From positions 668-64,667 of the forward strand of contig JBIKRQ010000003.1 in NCBI GenBank assembly GCA_044349155.1: 64,000 nucleotides of DNA, read 5' to 3'. Below the pieces are notes generated by a model, which was not told where the DNA came from, did no database searches, and worked only from the letters and a program-made list of their open reading frames with translations. Shown here one piece after another: positions 1-64,000 of this stretch; the first letter of the stretch is position 1; the number at the start of each line of letters is the position of its first letter. The stretch comes from Myxococcota bacterium. Lineage in GTDB: Bacteria > Myxococcota > UBA727 > VGSZ01. The position numbers and the translations under genes are program-made.

Positions 1-109
1 GAGCCTTCGACGGCGTGCGCGGCGTGCGTTCCGCACGGTGACAGCAGCTCATTTCACGGGCAGCGCCTGTTTTGTTTCGCTTCAGGTGCTTGTTCGCTAC
101 GGTTGAGGC

Positions 110-1456
110 GTGTTCGACCCGGTGATGATTTCTGAGGGTGCCTGTGCCGATGGCCACCTCGACACAGACCCCATCTATGCCGTGCTCCTTGGGCTTGGCA
201 GCGGGGTCGTGACGGGGCGTCTGACGATCGCTGACGCCGCTGGCGACAACCACATGTACTTCATGCAGGGCCGCCCGGTGGGTGTGCACCTCGCCGAGCA
301 CTTCCATCCGTTGGGCCAACTGCTGCTCGAGCTGGGCCGCATGAGCGGGGCCACGTTTGTGCGTGCGCAGCGCTTGATCGCCGAAGGCAATCGCCTGCCG
401 GGGCAGGTGTACAAAGAGCTCGGGGTCCTCGACGACCACAGCCTCAAAGACGTGCTCGCCATTCAGGCCCGGCGCAAGGCCGAGCACTTCTGCCGCCTCG
501 GCAGCCGGCCGTTTCGCTTCTGCAAGGGCCTGACGTACCTCACGGGCTTTACGTCGACACCGCTGGACCCAAACGCGGTCATCTACCTCGCCGTGCGCCA
601 GCAAATGGGCGAGCAGGCGCGCGAAGCGTTCCTCGATGCCGCACGGCTTGAGCAGGTGCGTGTCGTCGCCGCCGACCCCACCAACAGCGGGCTGCCCGCC
701 CCCGTCGCGAACTACGGCTTTGGTCCGCCGGAAGAGCGCTTTTTGCAGCGCGTGCTCAACACCTGGGAAAACGTCGCCGAACTCGCCGAAACGGGCACCC
801 TGCCCCGCGAGGAAATGGCCGTGTTGCTGCGCTACCTCGAGGTCGTGGGTCGCCTGCAGCGTCGCGCGATCCCGCCAGCACCCCCGCCGATGCCGGCCCA
901 GCTGCCACGGGTGTCGACGCCGACGCCGCTCGATACCGTGCGGCCCCGCCCCGTCGTGCCGGGCCTGGCGGGCGGGCAGCGCCCTGCCCCGCCGGTGTCG
1001 CCGTTTTTGGCGCCGCCGTCGGCGGTGACCGCACCGTTGCAGCCACGGCCCGCCGAGCTCGAGGCGCTGCAGCGTGCACCGTTGGTCGAGCCCACCTCTG
1101 ACGACGTGTTCTCGCGTCCGAAGCCTGCTGCGGCACCACCCCCGCGCTCGGCGTTTGCGTCGCCCGATGCCGCGACCGACCCCCGTCGGCCCGCCACGCG
1201 CAAAGAAGACCTGATGGCGCCCAAGCCCCTCGACGCGGTGGTGTTTGGCAGCGCGTTGAACGAGCCCACGCCGCAGTCGATGCCGTCGCCCGCGTCGTTG
1301 CTCGACGACCTGCCGCCGCCGGTGGTGAAAAAGAAGAAGGTCAAGCGGCTGGAGCCGTTGCCGTCTGAAGCGTCGGGCGTGCTCGTGTCGGAAACGCGAC
1401 GCGAAAAGACCATGATCGCCGAGCTGCCCTCGATCGTCATCGACGACGACGAGTGA
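110..1456 (+). CDS. hypothetical protein: globular N-terminal ~200 aa (DUF4388-like, from memory) followed by a long Pro/Ala-rich low-complexity half
   Basis: 448-aa ORF with GTG start at 110 and GC-rich third codon positions. Overlapping antisense ORFs are Arg/Pro-rich shadows. Family call not verifiable without a profile search. Confidence 0.6.
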   Translation: MFDPVMISEGACADGHLDTDPIYAVLLGLGSGVVTGRLTIADAAGDNHMYFMQGRPVGVHLAEHFHPLGQLLLELGRMSGATFVRAQRLIAEGNRLPGQVYKELGVLDDHSLKDVLAIQARRKAEHFCRLGSRPFRFCKGLTYLTGFTSTPLDPNAVIYLAVRQQMGEQAREAFLDAARLEQVRVVAADPTNSGLPAPVANYGFGPPEERFLQRVLNTWENVAELAETGTLPREEMAVLLRYLEVVGRLQRRAIPPAPPPMPAQLPRVSTPTPLDTVRPRPVVPGLAGGQRPAPPVSPFLAPPSAVTAPLQPRPAELEALQRAPLVEPTSDDVFSRPKPAAAPPPRSAFASPDAATDPRRPATRKEDLMAPKPLDAVVFGSALNEPTPQSMPSPASLLDDLPPPVVKKKKVKRLEPLPSEASGVLVSETRREKTMIAELPSIVIDDDE

Positions 1457-1460
1457 CCCC

Positions 1461-1629
1461 AGATCGGCTTGATTTTGCTTCGTTCCTCAGCTGTATCAAG
1501 CCGACCCGGGATCATACTTTGCCCTCGCGGGCGCACGATTTCAAACACTTGGCGCTTCGCCAAGTGTTTGAATAATCAATACTATTCGGGCGCGGAGCGC
1601 CCGAATTCCGCTGCGCTTCGCTCGCGCCA
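1461..1629 (+). repeat. composite intergenic repeat, copy A: ~65-nt module M2 (1477-1541) then 66-nt double-hairpin mini-element M1 (1542-1607)
   Basis: M1 contains two hairpins: caaacacttggcg-ctt-cgccaagtgtttg and attcgggcgc-gga-gcgcccgaat. A near-identical inverted copy lies at 55758-55922 and a diverged copy at 61454-61518. It sits between convergent genes. Confidence 0.85.
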
Positions 1630-1637
1630 AAGCGGGA

Positions 1638-3941
1638 CTACGGAGAGCTGAGCACGGCGTCGATCAGGTAGTCGGCGGCCTCGCCCGACGACAACGAGAA
1701 CACGCGGATCGTGTACTCGCCGTCCAGCGGCAGCACCTGCTCGATGCGCTCGTTGTCGGACTGCGAGTCCGATGTGGCCAGAATCTGTCGACCGTCGAGC
1801 CCGATGAGCTGCACGTCGATGTCGCCGTCGCCCTGACGGAAGCGCACGTCGATGGTGACCTTTTTGCCCGCCACGCCTGACAGCACGTAGAAGTCCTCGT
1901 CGGAGCTGCAGATGGTGACGACGTCGCTGGGGGCCGGCAGCGCGCTGCGCGTGATGAGCGTGTTGTTGGGCTCGCCGGCATCCACGCTGCACTGGCCCTG
2001 GTTCTTCTTCGACAGGATCGCGTCGTAGGCGCCGATCTGGCCCAGCGGGCTGCTGATGGCGACGGTGAACGTTTCGGTGGCGCGTGCACTCATCGACACC
2101 GTGGCCGCGTTGTCGCCCGTGGCCGATGTGCGCAGCACAGCACCCGCCGCGTCGAGAATCTGCACCTGCAACACCAGGCCCGGCTCGACGGGGACCGCCG
2201 TGACCACGAGGCGCTCGAAGTCTTCGACGTCGACCGTGTAGCGATCCACATCGGCCAACGCGCCACCCGCGCACACGCCGCGGCGCTCGGTCAACGGGGC
2301 GGCACCACCCACGGCATCGACGTTTGGCACCACCACCGCGCGTGGCGCGTCGTCGTCGCTGCTGACCACTTCGACGTCGTCGACACAGCCCACCGGTGCC
2401 AGCCGCGTGAGGTTGAGCGTGTAGGGTGCTGCGGTGTTCGCGAAGCCGCGCACGCGCACAAACACGCGGCCGCCGTCGATCAAACGACGCTGCACCACCT
2501 CGGGCTGCTCCACACCACTGCTGCTCACGAGCACCTCGCCCGCTTCGTCGAGGATCGCGAGGTCGAGGTCGGCCTTCGCCGTGTCGAACGCAACGCTCGC
2601 CAGGACACCTTCGCCAGCAGCAAGATCGACCGTGAAGATGTCGACGTCGCCGCGGCAGATCTCGGCCGACATCGGCACGCCAATCAACGACAAGGTGGTG
2701 GGCGTGGCGACGTCGATGCTGTTGTTGCCCGCAGCACCTTCAAAGAAGTCGGCAACGCACGCCGCCGCACGCGTGAGGGTGGCCGTGAGCTCGTACGGCG
2801 TTTGCGCGAGCAGCGCGTTGACGCGCAGGTAGATGACCTCGTCGACCTGCGCTGTGTAGACGATCTCGCCGTTGCCGCGCGGCGGGGTTTCGGCAAAGCC
2901 CACCGACGTTTCGCCGTTGCTGTCGAGCAACCACAACGTGGCGCGTGCGGTGGGCACCGTGTTGCTGGCCTGAATCGTGAGGCGGTCGCCCGCGGCCAGA
3001 CTGAACTCATAGACGTCGTCGTCGTCGGGGCACAGCACCAGACCGTCGATGAGCTTTGGTGCATCCACCACGAGGTCGAAGGCTTCGGCGGCGGCGGGCG
3101 TGTCGGCGTTTTCGAAGCGGTCGTCGAAGCATTCGCCGTCGGGCAGCTCGCAGCGCGTGGTCTCGAGGTTGCAGATCTCAGCGACGGTGCAGTCGAAGTC
3201 GTCGGTACACGGCGGCGGCGGCACTTCGCACAACCCCGAGGTGCCACACTCCAGCGGAGCGGTGCAGTCGTCGTTGGTGAAGCACAAGCCCTCGCTCTGG
3301 CAGCGCCCGTTGCGCGTGTTGCACACGAGGCCGACGCCGCAGTCGTCGTTGCTCAAACACTGCACGCAGGTGCAGGCCGCACCACAGCGTTGGCCGCTGC
3401 CGCAGTCGGCCTCTTCGGTGTCGGGCGTGCACAAGCCCTGGCACGCGGTGGCGCACACGCCGTCGGCCTGACAGGTCTCGGTGTCGTCGCAGGCGGTCTC
3501 GGGGAAGCCCTGGTCGGCGAACGTGCACGGCGCTTCTTCGATGCACAGGCTGTGGACCTTGTCGCACATGAAGCCGGCGCGGCAGTCGAGGCGGGTGGCA
3601 CACGGTTGGGCGGTTTCGTCGATGACGCGGCAGCTGCCGAGGGCGCAAAACGAGCCCGCCGCGCAGGGGATGTCGGCGGAGCATTCTTCGCCGAAGCCGG
3701 CGCGCAGCTCGCAGAACTGGGCGGGGAACACGCAGCGCCAGGCCACCGACGGGCAGTCGCCGTCGTCTTCGCAGCGGCCGAGGGGCTGACATGTCCCATC
3801 AACACACACTTCGTCCGACAAGCAGCCGACGCCGCTGACGACGTCACACTGCGCAGGCGGCGTGGGCAGCACATCGCCACCACAGTCGCAGCTGGACAGA
3901 GCACCGAGGCAACACACGACCAGAGCGACGACGCTGCGCAT
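1638..3941 (-). CDS. secreted lipoprotein with N-terminal Cys-rich repeats (myxobacterial disulfide-repeat type) and several PPC/pre-peptidase-C-terminal-like beta-sandwich repeats
   Basis: ORF 1638..4235. An internal ATG at 3941 gives MRSVVALVVCCLGALSSC (signal peptide plus lipobox). It has many C..DDDC..C..G.C units, then repeated ~100-aa modules with D.Y.F/V..L signatures. Confidence 0.7.
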   Translation of the reverse strand: MRSVVALVVCCLGALSSCDCGGDVLPTPPAQCDVVSGVGCLSDEVCVDGTCQPLGRCEDDGDCPSVAWRCVFPAQFCELRAGFGEECSADIPCAAGSFCALGSCRVIDETAQPCATRLDCRAGFMCDKVHSLCIEEAPCTFADQGFPETACDDTETCQADGVCATACQGLCTPDTEEADCGSGQRCGAACTCVQCLSNDDCGVGLVCNTRNGRCQSEGLCFTNDDCTAPLECGTSGLCEVPPPPCTDDFDCTVAEICNLETTRCELPDGECFDDRFENADTPAAAEAFDLVVDAPKLIDGLVLCPDDDDVYEFSLAAGDRLTIQASNTVPTARATLWLLDSNGETSVGFAETPPRGNGEIVYTAQVDEVIYLRVNALLAQTPYELTATLTRAAACVADFFEGAAGNNSIDVATPTTLSLIGVPMSAEICRGDVDIFTVDLAAGEGVLASVAFDTAKADLDLAILDEAGEVLVSSSGVEQPEVVQRRLIDGGRVFVRVRGFANTAAPYTLNLTRLAPVGCVDDVEVVSSDDDAPRAVVVPNVDAVGGAAPLTERRGVCAGGALADVDRYTVDVEDFERLVVTAVPVEPGLVLQVQILDAAGAVLRTSATGDNAATVSMSARATETFTVAISSPLGQIGAYDAILSKKNQGQCSVDAGEPNNTLITRSALPAPSDVVTICSSDEDFYVLSGVAGKKVTIDVRFRQGDGDIDVQLIGLDGRQILATSDSQSDNERIEQVLPLDGEYTIRVFSLSSGEAADYLIDAVLSSP

Positions 3942-4047
3942 GTGGGGAGCTGTAGCGGGAAAATGCGGAGGCCGCATCTGCACCGAGCTACAAGCGCGTG
4001 TGATCTTGTCCGATCCTTCGGTGTCGTCGCCGTGCGGAGAAAGCGTG

Positions 4048-4584
4048 ATGATGCTTCGAGCACTTCTCCCGTTTTTACTTATTGCATTTTTGTTGGCATC
4101 ATCTTGCAACACAAGAGATGAGCACTTGGATATGCAACGAGTTTCGGCTGTGCGCGAGCTGCAGAATATCGAAGCAGAACGTGCCTTGATCGCTGCCAGA
4201 GCCGAAGCTGAGTCGGCAAAATGCATTGAGCGCACACTCCTCTTTGAAAAAGAGGCAATTGAAGCAATCGCAACATGCGGAAAGGCTGCGCCTTCTTCCC
4301 CTGACGACAGTGCTTCGCAAAAGCGGATGCTTGAGGACAGAAAGATTGCGATTCAGGCGCTCAGGGAGCTCGGCCTCGGCGACTGCGTGTTCGCTGGGCT
4401 GAGCGATGCGCTTCAATACGAAAGCAGCGTCGCGATCTATTTATCATTTAAATCAATTGATTCATATCTTCCTATTGACTCCAAAGAACGAGCGCGGGCC
4501 AATACTGTACCCTCACATCCACTATCACCATTGGTGACGTGCTCCAGGCCCCCACAAGCGACGCGCTGCCAGTTCCGATGGTGA
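4048..4584 (+). CDS. small lipoprotein encoded inside an AT-rich islet
   Basis: ATG at 4048 gives MMLRALLPFLLIAFLLASSC (lipobox). Local GC is about 40-50% against ~70% in the flanks. The 3' end beyond ~4440 is uncertain because a convergent minus-strand ORF overlaps it. Confidence 0.5.
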   Translation: MMLRALLPFLLIAFLLASSCNTRDEHLDMQRVSAVRELQNIEAERALIAARAEAESAKCIERTLLFEKEAIEAIATCGKAAPSSPDDSASQKRMLEDRKIAIQALRELGLGDCVFAGLSDALQYESSVAIYLSFKSIDSYLPIDSKERARANTVPSHPLSPLVTCSRPPQATRCQFRW

Positions 4585-4771
4585 AACCAGTCCTCACAAC
4601 GACTTCCGCAACATGCCGACGTCTTGCATTTGATCGCCTGAGCGCGCTGGCAGCTGGTGCCGAGCCCGACCATCGGAGAACCATTGAAAAGATCCTCCTG
4701 GATAGATTTGGAGATACCGCGGCAAGCAATCATTGATGTTCGCGAACCGGGACTGATGGACATACAACGCG

Positions 4772-5521
4772 CTACTGCAGCACGTGCAGGGCCTCGACGG
4801 CGGCGCGCGCGGCGAGGTCGGCGACGGTGGGGGCCATCGTGTACAGCGCGAAGCCGCCCGCGATCACGGGCACGGTGAAGCCCAGCCCCTGCAGGCCAAG
4901 GGCTGGTGAACCGCGCGCCATGATGCCCATGAGCACGTAGCCCGCACTCGTCACCGCCATCATCGGAAACGCCAGCCGCACCGCCAACGCGCACGACGCC
5001 GTGATCGCCGGCAATGCCCGCTCGACCACCGCCGCCACGTCGGGGGCAGCCCCTGGTGGTGCGTGCACGACCGACGACACCACGACGACGATCGCCTCGC
5101 GGTGCAAGCCAAGCCCCACCGCCGCCATCAACGCGAGCATGGAGAACAGGTCGCTGACGACGTCGCCTTGTGTGCCGCTGAGGGGATCGACGCTCGACGC
5201 AAACGACAAACCGATCTGCCCCGAGAACAACGTGCCCGCGGCCAACGACGCCTCGAGACTCGCGCGCGCCGCGCTTCCCATCACGAGGCCAATCACCGCT
5301 TCGGCGACGATCTCCAGCACGCCCACGTCGGGGACCGCCGGCACACCCGCCGCCATCGCGGCCGTGCCACCAAGGGCGAGCCCCACCATCATGCGAATGC
5401 GCGTGGGCACGAAGCGCGCCGACAACACCGGGGCGGTGGCGACAAACGCGGTCACGCGCGTCATCACGAGCATGAGGCCAGACACGCGCTCGGGCAGTGC
5501 CAGGTCAGCGAGGTCGAGCAT
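4772..5521 (-). CDS. fliR: flagellar export apparatus protein FliR
   Basis: 249-aa polytopic membrane protein located immediately downstream of fliQ/fliP in a fliLMNOPQR gene order. Confidence 0.8.
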   Translation of the reverse strand: MLDLADLALPERVSGLMLVMTRVTAFVATAPVLSARFVPTRIRMMVGLALGGTAAMAAGVPAVPDVGVLEIVAEAVIGLVMGSAARASLEASLAAGTLFSGQIGLSFASSVDPLSGTQGDVVSDLFSMLALMAAVGLGLHREAIVVVVSSVVHAPPGAAPDVAAVVERALPAITASCALAVRLAFPMMAVTSAGYVLMGIMARGSPALGLQGLGFTVPVIAGGFALYTMAPTVADLAARAAVEALHVLQ

Positions 5522-5784
5522 CAGCCGCCTGCCATCTGCAGCACCGCGCGCGTGAAAAAGGCCGCGAGCTCTTCGAGGATTTCGCCGCCGCCCACGACGA
5601 CGACACCGATCACCATCGCCACGCGCGGCAGGAAGCTGACCGCGGGGTCGTGCAGCTGGGTCATCGCCTGCAAGAGGCCAATCACCACGCCGAGCACGAG
5701 CAGGCCACCGATGAATGGGCCCGACGTGAGCATGAGCAGCAGCAGGCCTTCTTTGAGCAGCGCTCCGGGCATCTCAAGCGCCAT
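5521..5784 (-). CDS. fliQ: flagellar export apparatus protein FliQ
   Basis: 87 aa with two TM segments. The motif LLQAMTQLHDPAVSFLPRV resembles the FliQ/SctS signature (QA.TQI.E.TL.FvPK). Confidence 0.85.
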   Translation of the reverse strand: MALEMPGALLKEGLLLLMLTSGPFIGGLLVLGVVIGLLQAMTQLHDPAVSFLPRVAMVIGVVVVGGGEILEELAAFFTRAVLQMAGG

Positions 5785-6442
5785 GGAAGCTCCTCGCCAG
5801 GGCCGCGATGATCAACCGCCAGCCATCGGCCAACAGGAACACCGCAAGCTTCAACGGCAACGCGATCATCGCCGGTGGCACCATCATCATGCCCAGCGAC
5901 ATGAGCACGCTGGCGACGAGCAGGTCGATGACCACCAGCGGCACGTAGATGTACAACCCCATCGTGAACGCCGTGGTCAGCTCCGACACGAGAAACGCGG
6001 GCACGGCGATGCGCAACGGAATGTCGTCGACGGTGGCCGGTGGTGGCAGCTGTGCGAGGTCGTAGAACAACGACAGGTCTTCGCCGCGGGTTTGCGGCAC
6101 GAGGAAGTCTTTGGCGATCACCTCGCTGCGCGACGCCGCATCGCTCCAGGTCATCTGGTCGTCGAGGTAGGGTGCGACAGCCTCGTGGTGCAGCCGGTCG
6201 ACGGTCGGCCCCATCACAAACAACGTGAGGAACAACGACAAGCCAATGAGCACCGGGTTCGGCGGCAACTGCGGCGTGCCCATCGCGGTGCGCAAGAACG
6301 ACAGCACAATGGTGATGCGCACAAACGCTGTCATCGACAACACGATCGATGGCAACAGCGACAGTGCCGTCATCACGAAGAAGATCTTCAGCGTCGCTGG
6401 ACCACCACCGTCGACGACCACCTGCAGTTGCTCGGGGTTCAC
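5774..6442 (-). CDS. fliP: flagellar export apparatus protein FliP
   Basis: 222 aa. Contains LSLLPSIVLSMTAFVRITIVLSFLRTAMG and PNPVLIGLSLFLTLFVMGP, typical FliP/SctR motifs. Confidence 0.88.
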   Translation of the reverse strand: MNPEQLQVVVDGGGPATLKIFFVMTALSLLPSIVLSMTAFVRITIVLSFLRTAMGTPQLPPNPVLIGLSLFLTLFVMGPTVDRLHHEAVAPYLDDQMTWSDAASRSEVIAKDFLVPQTRGEDLSLFYDLAQLPPPATVDDIPLRIAVPAFLVSELTTAFTMGLYIYVPLVVIDLLVASVLMSLGMMMVPPAMIALPLKLAVFLLADGWRLIIAALARSFHGA

Positions 6443-7203
6443 GACGGCCTCCCCGCCTGCAAGCGCTTGATGATTTCGGTCGCTTCGACTTCGTTTTTGC
6501 GCGTGGCCGCCACCGCGGTGGTCGACGACGACGACGATGTCGACGACGACGCCACGGCACCGATCGGACCCGAGGGGCCCGTTTGCACTTCGTTCGAACT
6601 CGCGATCTCCACCGCGGGTTCACCGCGCACCGCGCGCACCAACGCATCGCCGAAGAAGCGATCGGGATCGCTGCCTTCGCCACCGCCGAGCGGTGCAGGG
6701 CCGCAGTCGAGCAACATGCTGATGCCGGCCTCTGACGACGACAACAGCACCCGACGGCCTGCCACATCCACCACCAACAACGAGCGGCGCGGACCAATCG
6801 GCGTGGCTTCACGCACCGTCAGCAACGGACCACCACCGGCGGTCTTCTGCTTCTGCTTCTGCCACCACACACCACCCGCGGTGCACGCGAGCAACACCAA
6901 CACCGAGAGCGCTGCCCACGGCATCTGTGGCCCATGTGCTGCACCATCGAGCAATGCGGCAGGCACCGCCGTCGACGACGCGGGAGCTGGGAATGCAGGC
7001 ACGGTGGCGGTGGCTGCGGGCGCCGGCGTGGCGGGGGTGACGGGGCGTTCTTCTTCCGACAGCGCCACCACCTGGGCCAACGACGGCGCAGGTTTCGCGG
7101 TGAGCGGTTTGCGCGCCCCCGACGTGGTGGAGGGCGGTGACGACGACGGCGTCTGCGCGTGGGACGTTGCGGCGAGCAGGACCGCGAAGATGAACGCTCT
7201 CAT
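6439..7203 (-). CDS. fliO: FliO-like flagellar biosynthesis protein with extended Pro/Ser-rich regions
   Basis: Lies between fliN and fliP. Single TM (WAALSVLVLLACTAGGVWW) followed by the LLTVREATPIGPRRSLLVVDVAGRRVLL core typical of FliO. Flanking low-complexity extensions are unusual. Confidence 0.6.
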   Translation of the reverse strand: MRAFIFAVLLAATSHAQTPSSSPPSTTSGARKPLTAKPAPSLAQVVALSEEERPVTPATPAPAATATVPAFPAPASSTAVPAALLDGAAHGPQMPWAALSVLVLLACTAGGVWWQKQKQKTAGGGPLLTVREATPIGPRRSLLVVDVAGRRVLLSSSEAGISMLLDCGPAPLGGGEGSDPDRFFGDALVRAVRGEPAVEIASSNEVQTGPSGPIGAVASSSTSSSSSTTAVAATRKNEVEATEIIKRLQAGRPS

Positions 7204-7487
7204 CTGAGCATTCCGCGATCGGTGCGACCGACGATCTCGGTGACGCGAAAGCCGAGGTGGTCGCCGACAATCACCGCTTCGCCGCGCGCGACGAGCCGGC
7301 CGTTGACGTAGATGTCGAGGGGGTCGCCGGCGGCCTTCTCGAGGGGAATCGCGGCGCCTTCTTCAAGGGCCAACACCTGCTCCAGCGACAGCCGCGTGCG
7401 GCCGATCTCGACGGCGACGTCCATGTCGACATCCAGCAGGGTTTGCAGGCGAGCATTGTCGACGTCGACGTCAGCCATGGTGGGCAT
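7200..7487 (-). CDS. fliN: flagellar motor switch protein FliN (SpoA domain)
   Basis: 95 aa. VAVEIGRTRLSLEQVLALEEGAAIPLEKAAGDPLDIYVNGRLVARGEAVIV matches the FliN/SctQ C-terminal SpoA signature. Confidence 0.88.
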   Translation of the reverse strand: MPTMADVDVDNARLQTLLDVDMDVAVEIGRTRLSLEQVLALEEGAAIPLEKAAGDPLDIYVNGRLVARGEAVIVGDHLGFRVTEIVGRTDRGMLR

Positions 7488-8529
7488 CTCCAGAAGTACG
7501 AGCAGTGGCTGGGGCGGTGGTCATGGTGGCAACGAGGCTGCGCTCGCGCGGGTCGACGTCGATGTCGGTGGAGCCGACGGTGCCAGTGCGCTTGGCTTCC
7601 TTCGCTGGCGAAGCCACCACCATCGCCACACGGCCTTCGCGCACCTCGGCGCGCGCGTGCAGACGAGGACGGCCCTGGATGAGCACCGGCACCAACGCCT
7701 TGGGCGACGAGCCCAGCAGCACGAGGTCACCGGGGGCCAGCGACAACAGTTTGCGCAGGGTCATGTGCGCGTGGCCGAGCTCGGCGGCGACCTGCACCAT
7801 GACCTGGCCGGGGTGATCGCCCAGGCGACGTCCGGTGGCGCGTTGGTTGCGCGGACGGGCCGGAGCACCGCGCGCGGTGACCAACCACGACGACGGCATG
7901 GCCACTTCGATGCGCGCTTTGAGGTCGCCGGTGAAGGCGATGGGCAGACCAATCATGTTGGCGCTGCGGTCGATGCCGAGCAGTTCGCGCGGGTCGGCGT
8001 ACACGCGCACCAACCGCAGCGGATGCAGGGGCACTTCGCGCGGCAGGCCATAGGCAAACGACGTGAGCAGCGACGACAAAAAGCGCGCGAGCAGGCGACG
8101 TTCCGCAGGCGACAGCGGCCGCATGATGTCGTTGCCCGCCGACGACGATGAAGGAGCGATGGCCATCAACGCGAGGGCGCGGGCCGACGAATCGTTCATC
8201 ACCATCAAGCCCGGCGGCAGACCAACACCGGCACCGATCTCGACGACGACCATGGGGGAGCCGGTTTCGCTCACGAGCAGGTCTTGCACGGGGATCAGGC
8301 GGGGCGCGGATTCGTCGATGTCGATTTGGCGGCGGGTCTGGTGACGAACAGCCTCGCGCAGGCGGCGCAGGATGTTGGAGACGTGGATGTCGAGGAAGGC
8401 TGCGGCGCGCGAGAGTTCTTGATCGGAGCGACCGAGTTGCAGGGGTACGGTGCGCGGCTGCCCGGCCACCGCTTTGCCGCCAGTGGCGGCGATGCTTAAC
8501 GCTTCGATCTCGTCGTCATCCAACAACAT
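7471..8529 (-). CDS. fliM: flagellar motor switch protein FliM
   Basis: 352 aa. The N-terminal LLDDDEIEAL resembles the CheY-P binding LSQ.EIDALL motif. Gene order is fliL-fliM-fliN. Confidence 0.82.
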   Translation of the reverse strand: MLLDDDEIEALSIAATGGKAVAGQPRTVPLQLGRSDQELSRAAAFLDIHVSNILRRLREAVRHQTRRQIDIDESAPRLIPVQDLLVSETGSPMVVVEIGAGVGLPPGLMVMNDSSARALALMAIAPSSSSAGNDIMRPLSPAERRLLARFLSSLLTSFAYGLPREVPLHPLRLVRVYADPRELLGIDRSANMIGLPIAFTGDLKARIEVAMPSSWLVTARGAPARPRNQRATGRRLGDHPGQVMVQVAAELGHAHMTLRKLLSLAPGDLVLLGSSPKALVPVLIQGRPRLHARAEVREGRVAMVVASPAKEAKRTGTVGSTDIDVDPRERSLVATMTTAPATARTSGDAHHG

Positions 8530-8576
8530 CGACGCACCTCACACAGACACACGACGCACGAAGGACGGCAGCAGCG

Positions 8577-9341
8577 TCACTGCACGAGGAAGGCAGAGAC
8601 GTAGACGGCGGTGACGTGACCGGGGACGACGTTGTCGATCGCTTCGCGCAACCACGACTTCAGCCGGCCCAGGCCTTCAGCGCCGCGGAGTTCTTCGAAG
8701 GTGTGCGAGCTGAGGGTGGTGATCACCGCATCGCGCACGCGGGGCACGTTGTCTTCGAGCTGCTTGACCTCGTCGGCGCTTTCCATTTCGACGTCGATGG
8801 TCAAGCGCGCGTAGCGGTCGACCTCGGGATTGCGCAGGTGCACGACGATGTCTTCGAGGCGCGCGGTCTTCATGCCGCCACCATCAGAGGACGCAGCAGG
8901 AGCGGGGGCGCCGTGGCCGCCTTCGGCAGCAGGAGGTGCGCCATGACCACCTTCGGCAGGCGGAGCACCATGACCACCTTCGGCGGGCTTGGCTTCGCCG
9001 TGACCACCCTCGGCAGGCTTCGCTTCGCCGTGGCCACCCTCGGCGGGTTTCGCTTCGCCATGGCCGCCTTCGGCAGGTTTGGCCTCGCCGTGTTCGCCAG
9101 CTTTGGCCTCGCCATGTTCGCCAGCGGGACCGCCATCCGCTGGTGCTTCGCCATGTTCAGCAGCGGGGGCAGCGGGGGCACTGTTGCCGCGCAGCACGAC
9201 GACCGCGCCAAGACCGGTGGTCGCCAGCAGATTCACGGCCGCCACAGCGAGCACGATCTTGTTGCTGAGCCCAGCGCCCTTGGCCTTCTTCTTGTCGTCG
9301 TCGTGCCCGTGGTCGGCGGGGGGTGGGGCGGGGTCGGACAT
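8577..9341 (-). CDS. fliL: FliL flagellar basal-body-associated protein with an inserted His/Glu/Gly-rich tandem repeat
   Basis: ORF 8577..9389 with a probable ATG at 9341 (MSDPAPPP). Single TM, then ~6 copies of PAEGGHGEAK-like units, then the FliL core (VVHLRNPEVDRYARLTIDVEMES...). Confidence 0.8.
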   Translation of the reverse strand: MSDPAPPPADHGHDDDKKKAKGAGLSNKIVLAVAAVNLLATTGLGAVVVLRGNSAPAAPAAEHGEAPADGGPAGEHGEAKAGEHGEAKPAEGGHGEAKPAEGGHGEAKPAEGGHGEAKPAEGGHGAPPAEGGHGAPPAAEGGHGAPAPAASSDGGGMKTARLEDIVVHLRNPEVDRYARLTIDVEMESADEVKQLEDNVPRVRDAVITTLSSHTFEELRGAEGLGRLKSWLREAIDNVVPGHVTAVYVSAFLVQ

Positions 9342-9500
9342 GTCGGTGCTCTCCGGAAGCCCTCGCGGGGCTTCCAGAGTCAACGGCACGTCGCTGGCAG
9401 ACTGAACGTCAGATCTGCGTGCGACCGTCAGAATGTCGGCGCATCGAGACGGGGACGTGTCGGTGACAGCACCCCGCCCGCCCCCAAAACCATTTGCCGC

Positions 9501-11630
9501 TCAGTACAGCGCGTAGTCCGCTGAGCCGTACACGGCGGTGCAGACTGCGGTGTACCCCGCGATGCTGCCGCTTTTGCCCGCCACGGTGTCGTACAGGCCG
9601 TGCAGCACGGCACGTCGCTGTGGGGGGAGTGCAGACGCCGGCCGGGCCACCGCCACGCGCGTGATCGCCGAGATGGCGTCGTCGATCTGCGCTGACGTAG
9701 GTACGACACGCACATCGTCGACCATGGTGAGCCACAGGCGCTGCTGCTGGTCTTTGCGGCGCTCGTGGTCGACCAGGGCGTCGCAGGTTTCGGCCGCGGC
9801 CTTGAACTGCACGAGGCTGTGACCGATGCCGGGGCGGAGGTCGCGGAACTCGATCTTGCGGTAGTCCATGCCGCCGACCTTGTCGTAGTGCACGTCGAAA
9901 CCGTTTTCGGTGGCGAACCCCGCGAAGCCGCCGATGCGCCAATCGACGTCGGTGGAGGCCCGCATCGCCTGCGCGTACTGCTCGCGCTTCATCAGCTTCG
10001 TGCTCTCCTTCGCGCGGTACTCGGGCGTGCGCATGATCGCCTTGAGCAACGCTTTGAACTTCAAGCCATCGTGCTCGAACTGCTGCAGCAACTGCTGGCG
10101 GACCGCCGTTTCTGACGACGTGAACCGGTGCCCGAGCAGGTGCGTCCACGCCTGGTTCACCACGCAGTCGTGAAAGGTTTCTGACGCGGCCAACGCTTTG
10201 CCAAAACCATCGAGCCCATCGACCACCGCGCCGTCGAACACCGCCTGGTGTGGGATCGGCAACGGGCGCTCACCCGGCATGACCTCGTGGTAGCGGCCGT
10301 AGAAGTCCCAGCGATCGCGCACGCGGGCCACGGCGTCGAGCTGCAGGTGGCACGCGGCACACGCGCGGCCCTCGGTGACGTTCGCCGTCGGCATGAGGTC
10401 GGGACTGTCGCGATACAAGATGGCGATGGTGCCGCCGGCGTCTTTCGTGTCGTCGAGCAGATCGAAGTCGGGGGTGGTCTCGTGGCAGAAGAAGGCCTCG
10501 AGGGTGCGCTGCGCCCAGCGACGACCGTTGTAGTAAAAGTTGAACATCGCTGGCGAACTCAGCACGCCGCTGTGCTGTGGGCCGCGGTCGACCTTGTGCC
10601 AGGGCTTCTTCGCGTCGGCGTCGACGAGCTGGCGCTGCTGGCCCCACACGCGGCCGTAGGCGACCTCGAGGTTGCCGTCGAGCATGCTCCAGTCGGCGGT
10701 GATCACCTCGCTGTACGGCAGGTCTTCTTGCACCACCGTCATCGCCAACCGCGCCATCTCTTCGTTCATCGCGTTGATGACCGGACGACGCGCCACATCG
10801 GTCCAGCAATGCACGAGGTTCGGGCCGCAACCGCAATGACCGCTCGCCTGCCCCGCTTCGGTATCGCAGCCGACCTTCTTGCCGTCGACGTCGACATCGA
10901 TCGTGGATGCTGCAGTCTGTTTGCACACCTTCACGGTGCTGCTGCGGTCCCACCACGGCGACACCTCGACGACGTTGCTGCCGTCGCAAGCACCCGCCTT
11001 GCGCTCGTCGACCAGGCGCTCGCTCGAGTACACCGCCTGCCGCAGCGGACCGCGCACGTCGACGAGTTTGCTGAAGCTGATCTTCGGCCCAAAGATCCCC
11101 TCGCGCGGCCGCATGATGTCCATGTGGTAGCGAAAGAACGTCGTCGAGAACGCCTCGCTCGCCATGAACTCGTCGATGAACGCGTCGATCGACTTGCCCG
11201 CGGCGAGTGCGTCCTGCTCCGTCGTCGTCGGCGTGATGCCGCGCAGGTCGAGCGACACACGACGCAACAGATCGAAGTCGGGCAACGGCGTGAGCGTTTG
11301 TGGCGTCGGCGGAGGCAACGAGGCAATCGGCGTGTGACGCCAGCGAATCACCGGCGGCACCGACAGCTGCTCGAGCAACCAGCGGTCCACCGTCGACTCC
11401 ACCAACTTCATCGTCTGCGGCGAACGGTCTGCCGGCAACGTCTCGGTGGCCTGGTAGTACTGGCCGAGCAACGTGCGCGGCCCACCACCCTCGACGGCGA
11501 CGTGGCAGGTCTTACAGCGCTCACCCAACGCGCGCGCGAAACGCTTGTGGGCCGAGGCCGGCATCGACAACGTCGTCAGCAGCAGCAGGCCCAGCAAAAC
11601 ACGTACGCGCATGAGCAAAGACATAGCCAC
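9501..11630 (-). CDS. secreted CxxCH-motif protein of the DUF1585/DUF1588/DUF1592-like (planctomycete cytochrome-c-like) type
   Basis: 709 aa with a signal peptide, an N-terminal CKTCH motif and a later ACAACHLQLD motif with FFCHETTP. Family recalled from memory and not verified. Confidence 0.6.
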   Translation of the reverse strand: MAMSLLMRVRVLLGLLLLTTLSMPASAHKRFARALGERCKTCHVAVEGGGPRTLLGQYYQATETLPADRSPQTMKLVESTVDRWLLEQLSVPPVIRWRHTPIASLPPPTPQTLTPLPDFDLLRRVSLDLRGITPTTTEQDALAAGKSIDAFIDEFMASEAFSTTFFRYHMDIMRPREGIFGPKISFSKLVDVRGPLRQAVYSSERLVDERKAGACDGSNVVEVSPWWDRSSTVKVCKQTAASTIDVDVDGKKVGCDTEAGQASGHCGCGPNLVHCWTDVARRPVINAMNEEMARLAMTVVQEDLPYSEVITADWSMLDGNLEVAYGRVWGQQRQLVDADAKKPWHKVDRGPQHSGVLSSPAMFNFYYNGRRWAQRTLEAFFCHETTPDFDLLDDTKDAGGTIAILYRDSPDLMPTANVTEGRACAACHLQLDAVARVRDRWDFYGRYHEVMPGERPLPIPHQAVFDGAVVDGLDGFGKALAASETFHDCVVNQAWTHLLGHRFTSSETAVRQQLLQQFEHDGLKFKALLKAIMRTPEYRAKESTKLMKREQYAQAMRASTDVDWRIGGFAGFATENGFDVHYDKVGGMDYRKIEFRDLRPGIGHSLVQFKAAAETCDALVDHERRKDQQQRLWLTMVDDVRVVPTSAQIDDAISAITRVAVARPASALPPQRRAVLHGLYDTVAGKSGSIAGYTAVCTAVYGSADYALY

Positions 11631-11738
11631 GGCAAGTCAACGCGTCGAACGACGTCGGCGCGGCAGGTTGTCCAACGGCGCGCCTTGAGCGCGCGACGCG
11701 TGCCTTCGCTACAGTGGCCGCGGACCCCGGGAGTACGC

Positions 11739-12545
11739 ATGCGTCACGTTGTTCTGCTGGTGATTTCGGGAGCGGCTGCGTGGTCGACGTGGTCCACGCC
11801 GTCGCACGCGTGCGATCCCACCGTCCCGGTGCTCGACACCGCGTTTCCGTTTGAGGGCTACACCGTGCCGCGCAACGCCACGTTGGGGGCGGTCAAAGTC
11901 GACGACACCATCTACGGCGAACTCGTTGGCGACGACGGTGCGACGCGACGCGTGGCCTGGAGCGACGACGACGCGCGCTTCACCCCCGAGCTACCCGACG
12001 GTGTGTTGCCTGCAGGCCGGCAGGTGCTCACGCTGTTGAGCACCGAAGACGACAACGTCAGCCGCGACATCATCTTCGGCGTCGAAGACGCGATCGATAC
12101 CGACGCCGCGGCGGTCGGCGTGTCGATCACGCGGCGCATCGGCGGCGACAGCGCGCTCGGCCAGGAGAATCCATGCGCGAGCACGCCGTGGCCCACCACG
12201 TTTGCCACGATCGCCATCGAGTCGGGCGGCGACGACGCGGCCTTCATCCAGCTGCAGTCGGGGGAGCGCTTGCGCTTGTTTGATGGCGCGCTCGAAATCA
12301 GCGAAACGGATCGCGACCTCAGCGGCCTCGTCGTCGTCGACTTCGCCGGCAACGCCAGCACGCCCGAGGTGGTCGATGCGGGCAGCGGTGATGACGGCGG
12401 TGGCGGCTGCGGTTGTCGCAGCAACAGTGCCGCGTCGACGGCGGGGCTGGCGCTGTTGGCGGGGCTGTTGCGCGGGGCCCGTCGTCGTCGACGAGGCTCA
12501 GTGACCAAGGGGCCAGCTGGTGACGCCGTAGCCGAGCCAATCTGA
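11739..12545 (+). CDS. secreted protein with a MYXO-CTERM-like sorting tail
   Basis: The real gene is the 3' third of the 765-aa ORF. ATG at 11739 gives MRHVVLLVISGAAAWS. The C-terminus GGGGCGCRSNSAASTAGLALLAGLLRGARRRRR resembles the MYXO-CTERM Cys/TM/Arg pattern, followed by 16 extra residues. Confidence 0.65.
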   Translation: MRHVVLLVISGAAAWSTWSTPSHACDPTVPVLDTAFPFEGYTVPRNATLGAVKVDDTIYGELVGDDGATRRVAWSDDDARFTPELPDGVLPAGRQVLTLLSTEDDNVSRDIIFGVEDAIDTDAAAVGVSITRRIGGDSALGQENPCASTPWPTTFATIAIESGGDDAAFIQLQSGERLRLFDGALEISETDRDLSGLVVVDFAGNASTPEVVDAGSGDDGGGGCGCRSNSAASTAGLALLAGLLRGARRRRRGSVTKGPAGDAVAEPI

Positions 12546-13196
12546 CGCGAGGTCCAGACCGACCAAAGCGCTGCCTGTTCCACTGAGCGATGAGTCGACG
12601 TACAGGCCGGCATCCGTTTCGGGCAAGACATCGTCGGTCTCAACGAACATCGCCGACGTCGTGCCGACGAGCGTATCAGCAGGCAAGCTCGCAAAGTCGA
12701 TCGCGTCCAGCACGTCGAGGTCGATCGCGGCATCAATCACGATGACGCCAGCGTAGGCGATGCGATCGTCGTCGAGGAACGCCGAGTCCGGCGGCGGCGG
12801 CCAGACGACATGGGCCCAGTCGACGGTAGCGATCGCGTTTGGGTCGCCGCCGAGTGGAACTGTGTCGCGCACAAGCAGTGCGCTCTCGCCAGTGAGCTGG
12901 ATCGTGCCGTCAACGGTCGGGAAGTCTCGGCCGTCGTTGAGGAACCACACCGGCCAGGCGCGCAGCAGGGGAGGATTGTCGTCGCCAAAGAGGACCGTGA
13001 AGGCGTCGTCACTGCCCGCAGCGACCCAGACATCAAGCCCGTCTTGCAGGGCTGTTTCGCCTTCTCCTTCGCCTTCGCCTTCTCCTTCACCTTCACCTTC
13101 GATGGCGGGCAGCGCGGGCGGAATGACGTCGACGTCGGGTGGGGCGCAAGCACTCAGAGCGCAGGCAGCAAGAGCAACGAGAGTGTGGGTGTGCAT
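12498..13196 (-). CDS. hypothetical lipoprotein with a (GE)n linker
   Basis: ATG at 13196 gives MHTHTLVALAACALSAC (lipobox), then EGEGEGEGEGEGEGE. Its 3' end overlaps the convergent gene by 48 nt. Confidence 0.6.
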   Translation of the reverse strand: MHTHTLVALAACALSACAPPDVDVIPPALPAIEGEGEGEGEGEGEGETALQDGLDVWVAAGSDDAFTVLFGDDNPPLLRAWPVWFLNDGRDFPTVDGTIQLTGESALLVRDTVPLGGDPNAIATVDWAHVVWPPPPDSAFLDDDRIAYAGVIVIDAAIDLDVLDAIDFASLPADTLVGTTSAMFVETDDVLPETDAGLYVDSSLSGTGSALVGLDLASDWLGYGVTSWPLGH

Positions 13197-13277
13197 CGTG
13201 TGGACCTCGATGCTTGTGGTGCGCGGCGTGTGCAGCCTCGTGCAACAGCGCGTGATGCCGAGCACAGGCGTAAGCGA

Positions 13278-13709
13278 TCAGCGCTTCGGCGCCTTCGGCA
13301 CCTTCGGCGACAGACCCAGGGCGCTGCGGGCCAACGCATCGGCGCGGCTGTTTCGTCGCCGCGTGACCAGCACAAACGACGACGTCACACCGGCCAGCGC
13401 GGCTTCGGCTTCGGCGATGGCTGCAGCCAATGCCGGCACATGTGTGGGCTCGCGCGCGTGTCGCAACAGCTGCACCACCACGTCGCTGTCGCTGTGTACG
13501 ACGACCTCGCTGGCCCCCAATGCCACCGCGCGCCGTACCGCCTCGGCCACCGCAAGGGCTTCGGCCACGTTGTTGTCGCCGCGTTCGGGCCACAACACGC
13601 TGCCGGTGTGTTCGGTGCCATCCGGGGCGATGACGACGACGCCAAGACCAAGCGGCCCGGGGTTCGGTGCCGCACTGCCATCGCACCACAACTGAAACGT
13701 GCCGCTCAT
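13278..13709 (-). CDS. RNase H-like (type 1 / RVT_3-like) protein
   Basis: ATG at 13709 (MSGTFQLWCDGS). The DG(S/A) start, NNVAEALAV and RRRNSRADALAR motifs fit the RNase HI fold. Confidence 0.7.
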   Translation of the reverse strand: MSGTFQLWCDGSAAPNPGPLGLGVVVIAPDGTEHTGSVLWPERGDNNVAEALAVAEAVRRAVALGASEVVVHSDSDVVVQLLRHAREPTHVPALAAAIAEAEAALAGVTSSFVLVTRRRNSRADALARSALGLSPKVPKAPKR

Positions 13710-13716
13710 GACGACG

Positions 13717-14355
13717 TCAGCGCGGGCGCAGACGACGCACGATGCCGCCGATCGAGAACACCACCACCGCCATCGAAGCAATCCATGCCACCAGATAGGT
13801 GGTCATCGCTCCGGGCTTCTCGTCGACGACGATGGCGCGTGCTGTGGGCGACACCGACAAACCCATGCGCGTCTCGAACCACTGCCGCACAGCACCGAGC
13901 TCACTGTTGGCCGCAAACGACACGAGCCGCCCCGACACAGCGACGTCGGAGAACGGCAACAGGTCTTTGTGCGTTTGGCTGTCGAACTCGATGAACAACG
14001 GAGCGCCCACGACTTCGCGCACGGTGATGGGCCCAAAGCGCAACGAGCCGCTGCGCCACGCCGGAATCTCGGCCGCCTTGTTGCCGAGCACCACGCTGGC
14101 TTTCACCCACGTGCCGTCGGGCACTTTGGCGAGCACGTCGGGGCGGGCATCGGCGATGTCGAGGGGTGCAGCCTGCCGGCGAAAATGAAACGCGAGCTCG
14201 TCGATGGTGGGCACCAACACCCACGCCGAGGCGAGCACGGCGGCGACCGCCAACACGATGCGCACCGGATGCACACCACCGCTGCGCTGACCGCGAACGA
14301 ATTCCTCGAGGTCGTCGTCGAGGGGATCGTCAGCAGGCGGCTCGGTGGTCATCAC
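13717..14355 (-). CDS. hypothetical membrane protein (two TM segments flanking a soluble domain)
   Basis: 212-aa ORF with an acidic N-terminus and TM segments at ~30-50 and ~185-205. Tightly packed between ispD and the RNase H-like gene. Confidence 0.55.
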   Translation of the reverse strand: MMTTEPPADDPLDDDLEEFVRGQRSGGVHPVRIVLAVAAVLASAWVLVPTIDELAFHFRRQAAPLDIADARPDVLAKVPDGTWVKASVVLGNKAAEIPAWRSGSLRFGPITVREVVGAPLFIEFDSQTHKDLLPFSDVAVSGRLVSFAANSELGAVRQWFETRMGLSVSPTARAIVVDEKPGAMTTYLVAWIASMAVVVFSIGGIVRRLRPR

Positions 14356-14361
14356 AACGGC

Positions 14362-15117
14362 TCAGGCGTCGCTGCGCTTGGCTTCGCCGGCGTCGAGTGC
14401 GGTGTGCAGCGGATCGTCGGGCAGCAGGTCGCTCGGGTAGACGAAGGCGTAGTCGGCCGCACGACGAGAAAAGACCTCGAGGGCGCGGCTGACGTCGGCA
14501 CCGTTGCGCAACAGGCGGTTGTCGTCGTCGCCATCCACGAGCGTGACGCTGGCGCCGGCCTTGGCCACGGCTTCCACTTCGTCGTCGTCGATCTGCGTTT
14601 CAAGGGCCGACTTGAGCACCGCCACCTTGTAGGCAGCAGGGCCCTGCAGCACGCGCAGGTTGGGGCGCGAATCGAGCGGAATCAAGGTACCGCTCTCGTC
14701 GGCAGCGATGAGGTCGGCCGAGCTGACCGCAGCGATCGCCGCATCGCCCGCGCGCGCCGCTTTGACGACGGCATCGGCGAGACCCACCGGCGTGAGCACG
14801 CGCGCACCCTCTTGCACAACGACGAGGTCGACGTCGGCGGGCAGTGCCGACAACCCCGCGAGCAGCGCACTCTTGCGGTCGGGACCACCCGCCACCACGC
14901 GATCGATCTCGTCGAGGCCGAAGCGCTCGATCACCTCGGCGCGCACGGTGTCGACGAGGTCGGCAGGCACCACCACCACACCCGTGACCGCTTCGTCGGT
15001 GGGCAAACCACCAGCGATGGCGCGGGCGAGCAGCGGCGCGCCCAGGAGTTGATCGAGCAGCGAGCGCGACGGCAAACCAGCGCCAACGTCGGCGGTGAGC
15101 ACAATCAAACCCAACAT
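14362..15117 (-). CDS. ispD: 2-C-methyl-D-erythritol 4-phosphate cytidylyltransferase-like (IspD family)
   Basis: ATG at 15117 (MLGLIVLTADVGAGLPS...). GT-A/IspD-like layout, and it lies directly downstream of a CarD-family gene, a widely conserved neighbourhood. Confidence 0.65.
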   Translation of the reverse strand: MLGLIVLTADVGAGLPSRSLLDQLLGAPLLARAIAGGLPTDEAVTGVVVVPADLVDTVRAEVIERFGLDEIDRVVAGGPDRKSALLAGLSALPADVDLVVVQEGARVLTPVGLADAVVKAARAGDAAIAAVSSADLIAADESGTLIPLDSRPNLRVLQGPAAYKVAVLKSALETQIDDDEVEAVAKAGASVTLVDGDDDNRLLRNGADVSRALEVFSRRAADYAFVYPSDLLPDDPLHTALDAGEAKRSDA

Positions 15118-15189
15118 CACAGACTCCTCACACGAAGCGGGCGGCGCAGATGACAACGACCGGAGGTCCGGTCGTCGTTCAGGCAAACG

Positions 15190-15678
15190 TCAGCACTTGA
15201 AGATGGTGCGGAACTCGGTCTCGACCTCTTCCTCAGACATCTGCTTCGCGATCGAAATCTCCTTCACGAGGAGCGACCGCGCCGTGTCGAGCATCTTGCG
15301 CTCGCCGAACGACAAATCCTTGTCGCCCTTGAGCAGGTAGAGGTCGCGCAGCACCTTGGCGACTTCGAAGACCGAGCCGGTCTTGATCTTCTCCATGTAC
15401 TCGCGGTAGCGGCGATTCCACGTCGTGGACTCGACAACTTTTTCCTTCTTGCGCAGGATCTTGAAGACCTCTTCGGCTTCGGCCGACGAGATGATCTCGC
15501 GCATGCCCACGGCCTTCACGTTCGAGGTCGGGATCATGACCTTCATGCCGTTGTCGAGGATCTTCAGCACATAAAAGACCATCTCGTGACCGGAGATCTC
15601 TTTGCGCTCGATGGCGACCACCTCTGCCACGCCGTGCGCCGGGTACACAGCTTTGTCGCCAACCTTGAACGTATCCAT
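15190..15678 (-). CDS. cdnL: CarD/CdnL-family RNA-polymerase-binding transcription factor
   Basis: ATG at 15678. MDTFKVGDKAVYPAHGVAEVVAIERKEISGHEMVFYVLKI is the canonical CarD_TRCF RID domain. 162 aa. Confidence 0.9.
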   Translation of the reverse strand: MDTFKVGDKAVYPAHGVAEVVAIERKEISGHEMVFYVLKILDNGMKVMIPTSNVKAVGMREIISSAEAEEVFKILRKKEKVVESTTWNRRYREYMEKIKTGSVFEVAKVLRDLYLLKGDKDLSFGERKMLDTARSLLVKEISIAKQMSEEEVETEFRTIFKC

Positions 15679-15792
15679 GAAGCGCGCTCCTGACCGTCTG
15701 CGGCGTGGTGTCGACGGAGGGTGCAACGAATGCTGCACCGTCGGGTGTTGACACCGTTGCCAATACGGGCGGGGCATACCATCTCTTTGACG

Positions 15793-17418
15793 GTGAAGCC
15801 ATTGTTCAAACGCTTTGCGTCGTCGACCCGACCGGCCCTTGTCACCCTCGGCCTGTTGGGTGCGTGCACCAGCCTCGCCCAAAGTGCTGGGAGTGCGGGT
15901 TCGTTTTCGTCGTCGTCGTCGTCGTCACCGTCGTCTGCGAGTGGCTCAAGCACCCTTGCTGCGGGTGACGCCGCAAGCCTGCTGGCCCTGCCGCCCGCCA
16001 CCGGCACGCCCGCGGTGCTCTCGCTGAAAGACGCCGTCGAACGCGCACTGCAAAGCGCCCCCGACAACCGCATCGCCGCGGAACGGGTGGCGCAGCAGTC
16101 GGCTGCCGTGCGTCGGGCGTGGGCGTTGCTGCTGCCGACGGCGTCGGTGGGGGCCAGCTACGCGCTCACCTGCACGGGTGGTCAAAACGGCGTCGACTGC
16201 GGCGACCGCACCACCAGCCTCGTGAGTCAAGACACCATCGACCAGCAGGCCCTGCTGTTCGACAGCCTGTCAGACATCATCGGTGTTGCTGCCGACGCGG
16301 CCACCAACCCCGACGACGCCGAGCAGTTTCGCGAGCAGCAGGCACAGCTGAAGTCGACGGCCAACGAGATCCGCAGCACCGACACCACCCCTGTCGTCGT
16401 TCAGCCCGCGAGCCAGTTGGCGGGGCAGCTTACGGTGAGCGTGCCGCTCGTGAACCCACGCGCGTACCCCGCGTTGCTCAACGCCTACGACGGCGTGCAG
16501 GCCGCGAAGTCGACGCAGGATGTGGCGCGACAAACCCTCGTGCTCGCCGTCGTTCGCACCTACCACGCCACCGTCACCGCCGAGCGCTTGCGGCAGGCCA
16601 GTGAGCGGCAGGTGGCCTGGACCACCCGTCAACGCGACGCCGTCAGCGCTCGTGTGCAGGCCACCACGCAGCCCCTGTTGGCCCTGCAGCGGGCCGAGCT
16701 CGAGGTGCTGCGTGCGCGCCAAACCCTGAGCCAAACCACGGCGTCGGCCGACAACGCACTGGGTGCCCTGGCTGGTTTGTTGGGCACCACCGAACGCTTC
16801 ACCGTGGTGGCCCCGCCCGTGGTGCCGCCCGTGGCCAACAGCGACGTCGATGCGCTGGTCGAGCAGGCCCTGGCGTCGCGCCCCGAAGTGCGCGCTCAAC
16901 GCACGGCCCTGCAGGTCGCTGAACGCGGCACCCTCGATGCGTGGATGCAGTTCATGCCCACCGTGGGGCTGTCGGCCACCGCGCGCGCCACGTCGTTCAC
17001 GCAGGGCTTTGTGCGCGATCCCGTCACCGGTGTGCTCACGCTGTCGGCGTCGTTGCCCCTGTACGACGGCGGTGTGCGCTACGCCGCCCTCGACGACGCT
17101 GCGTCACGCACGAGCGAGGAGCGTATTCGCCTGCGCCAGCTCGAAGACCGTGTTGCGGCCCAGGTGCGCGGCAACATTCGCGAAGTGCAGCTGCGCCAGG
17201 AGTCGTTGGCGTTGTCGCGGCAGGCGCTCGAGGTCGCTCAGCAGGCGCAGAACAATGCTCAGGCGTTGTTCGATGCTGGCGTCGGTACTGCGCTTGATGT
17301 GTCTGAGACGAATCTCGCGGTGTTTGTCGCTGAGAGTGATGCCCTGCGGGCTGAGCTGGAGGTTGCTCAGGCTTCTCTTGGGTTGCGGTGGGCTGTTGGG
17401 GAGTCGCTCGTCGACTGA
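15793..17418 (+). CDS. TolC-family outer membrane efflux protein
   Basis: ORF 15721..17418. GTG at 15793 gives a plausible signal peptide (VKPLFKRFASS...LGLLGACTSLAQS). The LSLKDAVERALQSAPDNRIAAERV start and two TolC-like repeats are recognisable. Confidence 0.75.
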   Translation: MKPLFKRFASSTRPALVTLGLLGACTSLAQSAGSAGSFSSSSSSSPSSASGSSTLAAGDAASLLALPPATGTPAVLSLKDAVERALQSAPDNRIAAERVAQQSAAVRRAWALLLPTASVGASYALTCTGGQNGVDCGDRTTSLVSQDTIDQQALLFDSLSDIIGVAADAATNPDDAEQFREQQAQLKSTANEIRSTDTTPVVVQPASQLAGQLTVSVPLVNPRAYPALLNAYDGVQAAKSTQDVARQTLVLAVVRTYHATVTAERLRQASERQVAWTTRQRDAVSARVQATTQPLLALQRAELEVLRARQTLSQTTASADNALGALAGLLGTTERFTVVAPPVVPPVANSDVDALVEQALASRPEVRAQRTALQVAERGTLDAWMQFMPTVGLSATARATSFTQGFVRDPVTGVLTLSASLPLYDGGVRYAALDDAASRTSEERIRLRQLEDRVAAQVRGNIREVQLRQESLALSRQALEVAQQAQNNAQALFDAGVGTALDVSETNLAVFVAESDALRAELEVAQASLGLRWAVGESLVD

Positions 17419-17587
17419 CCTTCGCTTTCGCTTTTGCGTTTCGTTTTTGCGTTTTTGCGTTTCGCTTTCGCGTTTTCGCGTTTTCGCGTTTTCGCGTTTT
17501 GCGTTTTGCGGTTTGCGTTTGCGTTTGCGTTTTCGCTTGCGTTTTCGCGTTTCGCTTTTGCGTTTTCGCTTCTTCGGTTGTGGCGCG
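17419..17587 (+). repeat. 169-nt A-free T/G/C microsatellite (GCGTTTT / GCGTTTC-type units)
   Basis: No adenine between 17419 and 17587. It starts immediately after the TolC-like stop codon. Confidence 0.9.
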
Positions 17588-17592
17588 AGGTC

Positions 17593-17691
17593 GCTTCACG
17601 TCGTCGTCGTCACTCGATGGCCGGCGATCAGTGCGTCCGCCCTTTGGACTACGCCTTCGGCGGGAGTCAGGAACCTTCTGGCCAAGGTTCC
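17593..17691 (+). repeat. conserved ~70-nt intergenic core (17593-17662) plus 8-bp hairpin (17670-17691), copy 1 of 2
   Basis: The core is ~88% identical to the reverse complement of 21398-21466. It is followed by the ggaacctt/aaggttcc hairpin and then ccttttgg. Confidence 0.75.
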
Positions 17692-17956
17692 CGACACCCT
17701 CCAGGCCTTTTGGTGGTCTGTGCGCTGCTCCCCGTGCACTTTGAGCGTCGGCGGCGAACATCTCGTCGTCGTCGATCGGGCTGGCGCCTCCTGGTTCAAA
17801 GTGCATCGGCCAGGCACCCCTCCGGCCCATTGTGGGCGTTGCCGCGTCGACGTCGTGGTCTGTGCGCTGCCGCGTCGACGGAGAGGTGGTCTGTGCGCTC
17901 CCGCGCGTCCGGCCGCGTCGTGCGTGCTCGCTGTTCGACGCGGGCGCCGGCCTGCT

Positions 17957-18810
17957 ATGTCGCGGTGGATGAACCGATGTCTTGCAGTCGTTGCACTCGT
18001 TTCTGGCCTCGCTGGGTGTGCCTCAACGGCGCCCGCTGTCGTAGCAACACCAACCGACGCCGACGTTCGTGCTGGCTGCCTGAAGGCCACGAAGGTGGAG
18101 TTCCGGGCGGGGTATCAACAACGCGCCGTCGCCCAGGGCTTCAGCGCAACCTTCGCCGAAGCCCACACAGCGTTCATGACCAGTCGCATGGAGCCCATGT
18201 TCGGGCGGCTCTGTGACTGCTCCGTCGAGAGTGTGGGCGGTTGGCAGGCCTATGCGAAGGATCCGGCGAAGGCGGCGTCGATGGCAAAGGCCTGCCACGA
18301 CCAGGTGGTTGCCAGTGCCGAGTGGCCGACGCCGACCGAGCAGGGATCGTTCATCGCCAGCTGGTCCGCCGCGCACCCGGACGAGAAGTTGGCAACGACG
18401 CTCACGCTGCCCGCGGTGTTGTCGGCTGCGGAGCTCGAGATGGCGCGGACGTCGTGCGCGATGGCCATTCGCCAGCCAAACGAAGCGAAACTCAAGAAGG
18501 CCTTGATCGACAAAGGTCAGAGTGAGGCCTTCGCGACGGCAATGGCGGCGTTTGCGATGACCAGTGCGCAACCCGCGTTCGTGTCGATGTGCGAGTGCAT
18601 CGCCACTGGCTTCGGTGGCTGGGCCACAATCATCAAACAACCGCCAGATATGACGAGCCCGGCGCGTGCGTCGAAACCTTCTCCACCGCGATCGCGGCCT
18701 CGATGCCATCGAAGGAGGCGATGCTCGCGTTTCGTACCCAGTGGATCGCCGAACATCCCGACCTGTCAGTCACGGCGACGCCAGCGCCCGCCCCCGCCCC
18801 CGCCCCGTGA
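17957..18810 (+). pseudogene. internally duplicated lipoprotein gene with an apparent frameshift near 18640-18660
   Basis: ATG at 17957 gives MSRWMNRCLAVVALVSGLAGC. The first half (CDC..GGW..AC..IASWSAAHPD) is paralleled by a second half. That second half begins in the same frame (CEC..GGW) but continues in another frame (ACVETF..RTQWIAEHPD) and ends at 18810. Confidence 0.5.
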
Positions 18811-18819
18811 GCGGCGCGA

Positions 18820-19935
18820 TCAGCGTTGTTGTGACCAGTCGGCCAACAGCTCCACCACGTTGACGTCGACGTGGGGGTCTTTGGTGCCGTCGTCGTGCAC
18901 CGCGCGCAGCTCGTGGGTCAATGCCGGGAACACGCGGAACCGTGCGTTGCCCTTCAGCACCAGGCCCTGCTTCCAGCCGTCGAGGTCGGCGAACGACACC
19001 GTCGCGTCGTGGCCCGCGTGCACGATCAACACCGGTCGCGCCTGACCCGCCAAGCGCGTCACCACGTCGCCTGCCGCACTCGATGACGACGACGCCAACA
19101 CGCCCACGCCCGCGACGTGCGCGCTGCGCGCCAACACCTCGGGCACCAGCTGCACTGTTTTGCCGTGGGCCACCACCACCACGTGACGCGCATCCACTTC
19201 GGCGCGCGCCGCAAGGGCTGCAACCGCGGCGATGACGTCGTCGGCGCGCTGTGGACTGCGCAGTTGTGTTGTGGCCACGCCGCGGCTCGCCAGGCCCCAC
19301 TGCACCTCGGTGAAGGGGCGTACCGCGCCTGCTTCTGCGGTCTGCTCGTCGACGAGCAACACCACCGCTGGCAGGTTGCGCGCCCCGTGCACTGGCACGC
19401 TGAGCACACCACCCACCACATCGATGTGACGCACCTGGTCAGCACCCACCCACAACGGCGGCACCCACGTCGACGACGAGGGCGGCACAAACGTCAGCTC
19501 GTGAACCCGCAGTCGAGGGTCGAAGGCGATGTCGACGCCCACCACTGCTGCGGCGTGGCGCAACTGCACGTGCACGCGGAGCTCGGCAGCGGTGATGTCG
19601 ACGTCGTCGATCGATGAGAGCAGCGGCCCGTACGACGACAACACCCGCTGCCACTGCGCGCGCAACGCCTCGGTCGACAACGATGCCGTGAGCGCTTCGT
19701 CGAAGTTCCAGCGCGCCTCATCGACACGGCCGTCGACGAGGGCCGACAGCAGCACGCGCGCTGCAACGATCGCATCGGCAGACGTCGCTGGTGCGGGTGC
19801 GGGTGGTGCTGGCTCAACGACGGCGGCTGCAGCCTTTGTGCGCGCCAACGCTGGCGAGGTCGCGACCGCGACGATCGTCGACGTCACCAGCGCTGCCGCT
19901 CGCCACGGCTTCAGCGGGGGCACGAGCACTGGCAC
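18820..19935 (-). CDS. secreted alpha/beta-hydrolase-fold protein with a DUF3887-like N-terminal domain (nucleophile motif not obvious)
   Basis: 371 aa with a signal-like N-terminus. Dienelactone-hydrolase-like layout, but the VVVAHGKT motif occupies the position where the GxSxG nucleophile motif would be expected. Family call is tentative. Confidence 0.5.
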   Translation of the reverse strand: MPVLVPPLKPWRAAALVTSTIVAVATSPALARTKAAAAVVEPAPPAPAPATSADAIVAARVLLSALVDGRVDEARWNFDEALTASLSTEALRAQWQRVLSSYGPLLSSIDDVDITAAELRVHVQLRHAAAVVGVDIAFDPRLRVHELTFVPPSSSTWVPPLWVGADQVRHIDVVGGVLSVPVHGARNLPAVVLLVDEQTAEAGAVRPFTEVQWGLASRGVATTQLRSPQRADDVIAAVAALAARAEVDARHVVVVAHGKTVQLVPEVLARSAHVAGVGVLASSSSSAAGDVVTRLAGQARPVLIVHAGHDATVSFADLDGWKQGLVLKGNARFRVFPALTHELRAVHDDGTKDPHVDVNVVELLADWSQQR

Positions 19936-20972
19936 AAGCAGGCCGCAGGCAACGCCTCAGGCGGTGTGTTCGCGGGGCACTGGCAAGCACACGAGCAGTT
20001 CACCATGCCCGCGTTCATCGGGATGGTGCCCGCTGGCGGCGGAGGCGGCGGCGGTGACGTCGTCGTGGTGGGCACGCCGGTGGGTGCTGCGGCCACAGGA
20101 GCGCTGCCACCGCGCACAGCACCCAGCGTGGTGAGGTACGCGAGCAGGGGCTCGAACTGGTCGCCGGGCACGCCGTGTTTGCCGCTGCCGCCCGACTGCA
20201 ACACGCCGGGGATGGTCTTGCCGGGGATCTTGTTGCCGCCGGGATGGCACTTGGCGCACTTCGTCTGGAAGTACGCGCCGCCCACGGCTGGATCGCCAGC
20301 AGGAGCTGCCGCAGCGACGACGGGAGCCGCCACCGGTGTGGTCACAGGCGTTGCTGCAGCCGCGGGTGCACCACCACGCACGGCACCGAGCGTGAGCAGG
20401 TGGGCGACGACGTTGTCGAAGTGCTCGGCGGGAACGCCGTGCTTGCCGCTGCCGCCCGACACGAGCACGCCGGGGACGGTTTTGCCGGGGATCTTGTTGC
20501 CACCGGGATGGCACTTCGCGCACTTCGTCTGGAAGTACGCCGCACCAGCAACCGCGTCGCCCGCAGCGACGGCCGCGACGACGGGGGCAGCAACAGCCAC
20601 CGGGGCCGTGACGGGGTTGGCGGCGGGCGTTGTGGGTGTGGCTGCTGCAGCGACGGGAGCACCACCGCCGAGGCGGTCTTGCAGGTGGGCCATGAGCGGG
20701 GCCCAGTCGGCTTCGGGCACGGCGTGACGGCCGGAGGACTTGCCGCGCTCGAGGAAGTCGGGGGCCATGGCGAGGTCGATGGGCGGGCCAGCGCCCTGAC
20801 CACCGTTTGGATGGCAGGCGTTGCACTTCGTTTGAAAGAAGCGCTCACCGCGCGAAGCACCCGCGGCACCTGCGCCCGCGGCAGGCGTTTGACACCCGGC
20901 AGCCACGGCCACCACGACGACAACCGACGCCACCACCACTTGCAAAGCCGACCACGACGACAACGAACGCAT
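19911..20972 (-). CDS. triheme c-type cytochrome lipoprotein with a Cys-rich C-terminal tail
   Basis: ATG at 20972 (MRSLSS...AVAAGC lipobox). Three FQTKC.xCHP CxxCH modules separated by Ala/Pro/Val linkers. Tail is NCSCACQCPANTPPEALPAACLCQCSCPR. Confidence 0.8.
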   Translation of the reverse strand: MRSLSSWSALQVVVASVVVVVAVAAGCQTPAAGAGAAGASRGERFFQTKCNACHPNGGQGAGPPIDLAMAPDFLERGKSSGRHAVPEADWAPLMAHLQDRLGGGAPVAAAATPTTPAANPVTAPVAVAAPVVAAVAAGDAVAGAAYFQTKCAKCHPGGNKIPGKTVPGVLVSGGSGKHGVPAEHFDNVVAHLLTLGAVRGGAPAAAATPVTTPVAAPVVAAAAPAGDPAVGGAYFQTKCAKCHPGGNKIPGKTIPGVLQSGGSGKHGVPGDQFEPLLAYLTTLGAVRGGSAPVAAAPTGVPTTTTSPPPPPPPAGTIPMNAGMVNCSCACQCPANTPPEALPAACLCQCSCPR

Positions 20973-21362
20973 CTGCACCTCAACGGACCAATCCGACTGA
21001 ACCATGCGCTGTGTGCGCGGGTGTCACGACGTGGACCCTACAACGCATGGGGGGCGCATGTGGTCTACGGCGCGCGCGGTGACTCACTGGTCACGCAGAC
21101 GCGAGCGAAGGCAGCAGAACCCGCAAACACGCCGACACTGGCAGGCGGCGGGTCACCGACCCGAAACGAGACCGCCGATGCAAAGGCCAGCGACGCCCGC
21201 GCGCCAACAAACACGCCGACACCAGCGGGCGCCGGGTCCGACGCCTCGCAGGAGCGCGACCGCAGGGGGTAGCGCCGGCACCAGCGAGCGGCCAAAGGGC
21301 GGGCGTCGCTCCGTAGAACGCGGCGCAACCACCCGAAATATCAAGCAAAAGCGCGCCGGGGT

Positions 21363-21517
21363 CCTGGGGGCCGCCGCGCAATGCGGCCCCCAGGTCGCGC
21401 CGAAGGCGTCGTCCAAAGCGAGGACGCACTGATCGACGACCATCGCGTGACGCGACGACGTGAAGCAGTGAACAGCGAAGACGAAGACGAAGACGAAGAC
21501 GAAGACGAAGAGGACGA
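21363..21517 (-). repeat. copy 2 of the conserved core (21398-21466) with a 48-nt A-free (CTTCGT)n tract (21470-21517) and a 12-bp hairpin (21363-21394)
   Basis: Same order relative to the upstream stop codon as copy 1: stop, A-free microsatellite, core, GC hairpin, short T run. The hairpin sequence is unrelated to copy 1. Confidence 0.75.
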
Positions 21518-24091
21518 TCAGTTCCCGATCTGCTCGAGAGCCTCGATCAGGATCGCAGGCAACGCGGCCATGCTCTTGAGCTTGATCTGCTGTCCGCCCT
21601 GCTCGCTGAGCAACAGCTCCACAGTTTTGTCGTCGACGATGCCATGTGACGCGGCCAGGAGCTTCACACCGCCGTCGCCAAGGGTGCGCGCATGGCGACG
21701 CAACTCCTCGGCCGTCTCGAAGAACATGAAGTCGCTCAAGAGGAACAACAGCCGCATGTCGGCGTCGTTGCGCGTGTCGAACTGATCCCTGGCCCACGTC
21801 AACGCCGCATCGACGCGGGTGCCACCGGTGGCTTCGAGATCGAGGACGCGATCGGCGACGTCGTCGAGGTCGCTGGCGTCGGCGAAGGTTTTGATGACGT
21901 GGGTGTCGCTTTCAAACACCGCCAACGCGATCTCCTCGGGCTTCACGCGCCCGAGCAACATGACCACGGCCACCGCACACATCGCGAGCTCAGCACCGGT
22001 CATCGATCCCGAGATGTCGATGAGGACCAACAGTGCTGCCTCGCCCCGTGTCGCGTCCTGGACGAACAGATCGTCGGTGGTGATGCCGTCGAGTCCCTTG
22101 CCGCTGCCGATGACGGCGTCGAGGGTGGCGTCGAGGTCGAGGCCGTCGAGCTCATCGCCCGCCGCGTACGGTCTCGACGTGCTCTGCGGCACGAGCCCGT
22201 CGGTGCTGCCGTTGCCGGCGTTCATCCACTGAAAGGCGAGGTCGAGCAGCGCCTCTTTGAGCTGGGCCTTGATCGACGCCTTCAGCTCGGGACGCAGGGT
22301 GCTGCGATGGGTGAACCATTGCTTCAGCAGGTTGCTGCCGCCGCCGATGCCTTTGTAGCCGAGACATTGGCTGACGACGTCGTCATCGGCCTGCGCTGCG
22401 ACAGCACCAAGGTCGAGCGCCAACAACGCTGCGATCGCTTCGAGGTTCGAGGTGCCGAGTGCCGCGGCGATGCAGGGGTCGAGCATCCCGTCGGGCACGC
22501 GGACGATCTTGTCGACGAGGCGTCGGTAGCGGTCGGCGTCGTGGGAGCCACCGAGGATCATCGCGCGCAACTGCTCAAGCGCATCACCGATGCGGTCGTA
22601 GATCTCCTGCGCGTCGACACCAAGCGCATGGCCGGCGGCGATCACGCGCTCGATGTCGTGGGGGATCACCGTGTGGGCCAGGAAGTCGTCGAGCAACGGC
22701 AGGAAGTGGACGTCGTCGCGCACCAGGCACACCGCATCGGTGGCCACCTTCGTCGCCAGCGTTGCCGCCTCGTCGATGGTGGTCCGCAACAACCCGTCGG
22801 CGAGGGCGACGAGGTCCTGCACCGACGACGGCAGCGACGGTCTGCCGCGGCCTGCGGTGTCGACGTCGTCGTCGATCTGCTGCAGGTCGCGCGCCCATGC
22901 ACCATCGAGGCAAGCGACCCAGGCGGGGCAGTCCACCGACACCATCACGAGCTCGCCGACGGTGGGCTCGTGGTCGAGGCCCGCGAGCCACGCGTCGAAC
23001 AACGCCGCACACACCGGCTCACCGAAGCGTTCCTCGAGTCGTCGACCCGCAGCGATGGCCCGCGGCGCATTGTCGACGACGCTGTCGCGCAGGAGCTGCT
23101 CGGGCAGCCGCTGGAAACGGCCTTCGGCGATCAACAGCTCGGCCGCATCGTGCACGTCGGTGCAGCCCGCCAACGCCGCAGCACTCATGTCATTGACGAG
23201 CGCCACGTCGAGGGTGCCCGGCCGTGTCGTGTGGGGCCGCAGAAACGACAGCACGAGGCCCGTGGCGCGCAGATCCCGACCAGCCATGACGTCGTCGAGA
23301 TGACTGCGCAGTGGATCGGGGCTGCCTTCGCCAGCGAGGGCTCCCGCCAGCTCCCAGGGCTGCGTGGTCTCGTGCAACAGCGACGTCGTGAACCCTGCCC
23401 GACAGCCCAGCAGCACCTGTGCGGGCGTGAGCTCGCCGACAGTACCGAGCAGCTGCGCCAACGCGAAGCCGCGCACCCGCGCGACAGAGTCAGCACCCAC
23501 ACCCGCCAGCTCAGCGGGTCCGCCGAAGGTGACGACGAGCTCGGCCAACGCGCGCTCCGAACGGTCTGCGGAGCTGTAGAGCCGCTCGAACAGGTCGAAC
23601 ACATCGGCGGCACCTTCGTCGTCGGCGATGGCCGCGTCGATGGCGTCGATGTCGAGCGCGTCGATGTTGTCGAAGTCGAGTTCGAGCGACGCCATGTCGG
23701 CCAGGATCGACGACGTCGCCTCCTGCACCGAGGCAGGCTTCTGCGGCGCCGGCGACGACGACGACGCAGCACCCGTCGACGACGACGACGCCTGGCGTTG
23801 GGCCTGCGCTTTGCGCGCTTCGAGGTCGGGAAACAGCAAGCGGCGCGCGATCTCCAGCGCCACCGGCTGATCGTCGGGGACGGTGTTGACGACGGCGGCG
23901 TCGAGGTAATCGGCCGGCGTGAGCCGACGGATGCGGCAATAGCGGGCCATCAAAAAGCGCGGCACCGCGATGGTCATGCGCAGGCTCGGCTTGTGCGTCG
24001 TGCGCTTGTCGCGGCGCAGGGCATGCACCAGCGCGAGGGCAAAGGACTGCGGCGTGAAGTCGACGACGTCGTCGCCTGCGAAGCTCGTCAT
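21518..24091 (-). CDS. 857-aa protein with a C-terminal von Willebrand factor A (vWA) domain
   Basis: LLVLIDISGSMTG (DxSxS MIDAS motif) with downstream LEATGGTRVD and LLFLLSDF motifs. The ~600-aa N-terminal helical region is unassigned. Its start overlaps the MoxR stop (ATGA). Confidence 0.8.
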   Translation of the reverse strand: MTSFAGDDVVDFTPQSFALALVHALRRDKRTTHKPSLRMTIAVPRFLMARYCRIRRLTPADYLDAAVVNTVPDDQPVALEIARRLLFPDLEARKAQAQRQASSSSTGAASSSSPAPQKPASVQEATSSILADMASLELDFDNIDALDIDAIDAAIADDEGAADVFDLFERLYSSADRSERALAELVVTFGGPAELAGVGADSVARVRGFALAQLLGTVGELTPAQVLLGCRAGFTTSLLHETTQPWELAGALAGEGSPDPLRSHLDDVMAGRDLRATGLVLSFLRPHTTRPGTLDVALVNDMSAAALAGCTDVHDAAELLIAEGRFQRLPEQLLRDSVVDNAPRAIAAGRRLEERFGEPVCAALFDAWLAGLDHEPTVGELVMVSVDCPAWVACLDGAWARDLQQIDDDVDTAGRGRPSLPSSVQDLVALADGLLRTTIDEAATLATKVATDAVCLVRDDVHFLPLLDDFLAHTVIPHDIERVIAAGHALGVDAQEIYDRIGDALEQLRAMILGGSHDADRYRRLVDKIVRVPDGMLDPCIAAALGTSNLEAIAALLALDLGAVAAQADDDVVSQCLGYKGIGGGSNLLKQWFTHRSTLRPELKASIKAQLKEALLDLAFQWMNAGNGSTDGLVPQSTSRPYAAGDELDGLDLDATLDAVIGSGKGLDGITTDDLFVQDATRGEAALLVLIDISGSMTGAELAMCAVAVVMLLGRVKPEEIALAVFESDTHVIKTFADASDLDDVADRVLDLEATGGTRVDAALTWARDQFDTRNDADMRLLFLLSDFMFFETAEELRRHARTLGDGGVKLLAASHGIVDDKTVELLLSEQGGQQIKLKSMAALPAILIEALEQIGN

Positions 24092-25047
24092 GGCGTTGTG
24101 CCCGCGGCCTTCTTGTCTTTCTTGTCGCCGTCCTTTTTCGCGAGCGGATCGCCGACACCGAGTACTTTGTGCAGCAGCGAGTCGAGGTATTTCTCGAGGT
24201 CACGGCCGGGCTTGAGGCGCACCGCTTCGCTGAGCACGTTGCGCGCGGCGTCGGCGATCACGCGGTTGTCGAGCTTCACGCCAAGGCGCTTCGCGCGTTC
24301 ACCTGCGAGGCGGGCCACGCCGATCGAGCTGCGGATCGAGGCCGGTGCTTCGACGGCGGGGTCGTCTCTGGTGTGGTGGATGAGCTCGAGCACGAGTTCG
24401 AGCTGGCCCGGCGTGAGGTCGTACTCGCGCGACTTGCTCTCGACGATGCGGGTCTCGATCGAGCGGCTCGGATAGCCGAGCTGCACCCAGACCTTGATGC
24501 GATCTTTGATCGCGCTGGGCAGGCGACGCGTGCCGCGGTTCTCGGTCGGGTTCATCGCCGCGATCAAGTAGAAGTCGTCGGACACGCGGTGCCACGTGCG
24601 CAGTGCGGGGATGTAGAGCTTTCGCTCCTCAAGCGCGTCGAGCAGCGTGTTGAGCACGTACTCGTCGCCGCGGTTCAGCTCGTTGGCGAGAAACACACCA
24701 CCCGACAACGCCGACACGGTGAACGGCCCGGGCACAAAGGCCTCGGGCGAAAACCCGTACTTGAACACGAGGGTCGGATCGAAGCTGCCGATCAGATTCG
24801 ACGGCCGCACGAGGTCAGAGAACGTGACCCAGTCAAACGGCTTGCCGAGGTCGGTGGCGAACTTCCGACACAGCGCCGTCTTTCCCGAACCAACCGGGCC
24901 GATGAGCCCCGCATAGAGCCCCGCGTTGTGGGCGTCGGTGAGGGTGTCGTAGGCGTCCTGGTACTGCCCGTCGAGGATCACCTCGTCGTGGCTCGTCAGG
25001 TCGTCGATGCGGGACTTTGCGAGCAGCGCCAACACATCGGTCGTCAT
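24088..25047 (-). CDS. MoxR-class AAA+ ATPase (AAA_5-like)
   Basis: Walker A GPVGSGKT. Walker B/MoxR signature VFLANELNRGDEYVLNTLLDALEERK. Also AAMNPTE and LPSAIKDRI motifs. Confidence 0.85.
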   Translation of the reverse strand: MTTDVLALLAKSRIDDLTSHDEVILDGQYQDAYDTLTDAHNAGLYAGLIGPVGSGKTALCRKFATDLGKPFDWVTFSDLVRPSNLIGSFDPTLVFKYGFSPEAFVPGPFTVSALSGGVFLANELNRGDEYVLNTLLDALEERKLYIPALRTWHRVSDDFYLIAAMNPTENRGTRRLPSAIKDRIKVWVQLGYPSRSIETRIVESKSREYDLTPGQLELVLELIHHTRDDPAVEAPASIRSSIGVARLAGERAKRLGVKLDNRVIADAARNVLSEAVRLKPGRDLEKYLDSLLHKVLGVGDPLAKKDGDKKDKKAAGTTP

Positions 25048-25619
25048 TGTTCATCTCCAGAGGCAGTGACGGGGGCATCGACGGCGGCATCAACAGCAGC
25101 AGCAGCGTCGACGAAGAACCGTTCGGTGCGGGTGGGCTCGATGGTTTCCGGCAGCGTGAGCTTGATGGCAGCGCAGGCGGCCTTCACCGTTTCGAATTCG
25201 GTTTTGTCGACGACGCGGCGCGTGCCGAGGTTCAAGCCCGCGAGGATCTGCTTGCCGTAGTACGTGGCCTGCAGCTCGGTGAGGTCGAAGCCCATGCCGC
25301 CCTTTCGGCTCTTGCGCACGATCTTCACGAGGGTGAGCTGCTTCAACCGCGTCGCCGCCAACAACTGGTTGAGCCACTTCCAACCGGTCTCTTTTTTGAA
25401 GAGATCGCTGCGCGAGAGATCTTCGAGGAGCTTCTGCTTCGCGAGCGCGAGCAACGCCTTCTGCACACGCGCCTGAATCAACTGGGGGTCGAGCTCGGCA
25501 TCGAGCTCGCCAAGGTGCGACAGCAGCTCAGCACTCGCGATGAACGCTGGCCGCGGCTTTTCTTGAAACGTCTGCAGCTCGGCCACCGCCGACGCCACGG
25601 CTTCTTGCCAGGTGCTCAT
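25044..25619 (-). CDS. hypothetical 191-aa protein (operon member, no recognised domain)
   Basis: ORF with 4-nt ATGA overlaps to both neighbours. Codon usage is typical for the window. Confidence 0.6.
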   Translation of the reverse strand: MSTWQEAVASAVAELQTFQEKPRPAFIASAELLSHLGELDAELDPQLIQARVQKALLALAKQKLLEDLSRSDLFKKETGWKWLNQLLAATRLKQLTLVKIVRKSRKGGMGFDLTELQATYYGKQILAGLNLGTRRVVDKTEFETVKAACAAIKLTLPETIEPTRTERFFVDAAAAVDAAVDAPVTASGDEQ

Positions 25620-27613
25620 CGCGGCCCTTCCTGCATGGAGCTCTTGCCCTTCTTGACGATGCGGATGTGGTGGCCGGCCACGTCACCGACGTCGTGGTGC
25701 GTGATCAAGACCATCTGCTTGCTGCTGTCGAGCGCTGCGACCCGACCAAGCAGGGCGGTGCGGCGGTGCTCGTCGAGACCATAGGTCGGCTCGTCGAGGA
25801 GCACGAACGACACGGCCCCGACCCGCCGCGCGACGGCGAGCTTGAACGACAACCCCAGCAGCACCTTGTGGCCACCGCCTTGAAAGAGGTGCGCTGGCAC
25901 CTCGACGCCGATGTCGTGGGGCGTGACGTTGATGACGTAGCGCGCAGGGTCGATCGTGAGCGACTTGAATTCCTCGTCGGGGGCGCTGAGTTGCCGGTGC
26001 AGGGCAAACACGTCGGTGGCGAGCTCGGCGGCGGCCTTGTCACGCAAGGTCACCTGCAGCTCCTTGAAAGCCGCAGCCAGCTTGCGCAGGCGGCCCGCCA
26101 ACGCACTCTGTTCGCGCAGGCGCTCGACGGTGCCCTCGACCGAGGCAAGTTCGCGTGCGGCCTCCTGTCGACGTTCCTTGAGGGCCTGCAGCGCCGACGT
26201 TGCCTCGTCGCGACGTCCCTGAATGGCGCTCAGCACCGTCTGGGCGCGGACGCGCTCGTCGCGCAAGCCATCGCGGGTGTCACCAAGGGCTTCTACGACG
26301 TGGTCGACGAGGGCGCTGTCGGCCACGTCGTCAGGCACCTTCCACGTCGTGCGGGCAGCACGCGCCGCGTCGGCCCAGGCCTGCTGCGGCGCGGCCACCG
26401 CCTGGACCGCCGCGGCATGATCCTTGTGGGCGGCCAGTGCTGCGTCACACCGCGTAAGCTGTGCCGTGGCGTCGTCGACGCGGGCGGTCTCATGAGCGAT
26501 GACCTGCATGACGTCGTCGAGCGAAGCCTGCGCCGTGGTCAGCGTCGTCTGCCACGCGGCAAGTTCTGCCATCGCCTTGTCGTGGTCGATCGCCTGACCG
26601 CAGGTTTCGCACGTCGTCGAGTTCGGGTCGGCGTGGGCCGCGCGCCGCCCGATGCGCCCTTCGAGGTCGCCAATCGTGCGCAACAGCGTGGTGCGCTCAT
26701 CGTGGCGCGCCGCAATGGTGGCAGCGCCCGCCGCAACACTGGCGCGCGCTTGCTCCTGCCGCGTCTGCAGCACCTCGACGTCGTCGACGACAACGCTCTG
26801 CAGGCGCTGCACCTCAGCGACCACAACGGCGAGGGCATCGGCAGCCGCTTCGAGGGCGTCGACCTGTTCCACCGACGCCGCCAACGCCGCCAACGCCGTC
26901 GACGTGCGCTCGATGGTCTGCAGCACTGCCGCTTCCTCGGCGTCGATCCCCGCCAGCGTGAGCCGCAATGCGTTGTCGCGGTCGTCGCCGGCTTTGACGT
27001 CGTCACGCAGCCGGGCGAGCGCTGCTTCGAGCACCGGCAGGGTGCTCGCTTCCTTCTCGGCTTCAAGCGCCAGCGCCCGCGTCTCGTCGGCAGCAAGGAC
27101 CGAGGCTGTCACGCCCAGCACCGTGTCGAGCTGTGGTGCACCTTCGAGCATCGCGGCGATCTCGCCCTGCTTCACGTGCACAGCGACGTCGAAGAGGCGG
27201 CGGCTGAGGCCGAGGACCTCGGTGAGCTTGAGCGCGAGCGCTTCTTCTTTGTCCTGGAAATCGGTGCTCAAGACATAGCGCTCGCCGTCGTCGTCGATGA
27301 CCTTGAGCGTGAAGTGGCCGATGACCGTCGTCTTTGAGCGTGGCGGCTTCTCGTGCAGCCGTTGCAGCACGTAGCGCTTGCCGTCTTTGCCGACGAAGCG
27401 GAGCTCGACGCCCGTCTCCTTTGCACCGGGATGCATGAGCGTGTGGATCTGGCGGATCGCACCGACGCGCCCAAACAGCGCGTACTCGATCGCGTAGAGC
27501 ACGGTGCTTTTGCCGGCGTTGTTTTCGCCGTCGATGAAGTTGATGCCCTGGCGCAGGTCGATCTTCTCGTCGACGTAGCGCCGGAAATTCCGCAGCCAGA
27601 TCCGCTCGATCAT
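25616..27613 (-). CDS. Rad50/SbcC/SMC-like ABC ATPase with a central CxxC hook
   Basis: The N-terminus IERIWLRNFRRY..IDGENNAGKSTVLYAIEYALFG carries the Walker A. A long Ala/Glu/Leu-rich coiled coil has CETC at residues 335-338 of 665 (nt 26600-26611). The C-terminus VSFVLLDEPTYGLDE carries the Walker B/D-loop. Confidence 0.8.
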   Translation of the reverse strand: MIERIWLRNFRRYVDEKIDLRQGINFIDGENNAGKSTVLYAIEYALFGRVGAIRQIHTLMHPGAKETGVELRFVGKDGKRYVLQRLHEKPPRSKTTVIGHFTLKVIDDDGERYVLSTDFQDKEEALALKLTEVLGLSRRLFDVAVHVKQGEIAAMLEGAPQLDTVLGVTASVLAADETRALALEAEKEASTLPVLEAALARLRDDVKAGDDRDNALRLTLAGIDAEEAAVLQTIERTSTALAALAASVEQVDALEAAADALAVVVAEVQRLQSVVVDDVEVLQTRQEQARASVAAGAATIAARHDERTTLLRTIGDLEGRIGRRAAHADPNSTTCETCGQAIDHDKAMAELAAWQTTLTTAQASLDDVMQVIAHETARVDDATAQLTRCDAALAAHKDHAAAVQAVAAPQQAWADAARAARTTWKVPDDVADSALVDHVVEALGDTRDGLRDERVRAQTVLSAIQGRRDEATSALQALKERRQEAARELASVEGTVERLREQSALAGRLRKLAAAFKELQVTLRDKAAAELATDVFALHRQLSAPDEEFKSLTIDPARYVINVTPHDIGVEVPAHLFQGGGHKVLLGLSFKLAVARRVGAVSFVLLDEPTYGLDEHRRTALLGRVAALDSSKQMVLITHHDVGDVAGHHIRIVKKGKSSMQEGPR

Positions 27614-27912
27614 CGCGCCACGTCCACGGCATCGGCAGACGCGTCAGCGGCGTCAGCGGCGTCGACGGGTGCTGACACGCCCAACAGCTCAAAGCAGCGG
27701 GCGCGCAGTTTGTCTCTGGCTTCGCCGTTGAGATTGCCGACCTTCGTGATGTTGTCGTCGTCGTCGAGCAGGAACTGCGTGAACGAGAACAAGCGCGCGG
27801 CGATCTCGGCCAGCCCGCTGTCGCCGGCCAGTGCCTCTGTGCGCGCCAACAACGACGCAACGGTGGACCCGGAGGCAGCAGGCTGCGAAGCAGTGGTGTC
27901 GTCGTCGCTCAT
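27610..27912 (-). CDS. small acidic hypothetical protein (100 aa), first gene of the five-gene operon
   Basis: ORF whose stop overlaps the start of the Rad50-like gene (ATGA). No recognisable domain. Confidence 0.5.
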   Translation of the reverse strand: MSDDDTTASQPAASGSTVASLLARTEALAGDSGLAEIAARLFSFTQFLLDDDDNITKVGNLNGEARDKLRARCFELLGVSAPVDAADAADASADAVDVAR

Positions 27913-27974
27913 GCCGCGTCGTCGCCCGCTACTGCTGCAAGGTCAACCGACGGCCGCTGCGGAGACGGTGTTGC

Positions 27975-29445
27975 TCACGGTGTCGTTGCGACCGCGGCCA
28001 CATCTCGGCCTGTGGCCCGCGCCAGGCGCACCACCGCGAGGCGTGCGTCGACGTGGGCGTTCACGGCTTCAACGCGCGCACGGAGCAATTCCGTTTCGGC
28101 ATCGGCGAGTTCGACGAGGGTGGCGCGGCCGGCCTGGTACAAATCAGCGCGCGCGCGGTAGCTGGCCTCGGCAGCCGTGCGGCCCTCTGTCGTCGTCACG
28201 AGCGCCACGTTCGCGTCGCGCACCGCAGCCAACGCTGTGGCGATCTCCATGCGAATGCCATCGAGCAGCGCGTTTTTCTGCGCGAGCAACTGCTGCCCAC
28301 GCGCATGCACCGTCGACGACGCGGCCATCGCCGCCGGAATGTCGCTGGGCGTCCAGCTCAACAACGCACCGGCATCCCAGGTCTGGTGGTACGTGTCGAC
28401 CGCGGGCACAAAGCGCGGGTGCGGGTTGCCGCCGATGGTGGTGGCCGTGACGTCGAGCCGCGGCGCCATCGCCGACCACGACGACCGCTCCTGCGCTTCG
28501 AGGGCAGCAATCTGCGCGGTGAGCACGCGGGGCTCGACGCGTTGTTCCAGGGCTTCGTCGACGAGCTGCTGCTCGGACTTCGCCAACAACGCCGACAGGT
28601 CCGGGGCACTCTTGAACACATCTTCGCCCACGGCGATGCGTTGCGTGTTCGCTGCGTGCACCAACGTGCGCAGCTGCGCATCGGCCACTTCAGCACCACT
28701 TTTGGCGCGCTGCTCGAACAAGCGTGACGACGACGCGGCGGCCTGCACGCGCAACACATCCGCCGACGACGCCGCCCCCACTTCGAAGGCGCGCTGCACA
28801 TCGCCGATGCGGGTCTCGGCGGTTTTGTGCGCTTTCTCTGCGACCAACGCCAACGCGTGCAACCGCGCCGCACTCAAGAACGCGACGCGGGCATCGGTGG
28901 CGGCTTTGATGCGGCCCACGTCGACGTCGAGTTCGGCGGCGCGTTGCGTGTCGCTCGCCGCACCAAACGACTTTCCACACGTAGTCAGAGATGGGCACGC
29001 TGATGCCCGCGCGCACGCTGTAGACGTCGAGATACACGGGAAAGCTGAAGTCCGGGGCCGCGATCAGGGTGCGATCTCCCAACGGCCCCGCAGCTCCCTG
29101 GACGACGACAAAGCGCGCCGCATCACCACCACCAAACGGTGGCGCTTCAATGTCGGACAAGCGCGTGTAGCCCGCCGACGCGGAAATGCGCGGGACGAAC
29201 GCGGCGGTGGCCGACAACCGGCCCGCTTCAGCGACGTGCAACGCCTCCTCACGCGCCTGCACATCCCAGCTGGTGTCGGCAGCCATGACGGCGACGCGGT
29301 CTTCGGTGAGGCCATCGCTGACCACGAGGCCGGCCAACGCACGGTCGAGTTCGGCCGCTTCGTCGACGACGGTGGCGGCGTCGACGCGTTGTTGCGCAGG
29401 TGTTTGCAGGGCCACGCAGGCCGAAAGCAGAAGTGCTGAATGCAT
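27975..29445 (-). pseudogene. NodT/TolC-family outer membrane factor lipoprotein, split by an apparent 1-nt frameshift near 28960-28985
   Basis: The N-terminal part (29445 downwards; MHSALLLSAC lipobox; ..ISVPISDYVW) continues in another frame as KSFGAASDTQRAAELDVDVGRIKAATD... through to 27975. It is the last gene of the marR-emrA-emrB-like operon. Confidence 0.65.
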
Positions 29446-29489
29446 GGTGTGCTCGACGACAAAGGGACAAAAAGAGAAGAGGGCTGCGC

Positions 29490-31097
29490 TCAGTGGGCAG
29501 CGGTGCGGTCGACGGTGGGGTCGGCGCGCTTGAGGAAAAACGGCACGATCAGCGAGAAGGCAAACAACACCGCGAGCAGCGAAAAGCCGTCGGAGAAGGC
29601 CATCGACAACCCCTGCAACTGCACGCGTCCGGCGAGTTGTGCTGTGGCTGCGGCGAGGGGATCGGCGACCTGCCCCGTCATGCCGCCCTTGATCGCCGCG
29701 AGTTGCGCGACCGCTGCTTCGTGCGTCGTGGAGACCGACTCAGCGAGGTACGCCGCGTGCTGCTTGGATTGATCTGCCAGGCGTGTCGACATCCACGCCG
29801 TGCCAATGCTGCCGCCGAGTTCGCGCGTGGCGTTGAACAAGCCCGAAGCACTGCCGCGTTGGTCGGGCCGCACTCCCGACATCGCGACGACGGTGAGGGG
29901 CACGAAGCAGAACGACAAACCGATGGCGCGCACGAAGATGGGCATGGTCATCGTGTCGATGTCGGCCAGCGGCGTGAGCCCGGCGTTCAACACCGTCGAC
30001 AGCGTGACCATCGCGAGGCCAAACACCAGGAACTTGCGTGGGTCGACCCTCGCCAACGTGGCGCCGACGATGGGCAGCAGCAGCAGTTGGATCCAGCTGC
30101 CGTGCAAAAAGATCGAGCCGATGTCGATCGCCTTCAGGTGCATCACCGTGCCCGAGAACAGCGAGTACAAAAAGCTGCCCGCAAACAGCACGGTGCCGAT
30201 CAGAAAGTTCAACAGCGTGGCCGCCGCGTAACCGGGTGCGGCGAACACGCGGAAGTCGACGACGGGGCTGTCGACCTCGAGTTCGTGCACCACAAACGTG
30301 ATCAGCGACGTCACCGCCACGATCGCCACCAGCGTGATCTCGGTGCTGTCGAACCAGCCTTCGCGGTTGCCTTCTTCGAGCACGAACTGCAGCGAGATCA
30401 TGCCCACAGCCAACAGGCCGATGCCTTTGACGTCGATGGGGCGCAGGTCGGGCTCGAAGCCTTCTTCTTTGATTTGGGTCCACACCAAAAACGCGGCGAA
30501 CGAACCGATGGGCACGTTGACGAGAAACATCCAGTGCCAGCTGAGGTGCTCGATCAACACGCCGCCGATGGTGGGGCCGAGCAGCGGGCCGGTGATGGCG
30601 CCGAGGCCAAACAACGCACCGGCGATGCCTGCTTGTTCACGAGGCCAGCGCGCAAACAACGTGGCTTGTGCGGTGGGGATGATGGCGCCGCCGCCGATGC
30701 CCTGCAGGATGCGAAACGCCACCAACGACGGCAGGTTCCACGAGATGCCGCACAGCACACTCGCGAACGTGAACAGCACGATCGACGCCGTGAAGTAGCG
30801 ACGAATGCCGAAGCGCCGCTGCAGAAATCCCGACATCGGAATGACGGTGATGTTGGCCATCGCGTAGCCCGTCGACACCCACGCAATCTGGTCCAGCGGC
30901 GTGCCGAAGCTTGCGCGGATGTTGGTGAGGCCGACGTTGACGATGCTGATGTCGAGCACGCTCATGAGCGCTGCGGCCATGGCGGCGACCGTGATCGCCG
31001 CCTTCGAGCCGGTGACCACACCGGTGTTGCCCGCCAACGACGACGACGACGATGACGACGGCGGTCGTGCTGGTGCTGCGGAAGGAGAAGTGCTCAT
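29490..31097 (-). CDS. MFS drug:H+ antiporter, DHA2/EmrB-QacA family (14-TMS type)
   Basis: 535 aa. LDISIVNVGLTNIRASFG and WVSTGYAMANITVIPMSGFL motifs, with many TM segments. Confidence 0.85.
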   Translation of the reverse strand: MSTSPSAAPARPPSSSSSSSLAGNTGVVTGSKAAITVAAMAAALMSVLDISIVNVGLTNIRASFGTPLDQIAWVSTGYAMANITVIPMSGFLQRRFGIRRYFTASIVLFTFASVLCGISWNLPSLVAFRILQGIGGGAIIPTAQATLFARWPREQAGIAGALFGLGAITGPLLGPTIGGVLIEHLSWHWMFLVNVPIGSFAAFLVWTQIKEEGFEPDLRPIDVKGIGLLAVGMISLQFVLEEGNREGWFDSTEITLVAIVAVTSLITFVVHELEVDSPVVDFRVFAAPGYAAATLLNFLIGTVLFAGSFLYSLFSGTVMHLKAIDIGSIFLHGSWIQLLLLPIVGATLARVDPRKFLVFGLAMVTLSTVLNAGLTPLADIDTMTMPIFVRAIGLSFCFVPLTVVAMSGVRPDQRGSASGLFNATRELGGSIGTAWMSTRLADQSKQHAAYLAESVSTTHEAAVAQLAAIKGGMTGQVADPLAAATAQLAGRVQLQGLSMAFSDGFSLLAVLFAFSLIVPFFLKRADPTVDRTAAH

Positions 31098-31100
31098 GGC

Positions 31101-32306
31101 CTACTCCGTCACGACGGTGACTTCGGTGCTCATGCCCGGGCGCAGCAGGACCGTGGGCGGTGCATCAAAGCGCAGCACCACCGGCACACGCTGCACCACC
31201 TTGACGAAGTTGCCCGAGGCATTGTCGGGCGGCAGCAACGAGAAGCGGCTGCCCGTACCACCCGAGATGGCGTCGACGTGGGCTTCGAGCTTCACGCCTT
31301 CGAAGGTGTCGACGACGATGGTGGCCTTCTGGCCCTCTTTCATGTGGGCGATCTGGTCTTCTTTGAAGTTGGCCGTGACCCACACATCGGTGAGCGCCAC
31401 GATCGCACACAGCGTGCGCTCGGGGCCCACCATCATGCCGGGCTCGACGTTCTTTCGGGCCACCACACCGTCGACGGGAGCGCGCACCGTCGCGTACGAC
31501 AACGCCAACCCTGCCAACTTGCGCGAGGCCTCGGCCTGCATCAAGCGCGCTTCGGCCACGCCCACTGCAGCACGTGCCGCCTCGAGCTGCTCGGGCACGG
31601 TCTCTGCCTGAGCCACACGACCACGCGCGAGTTCCAGGCCGCCTTCGCTGCCCGTGATCGACGCCGCCGTGCTCGCCATTTTGGCCTCGGCCTGCTCCCT
31701 GGAGGCCTTCGCCTGGTCGAACGCCGACTGGCGCGCATCCAGGTCGGCCTGCGACACCGCGCGGCGCTCAAACAGCCCCTGGCTGCGCGAGAGCTCGATG
31801 GCCGCCAACGACAACCGCGTCTCGGCCGCCGACACGTCCGCCTTCGACTGGTTCAACGTGGCGCGGCTGGCATCCACCGAGCTCGAGGCCTGGTTCAAGC
31901 CACCGCGGGCCTGCACCAGCGACGCCTTCGCCGTCTTCGTCGTCACCGCCAACTGCGCGTCGGCCGACGCCTTCTGTGCGCGCGCTTGCGCGAGGTCGGC
32001 TTCGGCAAGCTCAAGGCGTGCGGCGAGGTCGGCGGGGTCGAGCTCGACGAGGATGTCGCCGGCCTTCACCGGCTGGCCATCCTTCACCAACACGCGCGCC
32101 ACCTGGCCCGCGACACGGGCAGCCACCGGCGCGACGTGCGCTTCGACAAACGCGTCGTCGGTGGACTCTTTGCCCTTGTTGAGCAGGCGCACGACGCCAA
32201 AGGCACCACCCGCCACCACCACCAAAGCCAACGCCACCAGCGGCGCCTTCTTCTTCTTCGGTGCAACAGCTGGAGCAGCAGAAGCGGGAGCGGCGGGGTC
32301 GGCCAT
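31101..32306 (-). CDS. HlyD/EmrA-family membrane fusion protein
   Basis: 401 aa with an N-terminal TM. Motifs: VAARVAGQVARVLVKDGQPVKAGDILVELD lipoyl-like, long coiled coil, APVDGVVARKNVEPG and FVKVVQRVPV. Confidence 0.85.
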   Translation of the reverse strand: MADPAAPASAAPAVAPKKKKAPLVALALVVVAGGAFGVVRLLNKGKESTDDAFVEAHVAPVAARVAGQVARVLVKDGQPVKAGDILVELDPADLAARLELAEADLAQARAQKASADAQLAVTTKTAKASLVQARGGLNQASSSVDASRATLNQSKADVSAAETRLSLAAIELSRSQGLFERRAVSQADLDARQSAFDQAKASREQAEAKMASTAASITGSEGGLELARGRVAQAETVPEQLEAARAAVGVAEARLMQAEASRKLAGLALSYATVRAPVDGVVARKNVEPGMMVGPERTLCAIVALTDVWVTANFKEDQIAHMKEGQKATIVVDTFEGVKLEAHVDAISGGTGSRFSLLPPDNASGNFVKVVQRVPVVLRFDAPPTVLLRPGMSTEVTVVTE

Positions 32307-32405
32307 CGGTGAATCCTTGTGGGCGTGTGTCGCGTATGAAGTCGTAAGGCGCCAAACCTTCAGCGGGCTTCGACTTCGAACCGCTTGAAAAAGCGCAGAA
32401 AAATG

Positions 32406-32984
32406 TCAGTCGCTCTCGCCGCCGGTGTCGGTATCGGCAGCGGTGAGGCGCGCTGAAGCAGGTGGTTGTGGCAGTTCAAAGGCATCGAAGCCGTCGAACA
32501 CCTTCTGCAGCAGGTGCTCGAACTGCTCGCGTTCGGTTGGGCTGAAGTCACGCAACACGCCAGCGATGCGGGCGAAGTGGTCGGGCATCATCGCTTCGAG
32601 GAAGCGGCGACCGGTGAGCGACAGGCGCACGAGCACCGATCGCTTGTCGTCAGGGTCCGGCTCGCGGGCGACCATGGCATCGCGCTCAAGCGTGTCGATC
32701 AAACCCGTGATGGTGGCGCGTGTGACGTTGAGAACGTCGGCGAGGGCCGCGGGGGTCAGGCCATGGCCCGCGGCCGTGTGCAGATTGACGAGCACCAAAA
32801 AGCGCGCCTGCGAGATGCCATGGCGGGCGAAGTGGGCATCGGCCGACTTGTCGGCACGCGAGATCACGCGCCGCAGCAGCAGATACACGCGCAGCGAGTC
32901 GGCATCGAACGTGGGGTAGTGCGAAGCGGCCCTGGCGATCGCAGGAAGGTCGTGGGCCAGCGGGTGGGCGCGTTGCTCGGGCAT
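32406..32984 (-). CDS. MarR-family transcriptional regulator
   Basis: ORF 32406..33080. ATG at 32984 is preferred because it leaves a 125-nt divergent intergenic region. Winged-helix core GISQARFLVLVNL...LADVLNVTRATITGLIDTLERDAMVARE. Confidence 0.8.
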   Translation of the reverse strand: MPEQRAHPLAHDLPAIARAASHYPTFDADSLRVYLLLRRVISRADKSADAHFARHGISQARFLVLVNLHTAAGHGLTPAALADVLNVTRATITGLIDTLERDAMVAREPDPDDKRSVLVRLSLTGRRFLEAMMPDHFARIAGVLRDFSPTEREQFEHLLQKVFDGFDAFELPQPPASARLTAADTDTGGESD

Positions 32985-33109
32985 GGCGGCCGATCTAGTT
33001 AGGGGCCAAACCATGTGCAAGCGCTCGTCGAGATCTGGCGCTGCAATGGTGCGGACATGTGTCCCGTCGCGGTGGTTCACAGCACTGCAGCGGGTGTTGC
33101 TAGAGACGC

Positions 33110-33529
33110 TTGATGACCACGTCTGTCACCCCCATCGTTGTGCGTTCCACCGACCTCGACGCCTACGGCCACGTGAACAACGCGCGCTACGTCGAGTACT
33201 TCGAGTGGGGCCGCTTCGACTGGCTGAAAGACACGGGCCTCGAGACAGCGATGCAGGCAGATCAGACGGCCTACGTCGTCGTCAACGTCAACGTCGCCTA
33301 CCGTGCCGAGGCCCGTCGCAGTGACGAGCTCGTGCTGACCACGCGGCTGGCGGGCATTGGCAAGAGCTCGTTGCGCATGGTGCAGCAGCTGAAGAACGCC
33401 GCCGGCGTCGTGGTGGCTGAGGGCGAAGTGGTGTTGGCGGCCTTCGATCCGATCACGCGCAAGGGGCAACGCCTGCCCGAGCGCCACGTCGAGCTGCTCA
33501 CGCCGCAGGTGGTAGCTTCGTTGGCATGA
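33110..33529 (+). CDS. acyl-CoA thioesterase, 4HBT/YbgC family
   Basis: 139 aa. STDLDAYGHVNNARYVEYFEWGR hot-dog thioesterase motif. Confidence 0.8.
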   Translation: MMTTSVTPIVVRSTDLDAYGHVNNARYVEYFEWGRFDWLKDTGLETAMQADQTAYVVVNVNVAYRAEARRSDELVLTTRLAGIGKSSLRMVQQLKNAAGVVVAEGEVVLAAFDPITRKGQRLPERHVELLTPQVVASLA

Positions 33530-34374
33530 TGCAGGTGCCCCACCGCACTCGCCGGCTGCGCGACAACGGCAACAACGACGACAACGATGCTGACGTCAAT
33601 GACTTCGTCGACGATGTGTTGGCGGCCGAAGCACCGTTGGCGCTGCAACTGCGCGAGCACGACGGCCCCTGGCGGCACGTGGCGGTGCTGATGCGCACCC
33701 CCGACGACGACGACCTCCGCGACGAAGAGCTGGTGCTCGGCTTTTTGCGCACCGAAGGGGTCATCGACAGCGCGCGCGATGTGGCAGCGATCGGCCACTG
33801 CACCACCGTCGAGCACGAGGGAGCCGAGGGCAACGTCGTGCAGGTGCGCTTGCACGACGGCGTGCGCGTCGACTGGGCGCGTCTGCAGCGCAGCACGTTT
33901 TCGTCGTCGTCGTGCGGAGTGTGCGGCAAGGCCAGCATCGAGGCGGTGTGTCAGCTCGTGCCGCCAGCGACGTCACCGGCGCCGGCACCGCCGTCGTTGT
34001 CGTGGTGTGTGCAGGCGACGACGACGTTGCAGGCGCAGCAGCCCTTGTTTGCGGCAACGGGCGCTTGTCATGGCGCGATGCTGCAGCGTGCTGGTGGTCA
34101 TGTGGTGGCGGTGCGCGAAGACGTCGGCCGCCACAACGCTGTCGACAAGGTGATTGGCCACGCCCTGCGCTCCGGCGTGTTCGAAGCGTTTGACGACGTG
34201 GTGTTGGTGGTGAGCGGCCGCATCGCCTTTGAGATCGTGCAGAAGGCGGCGATGGTGGGCCTCCGCACCATCGTGGCCGTTGGCGCGCCCACAAGCCTGG
34301 CGGTCGAGTTGGCGGCCACGTGCGGCATCACCCTGGTGGGGTTTGTGCGAGCGGGCCGCGCCAACGTCTACTGA
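33526..34374 (+). CDS. fdhD: FdhD formate dehydrogenase accessory sulfurtransferase
   Basis: SSSCGVCGKASIE, EDVGRHNAVDKVIGHAL and VSGRIAFEIVQKAAMVGL motifs. Start overlaps the thioesterase stop (ATGA). Confidence 0.85.
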   Translation: MMQVPHRTRRLRDNGNNDDNDADVNDFVDDVLAAEAPLALQLREHDGPWRHVAVLMRTPDDDDLRDEELVLGFLRTEGVIDSARDVAAIGHCTTVEHEGAEGNVVQVRLHDGVRVDWARLQRSTFSSSSCGVCGKASIEAVCQLVPPATSPAPAPPSLSWCVQATTTLQAQQPLFAATGACHGAMLQRAGGHVVAVREDVGRHNAVDKVIGHALRSGVFEAFDDVVLVVSGRIAFEIVQKAAMVGLRTIVAVGAPTSLAVELAATCGITLVGFVRAGRANVY

Positions 34375-34512
34375 CCCGCTGAATCCGACGGACAGGTCGA
34401 AGAGCCTTCGGTGATCGCGGCTTGATCGCGGCGGTGATCGCGGTCGCCCGATCGGCCGGCCGGATCTGTCCCAGCCGAGCGGGATGGCGTTGCAGCCCGC
34501 TAGACTGCGTAC

Positions 34513-34965
34513 ATGTCGTCCACCATACCGCCGCCGTCCGTCGGATCTGCAGGGGGGAATCCTGTAGAAGATCAGGGGGTTGGAAAAAGGAAAGGGCCGG
34601 GGCTTCATAAGAAGCCACCTCGTGCCGACAGTACTGCAACGAAGGAGCAGCTTGTGAGGGTCAAAGACACCACACCAGTGGCCCGCGTCGACGGCGCTAC
34701 CGAAGCACGCGGGGCATCCCCGTCGGCTCCGGGCACGACCGCCACGCCCGCCGACAAGGTGAGCGTGGAAGAGACCCGGGATCGCACAGCGGTTGCTGCG
34801 GAGGTGCGCCGACAGGTCGGCGACATCCGGCAGCAGCAGTTGGCGGAGATCGAAGCCGCAGTCCGGGGCGGGACCTACAAACCCGACCCGCGGTTGATCG
34901 CCGAACGCATCCTGCAAGCGGCCGCTCTCGACGCGACGTTGGCAGTGAACCTGAGGAAGCCATGA
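34513..34965 (+). CDS. flgM: FlgM-like anti-sigma-28 factor (start uncertain)
   Basis: The C-terminal IEAAVRGGTYKPDPRLIAERIL resembles the FlgM signature. It lies directly upstream of flgN/flgK/flgL. The N-terminal half is disordered-looking. Confidence 0.6.
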   Translation: MSSTIPPPSVGSAGGNPVEDQGVGKRKGPGLHKKPPRADSTATKEQLVRVKDTTPVARVDGATEARGASPSAPGTTATPADKVSVEETRDRTAVAAEVRRQVGDIRQQQLAEIEAAVRGGTYKPDPRLIAERILQAAALDATLAVNLRKP

Positions 34966-35417
34966 CCCCACAGACCCTGGCCGCCCAATCCGCTTTGACC
35001 GCCCTGCAGGGCACGCTCGAGTGGTTGGAACAGCGGCTGGGGTTGTTGGCCGAAGCCGCCCTGCGGTTCGACGTCGCCGAAGTCATCGCGCTCACCGCCG
35101 CCATCGACCGCGGCCAGGACGAGCTGCACACCCGCCAGCTCGACTGCGCCAACGCCCTGTCCGCCGCCCAGGCTGTCGACCCCGAAGGCGCTCGCGTCAC
35201 GTTGCGTCCCTTGCGCGTCGACGTCCGCGCCCGCGCCGTGCGCCTGCAGGAAGTGCAGCGCAGCACCCGCCAGATCGTTGAACGGGCCCGCAGCTTCGCC
35301 TCCGCCCATGCCCGTTCCCTGGTGTCTGCACCGTCGCCCACGGTGGGCTACAGCCGTCGTGGGGCGGCCGCCGCTGCTCCGTCGCTGGCGGGCGCCTTGC
35401 ACGACGCGACGGTGTGA
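34962..35417 (+). CDS. flgN: FlgN-like flagellar export chaperone
   Basis: 151-aa helical protein between flgM and flgK. The call is positional with weak motif support only. Confidence 0.5.
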   Translation: MTPQTLAAQSALTALQGTLEWLEQRLGLLAEAALRFDVAEVIALTAAIDRGQDELHTRQLDCANALSAAQAVDPEGARVTLRPLRVDVRARAVRLQEVQRSTRQIVERARSFASAHARSLVSAPSPTVGYSRRGAAAAAPSLAGALHDATV

Positions 35418-35418
35418 C

Positions 35419-36816
35419 ATGAGTGGACTCTTCTCGGTCCTGCACAACGGCGCTCGCGCCCTCACGGCGCAACGCGTGGCCATGTCCACGGCCAGCCACA
35501 ACATCGAGAACGTGAGCACCGAAGGCTACACGCGCCAACGCGTCAGCCTCGAGGCACTCCCCGCCGAGAACAACACACCCGCCGGCATGGTGGGCACCGG
35601 CGTGCGCGTCACCACGGTCACCACGGCCCGCGACCGCTTCCTCGAGGCACGGCTGCCATCGATGCGTGGCGAGTCGGGCAGTGCCACCTCGCGAGCGGGC
35701 GCACTCGAGGCGGTCACCGCGTTTGACGGTGAAAGCGGCGCCAACATCGCCGGCCGCCTCGGCGACTTCTTCGCGGCCTTGCAGCAGTTGCAGACGCGCC
35801 CTGCCGACGTGTCGGTGCGGCAAGCGGCGGTTGGTGCCGCCAGCGACTTCACGCGGGCGGTGGGCCGGGCGTCGGCCGACCTGGCGTCGGCGAAAAACTC
35901 GATCGACGTCGACCTGCGCGCACGCGCCCCCGAGATTCAGCAGCTCGCCAACCGCGTCGCTCAACTCAACGCCGACATTGGCGCCACCGTGGGCTCTGGT
36001 GGCCCCGCCAACGACCTCATCGACCAACGGCAGGTGGCCATCGACGCGCTCGCCGCCGAAGTGGGTGCCACCGTCGTGCCGAGCGACAGCTTCGCCGCCA
36101 CCCTCGTTCTGCCAGGTGGACAAACCATCGTGGCGGGCGATCGCGCAGCAACCATCACCACCGCCTCGGGCCCCGACGGTCGGGTGCTGCTGTCGGTGAG
36201 CGGCACCGACGGCGCGCCGGCCAGGCTGTTTGACCAAACCCAGGTCGGCGGAGCTGTGGGCGGCTTGATCACCGCCCGCGACGAAGACATCGCGAGTGCC
36301 GAAGCCGCCCTCGACACCTTCGCCTTCGACCTCGCCAACGCCTTCAACGCCGCGCACTCCACGGGCATCGCGCTCGATGGCAGCAGCGGCCGCGACTTGT
36401 TCGCGGTGACGGCCACGTCGGCAGGTGCGGCGCGCACGATCGCGGTGTCGTCGACGATCGCGGGGAATCCATCGTTGTTGGGGGCGTCGTCGACGGGGGC
36501 CACTGGCGATGCCGGCGGTGTGCAGTCGTTGTTGCAGGTGCGCGACACAGCGATCGCGGGCACCACCGATCCGTTTTCGGCGTTGGCCGACATGACCTCG
36601 AGCTTCGGTGAGCGCGCCCGCAGTGCCAGCGTCGATCGCACATCGAGCGCGAGCTTGTTGGCCCACGGCGTGAGCCTGCGCGAAGGCGTGTCGGGGGTGT
36701 CGATCGACGAGGAGCTTGTGGAATTGCAGCGCGCCGAGCGGGCGTTTCAGGCGGCCACCAAGGTGATCAGCACCGCCGACCAGATGCTGCAGACCGTGCT
36801 CGACATCAAGAAGTAG
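35419..36816 (+). CDS. flgK: flagellar hook-associated protein 1 FlgK
   Basis: ATG at 35419. MSGLFSVLHNGARALTAQRVAMSTASHNIENVSTEGYTRQ is the FlgK N-terminal signature. The C-terminal IDEELVELQRAERAFQAATKVI is the rod/hook C-terminal motif. Confidence 0.88.
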   Translation: MSGLFSVLHNGARALTAQRVAMSTASHNIENVSTEGYTRQRVSLEALPAENNTPAGMVGTGVRVTTVTTARDRFLEARLPSMRGESGSATSRAGALEAVTAFDGESGANIAGRLGDFFAALQQLQTRPADVSVRQAAVGAASDFTRAVGRASADLASAKNSIDVDLRARAPEIQQLANRVAQLNADIGATVGSGGPANDLIDQRQVAIDALAAEVGATVVPSDSFAATLVLPGGQTIVAGDRAATITTASGPDGRVLLSVSGTDGAPARLFDQTQVGGAVGGLITARDEDIASAEAALDTFAFDLANAFNAAHSTGIALDGSSGRDLFAVTATSAGAARTIAVSSTIAGNPSLLGASSTGATGDAGGVQSLLQVRDTAIAGTTDPFSALADMTSSFGERARSASVDRTSSASLLAHGVSLREGVSGVSIDEELVELQRAERAFQAATKVISTADQMLQTVLDIKK

Positions 36817-36926
36817 CGATGTGGCTTCTTCGGCTCGCGCTGAAGAAGCGCCGAAGAAGTTTTGACTGCTCCTTCGGTTGGCGCCGAAGAAGTCACGACG
36901 AAGAAGCAGTGCAGGCAGGAGTGAGT

Positions 36927-37808
36927 ATGCGCGTGAGCGAACGAGCCATCTACGACGCCGGTCGCGATCGAATGGCCGCGCGCCGTTCCGACCTCGCCAC
37001 GGCCACCGAGCAAGCGTCGTCGGGGCTGCGCGTCACGCGTGCCGCCGACGATCCCCGCGCCGCCGCCCTGATGGTGCGCCACGAAGGCGTGCGCTCGCGC
37101 GCGAACGCGATTGCCGAGACCACGGGCAGCGCCCTCGACGACCTCAACTTCGTCGACGGCGCGCTGGGCGATGCGAGTGCGGTGCTCGAGCAGGCGGTGC
37201 AATTGGCCGTGCAGATGAGCAACGACACCTACAGCGGCAGCGACCGCACAGCAGCGGCCACCACGGCCGACCAGCTGCTTAAGGCGTTTGTCGGTGCGTT
37301 GAACGTGCAGAGCGACGGGCGCTTTTTGCTCGCCGGCACACGCGACAACGCACCACCGTTTTCCGAGGCCGGCGTGTACAGCGGCGACGACGGTGTTCGG
37401 CAGGTGGAACTCGCACCAGGCATCGTCGAGCAGGTCTCGGTCCGTGCCGATACCGGCATCGCAGGCACCGCCGGCGGCACCAACATTCCAGCGGCGTTTG
37501 CGGCGTTGCGAGATGCGTTGGCGGCGAACGACACCACGGCGATCCGCGCCAGCATTCAGGGGCTCAACAGCAGTGTGGTGCAGTTGTCGACGGTGCGAGG
37601 CGATGTGGGCGCGCGCGCGTTGACGGTGCAGACCGCCCGCGCAACGGCCATCGGTGTGCGCGAGCAGAGTGTGTTGGCCAGTGCTCACGAAAGCGAAATC
37701 GACATCACCGACGCCGCCACGTCGTTGGCCCTCGCCGAGCGCGCCTTCGAAGCCGCCACCACCGCAACGTCGCGCAGCTTCAAGCTCACGCTGCTCAACG
37801 AGATGTGA
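36927..37808 (+). CDS. flgL: flagellar hook-associated protein 3 FlgL (flagellin-fold)
   Basis: ATG at 36927 (MRVSERAIYD...SSGLRVTRAADDP). Flagellin-like N- and C-terminal helices. Follows flgK. Confidence 0.8.
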   Translation: MRVSERAIYDAGRDRMAARRSDLATATEQASSGLRVTRAADDPRAAALMVRHEGVRSRANAIAETTGSALDDLNFVDGALGDASAVLEQAVQLAVQMSNDTYSGSDRTAAATTADQLLKAFVGALNVQSDGRFLLAGTRDNAPPFSEAGVYSGDDGVRQVELAPGIVEQVSVRADTGIAGTAGGTNIPAAFAALRDALAANDTTAIRASIQGLNSSVVQLSTVRGDVGARALTVQTARATAIGVREQSVLASAHESEIDITDAATSLALAERAFEAATTATSRSFKLTLLNEM

Positions 37809-37834
37809 CGACGCAGGCCGGCACCCGCTGACGG

Positions 37835-38749
37835 CTACTCAGGCAAACCCGACACCGGTTGCGCGAGAAACGTTGCGGCACGCCAAAACGGGTCCGCACC
37901 GCTCATGACGACCTCGGCGCTGTCGAGCGTCGGCACCGCGGGCTGCAGCGCCGCCAACGTCGCGAGCACGTCGACGCAGTCGCCCGGTGTGCTGGTCGTG
38001 CAGCCAACGTCAGCAAGGCCGAGCACGTCGTCGGCCGCGGTGCTGATGACCGACACGCGCACGCTGCCGCCCGATGCGGTGAGCACCTTGCCCATCGCGG
38101 TGAACATGGTGTCCTCGTCGGGGGCAGCGCTGCGGATACGCTGCAGTTCGTCGGCGGCGCAGGCGTTGCCGGGCACGAGCGCCACACTTGCCCCCAGCCA
38201 GAACGCCGCCGACACCGAGAACACGAAGCTGTCGTTGGCCGCGGCGCTGTCGACGTCGGGGCCGCGCACAAAGGGGTACATCGTCCACATCGGCGCGAGC
38301 CGGAAGGTCTCGGTGCCAAACGTGACCGCCCCAGCGCGCGCCTCGGCCACGCGGGCCGTGCTCCACGCCTCGGCGGTCTCGAGATCCAGCAGGGTGCGGG
38401 CGTCGATCCCGGTGACGACGAGGCTGCCGTCGTCGAAGACGCGCGCCCCGAACGAACTCGTGCAGCGCGTGCAGGCATTGGCGAAGTCGAGTTGCGCATC
38501 GGGGGCCGCGGCGGCGAACACCACGTCGGGCAGCGCCACGTTGTCGCGCACGCCAGCGCCGAACACCACTGGCACGGCCGCTACCCGGGTCACCTCCACC
38601 ACTGCAGGCGCCTCAGTGCCCGTGCCGCAGTCGGCGACCGCAAAGCCGCTGTCGGAGGTTCCTGCGTCGTCTGTCGCGTCTTGTGGGCCGCTACAGGCCG
38701 TCAGCGGGGCAAGCATGAGCGCGAGGGCAGCGGGTCGAAGCATGGCCAT
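37835..38749 (-). CDS. hypothetical lipoprotein
   Basis: 304 aa. MAMLRPAALALMLAPLTAC lipobox. No recognised domain. Confidence 0.6.
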   Translation of the reverse strand: MAMLRPAALALMLAPLTACSGPQDATDDAGTSDSGFAVADCGTGTEAPAVVEVTRVAAVPVVFGAGVRDNVALPDVVFAAAAPDAQLDFANACTRCTSSFGARVFDDGSLVVTGIDARTLLDLETAEAWSTARVAEARAGAVTFGTETFRLAPMWTMYPFVRGPDVDSAAANDSFVFSVSAAFWLGASVALVPGNACAADELQRIRSAAPDEDTMFTAMGKVLTASGGSVRVSVISTAADDVLGLADVGCTTSTPGDCVDVLATLAALQPAVPTLDSAEVVMSGADPFWRAATFLAQPVSGLPE

Positions 38750-38784
38750 GGTTTCGGCTTCTCCGCGGTGGTCTTCACGCCAGA

Positions 38785-39321
38785 TCAGCTGCTGGCGAGC
38801 ATTCGCTCGAAGATGCCGATGACGCCGGTGTGCTTGCCGATCACCTGCGCCAGCTTGTTACCGACGATGGCGTACTGCTCGAGCGTAAATCCCGTCGTGG
38901 CCGTCGGCGTTGCCGTGAAGTCGAGGGGTCCACGCACGCGCGCGCTGCTCTCGCGCAGGCCCAGGGCATCGATGCTGTCGGCGACGAAGAAGGCGCGGTG
39001 GTCGTTGGCGGCGGTCACGTACAGCACCGAGCCCGTCGCGTTTTTGATGAGCAGCGTGCCCTCGTGGGGCGCGCTCAGGTCGAGGGCACTCTGCGCGGCG
39101 GCGGGCATCGAGGTGCCCAGAAGCGCAAAGGGCGTGAACTCCACCAGCGACCGCTTTTGTCGACGGAGATTGGCTTCGAACGCCTGCAGGTGGGCTGCCA
39201 CAAGGGCCGCTTGTTGCGCCGCAGGCAGGGCAGCGAAATCAAAGACGAAGGCCTCGGCGTCGCCGCACACGTTGAAGATGGCGACCTGGTTTTGAAACGG
39301 CAGAAGCGAAGCGTGCAGCAT
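38785..39321 (-). CDS. hypothetical 178-aa protein downstream of the retron RT
   Basis: Clean ORF with typical codon usage, 194 nt downstream of the RT stop on the same strand. No recognised domain. Confidence 0.55.
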   Translation of the reverse strand: MLHASLLPFQNQVAIFNVCGDAEAFVFDFAALPAAQQAALVAAHLQAFEANLRRQKRSLVEFTPFALLGTSMPAAAQSALDLSAPHEGTLLIKNATGSVLYVTAANDHRAFFVADSIDALGLRESSARVRGPLDFTATPTATTGFTLEQYAIVGNKLAQVIGKHTGVIGIFERMLASS

Positions 39322-39514
39322 GACGGCGTCCTCGAAGAGACGGTCCGTCTACAGCTTCGACGTCGTCATGGGTGTGCGCAAGATCGCAGCAGCGGCACAA
39401 CGGTTGGTCGTGCCGAACGCGCTGTCGTGTTGATTGGCGGGGATGTTCCCCGCCCTCAAAAGCCACCTCGGCGACGAAACCGCAAAGCCGGTTTCCTCTT
39501 CGAGGTTCGTGGCG

Positions 39515-40960
39515 CTACTCGCCGAGGGTGGCCAGTTCAGCGAGGAAGCGTTGCCCCTTCACGGGGTCGCTTTGGTAGATGAACGACGCCAGACCGCGCA
39601 GCTGCGCCAACGACTCGCCCTCTTTGCCGGGCTTGCCACGACGACGGTTGTTGATCGCCGCTCGCAACGTACGAGCCACTTCCCGCGGCGGACGCGTCGC
39701 TGCCGAAGTACTCCCATCGGGGCGCTTGTTGATGACGAGGCCCGTGACGACCTGGCGCGTGCCACCACCCATCACAGTGGTCTTCTTGTCGTTGAGGACG
39801 AAGCCCTCGTTGCCAAGGATGCTCTTCACCCCGTGCAGCAGCACACCAACGGGTGCTTTCGGCCCGCGGAAGCTGAAGGCGAGGTCGTCGGCGTAGCGCG
39901 TGTACGTGAAGCCGTGACGACGTGCCAAACCCGCCATGCGCTTGTCGAGACGCACGCAAATCGCGTTGGTGATCATGGGCGACGCGGGTGAGCCCTGCGG
40001 CAACGCGCGCGGCCCCGTGGCCACAAACAGCGTGTCCATCGTGCCGGGCGTGCGGCTGAATTCGACGACGTCACGGGGGCTCTCGGTGCACAACAGCGCC
40101 ACCACGGTGGCGACCTGCTCGGTGAGGCCAGCGTGACGCAACAAGCCCTTCACGCGCGGAAACGTGATGCTCGGAAAGAAGTCTTTGATGTCGACTTTGA
40201 CGACGACATCAGCCCCCGCGTGCACGAGCGCGTTGGTCTGAATGCTGCGGTTGGGCAAAAAGCCGTGGGCCGCGTTGTGCACCGTCAAACGGTCGAGCAG
40301 GCGATCGAGCACCTCGCGCTGCACCCGCTTGAGCTCGGGCTTGGGCGCTGTGATTTGACGAGGAGAACCATCGCGCTTCGGGATGGTGAACCGCACGTAG
40401 TGCGAGCCGGTGTCGACGTCGGCGTGGTAGGCGAGCCAGCGCAACCGCGACACGCTCACGCCCAACGCCTTGGCCAATTCGACGGGCGAATTCCACGCGG
40501 GCAGACCAAGGTCTTTCGCGCGTTCTTCGCGACGTTCAATATCGAACGCGTCGATGTTGACATGGTCGTTGTAAAACACACCAGAACCCAGATGATTCAG
40601 GTGCGTTGCCGTATAGGCCTGCCACGCCAACTTCTGCAGTTTGCGTGTCTCTGAAGCCTCGGCCTTCTTGCGGTCTTTGTAGGTCTTCTTCTGCGCGTCG
40701 GTCAGCGTGGCCGGGTCGTCGGCGACGTACAGGCCAGCCTTCACCAGCTCGGCCTGGATCCACTTTTTGGTGCCGCCGGCTTCGTCGATCGCGGCCTGGC
40801 GGGCCACGTGAACGGCACGAGCCGCAGCGGCTTTGTCGCGCTCTTGCTGAGCCAACGTCGCGAGCGCTGGGGTCAAGGCCGGCTCGACCGCGATGGTGTC
40901 GGTCGTAGCGGCACGCGCCCGGGGAAGATCGGCGCGAAGGAGGGTGTCGTTGGGCTGCAT
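39515..40960 (-). CDS. retron-type reverse transcriptase with ~190-aa N-terminal extension
   Basis: RFTIPKRDGSPRQITAPK, VKVDIKDFFPSI, LPQGSPASPMITN, YTRYADDLAFSF (YADD) and RQVVTGLVINKR (retron VTG motif). ATG at 40960 is preceded by AGGAG (40969-40973). The track start at 41020 is a GTG inside the a1 repeat. Confidence 0.88.
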   Translation of the reverse strand: MQPNDTLLRADLPRARAATTDTIAVEPALTPALATLAQQERDKAAAARAVHVARQAAIDEAGGTKKWIQAELVKAGLYVADDPATLTDAQKKTYKDRKKAEASETRKLQKLAWQAYTATHLNHLGSGVFYNDHVNIDAFDIERREERAKDLGLPAWNSPVELAKALGVSVSRLRWLAYHADVDTGSHYVRFTIPKRDGSPRQITAPKPELKRVQREVLDRLLDRLTVHNAAHGFLPNRSIQTNALVHAGADVVVKVDIKDFFPSITFPRVKGLLRHAGLTEQVATVVALLCTESPRDVVEFSRTPGTMDTLFVATGPRALPQGSPASPMITNAICVRLDKRMAGLARRHGFTYTRYADDLAFSFRGPKAPVGVLLHGVKSILGNEGFVLNDKKTTVMGGGTRQVVTGLVINKRPDGSTSAATRPPREVARTLRAAINNRRRGKPGKEGESLAQLRGLASFIYQSDPVKGQRFLAELATLGE

Positions 40961-41003
40961 TCGGCGGACTCCTGGACTCTCACTCACCGGGCACAAGGGT
41001 GGC

Positions 41004-41387
41004 GAAAGGAGCAGGCTCACACGGTGCTTCTGATTCGATGACGACGTGGCAGGTCGGTAAGTCTCGGACAGGGATGGCGCAGATCACCATCATTCATGGG
41101 GCATCGGATGCCTCACCGGCTCGCCGGGGGAGAGCACTACGGAGTGCTTCCCTCCACGGCGGTCGGCGTCGTGGGCTCAGCGAGGGAAGCACTCCGTAGT
41201 GCTCTCCCCCGAAGCGAGCCAAGAACAGGCATCCTTGCGGAGGATGTCAGGCGAAGTTCCAGATCGACGCAACATCGATCGTGTGCGCGAGGCACAACGG
41301 CTGAGCCGCAAACCATCCCTGACCGATTCCTACCCAAGCTGTTCGGACGTCATCGGTATTGAAGCGTCGTGTGAGCGTGCTCCTTTC
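41004..41387 (-). ncRNA. candidate retron msr/msd non-coding RNA locus
   Basis: A 19/20-nt inverted repeat (41004-41023 against 41368-41387) brackets the region. Inside is a perfect 29-bp stem (41126-41154 / 41182-41210, 27-nt loop), extended by 41118-41124/41214-41220 and 41106-41112/41228-41234. It lies immediately upstream of the RT on the same strand. Confidence 0.75.
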
Positions 41388-41428
41388 TCATCCATCTGCG
41401 AACCGGCTCCTCACATGAGCATGGTTCG

Positions 41429-43270
41429 TCAACCCAGCGAGCGATCGGCGTCGAGAAAGCCATCTTTCATCAACACGTCCAGCCGCTGGAAATAAGCATC
41501 GCGCGCTTCGGAATCGGTGTCAAACCAGATCCGCGAGTGTCTCGCCTGTTCAAGGGCCAAACCCCACTCCAAACGCACAATTTTGTCGTCGAGTGAGACG
41601 CGCATCACAGTTTGCTTGCCCGTGGCCTGGTCGCGACGCAGCAGCGTGCGCGTTTCGGCGCGAACCAGCTGGCGACCTTCGGGGCTGTTGCGGCGTTCTT
41701 CGTCGAGCACACGCTGACGACCGAAGGCCACACGCAAGGCGATCATGTGCGCGCACGGACCCTCGCGCATGCCGGTACGACGGTAGTGCGGGCAGCTGCA
41801 CCAGGCGTCGGAGACACGGCCCTCGACGTCGGTGGTGAAGCGCGGGGCGTAGACGCGGTCGGCGGTTTTGTCTTTGACCTCGCCCACCACGTCGATGCCG
41901 TCGTGGCCGCGGTCGTGCAGCTTGGTGACGTTGACCGCGCCCTTCACCGACAACAGCCGGTGCGCTTCGCGCTCGCGCTCGCTGCCAAAGGCGGTGACCT
42001 CGTCGTCGACGGCGACGCCGAAGATGCTGCGCGGACGGTACACGCCATCGGCGATGTCGAAGGCCACCTGCCCGCGCAAACACAGGCGCTGCAGGCCACC
42101 GCGCACGTCGACGACGGGCTTCTTTGTCTTTGCCACCAACGCTTCGAGCGTTTGTGGGCCGTCGGTGTTCAGCGTTTTCTCAAGGGCGCTCAACAACGTG
42201 GCGTCGTTGCTGGAAGGCATGAGCGCGTCGAAGGCGACGGCACTGGCCCAGCTCGATTCGGTCCAGCCCGACAAGCCCAACGTGAGCGTGGCGTTCTCCA
42301 TCTCGACGACGAAGAAGCTCGGCAGGCCTGCACCCAACACGTGCACGTGCACCGCCTTCGCCCACGGCAGCAGACGCTGCAGCAGGGCCAAACGGTTGCG
42401 GCCAAACAAGCGCGCCACACGGGGAGCAGCGCCGGCGAACACGGGGCCGTGGGTCTCGAGCACGACTTCCCAGGGCTCGATGACGACGCGGGGTTTCTCG
42501 CCGGGGATGAGCTCGAAGCGCAGGCCGCGCGGCGGGTTCTTCGCCTTCTTCAAGCGCAGCTGCAGCAGCACGTTGTAGAGGTCGATGGGCGCCAGCGTGC
42601 ACACCGTCGACGGCAACGTGGCCGCCGACTGCACCTGCAGGAATCCACGCAGCCACGCGTTGGGCACATCGAAGCGCGCCTCGCGCACCTCGGTGTTTTC
42701 GGCACTGCGGGCCTCGAGGCGCAGCGGGCGGTAGGCGGGGATGCTCTCGACGTCGCCGAGGACGTGCTTGCCCAGCTCGACGAAGGTGCTGCCGTGGTTG
42801 ACGCTGCGCTCGCTCAACGCAGCATTCTTGATGGCCAGGCGGGCCCAGGCGCTCTCGTCTTTCGAGAAGACTTCGATGCTGACCTCGTCGGGGTGCACCG
42901 TGAGCAGCGGGTCGAGTTCGCGGGTGCTGACGGCGGCCTTGAAGCTTTCTTCGAGGAACGTCTTCTGCGCGTCCCAGATCGCGGCGGTCGCCTTCTTGCC
43001 CTTCTTCATCAAGAACGCGAGGTAGGCGGCGCGGTCACGGCCCTTGTAGCGCAGGTCGCTGTCTTTGATGGCCAACGTCGTCGCCAGCGCGTCGCGAAAC
43101 AGCGCGACGTTGTTGATGGCGGCGAAGAGGCCCACCTTGCTGTCGCGCTGAGCAACAGCGAGCCCGAGCGTGGTGCCGGCTTCAGACGAGGCGGTGTGCG
43201 AACGGCGCGCGTAGCGGACGTCGACGGTGCGGACGTTGCTCGTCGTCGTTTGTGCTTGTGTGCTGGTCAT
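41429..43270 (-). CDS. SWIM zinc-finger protein (YehQ-like architecture)
   Basis: 613 aa. C-terminal CSCPHYRRTGMREGPCAHMIAL matches the CxCx(n)CxH SWIM motif. Its start overlaps the stop of the giant upstream gene (ATGA). Confidence 0.8.
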   Translation of the reverse strand: MTSTQAQTTTSNVRTVDVRYARRSHTASSEAGTTLGLAVAQRDSKVGLFAAINNVALFRDALATTLAIKDSDLRYKGRDRAAYLAFLMKKGKKATAAIWDAQKTFLEESFKAAVSTRELDPLLTVHPDEVSIEVFSKDESAWARLAIKNAALSERSVNHGSTFVELGKHVLGDVESIPAYRPLRLEARSAENTEVREARFDVPNAWLRGFLQVQSAATLPSTVCTLAPIDLYNVLLQLRLKKAKNPPRGLRFELIPGEKPRVVIEPWEVVLETHGPVFAGAAPRVARLFGRNRLALLQRLLPWAKAVHVHVLGAGLPSFFVVEMENATLTLGLSGWTESSWASAVAFDALMPSSNDATLLSALEKTLNTDGPQTLEALVAKTKKPVVDVRGGLQRLCLRGQVAFDIADGVYRPRSIFGVAVDDEVTAFGSEREREAHRLLSVKGAVNVTKLHDRGHDGIDVVGEVKDKTADRVYAPRFTTDVEGRVSDAWCSCPHYRRTGMREGPCAHMIALRVAFGRQRVLDEERRNSPEGRQLVRAETRTLLRRDQATGKQTVMRVSLDDKIVRLEWGLALEQARHSRIWFDTDSEARDAYFQRLDVLMKDGFLDADRSLG

Positions 43271-46200
43271 TTCGTCACCTCGACGCCTTTGCTCTGTTCA
43301 CCGACGCGGCCGCTCCACGAGGGCAGCGCTGTGTCGGGGTGCGATCGCCGCTCGTGGGCCGCGTGCAGGCGCTCCTGACGACGAAGCGCGCGGTAGGCGG
43401 CCTTTCTGGCGGCGGCATCGATCGACTTGTCGCGCGCGAGTTCGCTGAGGCGTTCGCGGGCACTGTCGTCGTCGACACGGGCCAGGGCGTTGATCGCCGT
43501 GGCTTTCGTTGCGGCCTGCTTCGTGGCGGCAATCATCGCCTCGGCATCGCCGATGAGCTTTTGCACGCCAAGCACCGCGGTGTTGTCGTCGGCGAGCAAG
43601 GCAGCATCAGCGGGCGCCATCGACGACAACCGCAGCGGATCGAAGGCCACCGCCGCCTTCGCTGTCTGCCATGGTGTCGATGACAACTTCGCCACTGCGC
43701 GGGCCGCCGCAGCACGGCACACGAGGCTGCTGTCGCGCAGACGCGACACCAAACGCGGCAGGTCGGCGGTGCTGCCGCCTGTGCCCAACACTTCGATGAG
43801 CGTGGCGCGCAGCGTGGCGTTGGTGGTGGCATCGAGCCGTGAACGCGCGAGGTCGGCGGCGCGCGCGGTGTCGATGTGCACCAGGGCGGCGACGACGGCG
43901 TTTTGCACGGTCGGCTCGTCGACGAGACGCAGCTCGGCGGCGACCAACGCATCCGCCAACACCACGCGGTCAGCGCCATTCGCCTTGCGTGCCGCGACGA
44001 TGGCGGCAGCCTCGGCCACCGCACTCGCCTTCGTGCTCGAGAGCACAGACACGAGGGCCGAAGCGGGCACCGTGTCGCGCGCAATCAAGCCCAGACGCAG
44101 GCGCGTGCGCAGCTCGCTGTCGTCGATGGTGACAAGGCGCGGCAACAGCGCTTCGACACTGCCTTCGGCGGCGAGGAAGTTGGCGGCTTCGAGCTTTTCG
44201 TCGTCGTCGTCGCTCTTGTCGAGCACGTGCAGCGCAACGCGGGTCTTGTCGTCGGGGAAGAGCTTCTTGAGGGCCTTGGTCGCGGCCCCGCGGATGTCGT
44301 CGTCCCAGTTCGACAGGCACTCAGCGATGGCGGCTTCGGCTTCAACGGCACCGAGGGCGGCGAGGGCTTCGCAGGCCTCGACGATGACGGTGTCGTTGCG
44401 GTCTTCGTGCACACCGCGCACAAGCAACTGCTTGCTGCGTTCATCGCCAATGGCACGCAGACCGCGCACCGCGCGCCAGGCCACCTGGTCGTCGCTGTCG
44501 TCGATGGCGGTTTCCAGGCGCTCAAAGATGCGCGTGCGCGCTGGCGCATCGGTGAGGTGGTTGTGCAAGCGGCCGAGGCCTTCGAGGGCTGCCTGCTGCA
44601 ACGCCTTCTCGGAAGGCACTTCGGCGGTACCGCCGTCGGCGACGAGCTCGAGTTCCGGCAGCGCGCGCGGATCGCCGAGACGACCAAGGGCCACCAGAGC
44701 TGTCGCGCGGTCGGCTTCTTCCTCGGCCGCACGGCTCACGAGCAACAACGGCACGAGGCACAGGTCGGCGACGGCGGGTCCCTTGACCCACGCCAGCCCC
44801 TCGGCTGCCGAGAGCACCAGCTCACGCGAACCGCGGGTGACGACGTCGACGAGGGGGCCTGTGGGGCTGTCGGTCTTGCGGCAGCGTTCGGCGTAGGCAG
44901 CGACCGCAGCCTTGCGCACGTCGACTTCGCGATCGCTGAAGAGTGCAACCACAGCGTCGTCGGCCACGCTGCCCTTGCCCGAAGCCGACAACTCGGCGGC
45001 GGCCTTGGCGCGCAGCTCGGCGTCAGGCGACGCACACACGATCGAGAAGAAGCGGGCGGCTCTGGCGTCGTCGCGCTTCTTCTTTTTGCCGGTCAGCGTT
45101 TTGCCGGTGTCGTACGCCTCGGTGCGCACGCCGGCGTCGGCGTGCTTGGTGAGCTTGCCCAGGGCATCGAGCACGGCATTCACGTCGTCGACGTGGGCGG
45201 GGATTGCCTTGCCGTCTTTGCCCGTGCGGTCGTCGCACACGGTGCTCAAGGCACCACACAATCCCGGCAGGTCGCGGGCGGTGGTGTCGGCGGCGATGTT
45301 CAACAACGCGGCGGCAGCAGCGCGCGTGCCCAGCGTGGCCAGGGCGTTTCTGGCGCGGCCGATCACCTTGTCGTCGTCGCCGACCGTGAGGCCCACCAGC
45401 GCGTCGAGGGCGCGGGCGTCGCTGCGACCAGCGAGAATCTCCGCGGCGCGCAGCACGAGCCCTTTGTGCTCGCTGTCGAGGGCGGCCACGAGGGCGTCAC
45501 CCACCGAGGCGTCGTCGCGCTTCTTGCTGAGCTGCTCGAGCACCGACAACCGCAGGTCGTCGTGTTCGCTCTTGAGCGCCAAAACCAGGTGCGAAATCGA
45601 GCCCTTGGCGGCGCGGCGTTCCAGCGTTTCGAACGCCAGTTTTCTCACTTCCGCAATGGGCGAATTGACCGCGCGTTCGACCTGGGCCGACACACCGCGC
45701 TCGGCGAGCTCGTCCAACGCCAGGCGGGCCACGTCTTCGGCGCGGGCCATCAGGGCCAGGCCGAGGGCGTCGTCGATGCCACCGCTGGTTTTCTCGAACA
45801 GCTTCTTCAAGCCGCCCAGCGATGCCTTGCGCACGAGGTGCTGACCGTCGTCGAGGGCGCGCATCAGGGCCGGGATGGCCGCTTCGCGACCAAGGCCAGC
45901 GCCACCTTCAGCCGCCAGCGTGACGATGCGTTCGACGGCGTCACGGCGCACACGCTGCCCATCGTCGCCGGTGGTCTGCTGGCGCAGCAGGCCGACGTAG
46001 GCGCCGAAGGCCAACTGCTTGAGGCGGGCGGCTTCTTCGGCCGACACCGGCGGTGTCGTCGACGTGGTCGAGGTGGTGGGTTCGCTGGACGACGAGAACA
46101 CGCGACGCAAGAAGCCGCGCACGCGGGCCACGGGAGCGATGTCGTCGACACTGCTGGTGGGACGCGGGCGGTTGTCGGGCGTGTGCGGTGACGACGTGGA

Positions 46201-49200
46201 ACGCAGGCGCACGGCGTCTTCGGCGGCCTTGAAGAAGGCCTTCGCGTCGGCACGGTGCAACAGCGCTGAGGCGGCGGCGTAGCGCTGCTCGGGGCGGTCA
46301 GCACACAGGGCATCGGCCAGCTGCAGCATGAGCCGCGAGCGGTTTGCGTCGTCGCGCATCGCCTCGGGCCAGGCCTTCAATTCTGCTGGTTTTTCGGGCT
46401 TCTCGGGCGACAGCACGCTGACCAGGTGGGCCTGGTAGGCACTGCCTTCGCCCACACCCTGGTGGCGCAATTCGAGCGCACGGGCCGCCGCAAAACGCAC
46501 CTCGGGGCGGGCCGCCGACAACGCCGCCGCGAGCACCGTGGGGGCTTCACCACGACGAGCAAGGCCAAGGTCGTAGGCGAGCACGATGCCGAAGACGAGG
46601 AGTTCGACTTCCAGCGTGTCGTCGTCGAGCCCCTGCAACAGGCCCGCGTGGCCGTCGGCACCAAAGGCCGCGTAGGCGAGCACCGCTCCTCGACGGATGG
46701 GCAGGTTGTCGTGCTTGAGCGTGCCCGCGAGCACGGGCAGGCAGCGCGCATCGCCCAGACGCGCAAGGCCCTCAGCGGCCCACGAGCGCACCCACACATC
46801 GGCGTGGCCGATGGCATCGAGCAGGTACTGCTCGTCGCCACGACGGGTGGCGGTGGCCAAACCACGGGCGGCTTCTTCTCGGATGCCTGGGTGCGCATCT
46901 TTGAGCAGCTCGGTGGCGAAGAAGCGCACAAGACCGGGCTTGCCCAACGTGGCCAGCGAGGCCGCTGCACGTCGACGAAGCGCGTCGGCACCATCGGCAC
47001 CAAACAAGCGCACGAGTTCGTCGCGGTTGTTGATGATGCTCTTCATCGCATCAACGGCGACGTCGTCGTGGCGCAGGGCCAGCAGTTCACCAGCGCGCAC
47101 GCGCACGTCGTAGTGGTTGCTGGCGATGGCGGTGACCATCGGGCCCTGCTCGCTTGGCAACAGCGCATCGAGGGTGTCGACCGCAGCCAAACGCGTGGGC
47201 GCGTGGTCGTCGAGCAACGCCTTGATGAGTGCACTGCGCACGTCGTCGGCACGGCAACGACGCACCTGACGCGCAGCACTCGCGCGCACGCTGCCGTGGA
47301 TCGAGGCGAAGGCCGCCAGATGCGCGGCTGCGTCGTCGACGGCGTTGGCGCGGACACCGTTGTCGTCGAGCGGATTGCGACGCTTCACCAGCGCGTCGTA
47401 AGCGGCGGTGGCGACACTCTCGTCGAGGTCGGCGATGGTCGTGAGCAGCTGCTGCTCGGCCCACGGCACGCTCGCGATGGTGCTGCCCTTCGGCGGGGCG
47501 AGGATGGCGTCGAGTTCGGCGACAGCGACGAGGCGCGTGTCTTTGAAGCGCGCGCTGCGCAAACGAGCCAGCGTTTTGGCCTTGTCGTCGCCGGCCCAAC
47601 CGAGGGCGGTTTTGGTGGCTTCGGCGCGGACCTTGGCGCTCTCGTCGTCGAGGGCCTCGTCGAGCAGGGCGCGGTGGTCCTTCGTGTGCGACGTGCCCGC
47701 GGCCTTCAGCAGCGTTTGCAACGCACGCACGCGGATGTCTTCGGCGGCGCTGCGCAGGCCCACGTCGGCGACGACGAACGGGTCGTTCTCGCCGGCGGCG
47801 AAGGTGTCAAACGCCGCGCCGCGCACGTTGGCGCTCTTGTCGTTGAGCAACCACACCAGACGCGTGCGGGCGTCGTCGTTCTTCCACGCACCAAGCAACG
47901 CAGCGGCGGCGCGGCGGAAGTTCTCGTCGTCGTGACGCGAGAGCTGCAGCGTTGCACCCAATGCACGCGTGTCGCCGAAGGCCGACAACGCCCACGCACC
48001 ACGCATCGCGGTGTCGGGCAGGCGCGAAGCGAGGGCGAGCAGCATGGGGCGATTGTCGTCGTCACCTCGCTCGGCACCGCCGTCTTTCGGCAGCGAGGCG
48101 AGGGCGGCGGTCGCCACGGTGTCTTCGATCATCTTGTCGAAGGTTTCCGCCTGCACCTGGGCCACGCGGCGGCCGATGTCGAGGAGCTTGCGGGCAAACG
48201 TGGGGTCGTCTTGCAGGCGTGCCAGCGGCTTGCGCAGGGCCACGGCCAACGCGAAGGCGCGGTCGCGGGTGGCGAAGTCGTCGTCGTCAAACGCGCGGGC
48301 GAACAGGTCGGCCAACGCCGGATCGCGGTGCAGGCCAAGGATGGCCGTCCGCACCAACGCATCGAAGCGCACCGTGGCGTTGCCGCGGATGATCGCCATG
48401 CGCAGCGCGTTCTGACGGTCAGCACTGACCTCGAGCAACGCGCCCAAAGCCGTGGCGGCCACGACGGGATCGCTGTCGACGAGGCGCTTGCCGATCAAAC
48501 CTGCAGCGACACTCGCATCGGTACCGGTCTTGAACGTCGCCAGCTTCTTCAACGACGCGATTCGACGATCGGCTGCCGTGCTGCTCAACCCCGCGCGCGG
48601 GGCCGCAAACACGTCGCCAGGCTCAAGCGCCGCGAGGGCGTCGTAGGCGGCAAGACGCACCGTCGCGTCTTTGTCGCTCAGCGACGTCTTCAGTGCAGCA
48701 CGTGCCAGACGGGCGGGGGCCGACGTGGGCACGCGCTGGCCGAGGCCTTTGGCCACCAACACGCGCACTTCGGCGTCTTTGTCGTTCGCCAACGTTTCGA
48801 GCAGCAGCGAAATCGCTGCGTCGTCGTCGAGACCGGCCAACCACGCCACGGCTTCTTCACGACGAGCGCGGGCACCCGAGAGTGCGTCCTTCGCTTTGTC
48901 GTAGCCATTGAGCAGCGGCTCGCCCGACGCCCAGTCGTTGGGCCCTGTCATCGTGCGGCGGTGCACCTTGCCCGCCACGTTGCTCAAAAACAGCGTGCCA
49001 GCGCCGGTGAGCTTGTCGCCCTTTTCCACCTTCGGCACGACGCACAGGGCAGTCAGCTGACCACCGAGCTCGTCGACAGTGCGGGGCTTCTTCTTGTCTT
49101 CGAGGCGCCAGCCCTTGAGGCTGCCGTCGACACCAATCGAGTAGAGGCGGTCTTCGGTGGTGCCATCAACCGCGGCAGCCCCCGACGACACAAACACCAG

Positions 49201-49860
49201 ACCACGCACGCCGCCGTCGTGGCCGCTCTTGTCGGCTCCGCGCACTTCGGCGTCGGCCGCACCCGTGAGGTACCACAGGCGCAGGGTGCCATCGTCGCCA
49301 CCCGAGGCCACGCGGCCATCGCGCACAAACGCCAACGCGCTCACGCCACCGTCGTGGCCCACCATTTTGCGGGCCGCATCGTCGAGACGCGCGCGCAAAA
49401 ACGTGGTGACCACACCGTCGTCACCACCGACCGCGATGTGCGTGTCGTTGATGGCCACAGCGCGCAAACGACGCTCGGTCACGCGCGTCCGATGGACCTC
49501 AGCAAACCCCGCGGCTTCGACGACGACGACGTGGCCGTCGGCGAGCGCGCACACCACGTGCTTGCCAGCAGCAGCGAGTGCCGTGACCGCCGAGCCGAGG
49601 TTCGGGCCAACGGTGACCGCCCCTTCATCGGTGACGAGGCGCAACAGGCCATCGTCAGCACCGACGACGAAGCCGCCGTCGACGGCGACAACGCTACGGC
49701 CCGCACACGGCAACGCCGCGGTGGCCTTCGGCTTGTTGCCGACGTGATCGAAAATGGTGACGGCACTGTCGCCGCGCGCGCGCTCACCGACGACGGCGAT
49801 GAGGCGAGCGGTGGCAGCAAGAGCGCGGGGTGTTTCTGCGTGGCCAAGAAAGACAGGCAT
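43267..49860 (-). CDS. 2197-aa protein: N-terminal WD40-like beta-propeller followed by ~1850 aa of HEAT/PBS-lyase-type repeats
   Basis: N-terminus has GHDGGVSALAF..DGRVASGGDDGTLRLW type blades. After that come dozens of D..VR..AA.AL repeats. A single uninterrupted ORF with typical codon bias. Confidence 0.8.
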   Translation of the reverse strand: MPVFLGHAETPRALAATARLIAVVGERARGDSAVTIFDHVGNKPKATAALPCAGRSVVAVDGGFVVGADDGLLRLVTDEGAVTVGPNLGSAVTALAAAGKHVVCALADGHVVVVEAAGFAEVHRTRVTERRLRAVAINDTHIAVGGDDGVVTTFLRARLDDAARKMVGHDGGVSALAFVRDGRVASGGDDGTLRLWYLTGAADAEVRGADKSGHDGGVRGLVFVSSGAAAVDGTTEDRLYSIGVDGSLKGWRLEDKKKPRTVDELGGQLTALCVVPKVEKGDKLTGAGTLFLSNVAGKVHRRTMTGPNDWASGEPLLNGYDKAKDALSGARARREEAVAWLAGLDDDAAISLLLETLANDKDAEVRVLVAKGLGQRVPTSAPARLARAALKTSLSDKDATVRLAAYDALAALEPGDVFAAPRAGLSSTAADRRIASLKKLATFKTGTDASVAAGLIGKRLVDSDPVVAATALGALLEVSADRQNALRMAIIRGNATVRFDALVRTAILGLHRDPALADLFARAFDDDDFATRDRAFALAVALRKPLARLQDDPTFARKLLDIGRRVAQVQAETFDKMIEDTVATAALASLPKDGGAERGDDDNRPMLLALASRLPDTAMRGAWALSAFGDTRALGATLQLSRHDDENFRRAAAALLGAWKNDDARTRLVWLLNDKSANVRGAAFDTFAAGENDPFVVADVGLRSAAEDIRVRALQTLLKAAGTSHTKDHRALLDEALDDESAKVRAEATKTALGWAGDDKAKTLARLRSARFKDTRLVAVAELDAILAPPKGSTIASVPWAEQQLLTTIADLDESVATAAYDALVKRRNPLDDNGVRANAVDDAAAHLAAFASIHGSVRASAARQVRRCRADDVRSALIKALLDDHAPTRLAAVDTLDALLPSEQGPMVTAIASNHYDVRVRAGELLALRHDDVAVDAMKSIINNRDELVRLFGADGADALRRRAAASLATLGKPGLVRFFATELLKDAHPGIREEAARGLATATRRGDEQYLLDAIGHADVWVRSWAAEGLARLGDARCLPVLAGTLKHDNLPIRRGAVLAYAAFGADGHAGLLQGLDDDTLEVELLVFGIVLAYDLGLARRGEAPTVLAAALSAARPEVRFAAARALELRHQGVGEGSAYQAHLVSVLSPEKPEKPAELKAWPEAMRDDANRSRLMLQLADALCADRPEQRYAAASALLHRADAKAFFKAAEDAVRLRSTSSPHTPDNRPRPTSSVDDIAPVARVRGFLRRVFSSSSEPTTSTTSTTPPVSAEEAARLKQLAFGAYVGLLRQQTTGDDGQRVRRDAVERIVTLAAEGGAGLGREAAIPALMRALDDGQHLVRKASLGGLKKLFEKTSGGIDDALGLALMARAEDVARLALDELAERGVSAQVERAVNSPIAEVRKLAFETLERRAAKGSISHLVLALKSEHDDLRLSVLEQLSKKRDDASVGDALVAALDSEHKGLVLRAAEILAGRSDARALDALVGLTVGDDDKVIGRARNALATLGTRAAAAALLNIAADTTARDLPGLCGALSTVCDDRTGKDGKAIPAHVDDVNAVLDALGKLTKHADAGVRTEAYDTGKTLTGKKKKRDDARAARFFSIVCASPDAELRAKAAAELSASGKGSVADDAVVALFSDREVDVRKAAVAAYAERCRKTDSPTGPLVDVVTRGSRELVLSAAEGLAWVKGPAVADLCLVPLLLVSRAAEEEADRATALVALGRLGDPRALPELELVADGGTAEVPSEKALQQAALEGLGRLHNHLTDAPARTRIFERLETAIDDSDDQVAWRAVRGLRAIGDERSKQLLVRGVHEDRNDTVIVEACEALAALGAVEAEAAIAECLSNWDDDIRGAATKALKKLFPDDKTRVALHVLDKSDDDDEKLEAANFLAAEGSVEALLPRLVTIDDSELRTRLRLGLIARDTVPASALVSVLSSTKASAVAEAAAIVAARKANGADRVVLADALVAAELRLVDEPTVQNAVVAALVHIDTARAADLARSRLDATTNATLRATLIEVLGTGGSTADLPRLVSRLRDSSLVCRAAAARAVAKLSSTPWQTAKAAVAFDPLRLSSMAPADAALLADDNTAVLGVQKLIGDAEAMIAATKQAATKATAINALARVDDDSARERLSELARDKSIDAAARKAAYRALRRQERLHAAHERRSHPDTALPSWSGRVGEQSKGVEVTK

Positions 49861-49863
49861 CGG

Positions 49864-52611
49864 TCACTCCGCGGCGTTGGCCGTCGTCGTCGAAACTGAG
49901 GAAAGGGCGGGACGGCCGTGGGCCGCATCGATGGCGCACAGCGCCTGCAAGCACGCCTGCCACTCGCCCTGGGCAAGCGACCCGGTCATCTCTTCGAGCA
50001 GGGGGCGCACGGCGTTGGCGAACGCCACGTCTTCAACAGCGAGGTCGCGCACGATTTCGATCACGCGGGCCTTCGCCACCGACGACGGAATGCGACGGAA
50101 GCTCTTGTCGTCGCGCGCTTCCATGCTTCTGCCCGGGGGCAGCGCAAACAGCACGCGGCGCAGGAAGCCACGCAGGGCCTCGACGTCGGTGAAGCGGCCG
50201 GCCTCGCCCGACAACACCGCGGGATCGAGCTTGGACGTCTTGGGCTGCCACGACGACGGCTGCCCCGGCTTCACGAACGCGCGTGGGCGGTGCTTCTCCC
50301 ACAGGATGCGCACGGCAAACAGGCGCACTTCGCGGTCGGCCGACGTCATCAGCCACGCCAGACGCTCCTGGCCACCCAAACGCGAGTAGTGGCGACGGAT
50401 GAGTTCCATGCCCGCCTCACGCACGGGACGACGACGGCTCTCGGTGAGCGGGAAGATGGTTTCGGGCGACAGCTCGTCGATCTTTGCCGTGCAGGCGGGA
50501 TCGGCGGCGGGGTCGTCGGCCTTCAACAACGCATCGAGTGCGAGACGACGCACGTCGACCGCGTCGGTGTCGGCGATCTCACCAAGGCGACCCATCACCG
50601 ACCAGCGACGCAGCTCGACCTTCGCGATCGTGACGGCGAAGCGGCGGATGTCTTCGTTGACGTTCTTGAGTGCAGGCCACACGCGCTCGACGCTGAACGC
50701 CGTGCGCGGCAGTTGCGGCTTGAGCCCGAGCTGCTTGGCTTCGGCCTGCTGTGGGCCAATCTCGGTGTGGTGGCAGCGCAAATACGTTTGCGCGAACGTG
50801 CGCAGTGCTGGGGCTTCTGTCGACGACAACGCCAACTCGAACAAGCGGGTGATACCGCGCTCGGTGCGGTTGCTGGTGCCTTCGCCCTCACCTGCGAAGT
50901 CGGCCGGCGCCATGTGCTCGAGCAACGTGCGGTTGGCGAACTCGGCCAGCTGCGCATCCTTGCGGCGCGCGAGCGACAGCAGCCACGGAATGCCCAGGTG
51001 CGACGGCGTGACGAGGTGCTTGTTCGCCAAAATGGCGAGGCCCACGTCTTTGAGGTCGCTGTCGAACAAGAAGCCCTTGGCGCGCTCGATCGACGCTGGG
51101 GTCGACAGCTCGGGGAACTTCTTCACGTCCGACAACCAGCCAGAAACGTCGCTCGCGAGCTTGTCTTTCTTCTTGCTGACGATGTCGAAGAGCCAGTCGG
51201 CACCGATCTCGTCGGTGGGCTTCTTCTTCAGCGCAGCGATGGCCGCGTCGGGGACGTTGTAGTCGTCTTCGAGGCGATCGTCTTCGAGCAGACGCTTGTA
51301 CAGGCCCGTGCTGAAGCTGTGCTTCTTGGCGAGCTTCTCGAACATCTCGAAGCCGTCGTTGTCGTCGTCGAACGCGAGGTCGATGAGCAACTGCTCGGGC
51401 AACTCGGCCGCCGAGAACTGCTCGAGCAACGCCTTGTCGGCAAAGCCCATGAAGCTCTTTTTGCCAAGCAAACGCACGAGCAACGCCGGGCCGAGATCGC
51501 GCGGCGGGATGGCCTTGAGGATGTCGGCCACGACCTTGAGCTCGCTGGCATCACCGTCGTTGAACACGCCCACGAGGGCCTCGTTCGACAACGACGCTTT
51601 CTCACTTCTGACAAACGCCTGGGCGAATTCGCGAACGTTGTTCGAGCGCGAGCGCAGCAGGCGCAGCAGGGCGGGGGCGAGGCCAAGGGCCACCAACTGG
51701 TTGTGCGCGAACGCCGGCACGGCCTTGGCGAGCTCGACGAAGACCTCGTGGCGCGAGACGTTGTCGTCGTTCAACAAGCTCTTGAGCCACGTGGCGTCGG
51801 GGGCCTTGAGCACGTCGGCGTGGTGCTTCTTGAGGGCGGCAAACGCGGCCTGCACCGCCGAGGGTTTGCTGGCACCCTGGATGATCAGCAGCAGCGGCTC
51901 GGGGCGCTTGCTCCACGTCTCGCCCAACATCTTGAACGAGCGGTGCTTGCCGTTGAGCGTGCGCTCGATGTTGCTCGACGCCGACGTGTAGCTGTCGCAG
52001 CGCAGCAGGTACTCGGTGGCCCACCACGGATACAGCTCGGGCATGGCCCGGCCGAGGTCGCGCAGAAAACGCCACGCGCGCTTGTTGAGGTACGTGCGCG
52101 TGGCCCCCGACGACGAGCCACCACCGTTGGGGCAGCGACCAGCAATGGCCGCCCACGTCACGGCGTCGAGTTCGTCTTCGGCCAACTTGCTGACGCGCTT
52201 GATGCCGCCAAAGAAGCCCAGGTCCCACTTCACCTCGTTGACGAGGCTGATGATGAGCGCGCGGCCGGCGTCGAGGCCGTGGGCGTTGCCGTGCTGGTAC
52301 AGGCGCACGATGAGGTCGGCGACGGCGAAGCGCTCGGGCAGCGGGGCCGGCTGGTTCAAAAACGTGCGCCACACCTCGGTGGAGGCCTTGATGCGCTCGG
52401 CCTTGCTGCGCTTGCGCCGGGCCACGCCCAAACGACGCTGCAGCTCGTCGGTGTTGATGGCGCCGCTGGCCTTCTGCTCTTCGTCGGGCTGGGCCAAAAA
52501 GCGCTTGAGCAAACCTGCGGCGTCGACGTCACCGGCGAGCAGCGCGCGCTCGACGTCGGCGAAGGCGAGGCGGGTGTTCTTCTGGTCTTGATCCGACATG
52601 GCTGGCTCCAC
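49864..52611 (-). CDS. 915-aa alpha-helical (ARM/HEAT-like) repeat protein, unknown function
   Basis: Long ORF 3 nt upstream of the giant gene. Helical-repeat character, and a possible relation to DUF4132-type partners of WGR proteins is unverified. Confidence 0.7.
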   Translation of the reverse strand: MEPAMSDQDQKNTRLAFADVERALLAGDVDAAGLLKRFLAQPDEEQKASGAINTDELQRRLGVARRKRSKAERIKASTEVWRTFLNQPAPLPERFAVADLIVRLYQHGNAHGLDAGRALIISLVNEVKWDLGFFGGIKRVSKLAEDELDAVTWAAIAGRCPNGGGSSSGATRTYLNKRAWRFLRDLGRAMPELYPWWATEYLLRCDSYTSASSNIERTLNGKHRSFKMLGETWSKRPEPLLLIIQGASKPSAVQAAFAALKKHHADVLKAPDATWLKSLLNDDNVSRHEVFVELAKAVPAFAHNQLVALGLAPALLRLLRSRSNNVREFAQAFVRSEKASLSNEALVGVFNDGDASELKVVADILKAIPPRDLGPALLVRLLGKKSFMGFADKALLEQFSAAELPEQLLIDLAFDDDNDGFEMFEKLAKKHSFSTGLYKRLLEDDRLEDDYNVPDAAIAALKKKPTDEIGADWLFDIVSKKKDKLASDVSGWLSDVKKFPELSTPASIERAKGFLFDSDLKDVGLAILANKHLVTPSHLGIPWLLSLARRKDAQLAEFANRTLLEHMAPADFAGEGEGTSNRTERGITRLFELALSSTEAPALRTFAQTYLRCHHTEIGPQQAEAKQLGLKPQLPRTAFSVERVWPALKNVNEDIRRFAVTIAKVELRRWSVMGRLGEIADTDAVDVRRLALDALLKADDPAADPACTAKIDELSPETIFPLTESRRRPVREAGMELIRRHYSRLGGQERLAWLMTSADREVRLFAVRILWEKHRPRAFVKPGQPSSWQPKTSKLDPAVLSGEAGRFTDVEALRGFLRRVLFALPPGRSMEARDDKSFRRIPSSVAKARVIEIVRDLAVEDVAFANAVRPLLEEMTGSLAQGEWQACLQALCAIDAAHGRPALSSVSTTTANAAE

Positions 52612-52667
52612 ACGGCGACAACAAACGGGGACGTCGACGACACGGTCGACGAAGAGATCGGGTCAGG

Positions 52668-53555
52668 TCAGCTCAACGCACTCTTGCGGCGGTCGCACAC
52701 GACGTCGCCAGCGGGGAGGGCAGCCACGAAAGCAGCGCGGTCGGTGCGTGACTCGATGTGCCCGCGCAACGCCTGCAACCTCTGCGCGGCGATGGCGTCG
52801 GGGAGGTCTTTGTCGACGAGGGCGCGGCCCACGCGAAACGCGAGTTCCTGATCGGGCAGTGCAGCCGCGGTGGCGGCCAACACCTGCAACGCCGACGACG
52901 CCGCACCCGACGGCTTCTGCCAGCGCGCCAACACCGAGGTGAACGCCGACGTGCGCAACGACGACAACACCTGCAGCACCAACGGCAGCGGCAACGACGG
53001 CGCGCTGAGCACGGCATCCGCCGCAGCCAACACGGCGGTGTTCAAGTCGGCGTGGGCAAAAAGGTCGACACCGGCGATGCGCGAGACCGCGCGGGTGGCT
53101 TCTTTGGCGGCCTGACGACGACGCCACGAGCGGCCTGCCGTGCTCTTGACCAGCGCGCGCACAGCGGTGGTGGCGGCTTTGACGAGGGCGGCATCGGTGA
53201 TGTCGGCGTCGACGACGCGCACGGGCAACGGGGTGACGGGCTTCGCGGCCGGCTTCGCAGGCTCTTTGGCGGCGGCCTTCTTCGCGGGCTTTTTGGCGAC
53301 CGCTTCGTCGTCACCGTCGTCGTCGTTGTCGCTTACGGCTGCCGCACCGTCGGTGACCTCGACGTAGCCCTCGCGGAGCTTCTCGGCGACCTTCTTGTCG
53401 TACTCTTTTTGCGCGGCTTCTTCGGAGTCGAACTCTTTTTCTTTGCGCTGCCCGTCGGTGCCGATGCGGCCGTACACGACGGTGAAGACCGAGCCATCGA
53501 GCCGGGGCATCCAGAATTTGCTGCTGCCACCACCGACAAATTCGAAGCGACGCAT
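52668..53555 (-). CDS. WGR-domain protein
   Basis: MRRFEFVGGGSSKFWMPRLDGSVFTVVYGRIGTDGQRKEKEF...KLREGYVEV is a canonical WGR domain. Followed by a Lys/Ala/Pro linker and a helical C-terminal region. Confidence 0.85.
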   Translation of the reverse strand: MRRFEFVGGGSSKFWMPRLDGSVFTVVYGRIGTDGQRKEKEFDSEEAAQKEYDKKVAEKLREGYVEVTDGAAAVSDNDDDGDDEAVAKKPAKKAAAKEPAKPAAKPVTPLPVRVVDADITDAALVKAATTAVRALVKSTAGRSWRRRQAAKEATRAVSRIAGVDLFAHADLNTAVLAAADAVLSAPSLPLPLVLQVLSSLRTSAFTSVLARWQKPSGAASSALQVLAATAAALPDQELAFRVGRALVDKDLPDAIAAQRLQALRGHIESRTDRAAFVAALPAGDVVCDRRKSALS

Positions 53556-53690
53556 CGAGACTCCCGCGAACTACGTTCGACGCGTGCGTGGTCGCGCAAA
53601 TCCCACTGTGGCGTCAAGCAACACACGTCACACACGTTCAGGAGCGCGTTGAGCTGCGCCGACTGTCTCGTCGGCCCGGTGTCTCACGCC

Positions 53691-55685
53691 TCACGACAGC
53701 TGGCGGTAGCGGCGGTGCGCCATGAACAGCACGAACACCAACGCGAAGGCCGCACCACCGCCGAGCCCGTATTTGCGCAGTCGGGCCGCGCGCACGGCGG
53801 CTTCGCGCTCGGCGACGGCGTCGAAGTCGGGGGCGGGGCAGTCTTTGTTGATGTCGCCAAAGGCGTTGGTGAACGGCACCACCGGTCCCTCTTTGACGTA
53901 GCGGTGCCACAGGCGCTGCACGTCGTCGGGGGAGCGATAGCCGTAGTGCGTGGCCTGACACAGCAACGCGGCAAACGCCTGCGAGCGTGGGGGCACGAGG
54001 TCGGCGGCTTGCTCGAGCAGCTTCATGGCCTTGAAGCGGTAGTGAAAACGCGCCGCGGGCACGACCGCCGACGCCGACACGCGCTGCTGCTCGTCGGTGC
54101 TCATCAGCGGCGATGGTGGTTGGGGCGGCAACGGGTGGCCGTCGTCGTCGGTGGGGACGTACGGTTCGTACACGCCGTCGTAGATGGCCCAGTCGGGTCC
54201 AAGCTCGCTGCCCATGAGCTGCAGGCCAGCGGTGCGCACGAGCTTCGCCTCGACGTGCAGATTGGCGGCCTGGCGCAGCTTTGTCGGCAGGTGGGCGGTG
54301 TCGGCGAAGGCGTCGGCGTGCAGCGACTGCAGCTGCTTCAACGTCGCCAGCAGCACCGGATCGTCGACGTACGCCACGGCTTCGTCGAGGCGATCGGCAC
54401 GCACCAGCCGACGCGCCAGCAGCGATCGCAGCGATGGCCGCTCGATGCTGTTGTGCTCGTCGTCGTTGGCCTTGTGCGGTGGGCGAGGTGCTGCGTGGGT
54501 GGGATGGTCGGCGAGAAACGCGATGAGCTCGTCGACGGTGAGCACCTGCTCGGCGACGTGGGCTGCGTCGTGCCACCACACGTCGTCTTCGAGGAAACGC
54601 TCGAGCGCGAAGGCGTACTCGCGCCGCGTCAGGGCCAACACACCAAGCTCGCCGACGACGCGCACGCGGGCGTGGATGTTTTGGTACTGCGGGTCGTCCT
54701 CGCCGGGCTGGTACGGCACCACCGGAAACGCGGCACTGGCCTTCGCCAACAACGTGCGCGCCTCGTCGAGGTTGCCCGCACGCATGGCCAACTTCGCGCG
54801 CACCCACGTGGCCAGCGGTGTGTCGGGGGCTTGCTGCACGATGCGCGCAGCCTCGTCGACGCGGCCCTGCCCGTACAACGCTGCCGCGAGTTGGTCGGCA
54901 GCGTCGACGTGGTCGAGGGCGACGAGCACGTCGAGGGCGCGGTTGGTGTTGTTGGGCCGCTCAACGGCGCGCGTGGCCCCGTACAGGTTCAGCAGGCGTT
55001 GCCCGATCGGCGTGGCCGCGGCTTTCGCGAGGCGCTCACCACCGTCGTCGATGATGGTGCGGGCCACCTGCAGCAACGAGATGGCACCAGCGGGATCGAA
55101 GCGCGCCTGACGCGCGTACAGCGTGATGGCCGTGGCGTCGTCGACGATGGTGCTGCCCGCGGGCGCGTGCCCCGGCAGGTACCAGCGCGCTTCTTCGCCA
55201 AGGCTTGCGGCGGCAAGGCCGAGCTCGTCGGGATAGCCCTCGCTGGCGAGGGCGCGCACCTCGGCGAAGCGCGCGACCTCGCCCAGGCGCCCCAGCATGA
55301 ACGCGGCCCACGTGCTGCGTTGACGACGTTCATCGGGCGGCAGTTGCAACAGCGCCGTAAACGCCGCGCGGGCCGCGTCGTCGTCGTGCTTGTGAAACGC
55401 GGCGGCACCGGTGTCGTACAGCTCGCGCTCGCGGGCCCCGCCACGGTCGCGCGCACCAGCGGGTTCTTCGCCCACGGCGACAAACGACGGATCCGCGGGG
55501 GCGATGCCATCAGCGAGGTGCCGAACGTCGACGAGAAAGGGCTCGTCGATCGGTGCCTGCAGTGACTGCTCGCGGTCTTGCAGCAAGCTGGGTGGAAAGT
55601 CGGGCCCGCAGGCCACAGCGCGCGGCGTGTACGACGACACACCCAAAGCGGCGATCAACAACGACGTGGTGAACGAAGCGCGCAT
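53691..55685 (-). CDS. secreted/C-terminally anchored helical-repeat (TPR-like) protein
   Basis: ATG at 55685 gives MRASFTTSLLIAALGVSS signal. C-terminal TM AAFALVFVLFMAHRRYR. The upstream part of the track ORF overlaps repeat copy B and is rejected. Confidence 0.6.
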   Translation of the reverse strand: MRASFTTSLLIAALGVSSYTPRAVACGPDFPPSLLQDREQSLQAPIDEPFLVDVRHLADGIAPADPSFVAVGEEPAGARDRGGARERELYDTGAAAFHKHDDDAARAAFTALLQLPPDERRQRSTWAAFMLGRLGEVARFAEVRALASEGYPDELGLAAASLGEEARWYLPGHAPAGSTIVDDATAITLYARQARFDPAGAISLLQVARTIIDDGGERLAKAAATPIGQRLLNLYGATRAVERPNNTNRALDVLVALDHVDAADQLAAALYGQGRVDEAARIVQQAPDTPLATWVRAKLAMRAGNLDEARTLLAKASAAFPVVPYQPGEDDPQYQNIHARVRVVGELGVLALTRREYAFALERFLEDDVWWHDAAHVAEQVLTVDELIAFLADHPTHAAPRPPHKANDDEHNSIERPSLRSLLARRLVRADRLDEAVAYVDDPVLLATLKQLQSLHADAFADTAHLPTKLRQAANLHVEAKLVRTAGLQLMGSELGPDWAIYDGVYEPYVPTDDDGHPLPPQPPSPLMSTDEQQRVSASAVVPAARFHYRFKAMKLLEQAADLVPPRSQAFAALLCQATHYGYRSPDDVQRLWHRYVKEGPVVPFTNAFGDINKDCPAPDFDAVAEREAAVRAARLRKYGLGGGAAFALVFVLFMAHRRYRQLS

Positions 55686-55757
55686 CCACGGGCTGTAGCA
55701 CAGCCCCGCAGCGTCGTCGGGCCGCTCATCCGCGATGGTCTTGATCTTGCCGGCTCG

Positions 55758-55922
55758 GGCGCGAGCGGAGCGCAGCGGAAATCGTGCGCCCGCGAGGGCA
55801 AAGTACATCCCGGTTCGGCTTGATGAAGCTGAGGCACGAAGCAATTCGGGCGCTCCGCGCCCGAATAGTATTGATTATTCAAACACTTGGCGAAGCGCCA
55901 AGTGTTTGAAATCAAGCCGAAC
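55758..55922 (-). repeat. composite intergenic repeat, copy B (inverted): M1 at 55843-55908, M2 at 55779-55842
   Basis: Same modules as copy A, but read on the minus strand the order is M1 then M2 (copy A is M2 then M1). The flanks ggcttgattt and ccgctgcgcttcgctcgcgcc are shared. Confidence 0.85.
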
Positions 55923-55927
55923 TGGGA

Positions 55928-57964
55928 TCAGAGACGGAAGCGCTGCAGGTGGCCCTGCAACACGGCGGCACGGCCCTGCAGTTGGCCCACGGTGCCGTCG
56001 AGCTGGGCAGCCGCGTCTGTACCCTGGCGAGCCGCCTGCTGCATCGCCACGACCGCCACGAGGACCTGGCGGGCCTCTTTGGTCTGCTGCTGCTGCGCTT
56101 TGCGCACCGAGGTGGCGGTGGCCGTGATTTCGCCCAGGGCTTCGCGCACCGCGTCGGAGCGGCTGCGCTGCTCGAGGGTGGAGCTCTCGACGGCGTGGGC
56201 CGTCTTTTTCATCTGGTGGGCGATGCCCAGCAGGCGATCGTTGTTCGTCGTTTGCGCCACAGCGCTGCGCGAAATGCGCGTGATCGACTCGGCGATGCGC
56301 TTGAGCTCGCTGTTGAGTTCGGCCGTATCTCTGGCCTGAGCCGTGGTGAGCGTGGCGATGTCGGCAGCGGCCGTCACCGACGCGGTGGCCGACGAAGCGA
56401 TGCGCTGCAGGGCGGCGGCGGCTTCTTGACCGAGGCCAACGCCGACGTCGACCGCACTGATGCCGCGCTCCATGGCGACACGCGCGCGCTGCGATTGGCT
56501 TTGGATTTCCGCCAACAGCCCGCCGATTTCCGACGTCGACGACGTGGTGCGCTGGGCGAGCGCTTTGATCTCGGCACCGATGACCGCAAACGCCTGGCCC
56601 TGCTCGCCGGCCTGCGCCGAGATGATGGCGGCGTTGAGCGAAAACAGCGTGGTCTGGTCGGCCACTTCGCGAATGACGTCGACGATGCCGTCGATGCGCG
56701 AGATGCGCGCGTCGAGGTCGCGGATCAAACCGGCCGCCGTTTGCGACGCGTGTTGGATTTCACCAATGCCGCGCATCGTTTCTTCGATGGCCTTCACGCC
56801 CGACAAAGCGTTGGCCTGCGTTTCCTTCGCACTCGTCGACGTGCGCGCGGCGGTGAGATCGATCTGGCGCGTGCTGGCATCGAGTGCAGCAATCGAGCGC
56901 AGCATGCGGCTCATCGCGTCGTCCTGGGCCTTCACGACGGCGGCGGTCTCGTCGATCGAGCGCGCCATCTGCTCGACGGCAGCGGCGGTGTCAGACACCG
57001 ACGACACGAGGGCGACCACCTGGGTGGCCACTGTGCCGTTGCTCTCCTGCATGTCGCTCACGTAGCGGTTCGTGCGATCCACACACCCATCGAGCGTGGA
57101 CACCGCCGTCGACGCCACATCGAGGCTGCGCAACGTCGACGTGGCCGTGGCCGAGGTTTCATCAGCACGCGCCAACACCGTGCTCGCACCATCGACCACG
57201 CGCACCGCCGTCGTCGACAAATGCGCTGAAATCTGCGGCAAGCCGAGGGCGGTTTCGTGCACCTCGAGCAGCAGCGCGCGCAGCTTGCCCACCATCTCTC
57301 TAAAGCTCTTGGCCACGAGGCCGGCTTCGTCGCCGGTGTCGACGCTGACATCGACGCGCAGGTCGCCGCCGGCCACCAGGCGGGTGGTCACATCAGCGAG
57401 GTGCCGCAGCGGCCGCGCCAGACGCACACCCACCACCCAGCCCGCGAGCAAGCCGATGAGCACGATGATCAACGAGATGGTCATCAACGTCGCCGCACTC
57501 TTGTCGAGCCGCGACTGCAACGCGTCTTGCGAGAAGCCCAGATACAGGCGGCCACGCTGGGCCGGGTCCTTGGTGTCGACGTCGACGGCGACGTGCTGCA
57601 CGAGCCCGACCTGCGACGACGACGGCCCACGCGCGACGGTGTGCAACTTCGCCGGCTCGGCCGGTGCGGGCGTGCCCGGACGAACCCAGCGGCCCAGCTC
57701 GCGGTTGCGCGCGACGACGACGCCGTACATGACGTCGTCGACACTGCCGATGCCGCGCAGCAGCTCAGCGACCGCGGTTTCGTCGTCGAACTCCACGCCC
57801 GCCTGCACCGCGATGGCGAGTGCGGTGGCCACACCATTGGCGCGACGGTCGGCCTGGTCGGAGGCGAGCATGGTCATCTGCCGCGGCACGGCCACCATGA
57901 TCACCGCCACCATCAGGACGACGACGATCACGATGGTGAGGCTCAGCTTGGCGCCGAGCGACAC
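55928..57964 (-). CDS. methyl-accepting chemotaxis protein (periplasmic sensor, HAMP, MCP signalling domain)
   Basis: Two TM segments. HAMP (LARPLRHLADVTTRLVAGGDLRV). Highly conserved hairpin EVADQTTLFSLNAAIISAQAGEQGQAFAVIGAEIKALA. Confidence 0.88.
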   Translation of the reverse strand: MSLGAKLSLTIVIVVVLMVAVIMVAVPRQMTMLASDQADRRANGVATALAIAVQAGVEFDDETAVAELLRGIGSVDDVMYGVVVARNRELGRWVRPGTPAPAEPAKLHTVARGPSSSQVGLVQHVAVDVDTKDPAQRGRLYLGFSQDALQSRLDKSAATLMTISLIIVLIGLLAGWVVGVRLARPLRHLADVTTRLVAGGDLRVDVSVDTGDEAGLVAKSFREMVGKLRALLLEVHETALGLPQISAHLSTTAVRVVDGASTVLARADETSATATSTLRSLDVASTAVSTLDGCVDRTNRYVSDMQESNGTVATQVVALVSSVSDTAAAVEQMARSIDETAAVVKAQDDAMSRMLRSIAALDASTRQIDLTAARTSTSAKETQANALSGVKAIEETMRGIGEIQHASQTAAGLIRDLDARISRIDGIVDVIREVADQTTLFSLNAAIISAQAGEQGQAFAVIGAEIKALAQRTTSSTSEIGGLLAEIQSQSQRARVAMERGISAVDVGVGLGQEAAAALQRIASSATASVTAAADIATLTTAQARDTAELNSELKRIAESITRISRSAVAQTTNNDRLLGIAHQMKKTAHAVESSTLEQRSRSDAVREALGEITATATSVRKAQQQQTKEARQVLVAVVAMQQAARQGTDAAAQLDGTVGQLQGRAAVLQGHLQRFRL

Positions 57965-57987
57965 AAGCCGGGGAGACGACTTCGCGT

Positions 57988-59994
57988 TCAGAGGGCAAAC
58001 CGGTAGCGCGCCTTGAGCAGCACCTCGAAGGGCTCGGCCGGCAGCGGCGCGTGGTCGGCGTAGTAGGCCTGCGGCAACACGAACTTGTCGCCGAGGAGGT
58101 TGTACACACCGATGGAGGCATCGAGGCCATTCACGCCGATGTCGCGCATGGCGACCACACCGTTGACGAGGGCCGTGGGGGCCTGCGCCTCAAACACCGG
58201 TGCTCCCTCTTCGGTGATCGACACCTGGCCATAGCGCTCGCTGCGCAAAGCAAATGTCGACGTCACCGACAGCTTCTCGATCGGCGAGTACGTGACACTG
58301 CCCGACACCTTGTGCTGCGGGAACGCCAGGTTCATCGCCGGCTCACCTGGCACCTGGTAGATGTCGACTTCGTTCTTGCTCTCTGCGGAGTAAAACGCGT
58401 AGGCGAGGTTGACCTGTATATCTTTCAACTTCATCAACGCTTCAAGTTCCACACCACGGCTACCCGTCTTGGTGAAGTTCTTGAAAGTATCAACACCATT
58501 CACTTCGTCGTATTTATAGATGATAGGGTCGTTGATGGTGATGTCGAACAGATTTCCGGTCACATACAGGAAGTCGGTGACCTGCAGGCCGGCTTCTGCT
58601 TCCAGTGCGCGGGCGTGCTCGGGCTTCACGTCGGGCGACGCGACGATATTGTAGATCGACGGCGCTTTGAATGCGCCTGACACGAGAAATTTCACGTGCA
58701 TGCGGTCGAACACCTTCGTCAACGCCACGCGCGGAACGAAAGACCCACCGTACTCTGAGTGAAGTTCACCACGGGCGCCGGCGGTGAGGTTGAAGAAGCT
58801 GGTCTTCAGCAGCAACTGACCGAAAGCCGCACCGTTTTGGAAGGTGGGGCTGGCGCTTGAGGTGTCGATGTCGAGGGAGGTTAAGGTGGCCGCGACGTCG
58901 TCGAGCCCGTCTTGCACGTGGTCGATGAAGCCTTCGACACCACCGATGATGTTGACGTCGGCGGTGGGGTCCCACGACGTGGTGATACCCGCCTTGGCGC
59001 GGGTGGCGACCAGGTTGAGCTGGGTGGGCGGCTCGCTCGTGAGGTTGCGCCACGGGTTTTGCCGCTTGAGCTCGATGCGCGGCGTGATCGTGAGGTTCTC
59101 AAACGGCTTGAAGTTGTACTTCAGGTTCAAAAACCACGCGGGGAAGTCCATCGAGTGGGCGCGGTCGAGGATCGCCGAGTAGCCGTCGCGTTCGGTGGTT
59201 CGGTAGTAGTCAAAGACGAAGCGGCCTTCGAAGCCCTTGAAGCGGGCACCGAGGTTCACGAAGGTCGGGTCGAGGTTCGACGAATCCGCCATGTTGTACG
59301 ACTGGCCATTCACGTCGGTGAACGTGGCGTCGCTGCGGATGCCGCGGCCGGCGTAGACGTCGGCGGTGAGGTCGAGGCCGTCGAACAGCCCGCCGTTGAT
59401 CGCCTGACCGTAGCTGATGCCACCATTCACGCGCGACAACGTCGTGGTGGTGCTGCCGATGCTGCCGTAGGCCCCCACGCTGCGACGGGTGGCGCCGTTG
59501 GTGGTGATGACGTTGATCACCGCGAGTTCCGCCGCACCGCCGTAGATGACCGAGCCCGGACCGCGGATGATTTCAATCCGGTCGATGTCGTTCATCGGGA
59601 AGTGATGACCAAAGACGGTCGTGTAGTAGAGCGTCTCGTTCATCTCGACGCCGTCCCACAGCAACAGCACCTTGCCCTCGTGGGCCCAGTTGCCGCGAAA
59701 GCCGATGCCGACCCCGCCGCTGACGTCGGTGGCCATCTCGAAGCCGGGCACCAGATGCAGCACATCGGTGAGGTCGCGCACGCCCATGCGTTCGAGCTCG
59801 GCCTGTGTGAGGACCGTGAGCACACCGGGCGATTCGCGCAGGCGTGTGGCCTTCGTGGAGGCCACCGTGGTTGGGGTGTTCAGCAGCGCCTCGATGGGCA
59901 GCTGGTCAATGTCGGTGACGTCGACATCATCTTCAGCCTGCACAGCACCTGAGAGACTGCAGCAGGCCAGGAGGAGATATGGGCGGACCTTCAT
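57988..59994 (-). CDS. TonB-dependent outer membrane receptor
   Basis: Signal peptide. Plug domain motifs (ESPGVLTVLTQAELERMGVRDLTDVLHLVPG, IEIIRGPGSVIYGGAA) and a beta-barrel ending LLKARYRFAL. Confidence 0.85.
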   Translation of the reverse strand: MKVRPYLLLACCSLSGAVQAEDDVDVTDIDQLPIEALLNTPTTVASTKATRLRESPGVLTVLTQAELERMGVRDLTDVLHLVPGFEMATDVSGGVGIGFRGNWAHEGKVLLLWDGVEMNETLYYTTVFGHHFPMNDIDRIEIIRGPGSVIYGGAAELAVINVITTNGATRRSVGAYGSIGSTTTTLSRVNGGISYGQAINGGLFDGLDLTADVYAGRGIRSDATFTDVNGQSYNMADSSNLDPTFVNLGARFKGFEGRFVFDYYRTTERDGYSAILDRAHSMDFPAWFLNLKYNFKPFENLTITPRIELKRQNPWRNLTSEPPTQLNLVATRAKAGITTSWDPTADVNIIGGVEGFIDHVQDGLDDVAATLTSLDIDTSSASPTFQNGAAFGQLLLKTSFFNLTAGARGELHSEYGGSFVPRVALTKVFDRMHVKFLVSGAFKAPSIYNIVASPDVKPEHARALEAEAGLQVTDFLYVTGNLFDITINDPIIYKYDEVNGVDTFKNFTKTGSRGVELEALMKLKDIQVNLAYAFYSAESKNEVDIYQVPGEPAMNLAFPQHKVSGSVTYSPIEKLSVTSTFALRSERYGQVSITEEGAPVFEAQAPTALVNGVVAMRDIGVNGLDASIGVYNLLGDKFVLPQAYYADHAPLPAEPFEVLLKARYRFAL

Positions 59995-60569
59995 GGTGCT
60001 CCGGAAACTACAACGGCGACGCGCAGGAGGTTCGCGGCAAAACTGGCGCCCTCGCGCTCGGCAGCTGCCACGTTGACGAAGATCGTCGGTTTGTCGCCGA
60101 CAGCTTCTACACCAAGTGCAACCCCGGCTTCGACTGTGGCTCGCGATGCACCCATGGTGACCGCTTTTTGCTTCGCACAGGCCTGCAACACTTTCGTGAG
60201 TGTCTCGTCGGCGAGCCCCACCACGAACACCGCGTCGACCTTGCTGGCCGCGAACGCTGCTGCCAGCGCCTCAACCGTGGTGAGGGCGACACCCTGCACG
60301 CGCAACGGCAGGCCCGAGATTTTCAGGTCGCCCAGGGCCTTGAACCCCGCGATGTGCTTTTGGGCCGCAGCGGCACCCGCGGCGTCTTCGGCGCGCCAGA
60401 CGACGGCGATATCGACCGCTTCACCTGCACGCGTGGCGAGGTTGCGGTCGTAGGCCAACGCCCGGGCCAAAATGGCCGCTTGCCGGTCTGCTGGCACCTG
60501 GGCAGCAGCCGGCAGCGCGGTGACCACAGCCACCAGCACGAGCGTCAGGAAGGATCGAATGTGGCGCAA
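59991..60569 (-). CDS. YfiR/DUF4154-like periplasmic protein
   Basis: 192 aa with a signal peptide. AAILARALAYDRNL and KVDAVFVVGLADE patterns, and the typical position next to a TonB-dependent receptor. Family recalled, not verified. 4-nt overlap with the receptor gene. Confidence 0.55.
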   Translation of the reverse strand: MRHIRSFLTLVLVAVVTALPAAAQVPADRQAAILARALAYDRNLATRAGEAVDIAVVWRAEDAAGAAAAQKHIAGFKALGDLKISGLPLRVQGVALTTVEALAAAFAASKVDAVFVVGLADETLTKVLQACAKQKAVTMGASRATVEAGVALGVEAVGDKPTIFVNVAAAEREGASFAANLLRVAVVVSGAP

Positions 60570-60685
60570 CTCCCACTACCTTTGACGCCAAAAACCGGGT
60601 TTGCAACGTCGTCGTGAAATGCAGATGTGGTGTAACCACCCCATATTGTGGGGAATTTGACCATTCGGACGGTTGTACGCCACGG

Positions 60686-61399
60686 TCATACCTGCACCGA
60701 CGCGTGCAGACGCGGCCGCAGAAAGAACACGTGTTCGTCGACCTCTCTGACCCCTGCGGCAACGAAGCGCGGCCCCGGTGTGTCCGGACGGGTGGCCGCC
60801 AGCTCCACGACGAAATCGGCGCCGAAAACGCGCTCGACCTCGGCGGCATCGACCGACCACGGCGGGCCCGGCAGCTTGGACTGGTCATAAGCGAAGGTGA
60901 CCAACACCATGAGTCCGTTGTCGGCGAGCACGCGGCGGAGGGTGCGTGCGTAGTCGAGGCGGCGGTCGGGATCGATGGCGACGAGGGCGGCGCGATCCCA
61001 GATGGCGTCGACGCGGCCACCGAGTTCGGCGGTGCTCAGCGCAAAAGCGTCGCCCTGCACGATGCGCAAACCAGCCACCTCGTGCAGCACCACCTCGCCC
61101 ATGCGTGCCGACGTGGGCCGGCCTTCGAGGGCTGCTTCTTGTTCGGCGAAAAACGCCGCGACGGCTTCGCCGACAAACTCGCTGCCGACGACGTCGTGGC
61201 CGCGCTCGAAGAACCAGATGAGATCGAGGGTTTTGCCGCACAGCGGGATGTACACGCGCGGGCGGCCCGCGAAGGCGTCGGCGAACCGCACGAGCAGGTC
61301 GTGGGGGGCGGGTTGGTGAAACCCGATCTGGCCGGTGCGCCAGCGGTCGGCCCAGTCGTCGTGCTGCATGGTTTGCCTCGGATCGTTGCCTGCGGTCAC
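60686..61399 (-). CDS. tpm: thiopurine S-methyltransferase family protein
   Basis: WADRWRTGQIGFHQ, VYIPLCGKTLDLIWFFERGHDVVGSEF and WDRAALVAIDP motifs typical of TPMT. Confidence 0.8.
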   Translation of the reverse strand: MTAGNDPRQTMQHDDWADRWRTGQIGFHQPAPHDLLVRFADAFAGRPRVYIPLCGKTLDLIWFFERGHDVVGSEFVGEAVAAFFAEQEAALEGRPTSARMGEVVLHEVAGLRIVQGDAFALSTAELGGRVDAIWDRAALVAIDPDRRLDYARTLRRVLADNGLMVLVTFAYDQSKLPGPPWSVDAAEVERVFGADFVVELAATRPDTPGPRFVAAGVREVDEHVFFLRPRLHASVQV

Positions 61400-61453
61400 A
61401 GCTTCTCAGGCGCCGTCGTACACCTCGTGCACCGCTTCTGCACAGCGGCGCGT

Positions 61454-61518
61454 GATTCGGACGCTCCGCGCCCGAATCGTGTTGATTTTTTCAAACGCTG
61501 GCGAAGCGCCAAGCGTTT
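61454..61518 (-). repeat. diverged solo copy C of the 66-nt double-hairpin mini-element M1
   Basis: caaacgctggcg-aag-cgccaagcgtttg and attcggacgc-tcc-gcgcccgaat hairpins. The stem positions that differ from copies A and B change on both arms. Confidence 0.75.
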
Positions 61519-61549
61519 GAATCCACTTCTGCAGTGCCCGAGGTGTTTG

Positions 61550-62149
61550 ATGTTGAAAGCCGCCCGCGTCTCTTTGTCTGCGCTTGTCCTCGCCACGGTG
61601 GCGGTGTTTTCCCCGTCGGCAGCAGCGGCAACGTGGGACATCGACAGCACCCACTCGACGGTGGGCTTTGTGGTCAAGCACCTCGTGATCGCCAAGGTGC
61701 GCGGTCAGTTCAAGGCGTTTTCGGGCACGCTGCTGCTCGACGACAAAGACATCACGAAGTCGACCGTGACCGTGGCCATCGACCCTGGCAGCGTCGACAC
61801 CGACAACGAGACCCGCGACAAGCACCTCAAGAGTGCGGACTTCTTCGACGTCGCCACCTTCAAGGAGATGAAGTTTGTCTCGACGAAAGTGGAGAAGGCG
61901 GGCGATGGCTTGAAGGTCACCGGCAACTTCACGCTGCACGGCGTGACGAAGCCGGTCGTGCTCGAGGTCGAAGGCCCCAGCGTCGAGGTGAAAGACCCTG
62001 GCGGCAACGCGCACGTCGCGTTTTCGGCCCACACCACCATCAAGCGCGCCGATTTCGGCCTGACCTGGAACAAGGCCATCGAAGGCGGCAGCGTCGTGGG
62101 TGACGACGTGAAGATCGAACTCGAACTTGAGCTGAAGAACAAGCGCTGA
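61550..62149 (+). CDS. YceI-family periplasmic polyisoprenoid-binding-like protein
   Basis: ATG at 61550 (MLKAARVSLSALVLATVAVFS). WDIDSTHSTVGFVVKHLVIAKVRGQF and TLHGVTKPV motifs. Confidence 0.85.
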   Translation: MLKAARVSLSALVLATVAVFSPSAAAATWDIDSTHSTVGFVVKHLVIAKVRGQFKAFSGTLLLDDKDITKSTVTVAIDPGSVDTDNETRDKHLKSADFFDVATFKEMKFVSTKVEKAGDGLKVTGNFTLHGVTKPVVLEVEGPSVEVKDPGGNAHVAFSAHTTIKRADFGLTWNKAIEGGSVVGDDVKIELELELKNKR

Positions 62150-62155
62150 AGACCG

Positions 62156-63883
62156 TCAGGGCCACTTCGGCGCGGTTGCATCGACGGATTCCCGCAGGGC
62201 AACGTCGATCGCCGAGCTCATGACGTTGTCGAAGTGGTCACCCGGGCGCAGGTCTTTGACGTGCGAAAAGGCGACGAGCACGTTCGACCAGTCGCCGACC
62301 TGCGCGCACGCTTCCATGGTGGCCAACGCGACGGACGCACGCGCACTGGCCGACGCCAGCTTCAGGCACTTGACCGCGACGTCAACTCGACCGAGGGCGC
62401 CGGCATCTTTCACGAAGTCGCGACACGCGGTGTCTCGCTTCCTGGCGGGCAGCGCGCCGAGCTCGGTGAGTGCTCGTTCCAACCGCTCGTCGACGTAAAC
62501 ACGCTCGCCCAGGGCGACGAGGCGCGGATGCTCCCAGGCACAGTTCCACGCCGGTTCGTTCTCGCAGCGTGCCTTCAGCACCTCGATGGCGAGGTCGCGG
62601 TTGTTCGTCATCTCTGCGATGTCGAGGAGCCTCACGTCGTGGTCGGCGCGCAGTGCTTCGATCTCCGATTGGGCTTCCGCGTCGCGACCAAGCGCGACGA
62701 GCTCCTCCGCTGAGCGCTTCGTGTGCCTCGTGGCCCACGCTGCAGCGTCGATGGGGGCGTGGGCACGCAGGATGCGAAGGAGAAACCACCCAGCCTGGTC
62801 ACGTGCCTCCTCCCTCTCGAGGAGGCGCTGCGCGAACGATGCGGCCAACGAGGCGTTCGCACGCTCCACCGCCGTCAGCGCGATCTGCAGATGCGCGGTG
62901 TTGTCGAGCAGCTCGTTGTGATCGAGCACGAGCTCGAGGTAGCGCTCCGGTTGCCCGAGCCGCACAAGCTCGCGCAACACCTCGCGCGATACGTCGTCGC
63001 CGTCCTCGGGATTGGCTTCGCCCCACGCACGAAGGAACTCGTCGAGTGCGGTGCTTTCCTCGTCGCGGACCAACGGCGAAATCGCGCGCCGGAGCGGCTG
63101 TGCCAGACGGAAGCTCAGCGTCGGCAGGAGTTCGTCCACGAGCGCCTTGTGCCCACCGAGCGCGGCCATGCTGAAGAGCGGATCGTCGGTGTACCCATAC
63201 GTCGTGAAGTAGGCGCGCACGCGGTCCTGCAGAGCAGCCTCTGCCTTGTGCGGCGCCAGACGCCACCACGCCGGCAGAAGCCCACAGAGCGCGTTGATGT
63301 GCCCAAACGACGACTCCTCTGGCGGGAAGGCGGCCTCAGCGCGCGCCAGAAAGCCCATCGCGGATGGGCGATTTCCGTCGAGGACGCGGGCAACCGCGAG
63401 GCGGCCGGCGACGTGGGACTGCCAGCCTTCCTCTGCAGGAAAGTGCTCGAGCCACGACAAGAGTTCGTCGTCTTGCGTCTCGTGCGACCAGATCACGAGC
63501 GCATCAACGATGCGTTCGTCGCGGAGATTCGTCGTGGGCAGCGACTCGAACGCGAGGCGACGGACATCGGCGAAGGTCGTGGCGTCGATGGTGGCCTCGA
63601 CGGCAGCAGCCTTGGCCTTCTTCGTCGTCGAGGGCGGCGCTGCCTTTTCCGCGGCGGGGCTGGGCGCTGCAGCCTGCTCGACGTACCCCTTCCCGGTCTT
63701 TTCCCGCACGAGCTTGTCGTAGAGCTTCTGCGCCTTGTCAGGGTCCCCTTCGTCTTTCGTCGTGGCCTTGCCAGCTGTGCCCAGCTTGCCGTAGCGCGTG
63801 GTCACGCTGGTGCCCTCGAGGGCAACCTCCCAGAACTTGCTCGAGGACCCGTCGACGAGTTCGAAGTGTCGTGCTGCAGACAT
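62156..63883 (-). CDS. second WGR-domain protein with a ~480-aa helical C-terminal region
   Basis: ATG at 63883. MSAARHFELVDGSSSKFWEVALEGTSVTTRYGKLGTAGKATTK...KTGKGYVE is a WGR domain. Confidence 0.82.
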   Translation of the reverse strand: MSAARHFELVDGSSSKFWEVALEGTSVTTRYGKLGTAGKATTKDEGDPDKAQKLYDKLVREKTGKGYVEQAAAPSPAAEKAAPPSTTKKAKAAAVEATIDATTFADVRRLAFESLPTTNLRDERIVDALVIWSHETQDDELLSWLEHFPAEEGWQSHVAGRLAVARVLDGNRPSAMGFLARAEAAFPPEESSFGHINALCGLLPAWWRLAPHKAEAALQDRVRAYFTTYGYTDDPLFSMAALGGHKALVDELLPTLSFRLAQPLRRAISPLVRDEESTALDEFLRAWGEANPEDGDDVSREVLRELVRLGQPERYLELVLDHNELLDNTAHLQIALTAVERANASLAASFAQRLLEREEARDQAGWFLLRILRAHAPIDAAAWATRHTKRSAEELVALGRDAEAQSEIEALRADHDVRLLDIAEMTNNRDLAIEVLKARCENEPAWNCAWEHPRLVALGERVYVDERLERALTELGALPARKRDTACRDFVKDAGALGRVDVAVKCLKLASASARASVALATMEACAQVGDWSNVLVAFSHVKDLRPGDHFDNVMSSAIDVALRESVDATAPKWP

Positions 63884-64000
63884 GTGCGCGCCTTCCGTTC
63901 GGGAGGAAAGGGACGCCGCCGTTGTAGGACTTTGCTGACGCGTGGAACAGGAGCGCGACCGCGGACGGCCCAACGGCAGCGCAGTGTGTCACCAGCCGCA

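Follow-up and report, generated by a model that had tools for sequence, protein, structure and literature searches.

We examined what is encoded by an operon that sets a Rad50-like ATPase beside a MoxR-vWA pair, within a 64,000-nucleotide stretch of Myxococcota DNA (the window, 67% GC), and if any housekeeping complex or defence system already known can account for the set. Profile searches assigned it to neither. Five genes, A-B-C-D-E, lie on the minus strand (Table 1), and both the ORFs and the ATGA overlap at each of the four junctions were reproduced exactly as claimed in the initial annotation. All five ORFs start with ATG, and their GC3 of 0.80–0.87 is usual for real genes. The Pfam search agreed with the earlier gene-content call for B, D and the vWA domain of E. 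The three parts which that call had left as orphans, namely A, C and E up to residue ~620, gave no match in searches against Pfam, NCBIfam, PADLOC, PHROGs and PDB sequences (a profile search for A), and no Pfam domain was found within residues 1–650 of E. No description of the five-gene operon was found in the searchable literature; the initial annotation had likewise known of no described system joining a MoxR-vWA pair to an SMC/Rad50-type ATPase with a CxxC hook and no SbcD/Mre11-like nuclease.

Table 1. Positions within the window of the five genes, their motifs and their domains.
Feature	Position	Strand	Remarks
Gene A	27610-27912	minus	100 aa, pI 4.06, acidic
A conserved core, F-x-F-x-Q-F-L-L-D-D-D-E-N-L-T...R..L.E	27688-27789	minus	~50 aa, helical
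Gene B	25616-27613	minus	665 aa, Rad50/SbcC/LmuB-like ABC ATPase
B Walker A GENNAGKS	27506-27529	minus	G29, N31, N32, G34, K35 invariant, 20 homologues
B zinc hook CETCG (C335, C338, G339)	26597-26611	minus	invariant, 20 homologues
B C-terminal head motifs	25790-25882	minus	G579-G581, D607, E608, H639 invariant
B signature-like QGGG(H)	25871-25882	minus	G579-G581 invariant
B Walker B VLLDE	25790-25804	minus	catalytic Glu608 kept
B H-loop LITHH	25694-25708	minus	H639 invariant
Gene C	25044-25619	minus	191 aa, helical protein
C tail motif P-E-x-I-E-P-T-x-T-E-x-F-F	25113-25151	minus	invariant
Gene D	24088-25047	minus	319 aa, MoxR-class AAA+ ATPase
D Walker A GPVGSGKT	24877-24900	minus	
D Walker B VFLANE	24679-24696	minus	atypical; N122-E123 invariant
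D sensor-1/Arg-finger block AAMNPTENRGTRRLPSAIKDRI	24496-24561	minus	canonical sensor and Arg-finger motifs
Gene E	21518-24091	minus	857 aa, NorD/CbbO-type adaptor
E basic N-terminal domain, aa 1-100	23792-24091	minus	pI 10.1
E acidic disordered linker, aa 105-161	23609-23779	minus	AF2 pLDDT below 50
E all-alpha domain, aa 165-623	22223-23599	minus	AF2 model
E pre-vWA finger-like segment, aa 625-684	22040-22219	minus	AF2 model
E vWA domain, aa 685-857	21521-22039	minus	Pfam VWA_2 1.4e-8
E MIDAS motif DISGS (D692, S694, S696)	22004-22018	minus	invariant, both alignments
E MIDAS T758 in ATGGT	21818-21832	minus	invariant in one alignment, >=90% in the other
E MIDAS D787 in LSDF	21728-21745	minus	invariant in one alignment, >=90% in the other

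Gene B is predicted to encode a catalytically competent Rad50-like ABC ATPase. It matched Pfam AAA_23 (2.7e-16) and SMC_N (4.6e-14) and, far under the curated cut-off (109 vs 847 bits), the NCBIfam archaeal Rad50 (1.5e-31); archaeal Rad50 heads headed the PDB profile search (4.9e-33), and the best PADLOC match, nearly end to end, was LmuB (1.9e-24). Weak NCBIfam matches were obtained to arcadin-4 (2.2e-16) and to an archaea-specific SMC-related protein. The homologues found numbered 61; in an alignment of 20 homologues the Walker A, Q-loop, GGG signature, Walker B D-E, H-loop and CxxCG hook were all invariant. The Rad50-like hook ATPase called earlier is real. The hook sits in the middle of a coiled-coil insert which is variable, with ~150–180 residues on either side poorly conserved. 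As the initial annotation had also remarked, an Mre11/SbcD-type nuclease is absent from the cassette. A single B-C fusion (P0103), in which the ends of both proteins are missing, may represent an assembly artefact.

Within the conserved core of A, residues F42, L48, D50, T56, R72 and E75 were invariant over 12 loci. The helical protein C has a beta-hairpin at residues 101–112 and a disordered C-terminal tail with invariant residues P157, P162, T163, T165, E166 and F169. Its AF2 model (mean pLDDT 78.8; about 88 over residues 1–155, below 50 in the tail) matched no fold in Foldseek searches of PDB and BFVD. In one archaeal-type variant, the otherwise normal cassette L087, C is fused to a BRCT domain; such domains are typical of DNA-damage-response proteins, and the fusion points to a context of DNA ends or DNA damage.

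The MoxR-vWA pair was also borne out. D matched AAA_5 (6.6e-19) and AAA_3 (9e-14) in Pfam and NorQ in PDB (2.6e-6); its NCBIfam match to GvpN (1e-16) was under the cut-off (61 vs 267 bits), its midasin matches were sums over six weak AAA domain matches, none significant alone, and no CbbQ_C domain was detected. D is 58–75% identical between phyla, and 60–75% identical to the Asgard copies. In place of the Walker B aspartate D carries an invariant Asn, and may for that reason behave unusually as an ATPase. The vWA domain of E has an intact MIDAS. When the AF2 model of E (mean pLDDT 77.5) was searched with Foldseek, the top matches were the NorD vWA domains in NorQD complexes (9qh6, 9qhd, 9qhe; 2e-5), aligned over 259–279 columns vs ~185 columns for classical vWA domains, and the MDN1 MIDAS was also among the matches. 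No metal-binding motif besides the MIDAS was seen in D or E. The initial annotation had seen no effector domain, and none was found by Pfam, PADLOC, NCBIfam or the structural search of E.

All five genes, in one fixed order, were present in every full-length related locus examined; the five-gene arrangement is not due to chance, since order and content recur across related loci. The SMC-like gene and the MoxR-vWA pair, whose association mattered to the initial annotation, strictly went together: each related locus long enough for five genes had all of them. The operon is rare and is intact from bacteria to Asgard archaea: at least about 10 of 185,579 species representatives hold it, and the family of C has only 74 clusters in 1.84 billion representatives. 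Hosts belong to Myxococcota, Desulfobacterota, Planctomycetota and Promethearchaeota (two Asgard MAGs), and come mostly from lineages whose genomes are large and whose cell biology is complex (Myxococcota, Planctomycetota, Asgard archaea); Sandaracinus amylolyticus hosts one locus (L001). The A/B, B/C and D/E overlaps (4-nt, sometimes 1- or 8-nt) recur in nearly all related loci, whereas C and D are joined more loosely, by anything from a 4-nt overlap to a 139-nt gap; overlaps kept within A-B-C and within D-E thus suggest two sub-complexes. Flanking genes differ and are unrelated from locus to locus, no other conserved gene was seen adjoining the cassette at the related loci examined, and transposases lie near it in three loci. 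The patchy, cross-domain spread and variable flanks look like horizontal transfer.

The reading that we tentatively favour, with somewhat less than even confidence, is of a self-contained module, spread by horizontal transfer, of two coupled machines: A-B-C would clamp or sense DNA in the manner of Rad50, and D-E would be the MoxR-vWA remodeller dedicated to it. In the first machine B probably forms dimers by way of the zinc hook and/or the ATP-engaged heads and, judging from its family, would bind or clamp DNA; A and C would be dedicated small subunits of B, the latter bearing the hairpin "wing" and a conserved, flexible, acidic-aromatic tail. In the second, D would be expected to form a MoxR hexamer, into which one E adaptor would plug through its vWA domain and finger, as in NorQD and CbbQO, which have the same architecture and logic; NorQD is reported to assemble 6:1 (PMC9976466). 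Should D-E assemble likewise, the "stoichiometric co-expression" earlier read from the overlaps would not be literal. The unique N-terminal domains of E would determine which client is recognised, the MIDAS would take hold of an acidic residue on that client (candidate ligands are the invariant Glu166 in the tail of C and Asp50 of A), and ATP hydrolysis would pull. Because characterised CbbQ/NorQ-type clients are encoded alongside and the cassette has no further conserved neighbour, the client by analogy is most likely the A-B-C complex, or whatever A-B-C holds on DNA, and could also be a protein of the host or of an invader whose gene lies elsewhere. As output one would expect mechanical, not nucleolytic, work: the opening, unloading, resetting or activating of a DNA-bound Rad50-like complex. 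We infer that the biological role of the module is most likely surveillance of unusual or foreign DNA. Given no detectable relatives, the roles assigned here to A, C and the N-terminal region of E are guesses.

A defence role is plausible, and genomic context gives it no support. The anti-plasmid or anti-phage logic put forward in the initial annotation comes down to resemblance: PADLOC matched about 3–4 of 86 neighbour proteins, in two of eight neighbourhoods, and found no complete defence system among the flanking genes of these eight, giving no consistent defence-island signal; searches of plasmid, phage and IMG/VR sequences found no copy of the cassette; and no effector domain is recognisable. 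It is correct that MoxR-vWA modules have been proposed as parts of conflict systems (PMC7159879, PMC12839542). That precedent, the apparent horizontal transfer, and a type XIII retron 11.6 kb from the operon within the window would suit abortive infection of the Lamassu type, in which B (with C as "middle component") would sense phage or plasmid DNA ends or hairpins, and D-E, or a cryptic activity in the 460-residue helical domain of E, would be the effector that harms cell or invader. At ~650 aa, and with a coiled coil that is short and a CxxCG hook, B moreover fits the description of LmuB (PMC10586767), its best PADLOC match. We nevertheless consider this reading unlikely, as it must also accommodate a sparse defence context, the missing effector, the retained Walker B glutamate of B (generally Gln in LmuB), and an identity of D across phyla that is unusually high for an arms-race component.

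Likewise improbable is an accessory part in DNA repair or chromosome maintenance, where B would be a nuclease-free Rad50-like tether or clamp at breaks or stalled forks and the MoxR-vWA pair would load, unload or recycle it. Such extreme rarity and scattered phylogeny are not expected of a core repair function, nuclease, helicase and recombinase partners are all absent, and repair genes showed no conserved linkage; yet Rad50 proteins are the closest solved and curated relatives of B, its fully intact ATPase motifs imply turnover, one variant carries the BRCT fusion, and flanks are often housekeeping (Ada/AlkA/MGMT near one locus, metabolic genes beside others). Many MoxR/vWA-type pairs, ChlI/ChlD and CobS/CobT among them, serve metal-centre maturation, and D-E might similarly act on the zinc hook of B, by maturing or exchanging it, or might assemble A-B-C once, outside its working cycle. 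The hooks of Rad50 and LmuB elsewhere are not known to need such a chaperone, and in D and E no metal-binding motif apart from the MIDAS was seen. We hold this reading, which argues purely by analogy, to be very unlikely, although NorQD, which matures FeB (PMC9976466), provides a precedent, NorD is the best structural match of E, and no metal site other than the invariant CxxCG hook can be seen in the operon. Less probable again would be a function away from DNA, with B as a coiled-coil scaffold or cytoskeleton-associated ATPase remodelled by the MoxR-vWA pair. Arcadin-4 is a Rad50-like protein, B matches it and the SMC-related protein weakly, and the hosts are mostly of complex cell biology; but the arcadin-4 match is much weaker than the Rad50 matches, the BRCT fusion speaks for DNA or phospho-protein signalling, and no cytoskeletal gene was linked at any locus examined.

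Several known systems come close to the operon. As in NorQ-NorD and CbbQ-CbbO, D is a single-module AAA_5 MoxR ATPase, and E joins an N-terminal client-type domain through a disordered linker to a vWA domain that lies C-terminally, has every part of the DxSxS-T-D MIDAS and is best matched by NorD in the NorQD cryo-EM complexes; D and E are adjacent, translationally coupled and beside a putative client. Their co-encoded partner is a metabolic enzyme, whereas here it is a Rad50-like ATPase, and the operon departs from them further in the N-terminal region of E, the lack of CbbQ_C, the NCBIfam scores of D far under equivalog cut-offs, and its Walker B N-E rather than D-E. Midasin/Rea1, a eukaryotic AAA_5 ring with a MIDAS domain that grips a client Glu while the ring pulls, gave the best PDB sequence scores for D through its AAA_5 modules, and structural matches for E; it is, however, one giant chain that contains all six AAA modules and acts on pre-ribosomes, and the high score of D, as a sum of weak matches, shows no specific relationship. 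With Mre11-Rad50/SbcCD, which provides its closest solved relatives by sequence, B shares ABC head motifs, antiparallel coiled coil and CxxC hook, but it is much shorter, scores far under the Rad50 equivalog and has QGGGH as its signature motif; membership was rejected, as no cassette at any locus holds an Mre11/SbcD phosphoesterase. Lamassu (LmuA-LmuB-LmuC; ABC-3C; DdmABC) also encodes a small accessory protein alongside an SMC/Rad50-like subunit with short coiled coils and hook. Its gene order differs, a MoxR-vWA pair is no described component of it, and membership was rejected since no LmuA or LmuC model matches any of the five proteins. The vWA-MoxR conflict systems (VMAP ternary and MoxR-vWA-beta-propeller; Kaur et al. 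2020, PMC7159879, which mentions no SMC, Rad50 or SbcC partners) are likewise multi-gene cassettes with a MoxR and vWA core, mainly in lineages of complex cell biology; here the bpMoxR Pfam score is under threshold (18.4 vs 27), E has no peptidase or other effector, and VMAP membership was rejected as no iSTAND/VMAP or beta-propeller partner is present. Set against these systems, the operon combines a Rad50-like DNA ATPase that has a zinc hook not with a nuclease but with a protein-remodelling motor of the NorQ/NorD type.

The five minus-strand genes A to E form a module that is real, strictly conserved and apparently undescribed, in which two known kinds of machine, a Rad50-like ATPase (B) and a MoxR ATPase with its vWA adaptor (D and E), are newly combined with three orphan protein families (A, C and the N-terminal region of E). 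The coupled anatomy described in the initial annotation was borne out: the genes are consecutive minus-strand ORFs with ATG starts, and the motif ATGA is present at all four junctions. The cassette occupies 6.4 kb, and GC3 of its genes (0.80–0.87) matches that of other real genes in the window, which is 67% GC and carries genes of Gram-negative type. The pI is 4.06 for the small acidic protein A and 4.5 for E overall; the first 100 residues of E are basic (pI 10.1). A sigma-70 scan, uninformative at the GC content of the window, found no promoter-like site.

Coordinates of the operon, of regions within D and E, and of neighbouring gene sets (window nucleotides unless residues are stated)
Feature	Position	Strand	Details
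Efflux operon	27975-33080	minus	MarR - HlyD-family adaptor - MFS transporter - OEP outer-membrane factor
Gene A	27610-27912	minus	100 aa, ATG start
Gene B	25616-27613	minus	665 aa, ATG start
Gene C	25044-25619	minus	191 aa, ATG start
Gene D	24088-25047	minus	319 aa, ATG start
D Walker B, N122-E123	24679-24684	minus	N-E pair of VFLANE (hhhhN-E); 10 homologues aligned
Gene E	21518-24091	minus	857 aa, ATG start
E, helical N-terminal domain	residues 1-100		AF2
E, acidic disordered linker	residues 105-161		AF2
E, large all-alpha domain	residues 165-623		AF2
E, hairpin-like segment preceding vWA core	residues 625-684		AF2, low confidence
E, vWA domain	residues 685-857		AF2
Type XIII retron, complete	39515-52611	minus	PADLOC models
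RT_XIII	39515-41020	minus	8e-142
SWIM_XIII	41429-43270	minus	4e-142
HEAT-ARM_XIII	43267-49860	minus	1e-300; WD40 + HEAT repeats in Pfam
Second HEAT-ARM/WGR protein	49864-52611	minus	2e-190

Sixty-one homologues of B were found in a 5.8-billion-protein index, and all inspected contexts held the same five genes in unchanged order; the SMC-like gene thus co-occurs with the MoxR-vWA pair, and its failure to do so would have told against the initial annotation. The complete genome of Sandaracinus amylolyticus (CP070225) carries the cassette, as do further Myxococcota (other Sandaracinaceae, Kofleriaceae, Polyangiaceae and Myxococcales MAGs), one Desulfobacteraceae MAG, Planctomycetota (Gemmatales and another MAG, on truncated contigs) and two Promethearchaeota (Asgard) MAGs. 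The Asgard locus L008 is 32–39% GC throughout, the cassette included, and its neighbours are ordinary, which identifies the cassette as resident there rather than as a product of contaminated binning. At least about 10 cassette loci occur among 185,579 species representatives, where the matches listed were mostly archaeal Rad50. The C family is likewise rare (74 clusters at 50% identity among 1.84 billion representatives), and a scan for its tail motif in 241 million metagenome records returned 12 contigs, mostly short. Searches with E of sequenced plasmids, phages and IMG/VR contigs gave nothing or generic vWA domains, and the cassette was not found on them.

Stop/start overlaps at A/B, B/C and D/E recur in nearly all loci, whereas the C/D junction varies from a 4-nt overlap to a 139-nt gap, a pattern that points to A-B-C and D-E as two sub-modules. 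Some loci depart from the usual layout of E: in L085 (13489-16046) two genes encode it, one for a 409-aa N-terminal part and one for a 443-aa vWA part, in L008 of the Asgard MAG a single in-frame TAA falls inside the acidic linker (14426-14428), and about 2.5 kb lie between the D and E homologues in L006 (7570-10081).

B matches Pfam AAA_23 and SMC_N, and its top NCBIfam matches are archaeal Rad50 models (1.5e-31) that lie far under their equivalog cut-offs; the best Rad50/SbcC score was 109.3 bits against a cut-off of 847 (PRK01156), and SbcC TIGR00618 gave 35.6 bits against 478.5. The best PADLOC match was LmuB (PDLC03859, 1.9e-24, 84.8 bits, residues 2-650), a model that has no curated threshold and is outscored by the Rad50 models, and a PDB search with a profile of 20 family members placed archaeal Rad50 heads closest among solved proteins (4.9e-33). 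In 20 homologues the Walker A GxNNAGK, the Q-loop Gln, the Walker B LLDEPT with its catalytic Glu (D607-E608), the D-loop and the H-loop were invariant, as were a variant ABC signature, QGGGH, and a CxxCG zinc hook (C335, C338, G339). The hook lies midway in a poorly conserved insert of about 340 residues, rich in Ala, Glu, Arg and Leu, which probably forms a coiled coil. Because the motifs and the hook are invariant and the Rad50 and SbcC matches fall below cut-offs, B is placed by its sequence within the Rad50/SbcC/LmuB radiation, as a catalytically competent protein, and lies outside every curated family.

D is an AAA_5/AAA_3 MoxR ATPase (Pfam AAA_5, 68.7 bits against a cut-off of 22) that keeps GPVGSGKT (Walker A), AAMNP (sensor 1), RGTRRLP (Arg finger) and SIRSSI (sensor 2). 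In its Walker B an Asn, invariant in all 10 homologues, replaces the Mg-coordinating Asp usual in AAA+, and the catalytic Glu is retained. Identity between bacterial and Asgard D proteins is 58–75%, compared with 28–53% for the other four proteins. Affinities to named relatives were weak, and D was assigned to none of the equivalogs GvpN (TIGR02640, 61.3 bits against a cut-off of 266.8), NorQ (2.6e-6 in PDB) or CbbQ (CbbQ_C domain not detected by Pfam). Nor is a specific relationship to midasin claimed, the value of 2.7e-22 being a sum over six AAA modules that are each insignificant alone.

The AF2 model of E (mean pLDDT 77.5) has five parts, and its vWA domain carries a complete, conserved MIDAS formed by D692/S694/S696 (DxSxS), T758 and D787. 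The top Foldseek matches were NorD vWA domains from the 2026 NorQD cryo-EM complexes (2e-5), with alignments spanning 259–279 columns where classical vWA domains span about 185; the MDN1 MIDAS domain was also among the structural matches. The segment at residues 625-684, as modelled, is consistent with a pore-inserting finger. Full-length E gave vWA matches only in Foldseek; for its N-terminal region the PDB sequence profile search was empty, as was PHROGs for residues 1-625.

The model of C is confident over residues 1-155 (pLDDT ~88) and is helical, with a single beta-hairpin after a long helix; the disordered tail bears the invariant motif P-E-x-I-E-P-T-x-T-E-x-F-F. C had no match in Pfam, NCBIfam, PADLOC, PHROGs or PDB sequences, and Foldseek with its model found nothing below E = 0.3 in PDB (releases up to April 2026) or BFVD. 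For A, a core of about 50 residues is conserved (FxFxQFLLDDDENLT...R..L.E), and the PDB sequence profile search and PHROGs detected no relatives. A variant of C with an N-terminal BRCT domain and a Ser/Thr/Asn-rich linker was present in L087 (1078-1959), a low-GC metagenomic cassette that is otherwise normal, with the D and E homologues directly after this gene. Three further candidates were set aside: a B-C fusion (P0103), possibly an artefact, in which the ends of both proteins are missing, and two weak C-like proteins (P0153, P0155) in unrelated or unclear contexts.

The genes flanking the cassette differ at every locus. In the window, gene A lies 62 nt downstream of the efflux operon, which shares its strand, and read-through transcription into the five genes is possible; a link between the two was rejected, the MarR-HlyD-MFS-OEP operon being absent beside the cassette in all other loci. 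A cytochrome c gene follows the operon after an intergenic region of about 500 nt, a pairing that does not recur elsewhere; within this region, 7 nt past the stop of gene E, is a perfect tandem repeat, (CGAAGA)x6, at 21476-21511. Among 86 flanking proteins from eight neighbourhoods, PADLOC matches at E <= 1e-8 were restricted to an SNF2 helicase, an AbiEi-like protein, a kinase and one or two others; these were confined to two of the eight neighbourhoods and formed no complete system. Transposases occur near the cassette in three loci. Given the unrelated flanks, the few PADLOC matches and the nearby transposases, the cassette behaves like an accessory unit that moves horizontally, and a clear defence-island signature is lacking. 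In these neighbourhoods no consistent signal of defence islands accompanies the defence-like logic proposed in the initial annotation; the context hints only faintly at defence, which we retain as a hypothesis. A complete type XIII retron lies 11.6 kb from the operon. Elsewhere in the window (9501-11630, minus strand) a 709-aa protein carries PSCyt2 (DUF1549) and PSD2 (DUF1585), families first defined in Planctomycetes, and about 1 kb downstream of the Asgard cassette (L008, 17630-19966) a 778-aa protein has four lamin-tail domains (LTD, 2e-31).

Characterised pairs of the CbbQ/NorQ class assemble as motor and adaptor at 6:1 and work on a client encoded alongside; the MIDAS of the adaptor grips an acidic residue in that client, and its N-domain confers specificity (PMC9976466). 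Because characterised pairs act on their neighbours, and A, B and C are the only conserved neighbours here, in the best-supported model D-E would remodel a Rad50-like A-B-C assembly, or a cargo that A-B-C holds on DNA. An invariant Glu in the flexible tail of C and an invariant Asp in the acidic core of A are candidate MIDAS ligands. The substrate of A-B-C would be DNA, probably ends or unusual structures; the intact ATPase and hook, the Rad50 affinity of B and the BRCT-bearing variant of C point this way. We infer the MIDAS grip, the identity of the client and DNA as substrate, and regard the combined two-machine model with a mechanical output as tenable but a little short of an even chance. 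As to biological role, our judgement is split between foreign-DNA surveillance and accessory DNA maintenance.

Rad50/SMC-like ATPases are known to work with nucleases (Mre11, SbcD, JetD) or enzymatic effectors (LmuA), and MoxR-vWA motors to mature or reactivate enzymes; the foremost question about most MoxR proteins is which client they serve. If true, the model would tie the sensing or clamping of DNA to mechanical remodelling of proteins in a new way, and MoxR-vWA biology would gain a tractable, co-encoded client. A broader and rather unlikely proposal is that the cassette represents an unrecognised class of SMC/Rad50-family machine, common to bacteria and Asgard archaea and including the three new families, in which the ATPase is obligately paired with a MIDAS-bearing AAA+ motor in place of a nuclease or enzymatic effector. 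The motor would act mechanically on the DNA-bound complex, a prokaryotic instance of "grab a Glu and pull" remodelling in the style of Rea1/midasin, here directed at an assembly associated with DNA. An immune function would add an effector-less or mechanically acting type of system, and a repair function a nuclease-free Rad50 pathway common with Asgard archaea. Since the cassette is compact and self-contained in the complete S. amylolyticus genome, these proposals are directly testable.

We compared the cassette with the systems to which its parts are related. B shares with Rad50/SbcC the head motifs (Walker A, Q-loop, signature, Walker B, D-loop and H-loop) and the central CxxC hook, whereas the Mre11/SbcD partner is missing: the Metallophos domain of Pfam was absent from A, C, D and E and from every related cassette, and the sole Metallophos gene nearby is unrelated, encodes 801 aa and lies on the opposite strand at one locus (L002). 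The reported absence of an SbcD/Mre11-like nuclease therefore holds at every related locus, and with scores far below cut-offs, membership in SbcCD or Mre11-Rad50 was rejected. Wadjet (MksBEFG) combines a JetC/MukB-like SMC with a kleisin, a KITE protein and JetD/MksG; here the JetC model covered only the N-terminal P-loop region of B (residues 3-49) and JetA, JetB and JetD were unmatched, so this membership was also rejected. For Lamassu, B may belong to the LmuB family; LmuA, with a variable enzymatic N-domain and a conserved docking domain, has no counterpart in the cassette, in which Pfam found no enzymatic effector domain; PADLOC at E <= 0.1 gave nothing for A, C and E and two marginal, unrelated matches for D (dCTPase 0.017, IetA 0.027). 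The small middle component LmuC is unmatched by C, which could conceivably be its functional analogue, and the Glu-to-Gln change that is general in the Walker B of LmuB (PMC10586767) is absent from B, which retains Glu608. With LmuA and LmuC missing and this Glu kept, membership in Lamassu was rejected.

On the motor side, VMAP and beta-propeller systems consist of a bpMoxR ATPase, an effector-fused vWA protein and an iSTAND/VMAP or propeller third component (PMC7159879); membership was rejected with bpMoxR at 18.4 bits against a cut-off of 27 and effector and propeller domains absent. D shares the single-module AAA_5 architecture of the CbbQ/GvpN/NorQ type but has an atypical N-E Walker B. 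In NorD a disordered linker joins an N-terminal domain to a MIDAS vWA domain whose finger inserts into the pore, and the N-domains of NorD and CbbO are target-specific and mutually unrelated (PMC9976466); E matches the adjacent adaptor of the NorQD/CbbQO type in its N-domain, disordered linker and C-terminal DxSxS-T-D MIDAS vWA domain. Full-text searches yielded no description of a MoxR/vWA and Rad50/SbcC/SMC neighbourhood, which the ABC-ATPase classification of Krishnan et al. 2020 may mention, and the claim that this combination is new stands. D-E would work most like NorQD/CbbQO, and B most like Rad50/LmuB.

Follow-up and report, generated by a model that had tools for sequence, protein, structure and literature searches.

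A probable intact type XIII retron of the Mx162/Sa163 lineage on the chromosome of an uncultured Myxococcota-like bacterium

The retrons Mx162 and Sa163, the founding members of type XIII, have been known for decades, and type XIII accounted for approximately 11% of the retron candidates in a recent metagenome survey. The described architecture of this type includes accessory genes for SWIM, HEAT/ARM and WGR proteins (Mestre 2020, PMC7736814), and pairs of clade 10 reverse transcriptase (RT) and ncRNA were among the best producers of RT-DNA in E. coli (Khan 2024, PMC10849725). The locus described here is a clean and complete example of this type, for which we found neither an experimental test of anti-phage activity of any member in the literature searched nor a solved structure in the papers and the PDB copy searched.

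The window, which is the whole stretch of 64,000 nucleotides that was analyzed, revealed an operon of 14 kb on the reverse strand between positions 39515 and 53555. We consider, with a probability of about 85%, that this operon represents a chromosomal retron of type XIII that is intact and belongs to the Mx162/Sa163 lineage, in an uncultured Myxococcota-like bacterium. The locus is an ordinary further member of the long-known myxobacterial Mx162/Sa163 family, and the order of its six parts, given below in the direction of transcription, matches the published type XIII architecture.

52668 to 53555, reverse strand: WGR-domain protein, 295 aa, first gene of the operon (Pfam WGR, E = 7.6e-18)
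49864 to 52611, reverse strand: HEAT/ARM-repeat protein, 915 aa (PADLOC HEAT-ARM_XIII PDLC02921, E = 2.4e-190)
43267 to 49860, reverse strand: giant WD40 beta-propeller and HEAT protein, 2197 aa (PADLOC HEAT-ARM_XIII PDLC02919, E = 1.1e-300)
41429 to 43270, reverse strand: SWIM zinc-finger protein, 613 aa (PADLOC SWIM_XIII, E = 3.8e-142; Pfam SWIM)
41004 to 41387, reverse strand: retron ncRNA, msr-msd with its a1/a2 arms, 384 nt (inverted repeats, fold, nhmmer and covariation)
39515 to 40960, reverse strand: retron reverse transcriptase, 481 aa (PADLOC RT_XIII, E = 8.2e-142)

The family membership and the intactness of all six parts are direct observations. All five open reading frames (ORFs) were full length compared with their homologues, the lengths of the accessory genes agreed with those of the homologues, and synteny was kept across approximately 50 loci. 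In particular, the SWIM gene is preceded by both HEAT/ARM and WGR genes. The initial annotation had described a complete retron at 39515-41387, consisting of the RT and the ncRNA. Its completeness was borne out by the RT_XIII match and by a homologous, covarying msr-msd RNA; however, the extent was too small, as the four upstream accessory genes had been missed and the system runs approximately 12 kb further upstream. On the downstream side, the ORFs at 38785-39321 and 37835-38749 were rejected as members of the system because they showed no family matches, had no homologue near any related RT, and lay beyond the RT stop codon, at which homology to a 95%-identical relative (L081) ends. Scans for sigma-70 promoters and for intrinsic terminators found nothing above shuffle expectation, the promoter scan being uninformative at 65-69% GC. 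The one match inside the ncRNA corresponded to the CATCC..GGATG hairpin, which is conserved where msr and msd join.

The RT matched the PADLOC RT_XIII model with 471 bits, compared with 295 bits for the next retron model, which agrees with the kinship to the Mx162/Mx65 group proposed earlier; all of the top PADLOC and NCBIfam matches were retron models. The RT_XIII match spanned residues 74-499 of a 501-aa form, in which the RVT_1 domain began at residue 213. The protein thus fits the clade 10 profile and carries an extended N-terminus of approximately 170-190 aa; the onset of Pfam RVT_1 approximately 190 aa into the protein upholds the extension of about 190 aa that had been noted from the sequence. 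Likewise, the retron motifs reported at the outset, YADD and VTG among them, were found again. In the numbering of the 481-aa form, the three characteristic regions are present as YADD at 356, NALVH (NAxxH) at 243 and VVTGLVIN at 405, where RQVVTGLVINKR carries the VTG. The nearest PDB chains were retron RTs, and the nearest solved structure was that of the Ec86 RT (E = 1.7e-41). When the RT gene was compared with that of L081, 88 of the 106 differences fell at third codon positions, a direct sign that the RT is evidently under purifying selection.

An ORF at 39515..41020 on the reverse strand is also present, and its GTG start at 41020 lies inside the RT-proximal repeat arm. The true start of the RT is the ATG at 40960, which is preceded by the following element, and the GTG at 41020 is spurious.

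40969 to 40973, reverse strand: Shine-Dalgarno sequence AGGAG, 8 nt before the ATG at 40960

This choice had been made in the initial annotation from the good AGGAG sequence, and it agrees with the 8-nt spacer and with the relatives. The sequence CAGGAGTCC at the Shine-Dalgarno position was conserved in three of them (L081, L082 and L085), related RTs were 481-488 aa long, and the alignment upstream of the ATG contained indels that were not multiples of three; in one relative (L001), an in-frame TGA directly precedes the ATG. The GTG had correctly been called a probably wrong start, but it had been placed in a1, whereas the arm that contains it is a2 by retron convention.

The region upstream of the RT folds with -230 kcal/mol (z = -15.4), and none of 100 shuffled sequences was as stable. 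We built a profile of the type XIII ncRNA core from ncRNAs adjoining type XIII RTs, in place of Mestre's covariance model, and an nhmmer search with this profile gave a single match in the window (E = 1.7e-48). Homologous ncRNAs lie upstream of the type XIII RTs of Archangium, Hyalangium, Sorangium and Polyangia, which identifies the RNA, by sequence, as a homologue of the Mx162/Sa163 msr-msd. Structural covariation was seen directly: with 33 relatives aligned, 45 of the 75 consensus pairs showed compensatory changes, so that on the home-built profile and covariation the RNA has the type XIII consensus structure. It contains the general components of a retron ncRNA, namely the a1/a2 arms, a priming G, short msr hairpins and a long msd hairpin, which are positioned as follows.

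41302 to 41387, reverse strand: a1, 5' arm of the terminal duplex, 86 nt, pairing with 41004-41088
41301, reverse strand: predicted priming (branching) guanosine, the G of CAGC, which is invariant in 33 aligned ncRNAs
41244 to 41301, reverse strand: msr proper, the priming G and 57 nt with two short hairpins, of the same length as in Mx162-like relatives
41089 to 41251, reverse strand: msd template, the predicted msDNA being the forward strand of the window from 41089 to 41251
41125 to 41211, reverse strand: upper stem of the msd hairpin, a perfect 30 bp with arms 41125-41154 and 41182-41211 that are 100% complementary
41004 to 41088, reverse strand: a2, 3' arm of the terminal duplex, 85 nt, containing the spurious GTG at 41020

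A 40-nt terminal inverted repeat (41348-41387 and 41004-41043) is 80% complementary, and the functional a1/a2 duplex extends past it inwards to 41302 and 41088. Among eight clade members, 90.4% of the cells in this duplex were paired, compared with 37-45% when the partner was slid, and 19 of the 64 pairs were compensatory, a value reached in none of 500 shuffles. Covariation therefore supports the long a1/a2 duplex. Its outer segment, GAAAGGAGC/GCUCCUUUC, is conserved, and in all clade members a1 ends directly 5' of the priming G. The arms measure approximately 86 nt in this sub-clade and approximately 35-40 nt in the Mx162-like relatives. The whole 384-nt region had initially been described as msr/msd; it does have those hallmarks, but approximately 170 nt of it are the a1/a2 duplex, which surrounds a core of Mx162 size. 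A lengthened a1/a2 reportedly raises the yield of RT-DNA in engineered retrons, and natural arms more than twice as long as those of the Mx162-like relatives compared provide a testable lead. In the msr, the hairpin pairs at alignment columns 11-23 and 25-45 covary, and CAGC has been published as the context in which Mx162 and Sa163 are primed (Simon 2019, PMC6868368).

The predicted msDNA is 163 nt long, or 166 nt if synthesis starts at 41086. These ends rest on homology and on the numbers for Mx162, whose msdRNA is 77 nt long, branched at G20 and with an 8-nt overlap. The same end rule gave 163-164 nt in five Archangium/Hyalangium-type loci, in agreement with the known sizes of Mx162 and Sa163. 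The long msd stem covaries and is closed by a conserved 27-nt loop (41155-41181). A hypervariable patch lies in the middle of the stem, at about 41188-41203 and 41133-41148; it differs in every relative and in every copy, yet always stays paired through compensation. Compared with L081, the stretch between a1 and a2 differs only at 41195/41193, with compensation at 41141/41143. With 7% of RT positions differing, the ncRNA is identical to that of the relative apart from four changes in the a2 arm and one compensated patch. The patch, which is hypervariable but compensated while the remainder of the msDNA is frozen, offers a second testable lead. Six related loci contain two to four tandem ncRNA copies per RT. 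Because copies downstream of the RT occur in close relatives, we searched for a second copy in the window; nhmmer --max to E = 100 found none, and blastn-short of 39250-39514 against the downstream copies of the relatives gave only 10-13-nt matches (E = 0.009-0.6), which were judged not significant.

Among the accessory proteins, the 295-aa WGR protein gave a weak match to the PADLOC WGR_XIII model, and a related locus (L089) has a 295-aa WGR gene at the equivalent position. The 915-aa HEAT/ARM protein, for which no Pfam match and no PDB sequence match were found, also matched part of the fused WGR_XIII model; Sorangium, Polyangia and Nannocystaceae loci have kept this gene upstream of the one for the large HEAT protein. 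The 2197-aa giant matched Pfam HEAT_2 (E = 3e-55) and contained WD40/beta-propeller matches at residues ~70-280, and its stop overlaps the start of the SWIM gene by 4 nt. The CxCx12CxH finger of the SWIM protein is CSC-x12-CAH at residues 491-508 (CSCPHYRRTGMREGPCAH). We found no toxin-like enzymatic domain in any of the accessory proteins.

The AF2 model of the SWIM protein (pLDDT 84, pTM 0.83) suggests a two-domain PCNA-like clamp (residues ~1-335) followed by a winged-helix-like helical region, the SWIM finger and a WGR-like C-terminal domain. The top Foldseek matches of this model were all PCNA, beta-clamp or 9-1-1 proteins (E ~6e-7), with a TM (target) of 0.6-0.7, an rmsd of 6-8 Å and an identity of ~10%, and they were consistent in two libraries. 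The N-terminal half is accordingly given here as a predicted PCNA-like clamp fold. Sequence searches against the PDB, including one with a 42-sequence profile, gave no match and no sequence-level similarity to clamps. The SWIM protein has previously been viewed as a DEDE transposase-derived nuclease with the central motif Dx7[D]x4Ex30-32Dx37E (Mestre 2020, PMC7736814). The first half of this motif (D120-x7-D128-x4-E133) is present and conserved, and neither strict nor relaxed patterns detected the second half. In its strict form the full expression matched only once, at residue 422, where it overlaps with the SWIM finger, and this match is likely to be a coincidence; in its relaxed form it had no match. 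The predicted fold does not support the nuclease view. No link between a clamp fold and type XIII was found in the literature searched, and such a fold, which is a third testable lead, would, if true, change the understanding of the type XIII effector module.

Taken as a type XIII retron, the locus would work as follows. The ncRNA ends (a1 and a2, ~86 nt) would form a long imperfect duplex, which brings the G of CAGC (G41301) alongside the first base of the template. The RT would recognise the msr hairpins, prime from the 2'-OH of G41301 and copy the msd (41089 to about 41251) into a DNA of ~163-166 nt. This DNA would stay 2'-5'-branched to the msr RNA and base-paired with it at the DNA 3' end, and host RNase H would remove the copied template. 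The product would be a long DNA hairpin with the conserved 27-nt loop, the perfect 30-bp upper stem and a lineage-specific mid-stem patch. We consider msDNA synthesis with these ends to be likely. By analogy with characterised retrons, the msDNA-RT particle may be bound by the SWIM and WGR proteins and by both repeat-protein scaffolds, and the assembly may serve as a sensor that sets off a response of the host when a phage disturbs it. The chance that the accessory proteins associate with the msDNA is about even, and an anti-phage role is a plausible proposal at somewhat under even odds.

A far more speculative proposal, which we consider improbable, is that type XIII may work without a conventional enzymatic toxin. 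Here, the SWIM protein, with its winged-helix, SWIM and WGR-like modules, would use its PCNA-like clamp to bind or encircle the long double-stranded msDNA stem, and specificity would reside in the mid-stem patch, which either the clamp/WGR/HEAT assembly would read or phage factors would target. If tandem ncRNA copies differ in their patches, as they do in the relative L002, one RT/effector set could present several sensor DNAs, and the ~86-bp a1/a2 duplex would be an added module for processing or stability.

The best surviving alternative is that the retron is active but domesticated, with an msDNA-protein complex that serves DNA metabolism or regulation as a vertically inherited housekeeping element of Myxococcota; we regard this as rather unlikely. 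The trees of type XIII RTs and of their accessory proteins follow host 16S with a correlation of 0.78, which points to vertical inheritance and possibly to a function other than defence; domestication has been suggested (Mestre 2020, PMC7736814). The accessory proteins fit this picture in having no detectable enzymatic toxin domain and, for the SWIM protein, a predicted clamp fold with WGR and winged-helix modules typical of replication and repair factors. Additionally, PADLOC recognised no defence gene in the four ORFs upstream and two downstream, and the plasmid and phage collections contained no close RT relatives (best 42% and 35% identity), which gives no evidence of this clade riding on such elements. 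However, the functionally characterised retron types are all anti-phage, and the variable, compensated stem patch together with relatives that hold multiple ncRNA copies with different patches looks like diversifying selection, which is typical of conflict systems. The flanking DNA also differs in the nearest relatives with downstream sequence, the homology to L081 stopping at the RT stop, which argues against strict vertical stability of the locus.

It is very improbable that the locus is a decaying relic that no longer makes msDNA. The presence of one ncRNA copy, against two or three in some of the nearest relatives, and the promoter scan, which detected none, would be compatible with decay, but the five full-length ORFs, the selection on the RT, the intact priming CAGC and helices, and an ncRNA nearly identical to that of the relative with 7% RT divergence all speak against it. 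The initial annotation had raised clustering of the RT with group II intron, DGR or Abi-type enzymes as the observation that would overturn the retron assignment; such a class (group II intron, DGR or Abi/DRT), with the upstream hairpins as unrelated repeats, has only a generic RVT_1 domain in its favour and is refuted by the model scores (group II introns reached 55 bits, Drt2 34 and Drt3a 28, where the curated cutoffs are 300, 390 and 200, respectively), by an Rfam scan of 38500-43500 that at E <= 10 found no retron or intron family and only sub-threshold miRNA-like matches on the long hairpin, and by the homology and covariation of the upstream RNA with retron ncRNAs, so that the retron reading stands.

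The type XIII retron was finally compared with known systems. Retron-Eco1 (Ec86, type II-A), the best characterised retron, with solved structures, follows the same general logic of a1/a2, priming G, msr hairpins and msd hairpin. Its chains of 320-349 aa align only from about residue 147 of the RT described here, and Ec86 thus is without the N-terminal extension; its effector is an N-glycosidase, which has no counterpart in this locus. The a1/a2 of Ec86 is 12 nt and its msDNA 86 nt. Retron-Nex1 (Ne160, Nannocystis exedens) has duplicated msr-msd repeats (Simon 2019, PMC6868368), which are echoed by the multi-copy relatives of this locus, whereas the window has a single ncRNA copy.

With type XIII as defined previously (RT clade 10; clusters 114_1 for SWIM and 216/259/1688 for HEAT-ARM/WGR), the locus shares every component class and their order, and it corresponds to the described variant with two HEAT genes (Mestre 2020, PMC7736814). 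It differs in that WGR is a separate 295-aa ORF, whereas the PADLOC WGR_XIII model has WGR fused to HEAT/ARM, and in that the SWIM protein is predicted to contain a PCNA-like clamp, with only the first half of the DEDE motif recognisable, in contrast to the nuclease view. Retron-Mxa1 (Mx162, Myxococcus xanthus) and Retron-Sau1 (Sa163, Stigmatella aurantiaca) were compared through their Archangium, Hyalangium and Citreicoccus relatives, with an RT identity of ~53-58%. The a1/a2 arms of these relatives are less than half as long, and the sequence of their upper msd stem is unrelated. The host here belongs to an uncultured lineage, the best matches in the genome collection being MAGs at 70-72% identity. 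The systems were alike in the RT clade and its long N-terminal extension, the ncRNA core architecture, the CAGC context, the 57-nt msr after the priming G, the long hairpin and ~163-nt length of the predicted msDNA, the ~43 nt between a2 and the RT start, and the SWIM and HEAT/ARM neighbours.

On each criterion that could be tested, the locus classifies as a type XIII retron and, within type XIII, it belongs to the Mx162/Sa163 ncRNA lineage. The following features were found:

39515-41020, minus strand: reverse transcriptase (RT) ORF, 501 aa as called from GTG 41020
41004-41387, minus strand: ncRNA region, bracketed by a 40-nt inverted repeat, 80% complementary
41125-41154 / 41182-41211, minus strand: perfect 30-bp hairpin in the ncRNA (inverted-repeat search)
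41056-41077 / 41313-41334, minus strand: second long-range pairing in the ncRNA (inverted-repeat search)
41429-43270, minus strand: SWIM_XIII protein, 613 aa (E = 3.8e-142; CxCx12CxH at 491-508)
43267-49860, minus strand: WD40 + HEAT protein, 2197 aa (HEAT-ARM_XIII, E = 1e-300)
49864-52611, minus strand: HEAT-ARM_XIII protein, 915 aa (E = 2e-190)
52668-53555, minus strand: WGR-domain protein, 295 aa (Pfam E = 7.6e-18)

The PADLOC model RT_XIII was found to be the top match to the RT and showed an E-value of 8.2e-142 and a score of 471 bits, with the next retron models at 295 bits or below. Type XIII (RT clade 10) comprises Mx162, Mx65, Sa163 and Ne144, and an extended N-terminus is typical of its RTs (Mestre 2020, PMC7736814; Simon 2019, PMC6868368); in the RT ORF, the Pfam RVT_1 domain began approximately 190-210 residues in. 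The kinship to the long Mx162 and Mx65 RTs that the initial annotation had suggested was right, and the motif search confirmed the retron motifs of the RT, revealing NALVH and RQVVTGLVINKR in addition to YADD. The check that the annotation had named as refuting, clustering with group II, DGR or Abi RTs, did not overturn the retron assignment: NCBIfam retron models reached 208-216 bits, compared with 55 bits for group II intron RT (cutoff 300) and 28-34 bits for Drt2/Drt3a, and the nearest solved structures in the PDB were the retron RTs Ec86 (E = 1.7e-41) and Ec67 (4e-33), with group II intron RTs reaching only ~1e-6 to 1e-7. Related RTs and their upstream DNA were drawn from 185k species genomes; RT identity was ~53-58% to cultured myxobacteria, the closest MAGs among the species genomes reached 70-72%, and a 97% relative was present in a JGI metagenome.

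The structured 384-nt region reported upstream of the RT proved real, with its inverted repeat, its 30-bp hairpin and a fold of -230 kcal/mol (z = -15.4 against dinucleotide shuffles). The ORF, motif, repeat and fold evidence therefore indicated that the features first described are real and far beyond chance. The reading of all 384 nt as msr/msd held in part: the region is a retron ncRNA with msr and msd, but its core is Mx162-sized and the excess is a long duplex of the terminal arms a1 and a2. Related RTs in Archangium, Hyalangium, Citreicoccus, Sorangium and Polyangia were likewise preceded by distinct a1/a2 repeats and a conserved core, and a profile of the core matched the window once (41304-41083, minus strand, E = 1.7e-48). 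In a 33-sequence alignment, RNAalifold revealed 75 consensus pairs spanning two msr hairpins and the long msd hairpin, 45 of them with compensatory double changes. Because CAGC was invariant in this alignment and is the published priming-G context of Mx162 and Sa163 (Simon 2019, PMC6868368), the branching G is predicted at 41301. The msr of Mx162-like relatives reaches 57 nt past the priming G, exactly as in the window. The sequence data favour the canonical retron pathway, by which the RT would copy the msd into msDNA primed at this G. The msDNA length was estimated by the Mx162 rule (77-nt msdRNA, branched at G20, 8-nt overlap), which gave 163-164 nt in five Archangium/Hyalangium-type loci, in agreement with the known 162/163-nt products of the Mx162/Sa163 kind. 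Applied to the window, the rule gave 163 nt (166 nt with the duplex register moved by 3), and the predicted msDNA therefore corresponds to plus-strand 41089 to ~41251.

Judged from the sequence, the genuine RT start is the ATG at 40960, which has AGGAG upstream with an 8-nt spacer and would yield a 481-aa protein. The earlier preference for this start over 41020 was borne out by the closest homologues, which had 481-488 aa and aligned from residue 1, by indels before the conserved ATGCAGCCCA that were not multiples of three in alignments with relatives, and by an in-frame TGA directly 5' of the homologous ATG in L001, a 72%-identical relative on a 1.9-kb MAG contig. GTG 41020 does fall within a repeat arm (41004-41043), as had been stated, but the labels had been swapped; this RT-proximal arm is a2, since a1 is the 5' end of the RNA in retron nomenclature.

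The a1/a2 duplex had ~86 nt per arm in the window (41302-41387 with 41004-41088), whereas arms in the Archangium group measured ~35-40 nt. A long duplex formed in the folds of all ten ncRNA copies of the window's sub-clade, with 5' arms of 82-128 nt in complete copies. Eight of these copies paired right up to the priming G; the predicted pairing of the other two, L002c and the contig-end copy L088b (each from a related locus), ended 9-11 nt before it. In an 8-sequence alignment, 90.4% of a1/a2 cells were paired, compared with 37-45% when partners were slid, compensatory changes were present in 19 of 64 pairs, and 0/500 shuffles reached the duplex values. The outermost conserved segment consisted of the Shine-Dalgarno-like GAAAGGAGC in a1 (41375-41384) and GCUCCUUUC in a2 (41004-41015). 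GCUCCUUUC, which resembles the 16S rRNA 3' end, lies 44 nt before the RT start and was kept in the related loci L081, L082, L086, L088 and L002.

At its centre, the 30-bp upper msd stem had a different sequence in every relative and copy, yet pairing there was always perfect or near-perfect; the loop (27 nt) and lower stem were nearly frozen among relatives. Between a1 and a2, the sole differences from L081, a 95%-identical relative contig, lay at 41195/41193 and were compensated at 41141/41143; the two RTs differed at 7.3% of positions. The window contained a single ncRNA copy. Several related type XIII loci had more than one complete msr-msd copy per RT (two to four), placed before the RT, after it or on both sides: L002 (9685-9906, 11552-11773, 11938-12159), L088 (9609-9830, 11508-11730), L009, L030, L036 (four copies) and L038. 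Each copy in L002 had its own a1/a2 and a distinct mid-stem patch. Duplicated msr-msd repeats are published for Ne160 (Simon 2019, PMC6868368); no description of patch diversity between copies was found in the literature searched. In L001 (1-160), the upper msd stem arms were non-complementary and the fold was -76 kcal/mol, compared with -107 kcal/mol for the equivalent window segment; the probable cause is a chimeric assembly of strains carrying different patches, the alternative being a broken copy.

The description of the locus as a complete retron held for the RT and ncRNA but had missed four upstream same-strand genes. Their junctions were tight (4-nt overlap, 3-nt gap, 56-nt gap), and the gene order was shared by Sorangium, Polyangia and Nannocystaceae loci and the closest metagenomic relatives. 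The window's own SWIM database entry, P0122, had 526 aa at 100% identity and 86% coverage. SWIM homologues had 600-649 aa and aligned from residues 1-9; the annotated start is probably too far downstream, and ATG 43270, with its 4-nt overlap with the upstream stop, is the better fit. Neither of the two ORFs that follow the RT had a family match or a counterpart in any relative, and homology with L081 stopped exactly at the RT stop codon; the system was therefore taken as 39515-53555. Two GC-rich hairpins followed the RT stop (AAACCG-GCTTTG-CGGTTT, 39477-39494; GGCGGGG-AACAT-CCCCGCC, 39436-39454, minus strand). Both lacked a U-tract, and the Rfam matches at 39436-39494 were all sub-threshold; they may be operon terminators in a high-GC genome.

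The SWIM protein was proposed to be a DEDE-type, transposase-derived nuclease with a winged helix (Mestre 2020, PMC7736814); of the DEDE motif, the first half alone was recognisable here. Its structure was predicted from a 42-sequence alignment (pLDDT 84, pTM 0.83). Foldseek against the PDB and viral models revealed almost exclusively PCNA, beta-clamp and 9-1-1 (E ~6e-7, TM ~0.6-0.7 on target, ~320 aligned columns, 343 PDB matches below 1e-3), and sequence searches of the PDB found no similarity. In the model, the first ~335 residues resemble a pair of clamp-fold domains, followed by a winged-helix-like helical region, the SWIM finger and a predicted beta-sheet-plus-helix C-terminal domain resembling WGR; a JGI homologue is named WGR. 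Domain-model searches found no enzymatic toxin domain in any of the five proteins. Once transferred to E. coli, clade 10 RTs with their ncRNAs rank with the strongest RT-DNA producers (Khan 2024, PMC10849725). The literature searched contained no experiments on the function of type XIII. The best reading is a nucleic-acid-sensing assembly around the msDNA hairpin, which by analogy would most likely serve defence. Alternatively, the retron may have been domesticated for a non-defence role, given that type XIII follows the phylogeny of its hosts (Mestre 2020, PMC7736814).

The lengths of all locus ORFs agreed with homologues, and the GC content across the locus was unremarkable. The RT showed 106 nt differences from that of L081, 88 of them at third codon positions, and 14 of 481 residues differed. 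Divergence between window 39515-41987 and L081:1-2471 was mosaic, with 2 differences in the SWIM 3' end (559 nt), 8 in the ncRNA and 106/1446, mostly synonymous, in the RT; this reflects a recent recombination event that broke close to the a2/RT junction, or else a metagenome contig that is itself chimeric. No close relatives were found in plasmid and phage collections, and all close relatives of the retron were Myxococcota MAGs. An flgK gene (FlgK_D1, E = 1.5e-48) and an flgL/flagellin-family gene lay at 35278-37808 on the plus strand, ~1.7 kb downstream of the retron (RT stop, 39515). Myxococcota have classically been considered to lack flagella, so the host may belong to an uncultured myxobacterial lineage that does have them.

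Three traits, namely the long a1/a2 duplex, the hypervariable but compensated patch and the clamp-like fold, belong to the sub-clade or the whole type, not to the window alone, and are leads rather than findings. The locus adds a member to a known retron type. Its architecture matches type XIII of Mestre 2020 (PMC7736814) in the two-HEAT-gene variant. Competibacter has its HEAT genes downstream of the RT. Additionally, the PADLOC WGR_XIII model describes one fused WGR + HEAT/ARM protein of ~970 positions, whereas the window and the related locus L089 contained WGR and HEAT/ARM as separate ORFs 56 nt apart, a split-gene variant of WGR_XIII.

Follow-up and report, generated by a model that had tools for sequence, protein, structure and literature searches.

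A probable type XIII retron with a separate WGR gene in an uncultured member of the Myxococcota

Does a retron that lies at the end of a gene series for WGR, helical-repeat, WD40-HEAT and SWIM proteins represent a new kind of retron-associated system, or does it belong to a type that has already been described? The question arose from a first-pass annotation of the 64-kb window analysed here (the entire stretch of DNA under study), in which the arrangement was proposed as a candidate new system. Our analyses instead point to a known type. We assign a probability of about 0.93 to the reading, based on sequence comparisons, that the minus-strand locus at positions 39515 to 53555 is a type XIII retron of the Mx162/Mx65/Sa163 family carried on the chromosome of an uncultured Myxococcota bacterium.

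The locus comprises five co-oriented genes that flank a 384-nt retron RNA gene (Table 1), and its four upstream genes were found to be co-oriented and tightly spaced, as first described or nearly so. The SWIM start and the stop of the giant gene overlap by 4 nt, and the helical and giant genes are separated by 3 nt. The gap between the WGR and helical genes is 56 nt with a GTG start for the latter versus 68 nt with an ATG start. A helical protein of 915 aa had been annotated; the protein is indeed present, but the likely ATG start gives 911 aa, the length also called for this gene on a public contig of identical sequence. Exact-sequence look-up of the GTG-start version yielded no match, and the same look-up for the WGR protein returned identical metagenome contigs. 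The outer a2 repeat of the retron RNA begins 41 nt past the SWIM stop codon, as had been stated, and a pattern scan of the intervening positions 41388-41428 detected no terminator-like site.

In the window, the locus is surrounded by chromosomal genes of an ordinary kind (flagellar, MCP, TonB receptor and TPMT). Two genes downstream of the reverse transcriptase (RT) gene (178 aa and 304 aa) and a 717-aa TPR protein gene upstream of the WGR gene were left out of the module because they are not conserved in relatives.

Table 1. Features of the candidate type XIII retron locus (window coordinates)
Feature	Position	Strand	Remarks
Retron RT, 481 aa	39515..40960	-	ORF 39515-41020; likely start ATG at 40960
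msr-msd ncRNA gene	41004..41387	-	outer a2 41348-41387, outer a1 41004-41043
Predicted msd template, ~166 nt	41087..41252	-	placed by homology; msDNA would have the plus-strand sequence
Predicted branching guanosine (2'-OH primer)	41301..41301	-	G of invariant CAG
Inner a2 repeat	41313..41334	-	pairs with inner a1 41056-41077; 22 nt, 82% complementary
SWIM zinc-finger protein, 613 aa	41429..43270	-	type XIII 'primary' accessory protein
Giant WD40+HEAT protein, 2197 aa	43267..49860	-	Pfam, PADLOC
ARM/HEAT-repeat helical protein ('H915'), 911 aa	49864..52599	-	ORF 49864-52611; likely start ATG 52599
Free-standing WGR-domain protein, 295 aa	52668..53555	-	Pfam WGR 7.6e-18, residues 7-69

Reverse transcriptase and retron RNA

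The RT matches the PADLOC profile RT_XIII (8.2e-142, 471 bits, profile positions 17-423 of 469), with RT_other as the next-best PADLOC profile at 295 bits, and also matches Pfam RVT_1 (1e-20). Its homologues are 469-488 aa long, which supports the chosen start codon, and it carries an N-terminal extension of ~170 aa that is typical of the Mx162 clade. Retron RTs are distinguished by NAxxH and VTG motifs, whereas YADD is the catalytic motif. These elements are present as NALVH (N243, A244, H247), YADD (Y356, A357, D358, D359) and VTG (V405, T406, G407), and NAxxH, YADD and VTG are invariant in an alignment of 14 sequences (A1). By sequence, the RT is a member of the type XIII clade.

The retron RNA gene is bounded by an outer a2/a1 inverted repeat of 40 nt that is 80% complementary, and the inner a2 repeat occupies the position in the ncRNA alignment (A5) that corresponds to the a2 repeat of Mx162-type relatives. 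The msd stem is a perfect 30-bp inverted repeat (arms 41125-41154 and 41182-41211) whose arms covary among the three closest relatives. A 393-nt RNA has a predicted folding energy of -230 kcal/mol (z=-15), a value that 100 shuffled sequences all failed to reach. The core of this ncRNA can be aligned to Mx162-type ncRNAs of Myxococcus, Archangium, Sorangium and Chondromyces. When RNAalifold was applied to an alignment of 11 sequences (that of the window and 10 from type XIII loci), 92 base pairs were predicted and compensatory changes were found in 58 of them. The RNA gene is, on this comparative evidence, homologous to Mx162-type msr-msd genes, with a structure backed by covariation.

A CAG trinucleotide located immediately 3' of the inner a2 repeat is conserved in 11 of 11 aligned ncRNAs, and its G (G41301) is presumably the branching guanosine, an assignment made by homology with Mx162. 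The interval equivalent to the msd is 163 nt in one Myxococcus locus and 163-170 nt across the 11 sequences, and the published length of the Mx162 msDNA is 162 nt, such that the window and the Mx162-type retrons share an msd length class (~166 nt versus 162-163 nt). Folded as DNA, the predicted msd interval forms a long hairpin (-67 kcal/mol, z=-12). From homology with Mx162 we infer both the production of an msDNA of ~166 nt and the location of its termini.

An unusually long msDNA of ~265 nt was also considered, and was rejected on the basis of the alignment, which yields a core and an msd of Mx162-type length. The a2-a1 span is 384 nt here versus ~280 nt in relatives, and because the core and msd align at the Mx162-type length, the additional ~100 nt can be ascribed to the added 40-nt outer a1/a2 stem. 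A search of the whole window against Rfam at gathering thresholds left the ncRNA unmatched, and a permissive search of positions 40900-41500 produced only spurious matches of miRNA precursors to the msd hairpin. A family for the type XIII ncRNA appears to be absent from Rfam.

Partner genes and their linkage to the retron

The type XIII group (RT clade 10) was defined by Mestre et al. 2020 (PMC7736814), with Mx162, Mx65, Ne144 and Sa163 as members. Its primary accessory protein (cluster 114_1) is described there as having a C-terminal SWIM zinc finger (CxCx12CxH), a winged helix and a 'DEDE' motif, and its second partner as a fused WGR-like-HEAT/ARM protein that is sometimes replaced by two HEAT/ARM genes (PMC7736814). 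In the window, the SWIM protein matches SWIM_XIII (3.8e-142) and Pfam SWIM (4e-4), and its finger (CSCx12CAH) is located at residues 491-508. Upstream of it are two HEAT/ARM genes. The giant protein matches HEAT-ARM_XIII profile PDLC02919 (1e-300) and carries an N-terminal WD40/beta-propeller region (residues ~60-280) followed by long HEAT repeats (Pfam HEAT_2 3e-55 in nine stretches); in the PDB, its sequence matches WD40 and alphaRep/HEAT proteins only. The helical protein has no match in Pfam and matches HEAT-ARM_XIII profile PDLC02921 (2.4e-190). An AF2 model of its C-terminal 352 aa (pLDDT 89) is an all-helical solenoid for which the best Foldseek matches are armadillo and importin repeats.

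The WGR_XIII profile is split over two genes of the locus. The WGR protein matches profile positions 56-213 weakly (5e-4), and the helical protein matches positions 238-349 (5e-24). Judged from these sequence matches, the helical protein is equivalent to the repeat portion of the fused WGR-HEAT/ARM protein of other type XIII retrons, and the WGR domain, in many type XIII systems one part of the HEAT/ARM protein, is encoded here by a separate upstream gene. A free-standing WGR homologue is located directly upstream of the helical gene, and co-oriented with it, in 14 of 38 related loci, whereas the upstream gene in the remaining loci is unrelated to the WGR protein. This count derives from first-round phmmer and from Pfam searches of upstream ORFs; the first round was used because an iterated WGR HMM drew in long unrelated ORFs, including spurious antisense ones, from high-GC sequences. 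On this evidence the WGR protein is an accessory component present in only a subset of relatives.

The locus thus resembles the type XIII retrons Mxa1 (Mx162), Mxa2 (Mx65), Sau1 (Sa163) and Nex2 (Ne144) in RT clade, homologous ncRNA core, CxCx12CxH SWIM protein, two upstream HEAT/ARM-repeat genes, WGR domain, gene order, orientation and Myxococcota host. It differs from known members in several respects: its RT is only 53-58% identical to the RTs of cultured myxobacteria, its WGR domain forms a separate 295-aa protein rather than being fused or absent, its ncRNA has the outer stem described above, and its host genome carries flagellar genes.

Could these WGR, SWIM and giant HEAT partners nevertheless define a retron type of their own? 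If PADLOC and the 2020 classification are left aside the locus appears to be an orphan, and Pfam and NCBIfam name the SWIM and helical proteins by generic domains only. However, all five proteins match type XIII profiles of PADLOC-DB 2.0 (RT_XIII, SWIM_XIII, HEAT-ARM_XIII and, weakly, WGR_XIII), and the same association was published by Mestre et al. (PMC7736814), which refutes the idea and leaves it with a very small residual probability. The first-pass annotation knew of no described retron type with such partners, and that view, like the claim of novelty built on it, is superseded by the published type. As the discovery of a new retron type the locus has no value, given that the association has been in print since 2020 and that defence-annotation databases already include it. 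It is of interest instead as a clean, complete and uninterrupted type XIII example from an uncultured lineage.

Comparisons across relatives indicate that the retron and its WGR, helical, WD40-HEAT and SWIM partners form one conserved module rather than occurring independently. Among 64 related RT loci for which 3 kb or more of upstream sequence is available, 63 have a co-oriented SWIM gene upstream of the RT gene, and 56 of the 58 for which 9 kb or more is available carry the giant gene. Searching outward from the helical protein, the giant, SWIM and RT genes are reached in at least 17 of 19 loci; the exceptions among loci with enough downstream sequence are L087 and L106, the latter of which carries giant, SWIM and RT genes on the same contig at a distance of ~15 kb. 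Across loci, the identities to the proteins of the window are also correlated (0.84 for RT and giant, 0.68 for RT and SWIM, and 0.53 for RT and helical). The sequence data show the SWIM, giant WD40-HEAT and 911-aa ARM/HEAT proteins to be known, conserved and co-oriented type XIII partners.

The notion that an independent WGR-HEAT-SWIM operon and a mobile retron were juxtaposed by chance draws on the 1-8.6 kb of foreign genes found between SWIM and the retron RNA in some relatives, and on a locus of Archangium violaceum (L045) that has an RT and a1/a2 repeats without SWIM or giant genes within 10 kb, but it can be dismissed almost outright in view of these counts and co-varying identities, the near confinement of helical homologues to loci with giant, SWIM and RT genes, the failure to see many genomes with SWIM_XIII or HEAT-ARM_XIII genes that lack RT_XIII, and the slight resemblance of the one E. 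coli locus that combines these domain types.

That E. coli locus (yehF-yehH-yehI / yehLMPQ; WGR, DUF4132, MoxR, VWA and SWIM) likewise contains co-oriented genes, which encode large helical proteins, a SWIM protein of ~614 aa and a WGR protein that stands alone, and the WGR domains of the two systems are 38% identical (E=1e-9). In contrast, the Yeh cluster is without an RT or ncRNA and has a MoxR ATPase and a VWA protein, whereas positions 39515-53555 include no AAA or VWA gene. The SWIM profile of the window matches YehQ only at the zinc finger, which is differently placed in YehQ (probability 6%), and no similarity was found between the helical protein and YehI. A family relationship between the accessory genes and the Yeh cluster was thus rejected, since nothing beyond the SWIM finger and the WGR domain matches.

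Predicted fold of the SWIM protein

An AF2 model of the SWIM protein (pLDDT 83.4, pTM 0.83) was compared with two structure libraries by using Foldseek. The top 50 of 50 matches in the PDB were PCNA, beta-clamp or 9-1-1 proteins, whose two-domain fold is of the beta-alpha-beta-beta-beta kind, and clamps were also most of the named top matches in BFVD, where the remainder were uncharacterised. The E-values of these clamp matches reach 4e-7, and target-normalised TM scores are ~0.4-0.7 for the PDB (mostly 0.5-0.7, up to 0.70) and ~0.2-0.65 for BFVD. For the same predicted model, query-normalised TM scores are only 0.2-0.3, and rmsd values are mostly 6-10 A, although long alignments to beta clamps reach ~20 A. 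Over its first ~340 aa, the protein is predicted to adopt a clamp-like (PCNA-like) fold that is followed by helical/winged-helix and SWIM regions. Alignment A3 shows four invariant arginines (R59, R208, R291 and R293), which map to helices of the predicted clamp. Compared with DNA sliding clamps, the protein contains additional helical insertions and is extended at its C terminus by a winged-helix/SWIM region of ~270 aa, and its sequence has no detectable similarity to theirs. A literature search on clamp folds in retron SWIM proteins returned nothing relevant, and the 2020 description of type XIII does not include one, so that this predicted fold is possibly a new observation.

Possible functions of the type XIII complex

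Eco1/Ec86, Sen2, Eco7/Ec78 and other tripartite retron defence systems also combine an RT, an msr-msd gene and co-transcribed accessory proteins, with co-evolution of RT and accessory proteins. This likeness is the basis of a proposed msDNA-bound sensor complex. In this mechanism, the RT would prime on the 2'-OH of G41301 and copy ~166 nt of RNA to yield an msDNA with a long hairpin. The SWIM protein (through its predicted clamp-like half, the winged helix reported by Mestre et al. and the SWIM finger) and the WGR domain would bind the msDNA or its ends, while the two repeat proteins would scaffold a large complex of RT, msDNA and protein. By analogy with characterised retrons, phage damage to the msDNA or its modification might then switch the complex on. 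Sensing of msDNA by such a complex, as suggested in the first-pass annotation, is plausible, and we consider the odds for the complete mechanism to be roughly even.

In the characterised tripartite retrons an effector can be recognised (NDT, PtuAB ATPase-nuclease, Toprim and others), whereas the partners in the window have only DNA-binding or scaffold-type domains and a far larger accessory mass (>4000 aa). Profile, PDB and Foldseek comparisons revealed no toxin-like enzyme domain among the accessory proteins, and the search for a concealed one turned up repeats alone. The C-terminal part of the helical protein, the giant protein and the SWIM protein gave no sign of a nuclease, NADase, protease or other effector fold. 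No functional work on type XIII, Mx162 or Mxa1, including phage defence, and no experimental evidence on the roles of type XIII accessory proteins were found in the searchable literature.

A rather unlikely alternative is that this type XIII retron has been domesticated for housekeeping in DNA metabolism or development rather than serving in phage defence, with the clamp-like SWIM protein and WGR handling msDNA as a cellular nucleic-acid cofactor. This would suit the lack of a detected toxin domain, the ordinary chromosomal context of the locus, and the near-universal presence of the system across Myxococcia and Polyangia genomes. Furthermore, the occurrence of type XIII correlates with host 16S, suggesting vertical inheritance in myxobacteria, and domestication was itself raised by Mestre et al. 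(PMC7736814). Vertical inheritance is unusual for defence systems and counts against a sensor of the defence type. Conversely, type XIII retrons also occur beyond myxobacteria in Bacillota, Planctomycetota and Bacteroidota, according to a 2026 survey that ranks the type among the commonest retron groups, and this distribution implies horizontal spread. Foreign defence or toxin cassettes are repeatedly inserted inside the loci of relatives (R-M, GajA/OLD-like ATPase, Tox-REase-5/Imm52 and MoxR-DUF5682-VWA), which is compatible with a conflict-system neighbourhood and speaks against domestication, as does the observation that flanking genes differ even among the closest relatives. In addition, early M. 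xanthus mutants with a deleted Mx162 reportedly had no obvious growth or development phenotype.

A more speculative proposal, which we regard as unlikely, draws on the predicted structures. The clamp-like SWIM protein would grip the long msDNA hairpin, WGR would read its end or branch, and >3000 aa of HEAT/ARM/WD40 repeats would provide the scaffold of a very large machine that is centred on msDNA and operates without a classical toxin.

Alternatively, the SWIM protein could itself be the effector, as a transposase-derived DEDE nuclease that is held inactive by msDNA. Such a nuclease was proposed by Mestre et al. (PMC7736814), who placed type XIII with nuclease-associated retrons, and the acidic motif is indeed present as D120-x7-D128-x4-E133-x31-E165, where the last position is D in the consensus. 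Residues D120, D128, E133, D138 and E139 vary little or not at all. However, a fifth motif residue could not be located at the published spacing, and the acidic residues reside in predicted beta-strands of the clamp-like region. The best structural matches are sliding clamps rather than RNase-H-like transposases, and a profile of the SWIM family found no sequence-level match in the PDB. We judge such an effector role to be improbable.

Type XIII includes the first retrons ever found (Mx162 and Mx65), and few retron groups are more abundant in metagenomes. The resemblance of the SWIM protein to sliding clamps in its predicted fold, together with the lack of a recognisable toxin domain, offers testable mechanistic leads for the type, and the occurrence of WGR as a separate gene in this locus could ease genetic dissection of WGR function. 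If the clamp-like msDNA machine proves to exist, the way in which type XIII retrons act would differ from the toxin-antitoxin logic seen in characterised retrons. Such a machine might act on a factor for DNA transactions, from host or phage, by recruiting or blocking it, or it might serve a domesticated cellular function in myxobacteria.

Layout and identity of the module

The retron lies in a run of five co-oriented ORFs (39515-53555, minus strand) whose third-position G+C bias resembles that of real genes in this DNA of about 67% G+C. The ORFs encode, in order of reading, a WGR protein, a helical ARM/HEAT-repeat protein, a giant WD40 and HEAT protein, a SWIM protein and the reverse transcriptase (RT), and the retron RNA gene sits between the SWIM stop and the RT. 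Spacing is tight, with 56-68 nt between the WGR and helical genes, 3 nt between the helical and giant genes, a 4-nt overlap of the giant stop with the SWIM start, and the a2 repeat only 41 nt beyond the SWIM stop, so that every particular of the arrangement in the first-pass annotation is confirmed. The likely start of the helical gene is also the one annotated in public data for an identical metagenome contig, and that of the RT was chosen because the resulting length fits its homologues (469-488 aa) and their conserved M1. A terminator between the SWIM gene and the retron RNA, which had been named as a sign of separate transcripts, was not found by a consensus scan of the 41 nt, and the same type of scan detected no sigma-70-like promoter across 39000-54500.

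Features of the retron module, with profile matches
Feature	Position	Strand	Description	PADLOC match
WGR protein	52668-53555	-	295 aa; Pfam WGR E=7.6e-18	WGR_XIII, profile positions 56-213, 5e-4
Helical protein	ORF 49864-52611	-	Likely start ATG 52599, giving 911 aa; no match in Pfam and NCBIfam scans	HEAT-ARM_XIII PDLC02921, 2.4e-190; WGR_XIII, profile positions 238-349, 5e-24
Giant protein	43267-49860	-	2197 aa; WD40/beta-propeller families at about residues 60-280; HEAT_2 3e-55, nine stretches	HEAT-ARM_XIII PDLC02919, 1e-300
SWIM protein	41429-43270	-	613 aa; Pfam SWIM 4e-4	SWIM_XIII, 3.8e-142
Outer a2	41348-41387	-	40-nt inverted repeat with a1, 80% complementary	
Inner repeat	41313-41334 and 41056-41077	-	Second inverted repeat inside a2/a1	
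msd stem	41125-41154 and 41182-41211	-	Perfect 30-bp inverted repeat	
Outer a1	41004-41043	-	Pairs with outer a2	
Reverse transcriptase	ORF 39515-41020	-	RVT_1 1e-20; likely start ATG 40960, giving 481 aa	RT_XIII, 8.2e-142, 471 bits (next profile 295 bits)

The identity of the module was settled by scanning the window proteins with PADLOC-DB profiles, whose *_XIII entries go back to the retron types that Mestre et al. published in 2020 (PMC7736814). On these matches the retron is a member of type XIII, the oldest known retron family. This type corresponds to RT clade 10 and includes Mx162, Mx65, Ne144 and Sa163; its defining protein combines a ‘DEDE’ motif and a winged helix with a SWIM finger (CxCx12CxH) at the C terminus, and is preceded in most systems by a WGR-like-HEAT/ARM protein and in some by two HEAT/ARM genes (PMC7736814). 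Co-evolution of the RT with its accessory proteins and a type-specific ncRNA had likewise been noted (PMC7736814). In a 2026 preprint, type XIII ranks with the commonest retron groups of metagenome-derived genomes. Every testable defining feature of type XIII, the closest known system, is present in the module. The first-pass annotation was therefore wrong in holding that no described retron uses WGR, SWIM or giant HEAT partners, and its proposal of a novel retron-associated system finds no support, since the module is a further example of a type already defined.

A second WGR-domain protein (62156-63973, minus strand; 605 aa, Pfam WGR 1.1e-16 at residues 35-101) is encoded on the same strand as the retron module, 8.6 kb upstream and just before the end of the window. 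A tight operon at 21518-27912 (minus strand) combines genes for a VWA protein of 857 aa, a MoxR-type AAA_5 ATPase of 319 aa and an SMC/RecF-like ATPase of 665 aa with ORFs of 191 aa and 100 aa, and may represent a conflict or defence system of its own. Genes for FlgK and FlgL-like flagellar hook-associated proteins (35278-37808, plus strand) lie 1.7 kb from this Myxococcota-type retron. Because cultured myxobacteria are not known to be flagellated, the host may be a member of a flagellated uncultured lineage.

Conservation and variation among relatives

Homologues of the RT are abundant, and the closest belong to uncultured Myxococcota. Identity is 97% to a homologue from a JGI metagenome, 70-86% to those of further metagenome contigs and of MAGs, and 53-58% to those of cultured Archangium, Hyalangium, Sorangium, Corallococcus, Myxococcus and Chondromyces. 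The window proteins were then compared with 80 genomic loci retrieved around RT homologues. A co-oriented SWIM homologue (39-72% identity) was found upstream of the RT in 63 of the 64 loci with at least 3 kb of upstream DNA, and the giant in 56 of the 58 with 9 kb or more. In many of the giant-bearing loci, the fetched DNA also reaches the 3ʹ end of the helical gene at its edge. A reverse search, in which an alignment of helical-protein homologues led to 51 metagenome loci, recovered the order helical-giant-SWIM-RT wherever enough downstream DNA was available, with two exceptions. In one (L106) the giant, SWIM and RT genes follow about 15 kb further on the same contig, behind an insertion; in the other (L087) the order was not seen in a locus that ends after about 10 kb. 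Identity to the window RT also correlates across loci with that to the giant (r=0.84), SWIM (0.68) and helical (0.53) proteins. Linkage between the retron and its accessory genes, as the first-pass annotation had proposed, is thus real and strongly conserved.

The sole exception to SWIM linkage among the 64 loci is L045, a 20-kb locus of Archangium violaceum Cb vi76. It carries an RT of the same clade and an ncRNA flanked by a1/a2 repeats, and SWIM, giant and helical genes are absent within 10 kb on either side. This locus may hold a second, accessory-less retron copy, a situation resembling the retron pair of M. xanthus.

A WGR gene beside the helical gene is found in a minority of relatives. 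Among loci with enough upstream DNA, 14 of 38 carry a homologue of the 295-aa protein directly upstream of and co-oriented with the helical gene, whereas the remainder have an unrelated gene there (scramblase, Laminin_G_3, HAD, T2SSE, MatE and others). Small WGR-domain ORFs occur elsewhere, either after the RT (L067 12635-13479, L071 1666-2289 and L077 7013-7207) or between the giant and SWIM genes (L078 6611-6820 and L100 19243-19455), and the WGR component thus looks positionally mobile inside the type XIII module. Since the WGR and helical proteins of the window align to successive stretches of the fused WGR_XIII profile, they probably represent a split form of a fused WGR-HEAT/ARM protein, a reading that argues for a functional link between them. 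Downstream of the RT, the ORFs of 178 aa and 304 aa are conserved in no relative, and neither is the gene for a 717-aa TPR protein upstream of the WGR gene. The conserved unit therefore comprises the helical, giant and SWIM genes, the ncRNA and the RT, with WGR as a variable extra.

Foreign cassettes interrupt some of the relatives’ loci. Directly after the helical gene, L087 carries a type II restriction-modification pair (2986-5418), and the single insertion of about 15 kb that spans L106 (12753-14666) and L136 (1-3334, same contig) includes genes for a GajA/OLD-like ATPase, an MFS transporter, a sigma-70 factor, a radical SAM enzyme and a dNMP kinase. In Archangium loci (L009, L042, L006, L015 and L027), insertions of 1.4-8.6 kb separate the SWIM gene from the retron RNA. 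Their contents include a Tox-REase-5 toxin accompanied by its Imm52-family immunity gene (L009 7262-9462) and a MoxR(AAA_5)-DUF5682-VWA cassette with Imm52 (L042 1456-9467). Several of the Archangium insertion loci have an Imm52-sized ORF (240-260 aa) immediately upstream of the ncRNA; Pfam confirmed Imm52 in L009 and L042 only.

A structured retron RNA

The retron RNA folds with a free energy of -230 kcal/mol (z=-15). Its whole core in the window and the two closest relatives aligns with the ncRNAs of Myxococcus, Archangium, Sorangium, Chondromyces and uncultured loci, and the blocks CAGCC, GCAAGG, GCCTGTTCTTGG and CCGGTGAGGC are invariant or nearly so. RNAalifold returned 92 pairs, of which 58 stay paired through two-sided changes, and the distal msd stem keeps its pairing although its own sequence differs wholly between relatives. 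Covariation thus shows that the ncRNA is structured.

The termini of Mx162 would place the branching G at G41301, the G of an invariant CAG, and the msd template at 41252-41087. Both assignments are predictions by homology; the putative template is 166 nt long, and the equivalent interval in a Myxococcus locus is 163 nt. As DNA, the msd would form a long hairpin (-67 kcal/mol, z=-12). The a2-a1 span is 384 nt, about 100 nt longer than the 275-289 nt of most relatives, due to an extra outer stem rather than a longer msd. This 40-nt a1/a2 stem lies outside the stem equivalent to the Mx162-type a1/a2, is shared only with the two closest relatives (L002 and L085), and extends the precursor while leaving msd length unchanged.

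Rfam appears to be without a family for type XIII retron RNA. In a permissive Rfam search, eukaryotic miRNA-precursor families matched the msd hairpin (41116-41228) below their gathering scores, and these matches are artefacts of a long perfect hairpin.

Accessory proteins and possible function

In an alignment of 38 SWIM proteins, the finger C491-x-C493-x12-C506-x-H508 is invariant, as are the acidic residues D128, E133, D138 and E139, and D120 is nearly so. The fourth ‘DEDE’ position is E165, where the consensus is D, and a fifth residue of the motif could not be placed at the published spacing in this alignment. An AlphaFold2 model built from the same alignment (mean pLDDT 83.4, pTM 0.83) resembles sliding clamps, including PCNA, the bacterial beta clamp and 9-1-1, in all 50 of the 50 PDB matches listed by Foldseek (E down to 4.5e-7; target-normalised TM mostly 0.5-0.7 over about 250-340 columns). 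In a library of viral predicted structures, the top match and most named matches were viral PCNA, DnaN/beta clamps and processivity factors, and many others were uncharacterised. The clamp-like part spans the N-terminal 340 or so residues, and its four long helices carry the invariant arginines R59, R208, R291 and R293. The SWIM family profile had no sequence match in the PDB, and a clamp fold is mentioned neither by Mestre et al. (PMC7736814) nor in the searchable literature. The predicted fold is a model-based lead and not a result.

The other components gave simpler pictures. The last 352 aa of the helical protein are modelled as a plain ARM/HEAT solenoid (pLDDT 89), the giant matched only WD40 and HEAT/alphaRep sequences in the PDB, and the WGR protein matched only WGR domains. 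WGR domains of PARP enzymes contact DNA ends. No effector-type domain (nuclease, NADase, protease, kinase or other) was found in the module.

We give a probability of about one half to the module being an msDNA sensor complex. The RT would produce a hairpin msDNA of about 166 nt, branched to the msr RNA at G41301. Both the SWIM protein, through its predicted clamp-like domain, SWIM finger and the winged helix described by Mestre et al., and the WGR domain would bind this msDNA. Around RT-msDNA, a large complex would be built by the two repeat proteins together with the WD40 propeller. Interference with msDNA during infection would then activate the complex, as in characterised retrons, although the likeness in working to other tripartite retrons is by analogy only.

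A domesticated role outside defence seems less probable. It would accord with the correlation of type XIII with host 16S, which suggests vertical inheritance and is reported for myxobacteria (PMC7736814), with the ordinary chromosomal surroundings here (flagellar genes, MCP, TonB receptor and TPMT) and with the lack of any detected toxin domain. However, foreign conflict cassettes recur inside the type XIII loci of relatives, and the 2026 preprint finds the type in several other phyla too.

Beyond retrons, the module shares its domain vocabulary with the Yeh cluster of E. coli (yehF-yehI/yehLMPQ), where large helical proteins likewise accompany an unfused WGR protein and a SWIM protein of about 614 aa. 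Unlike that cluster, it is without a MoxR or VWA gene, and homology between the proteins of the two was detected only in the WGR domain and the zinc finger. The interest of the module now lies in the splitting off of the WGR gene in this lineage, and in the predicted clamp-like fold of its SWIM protein.
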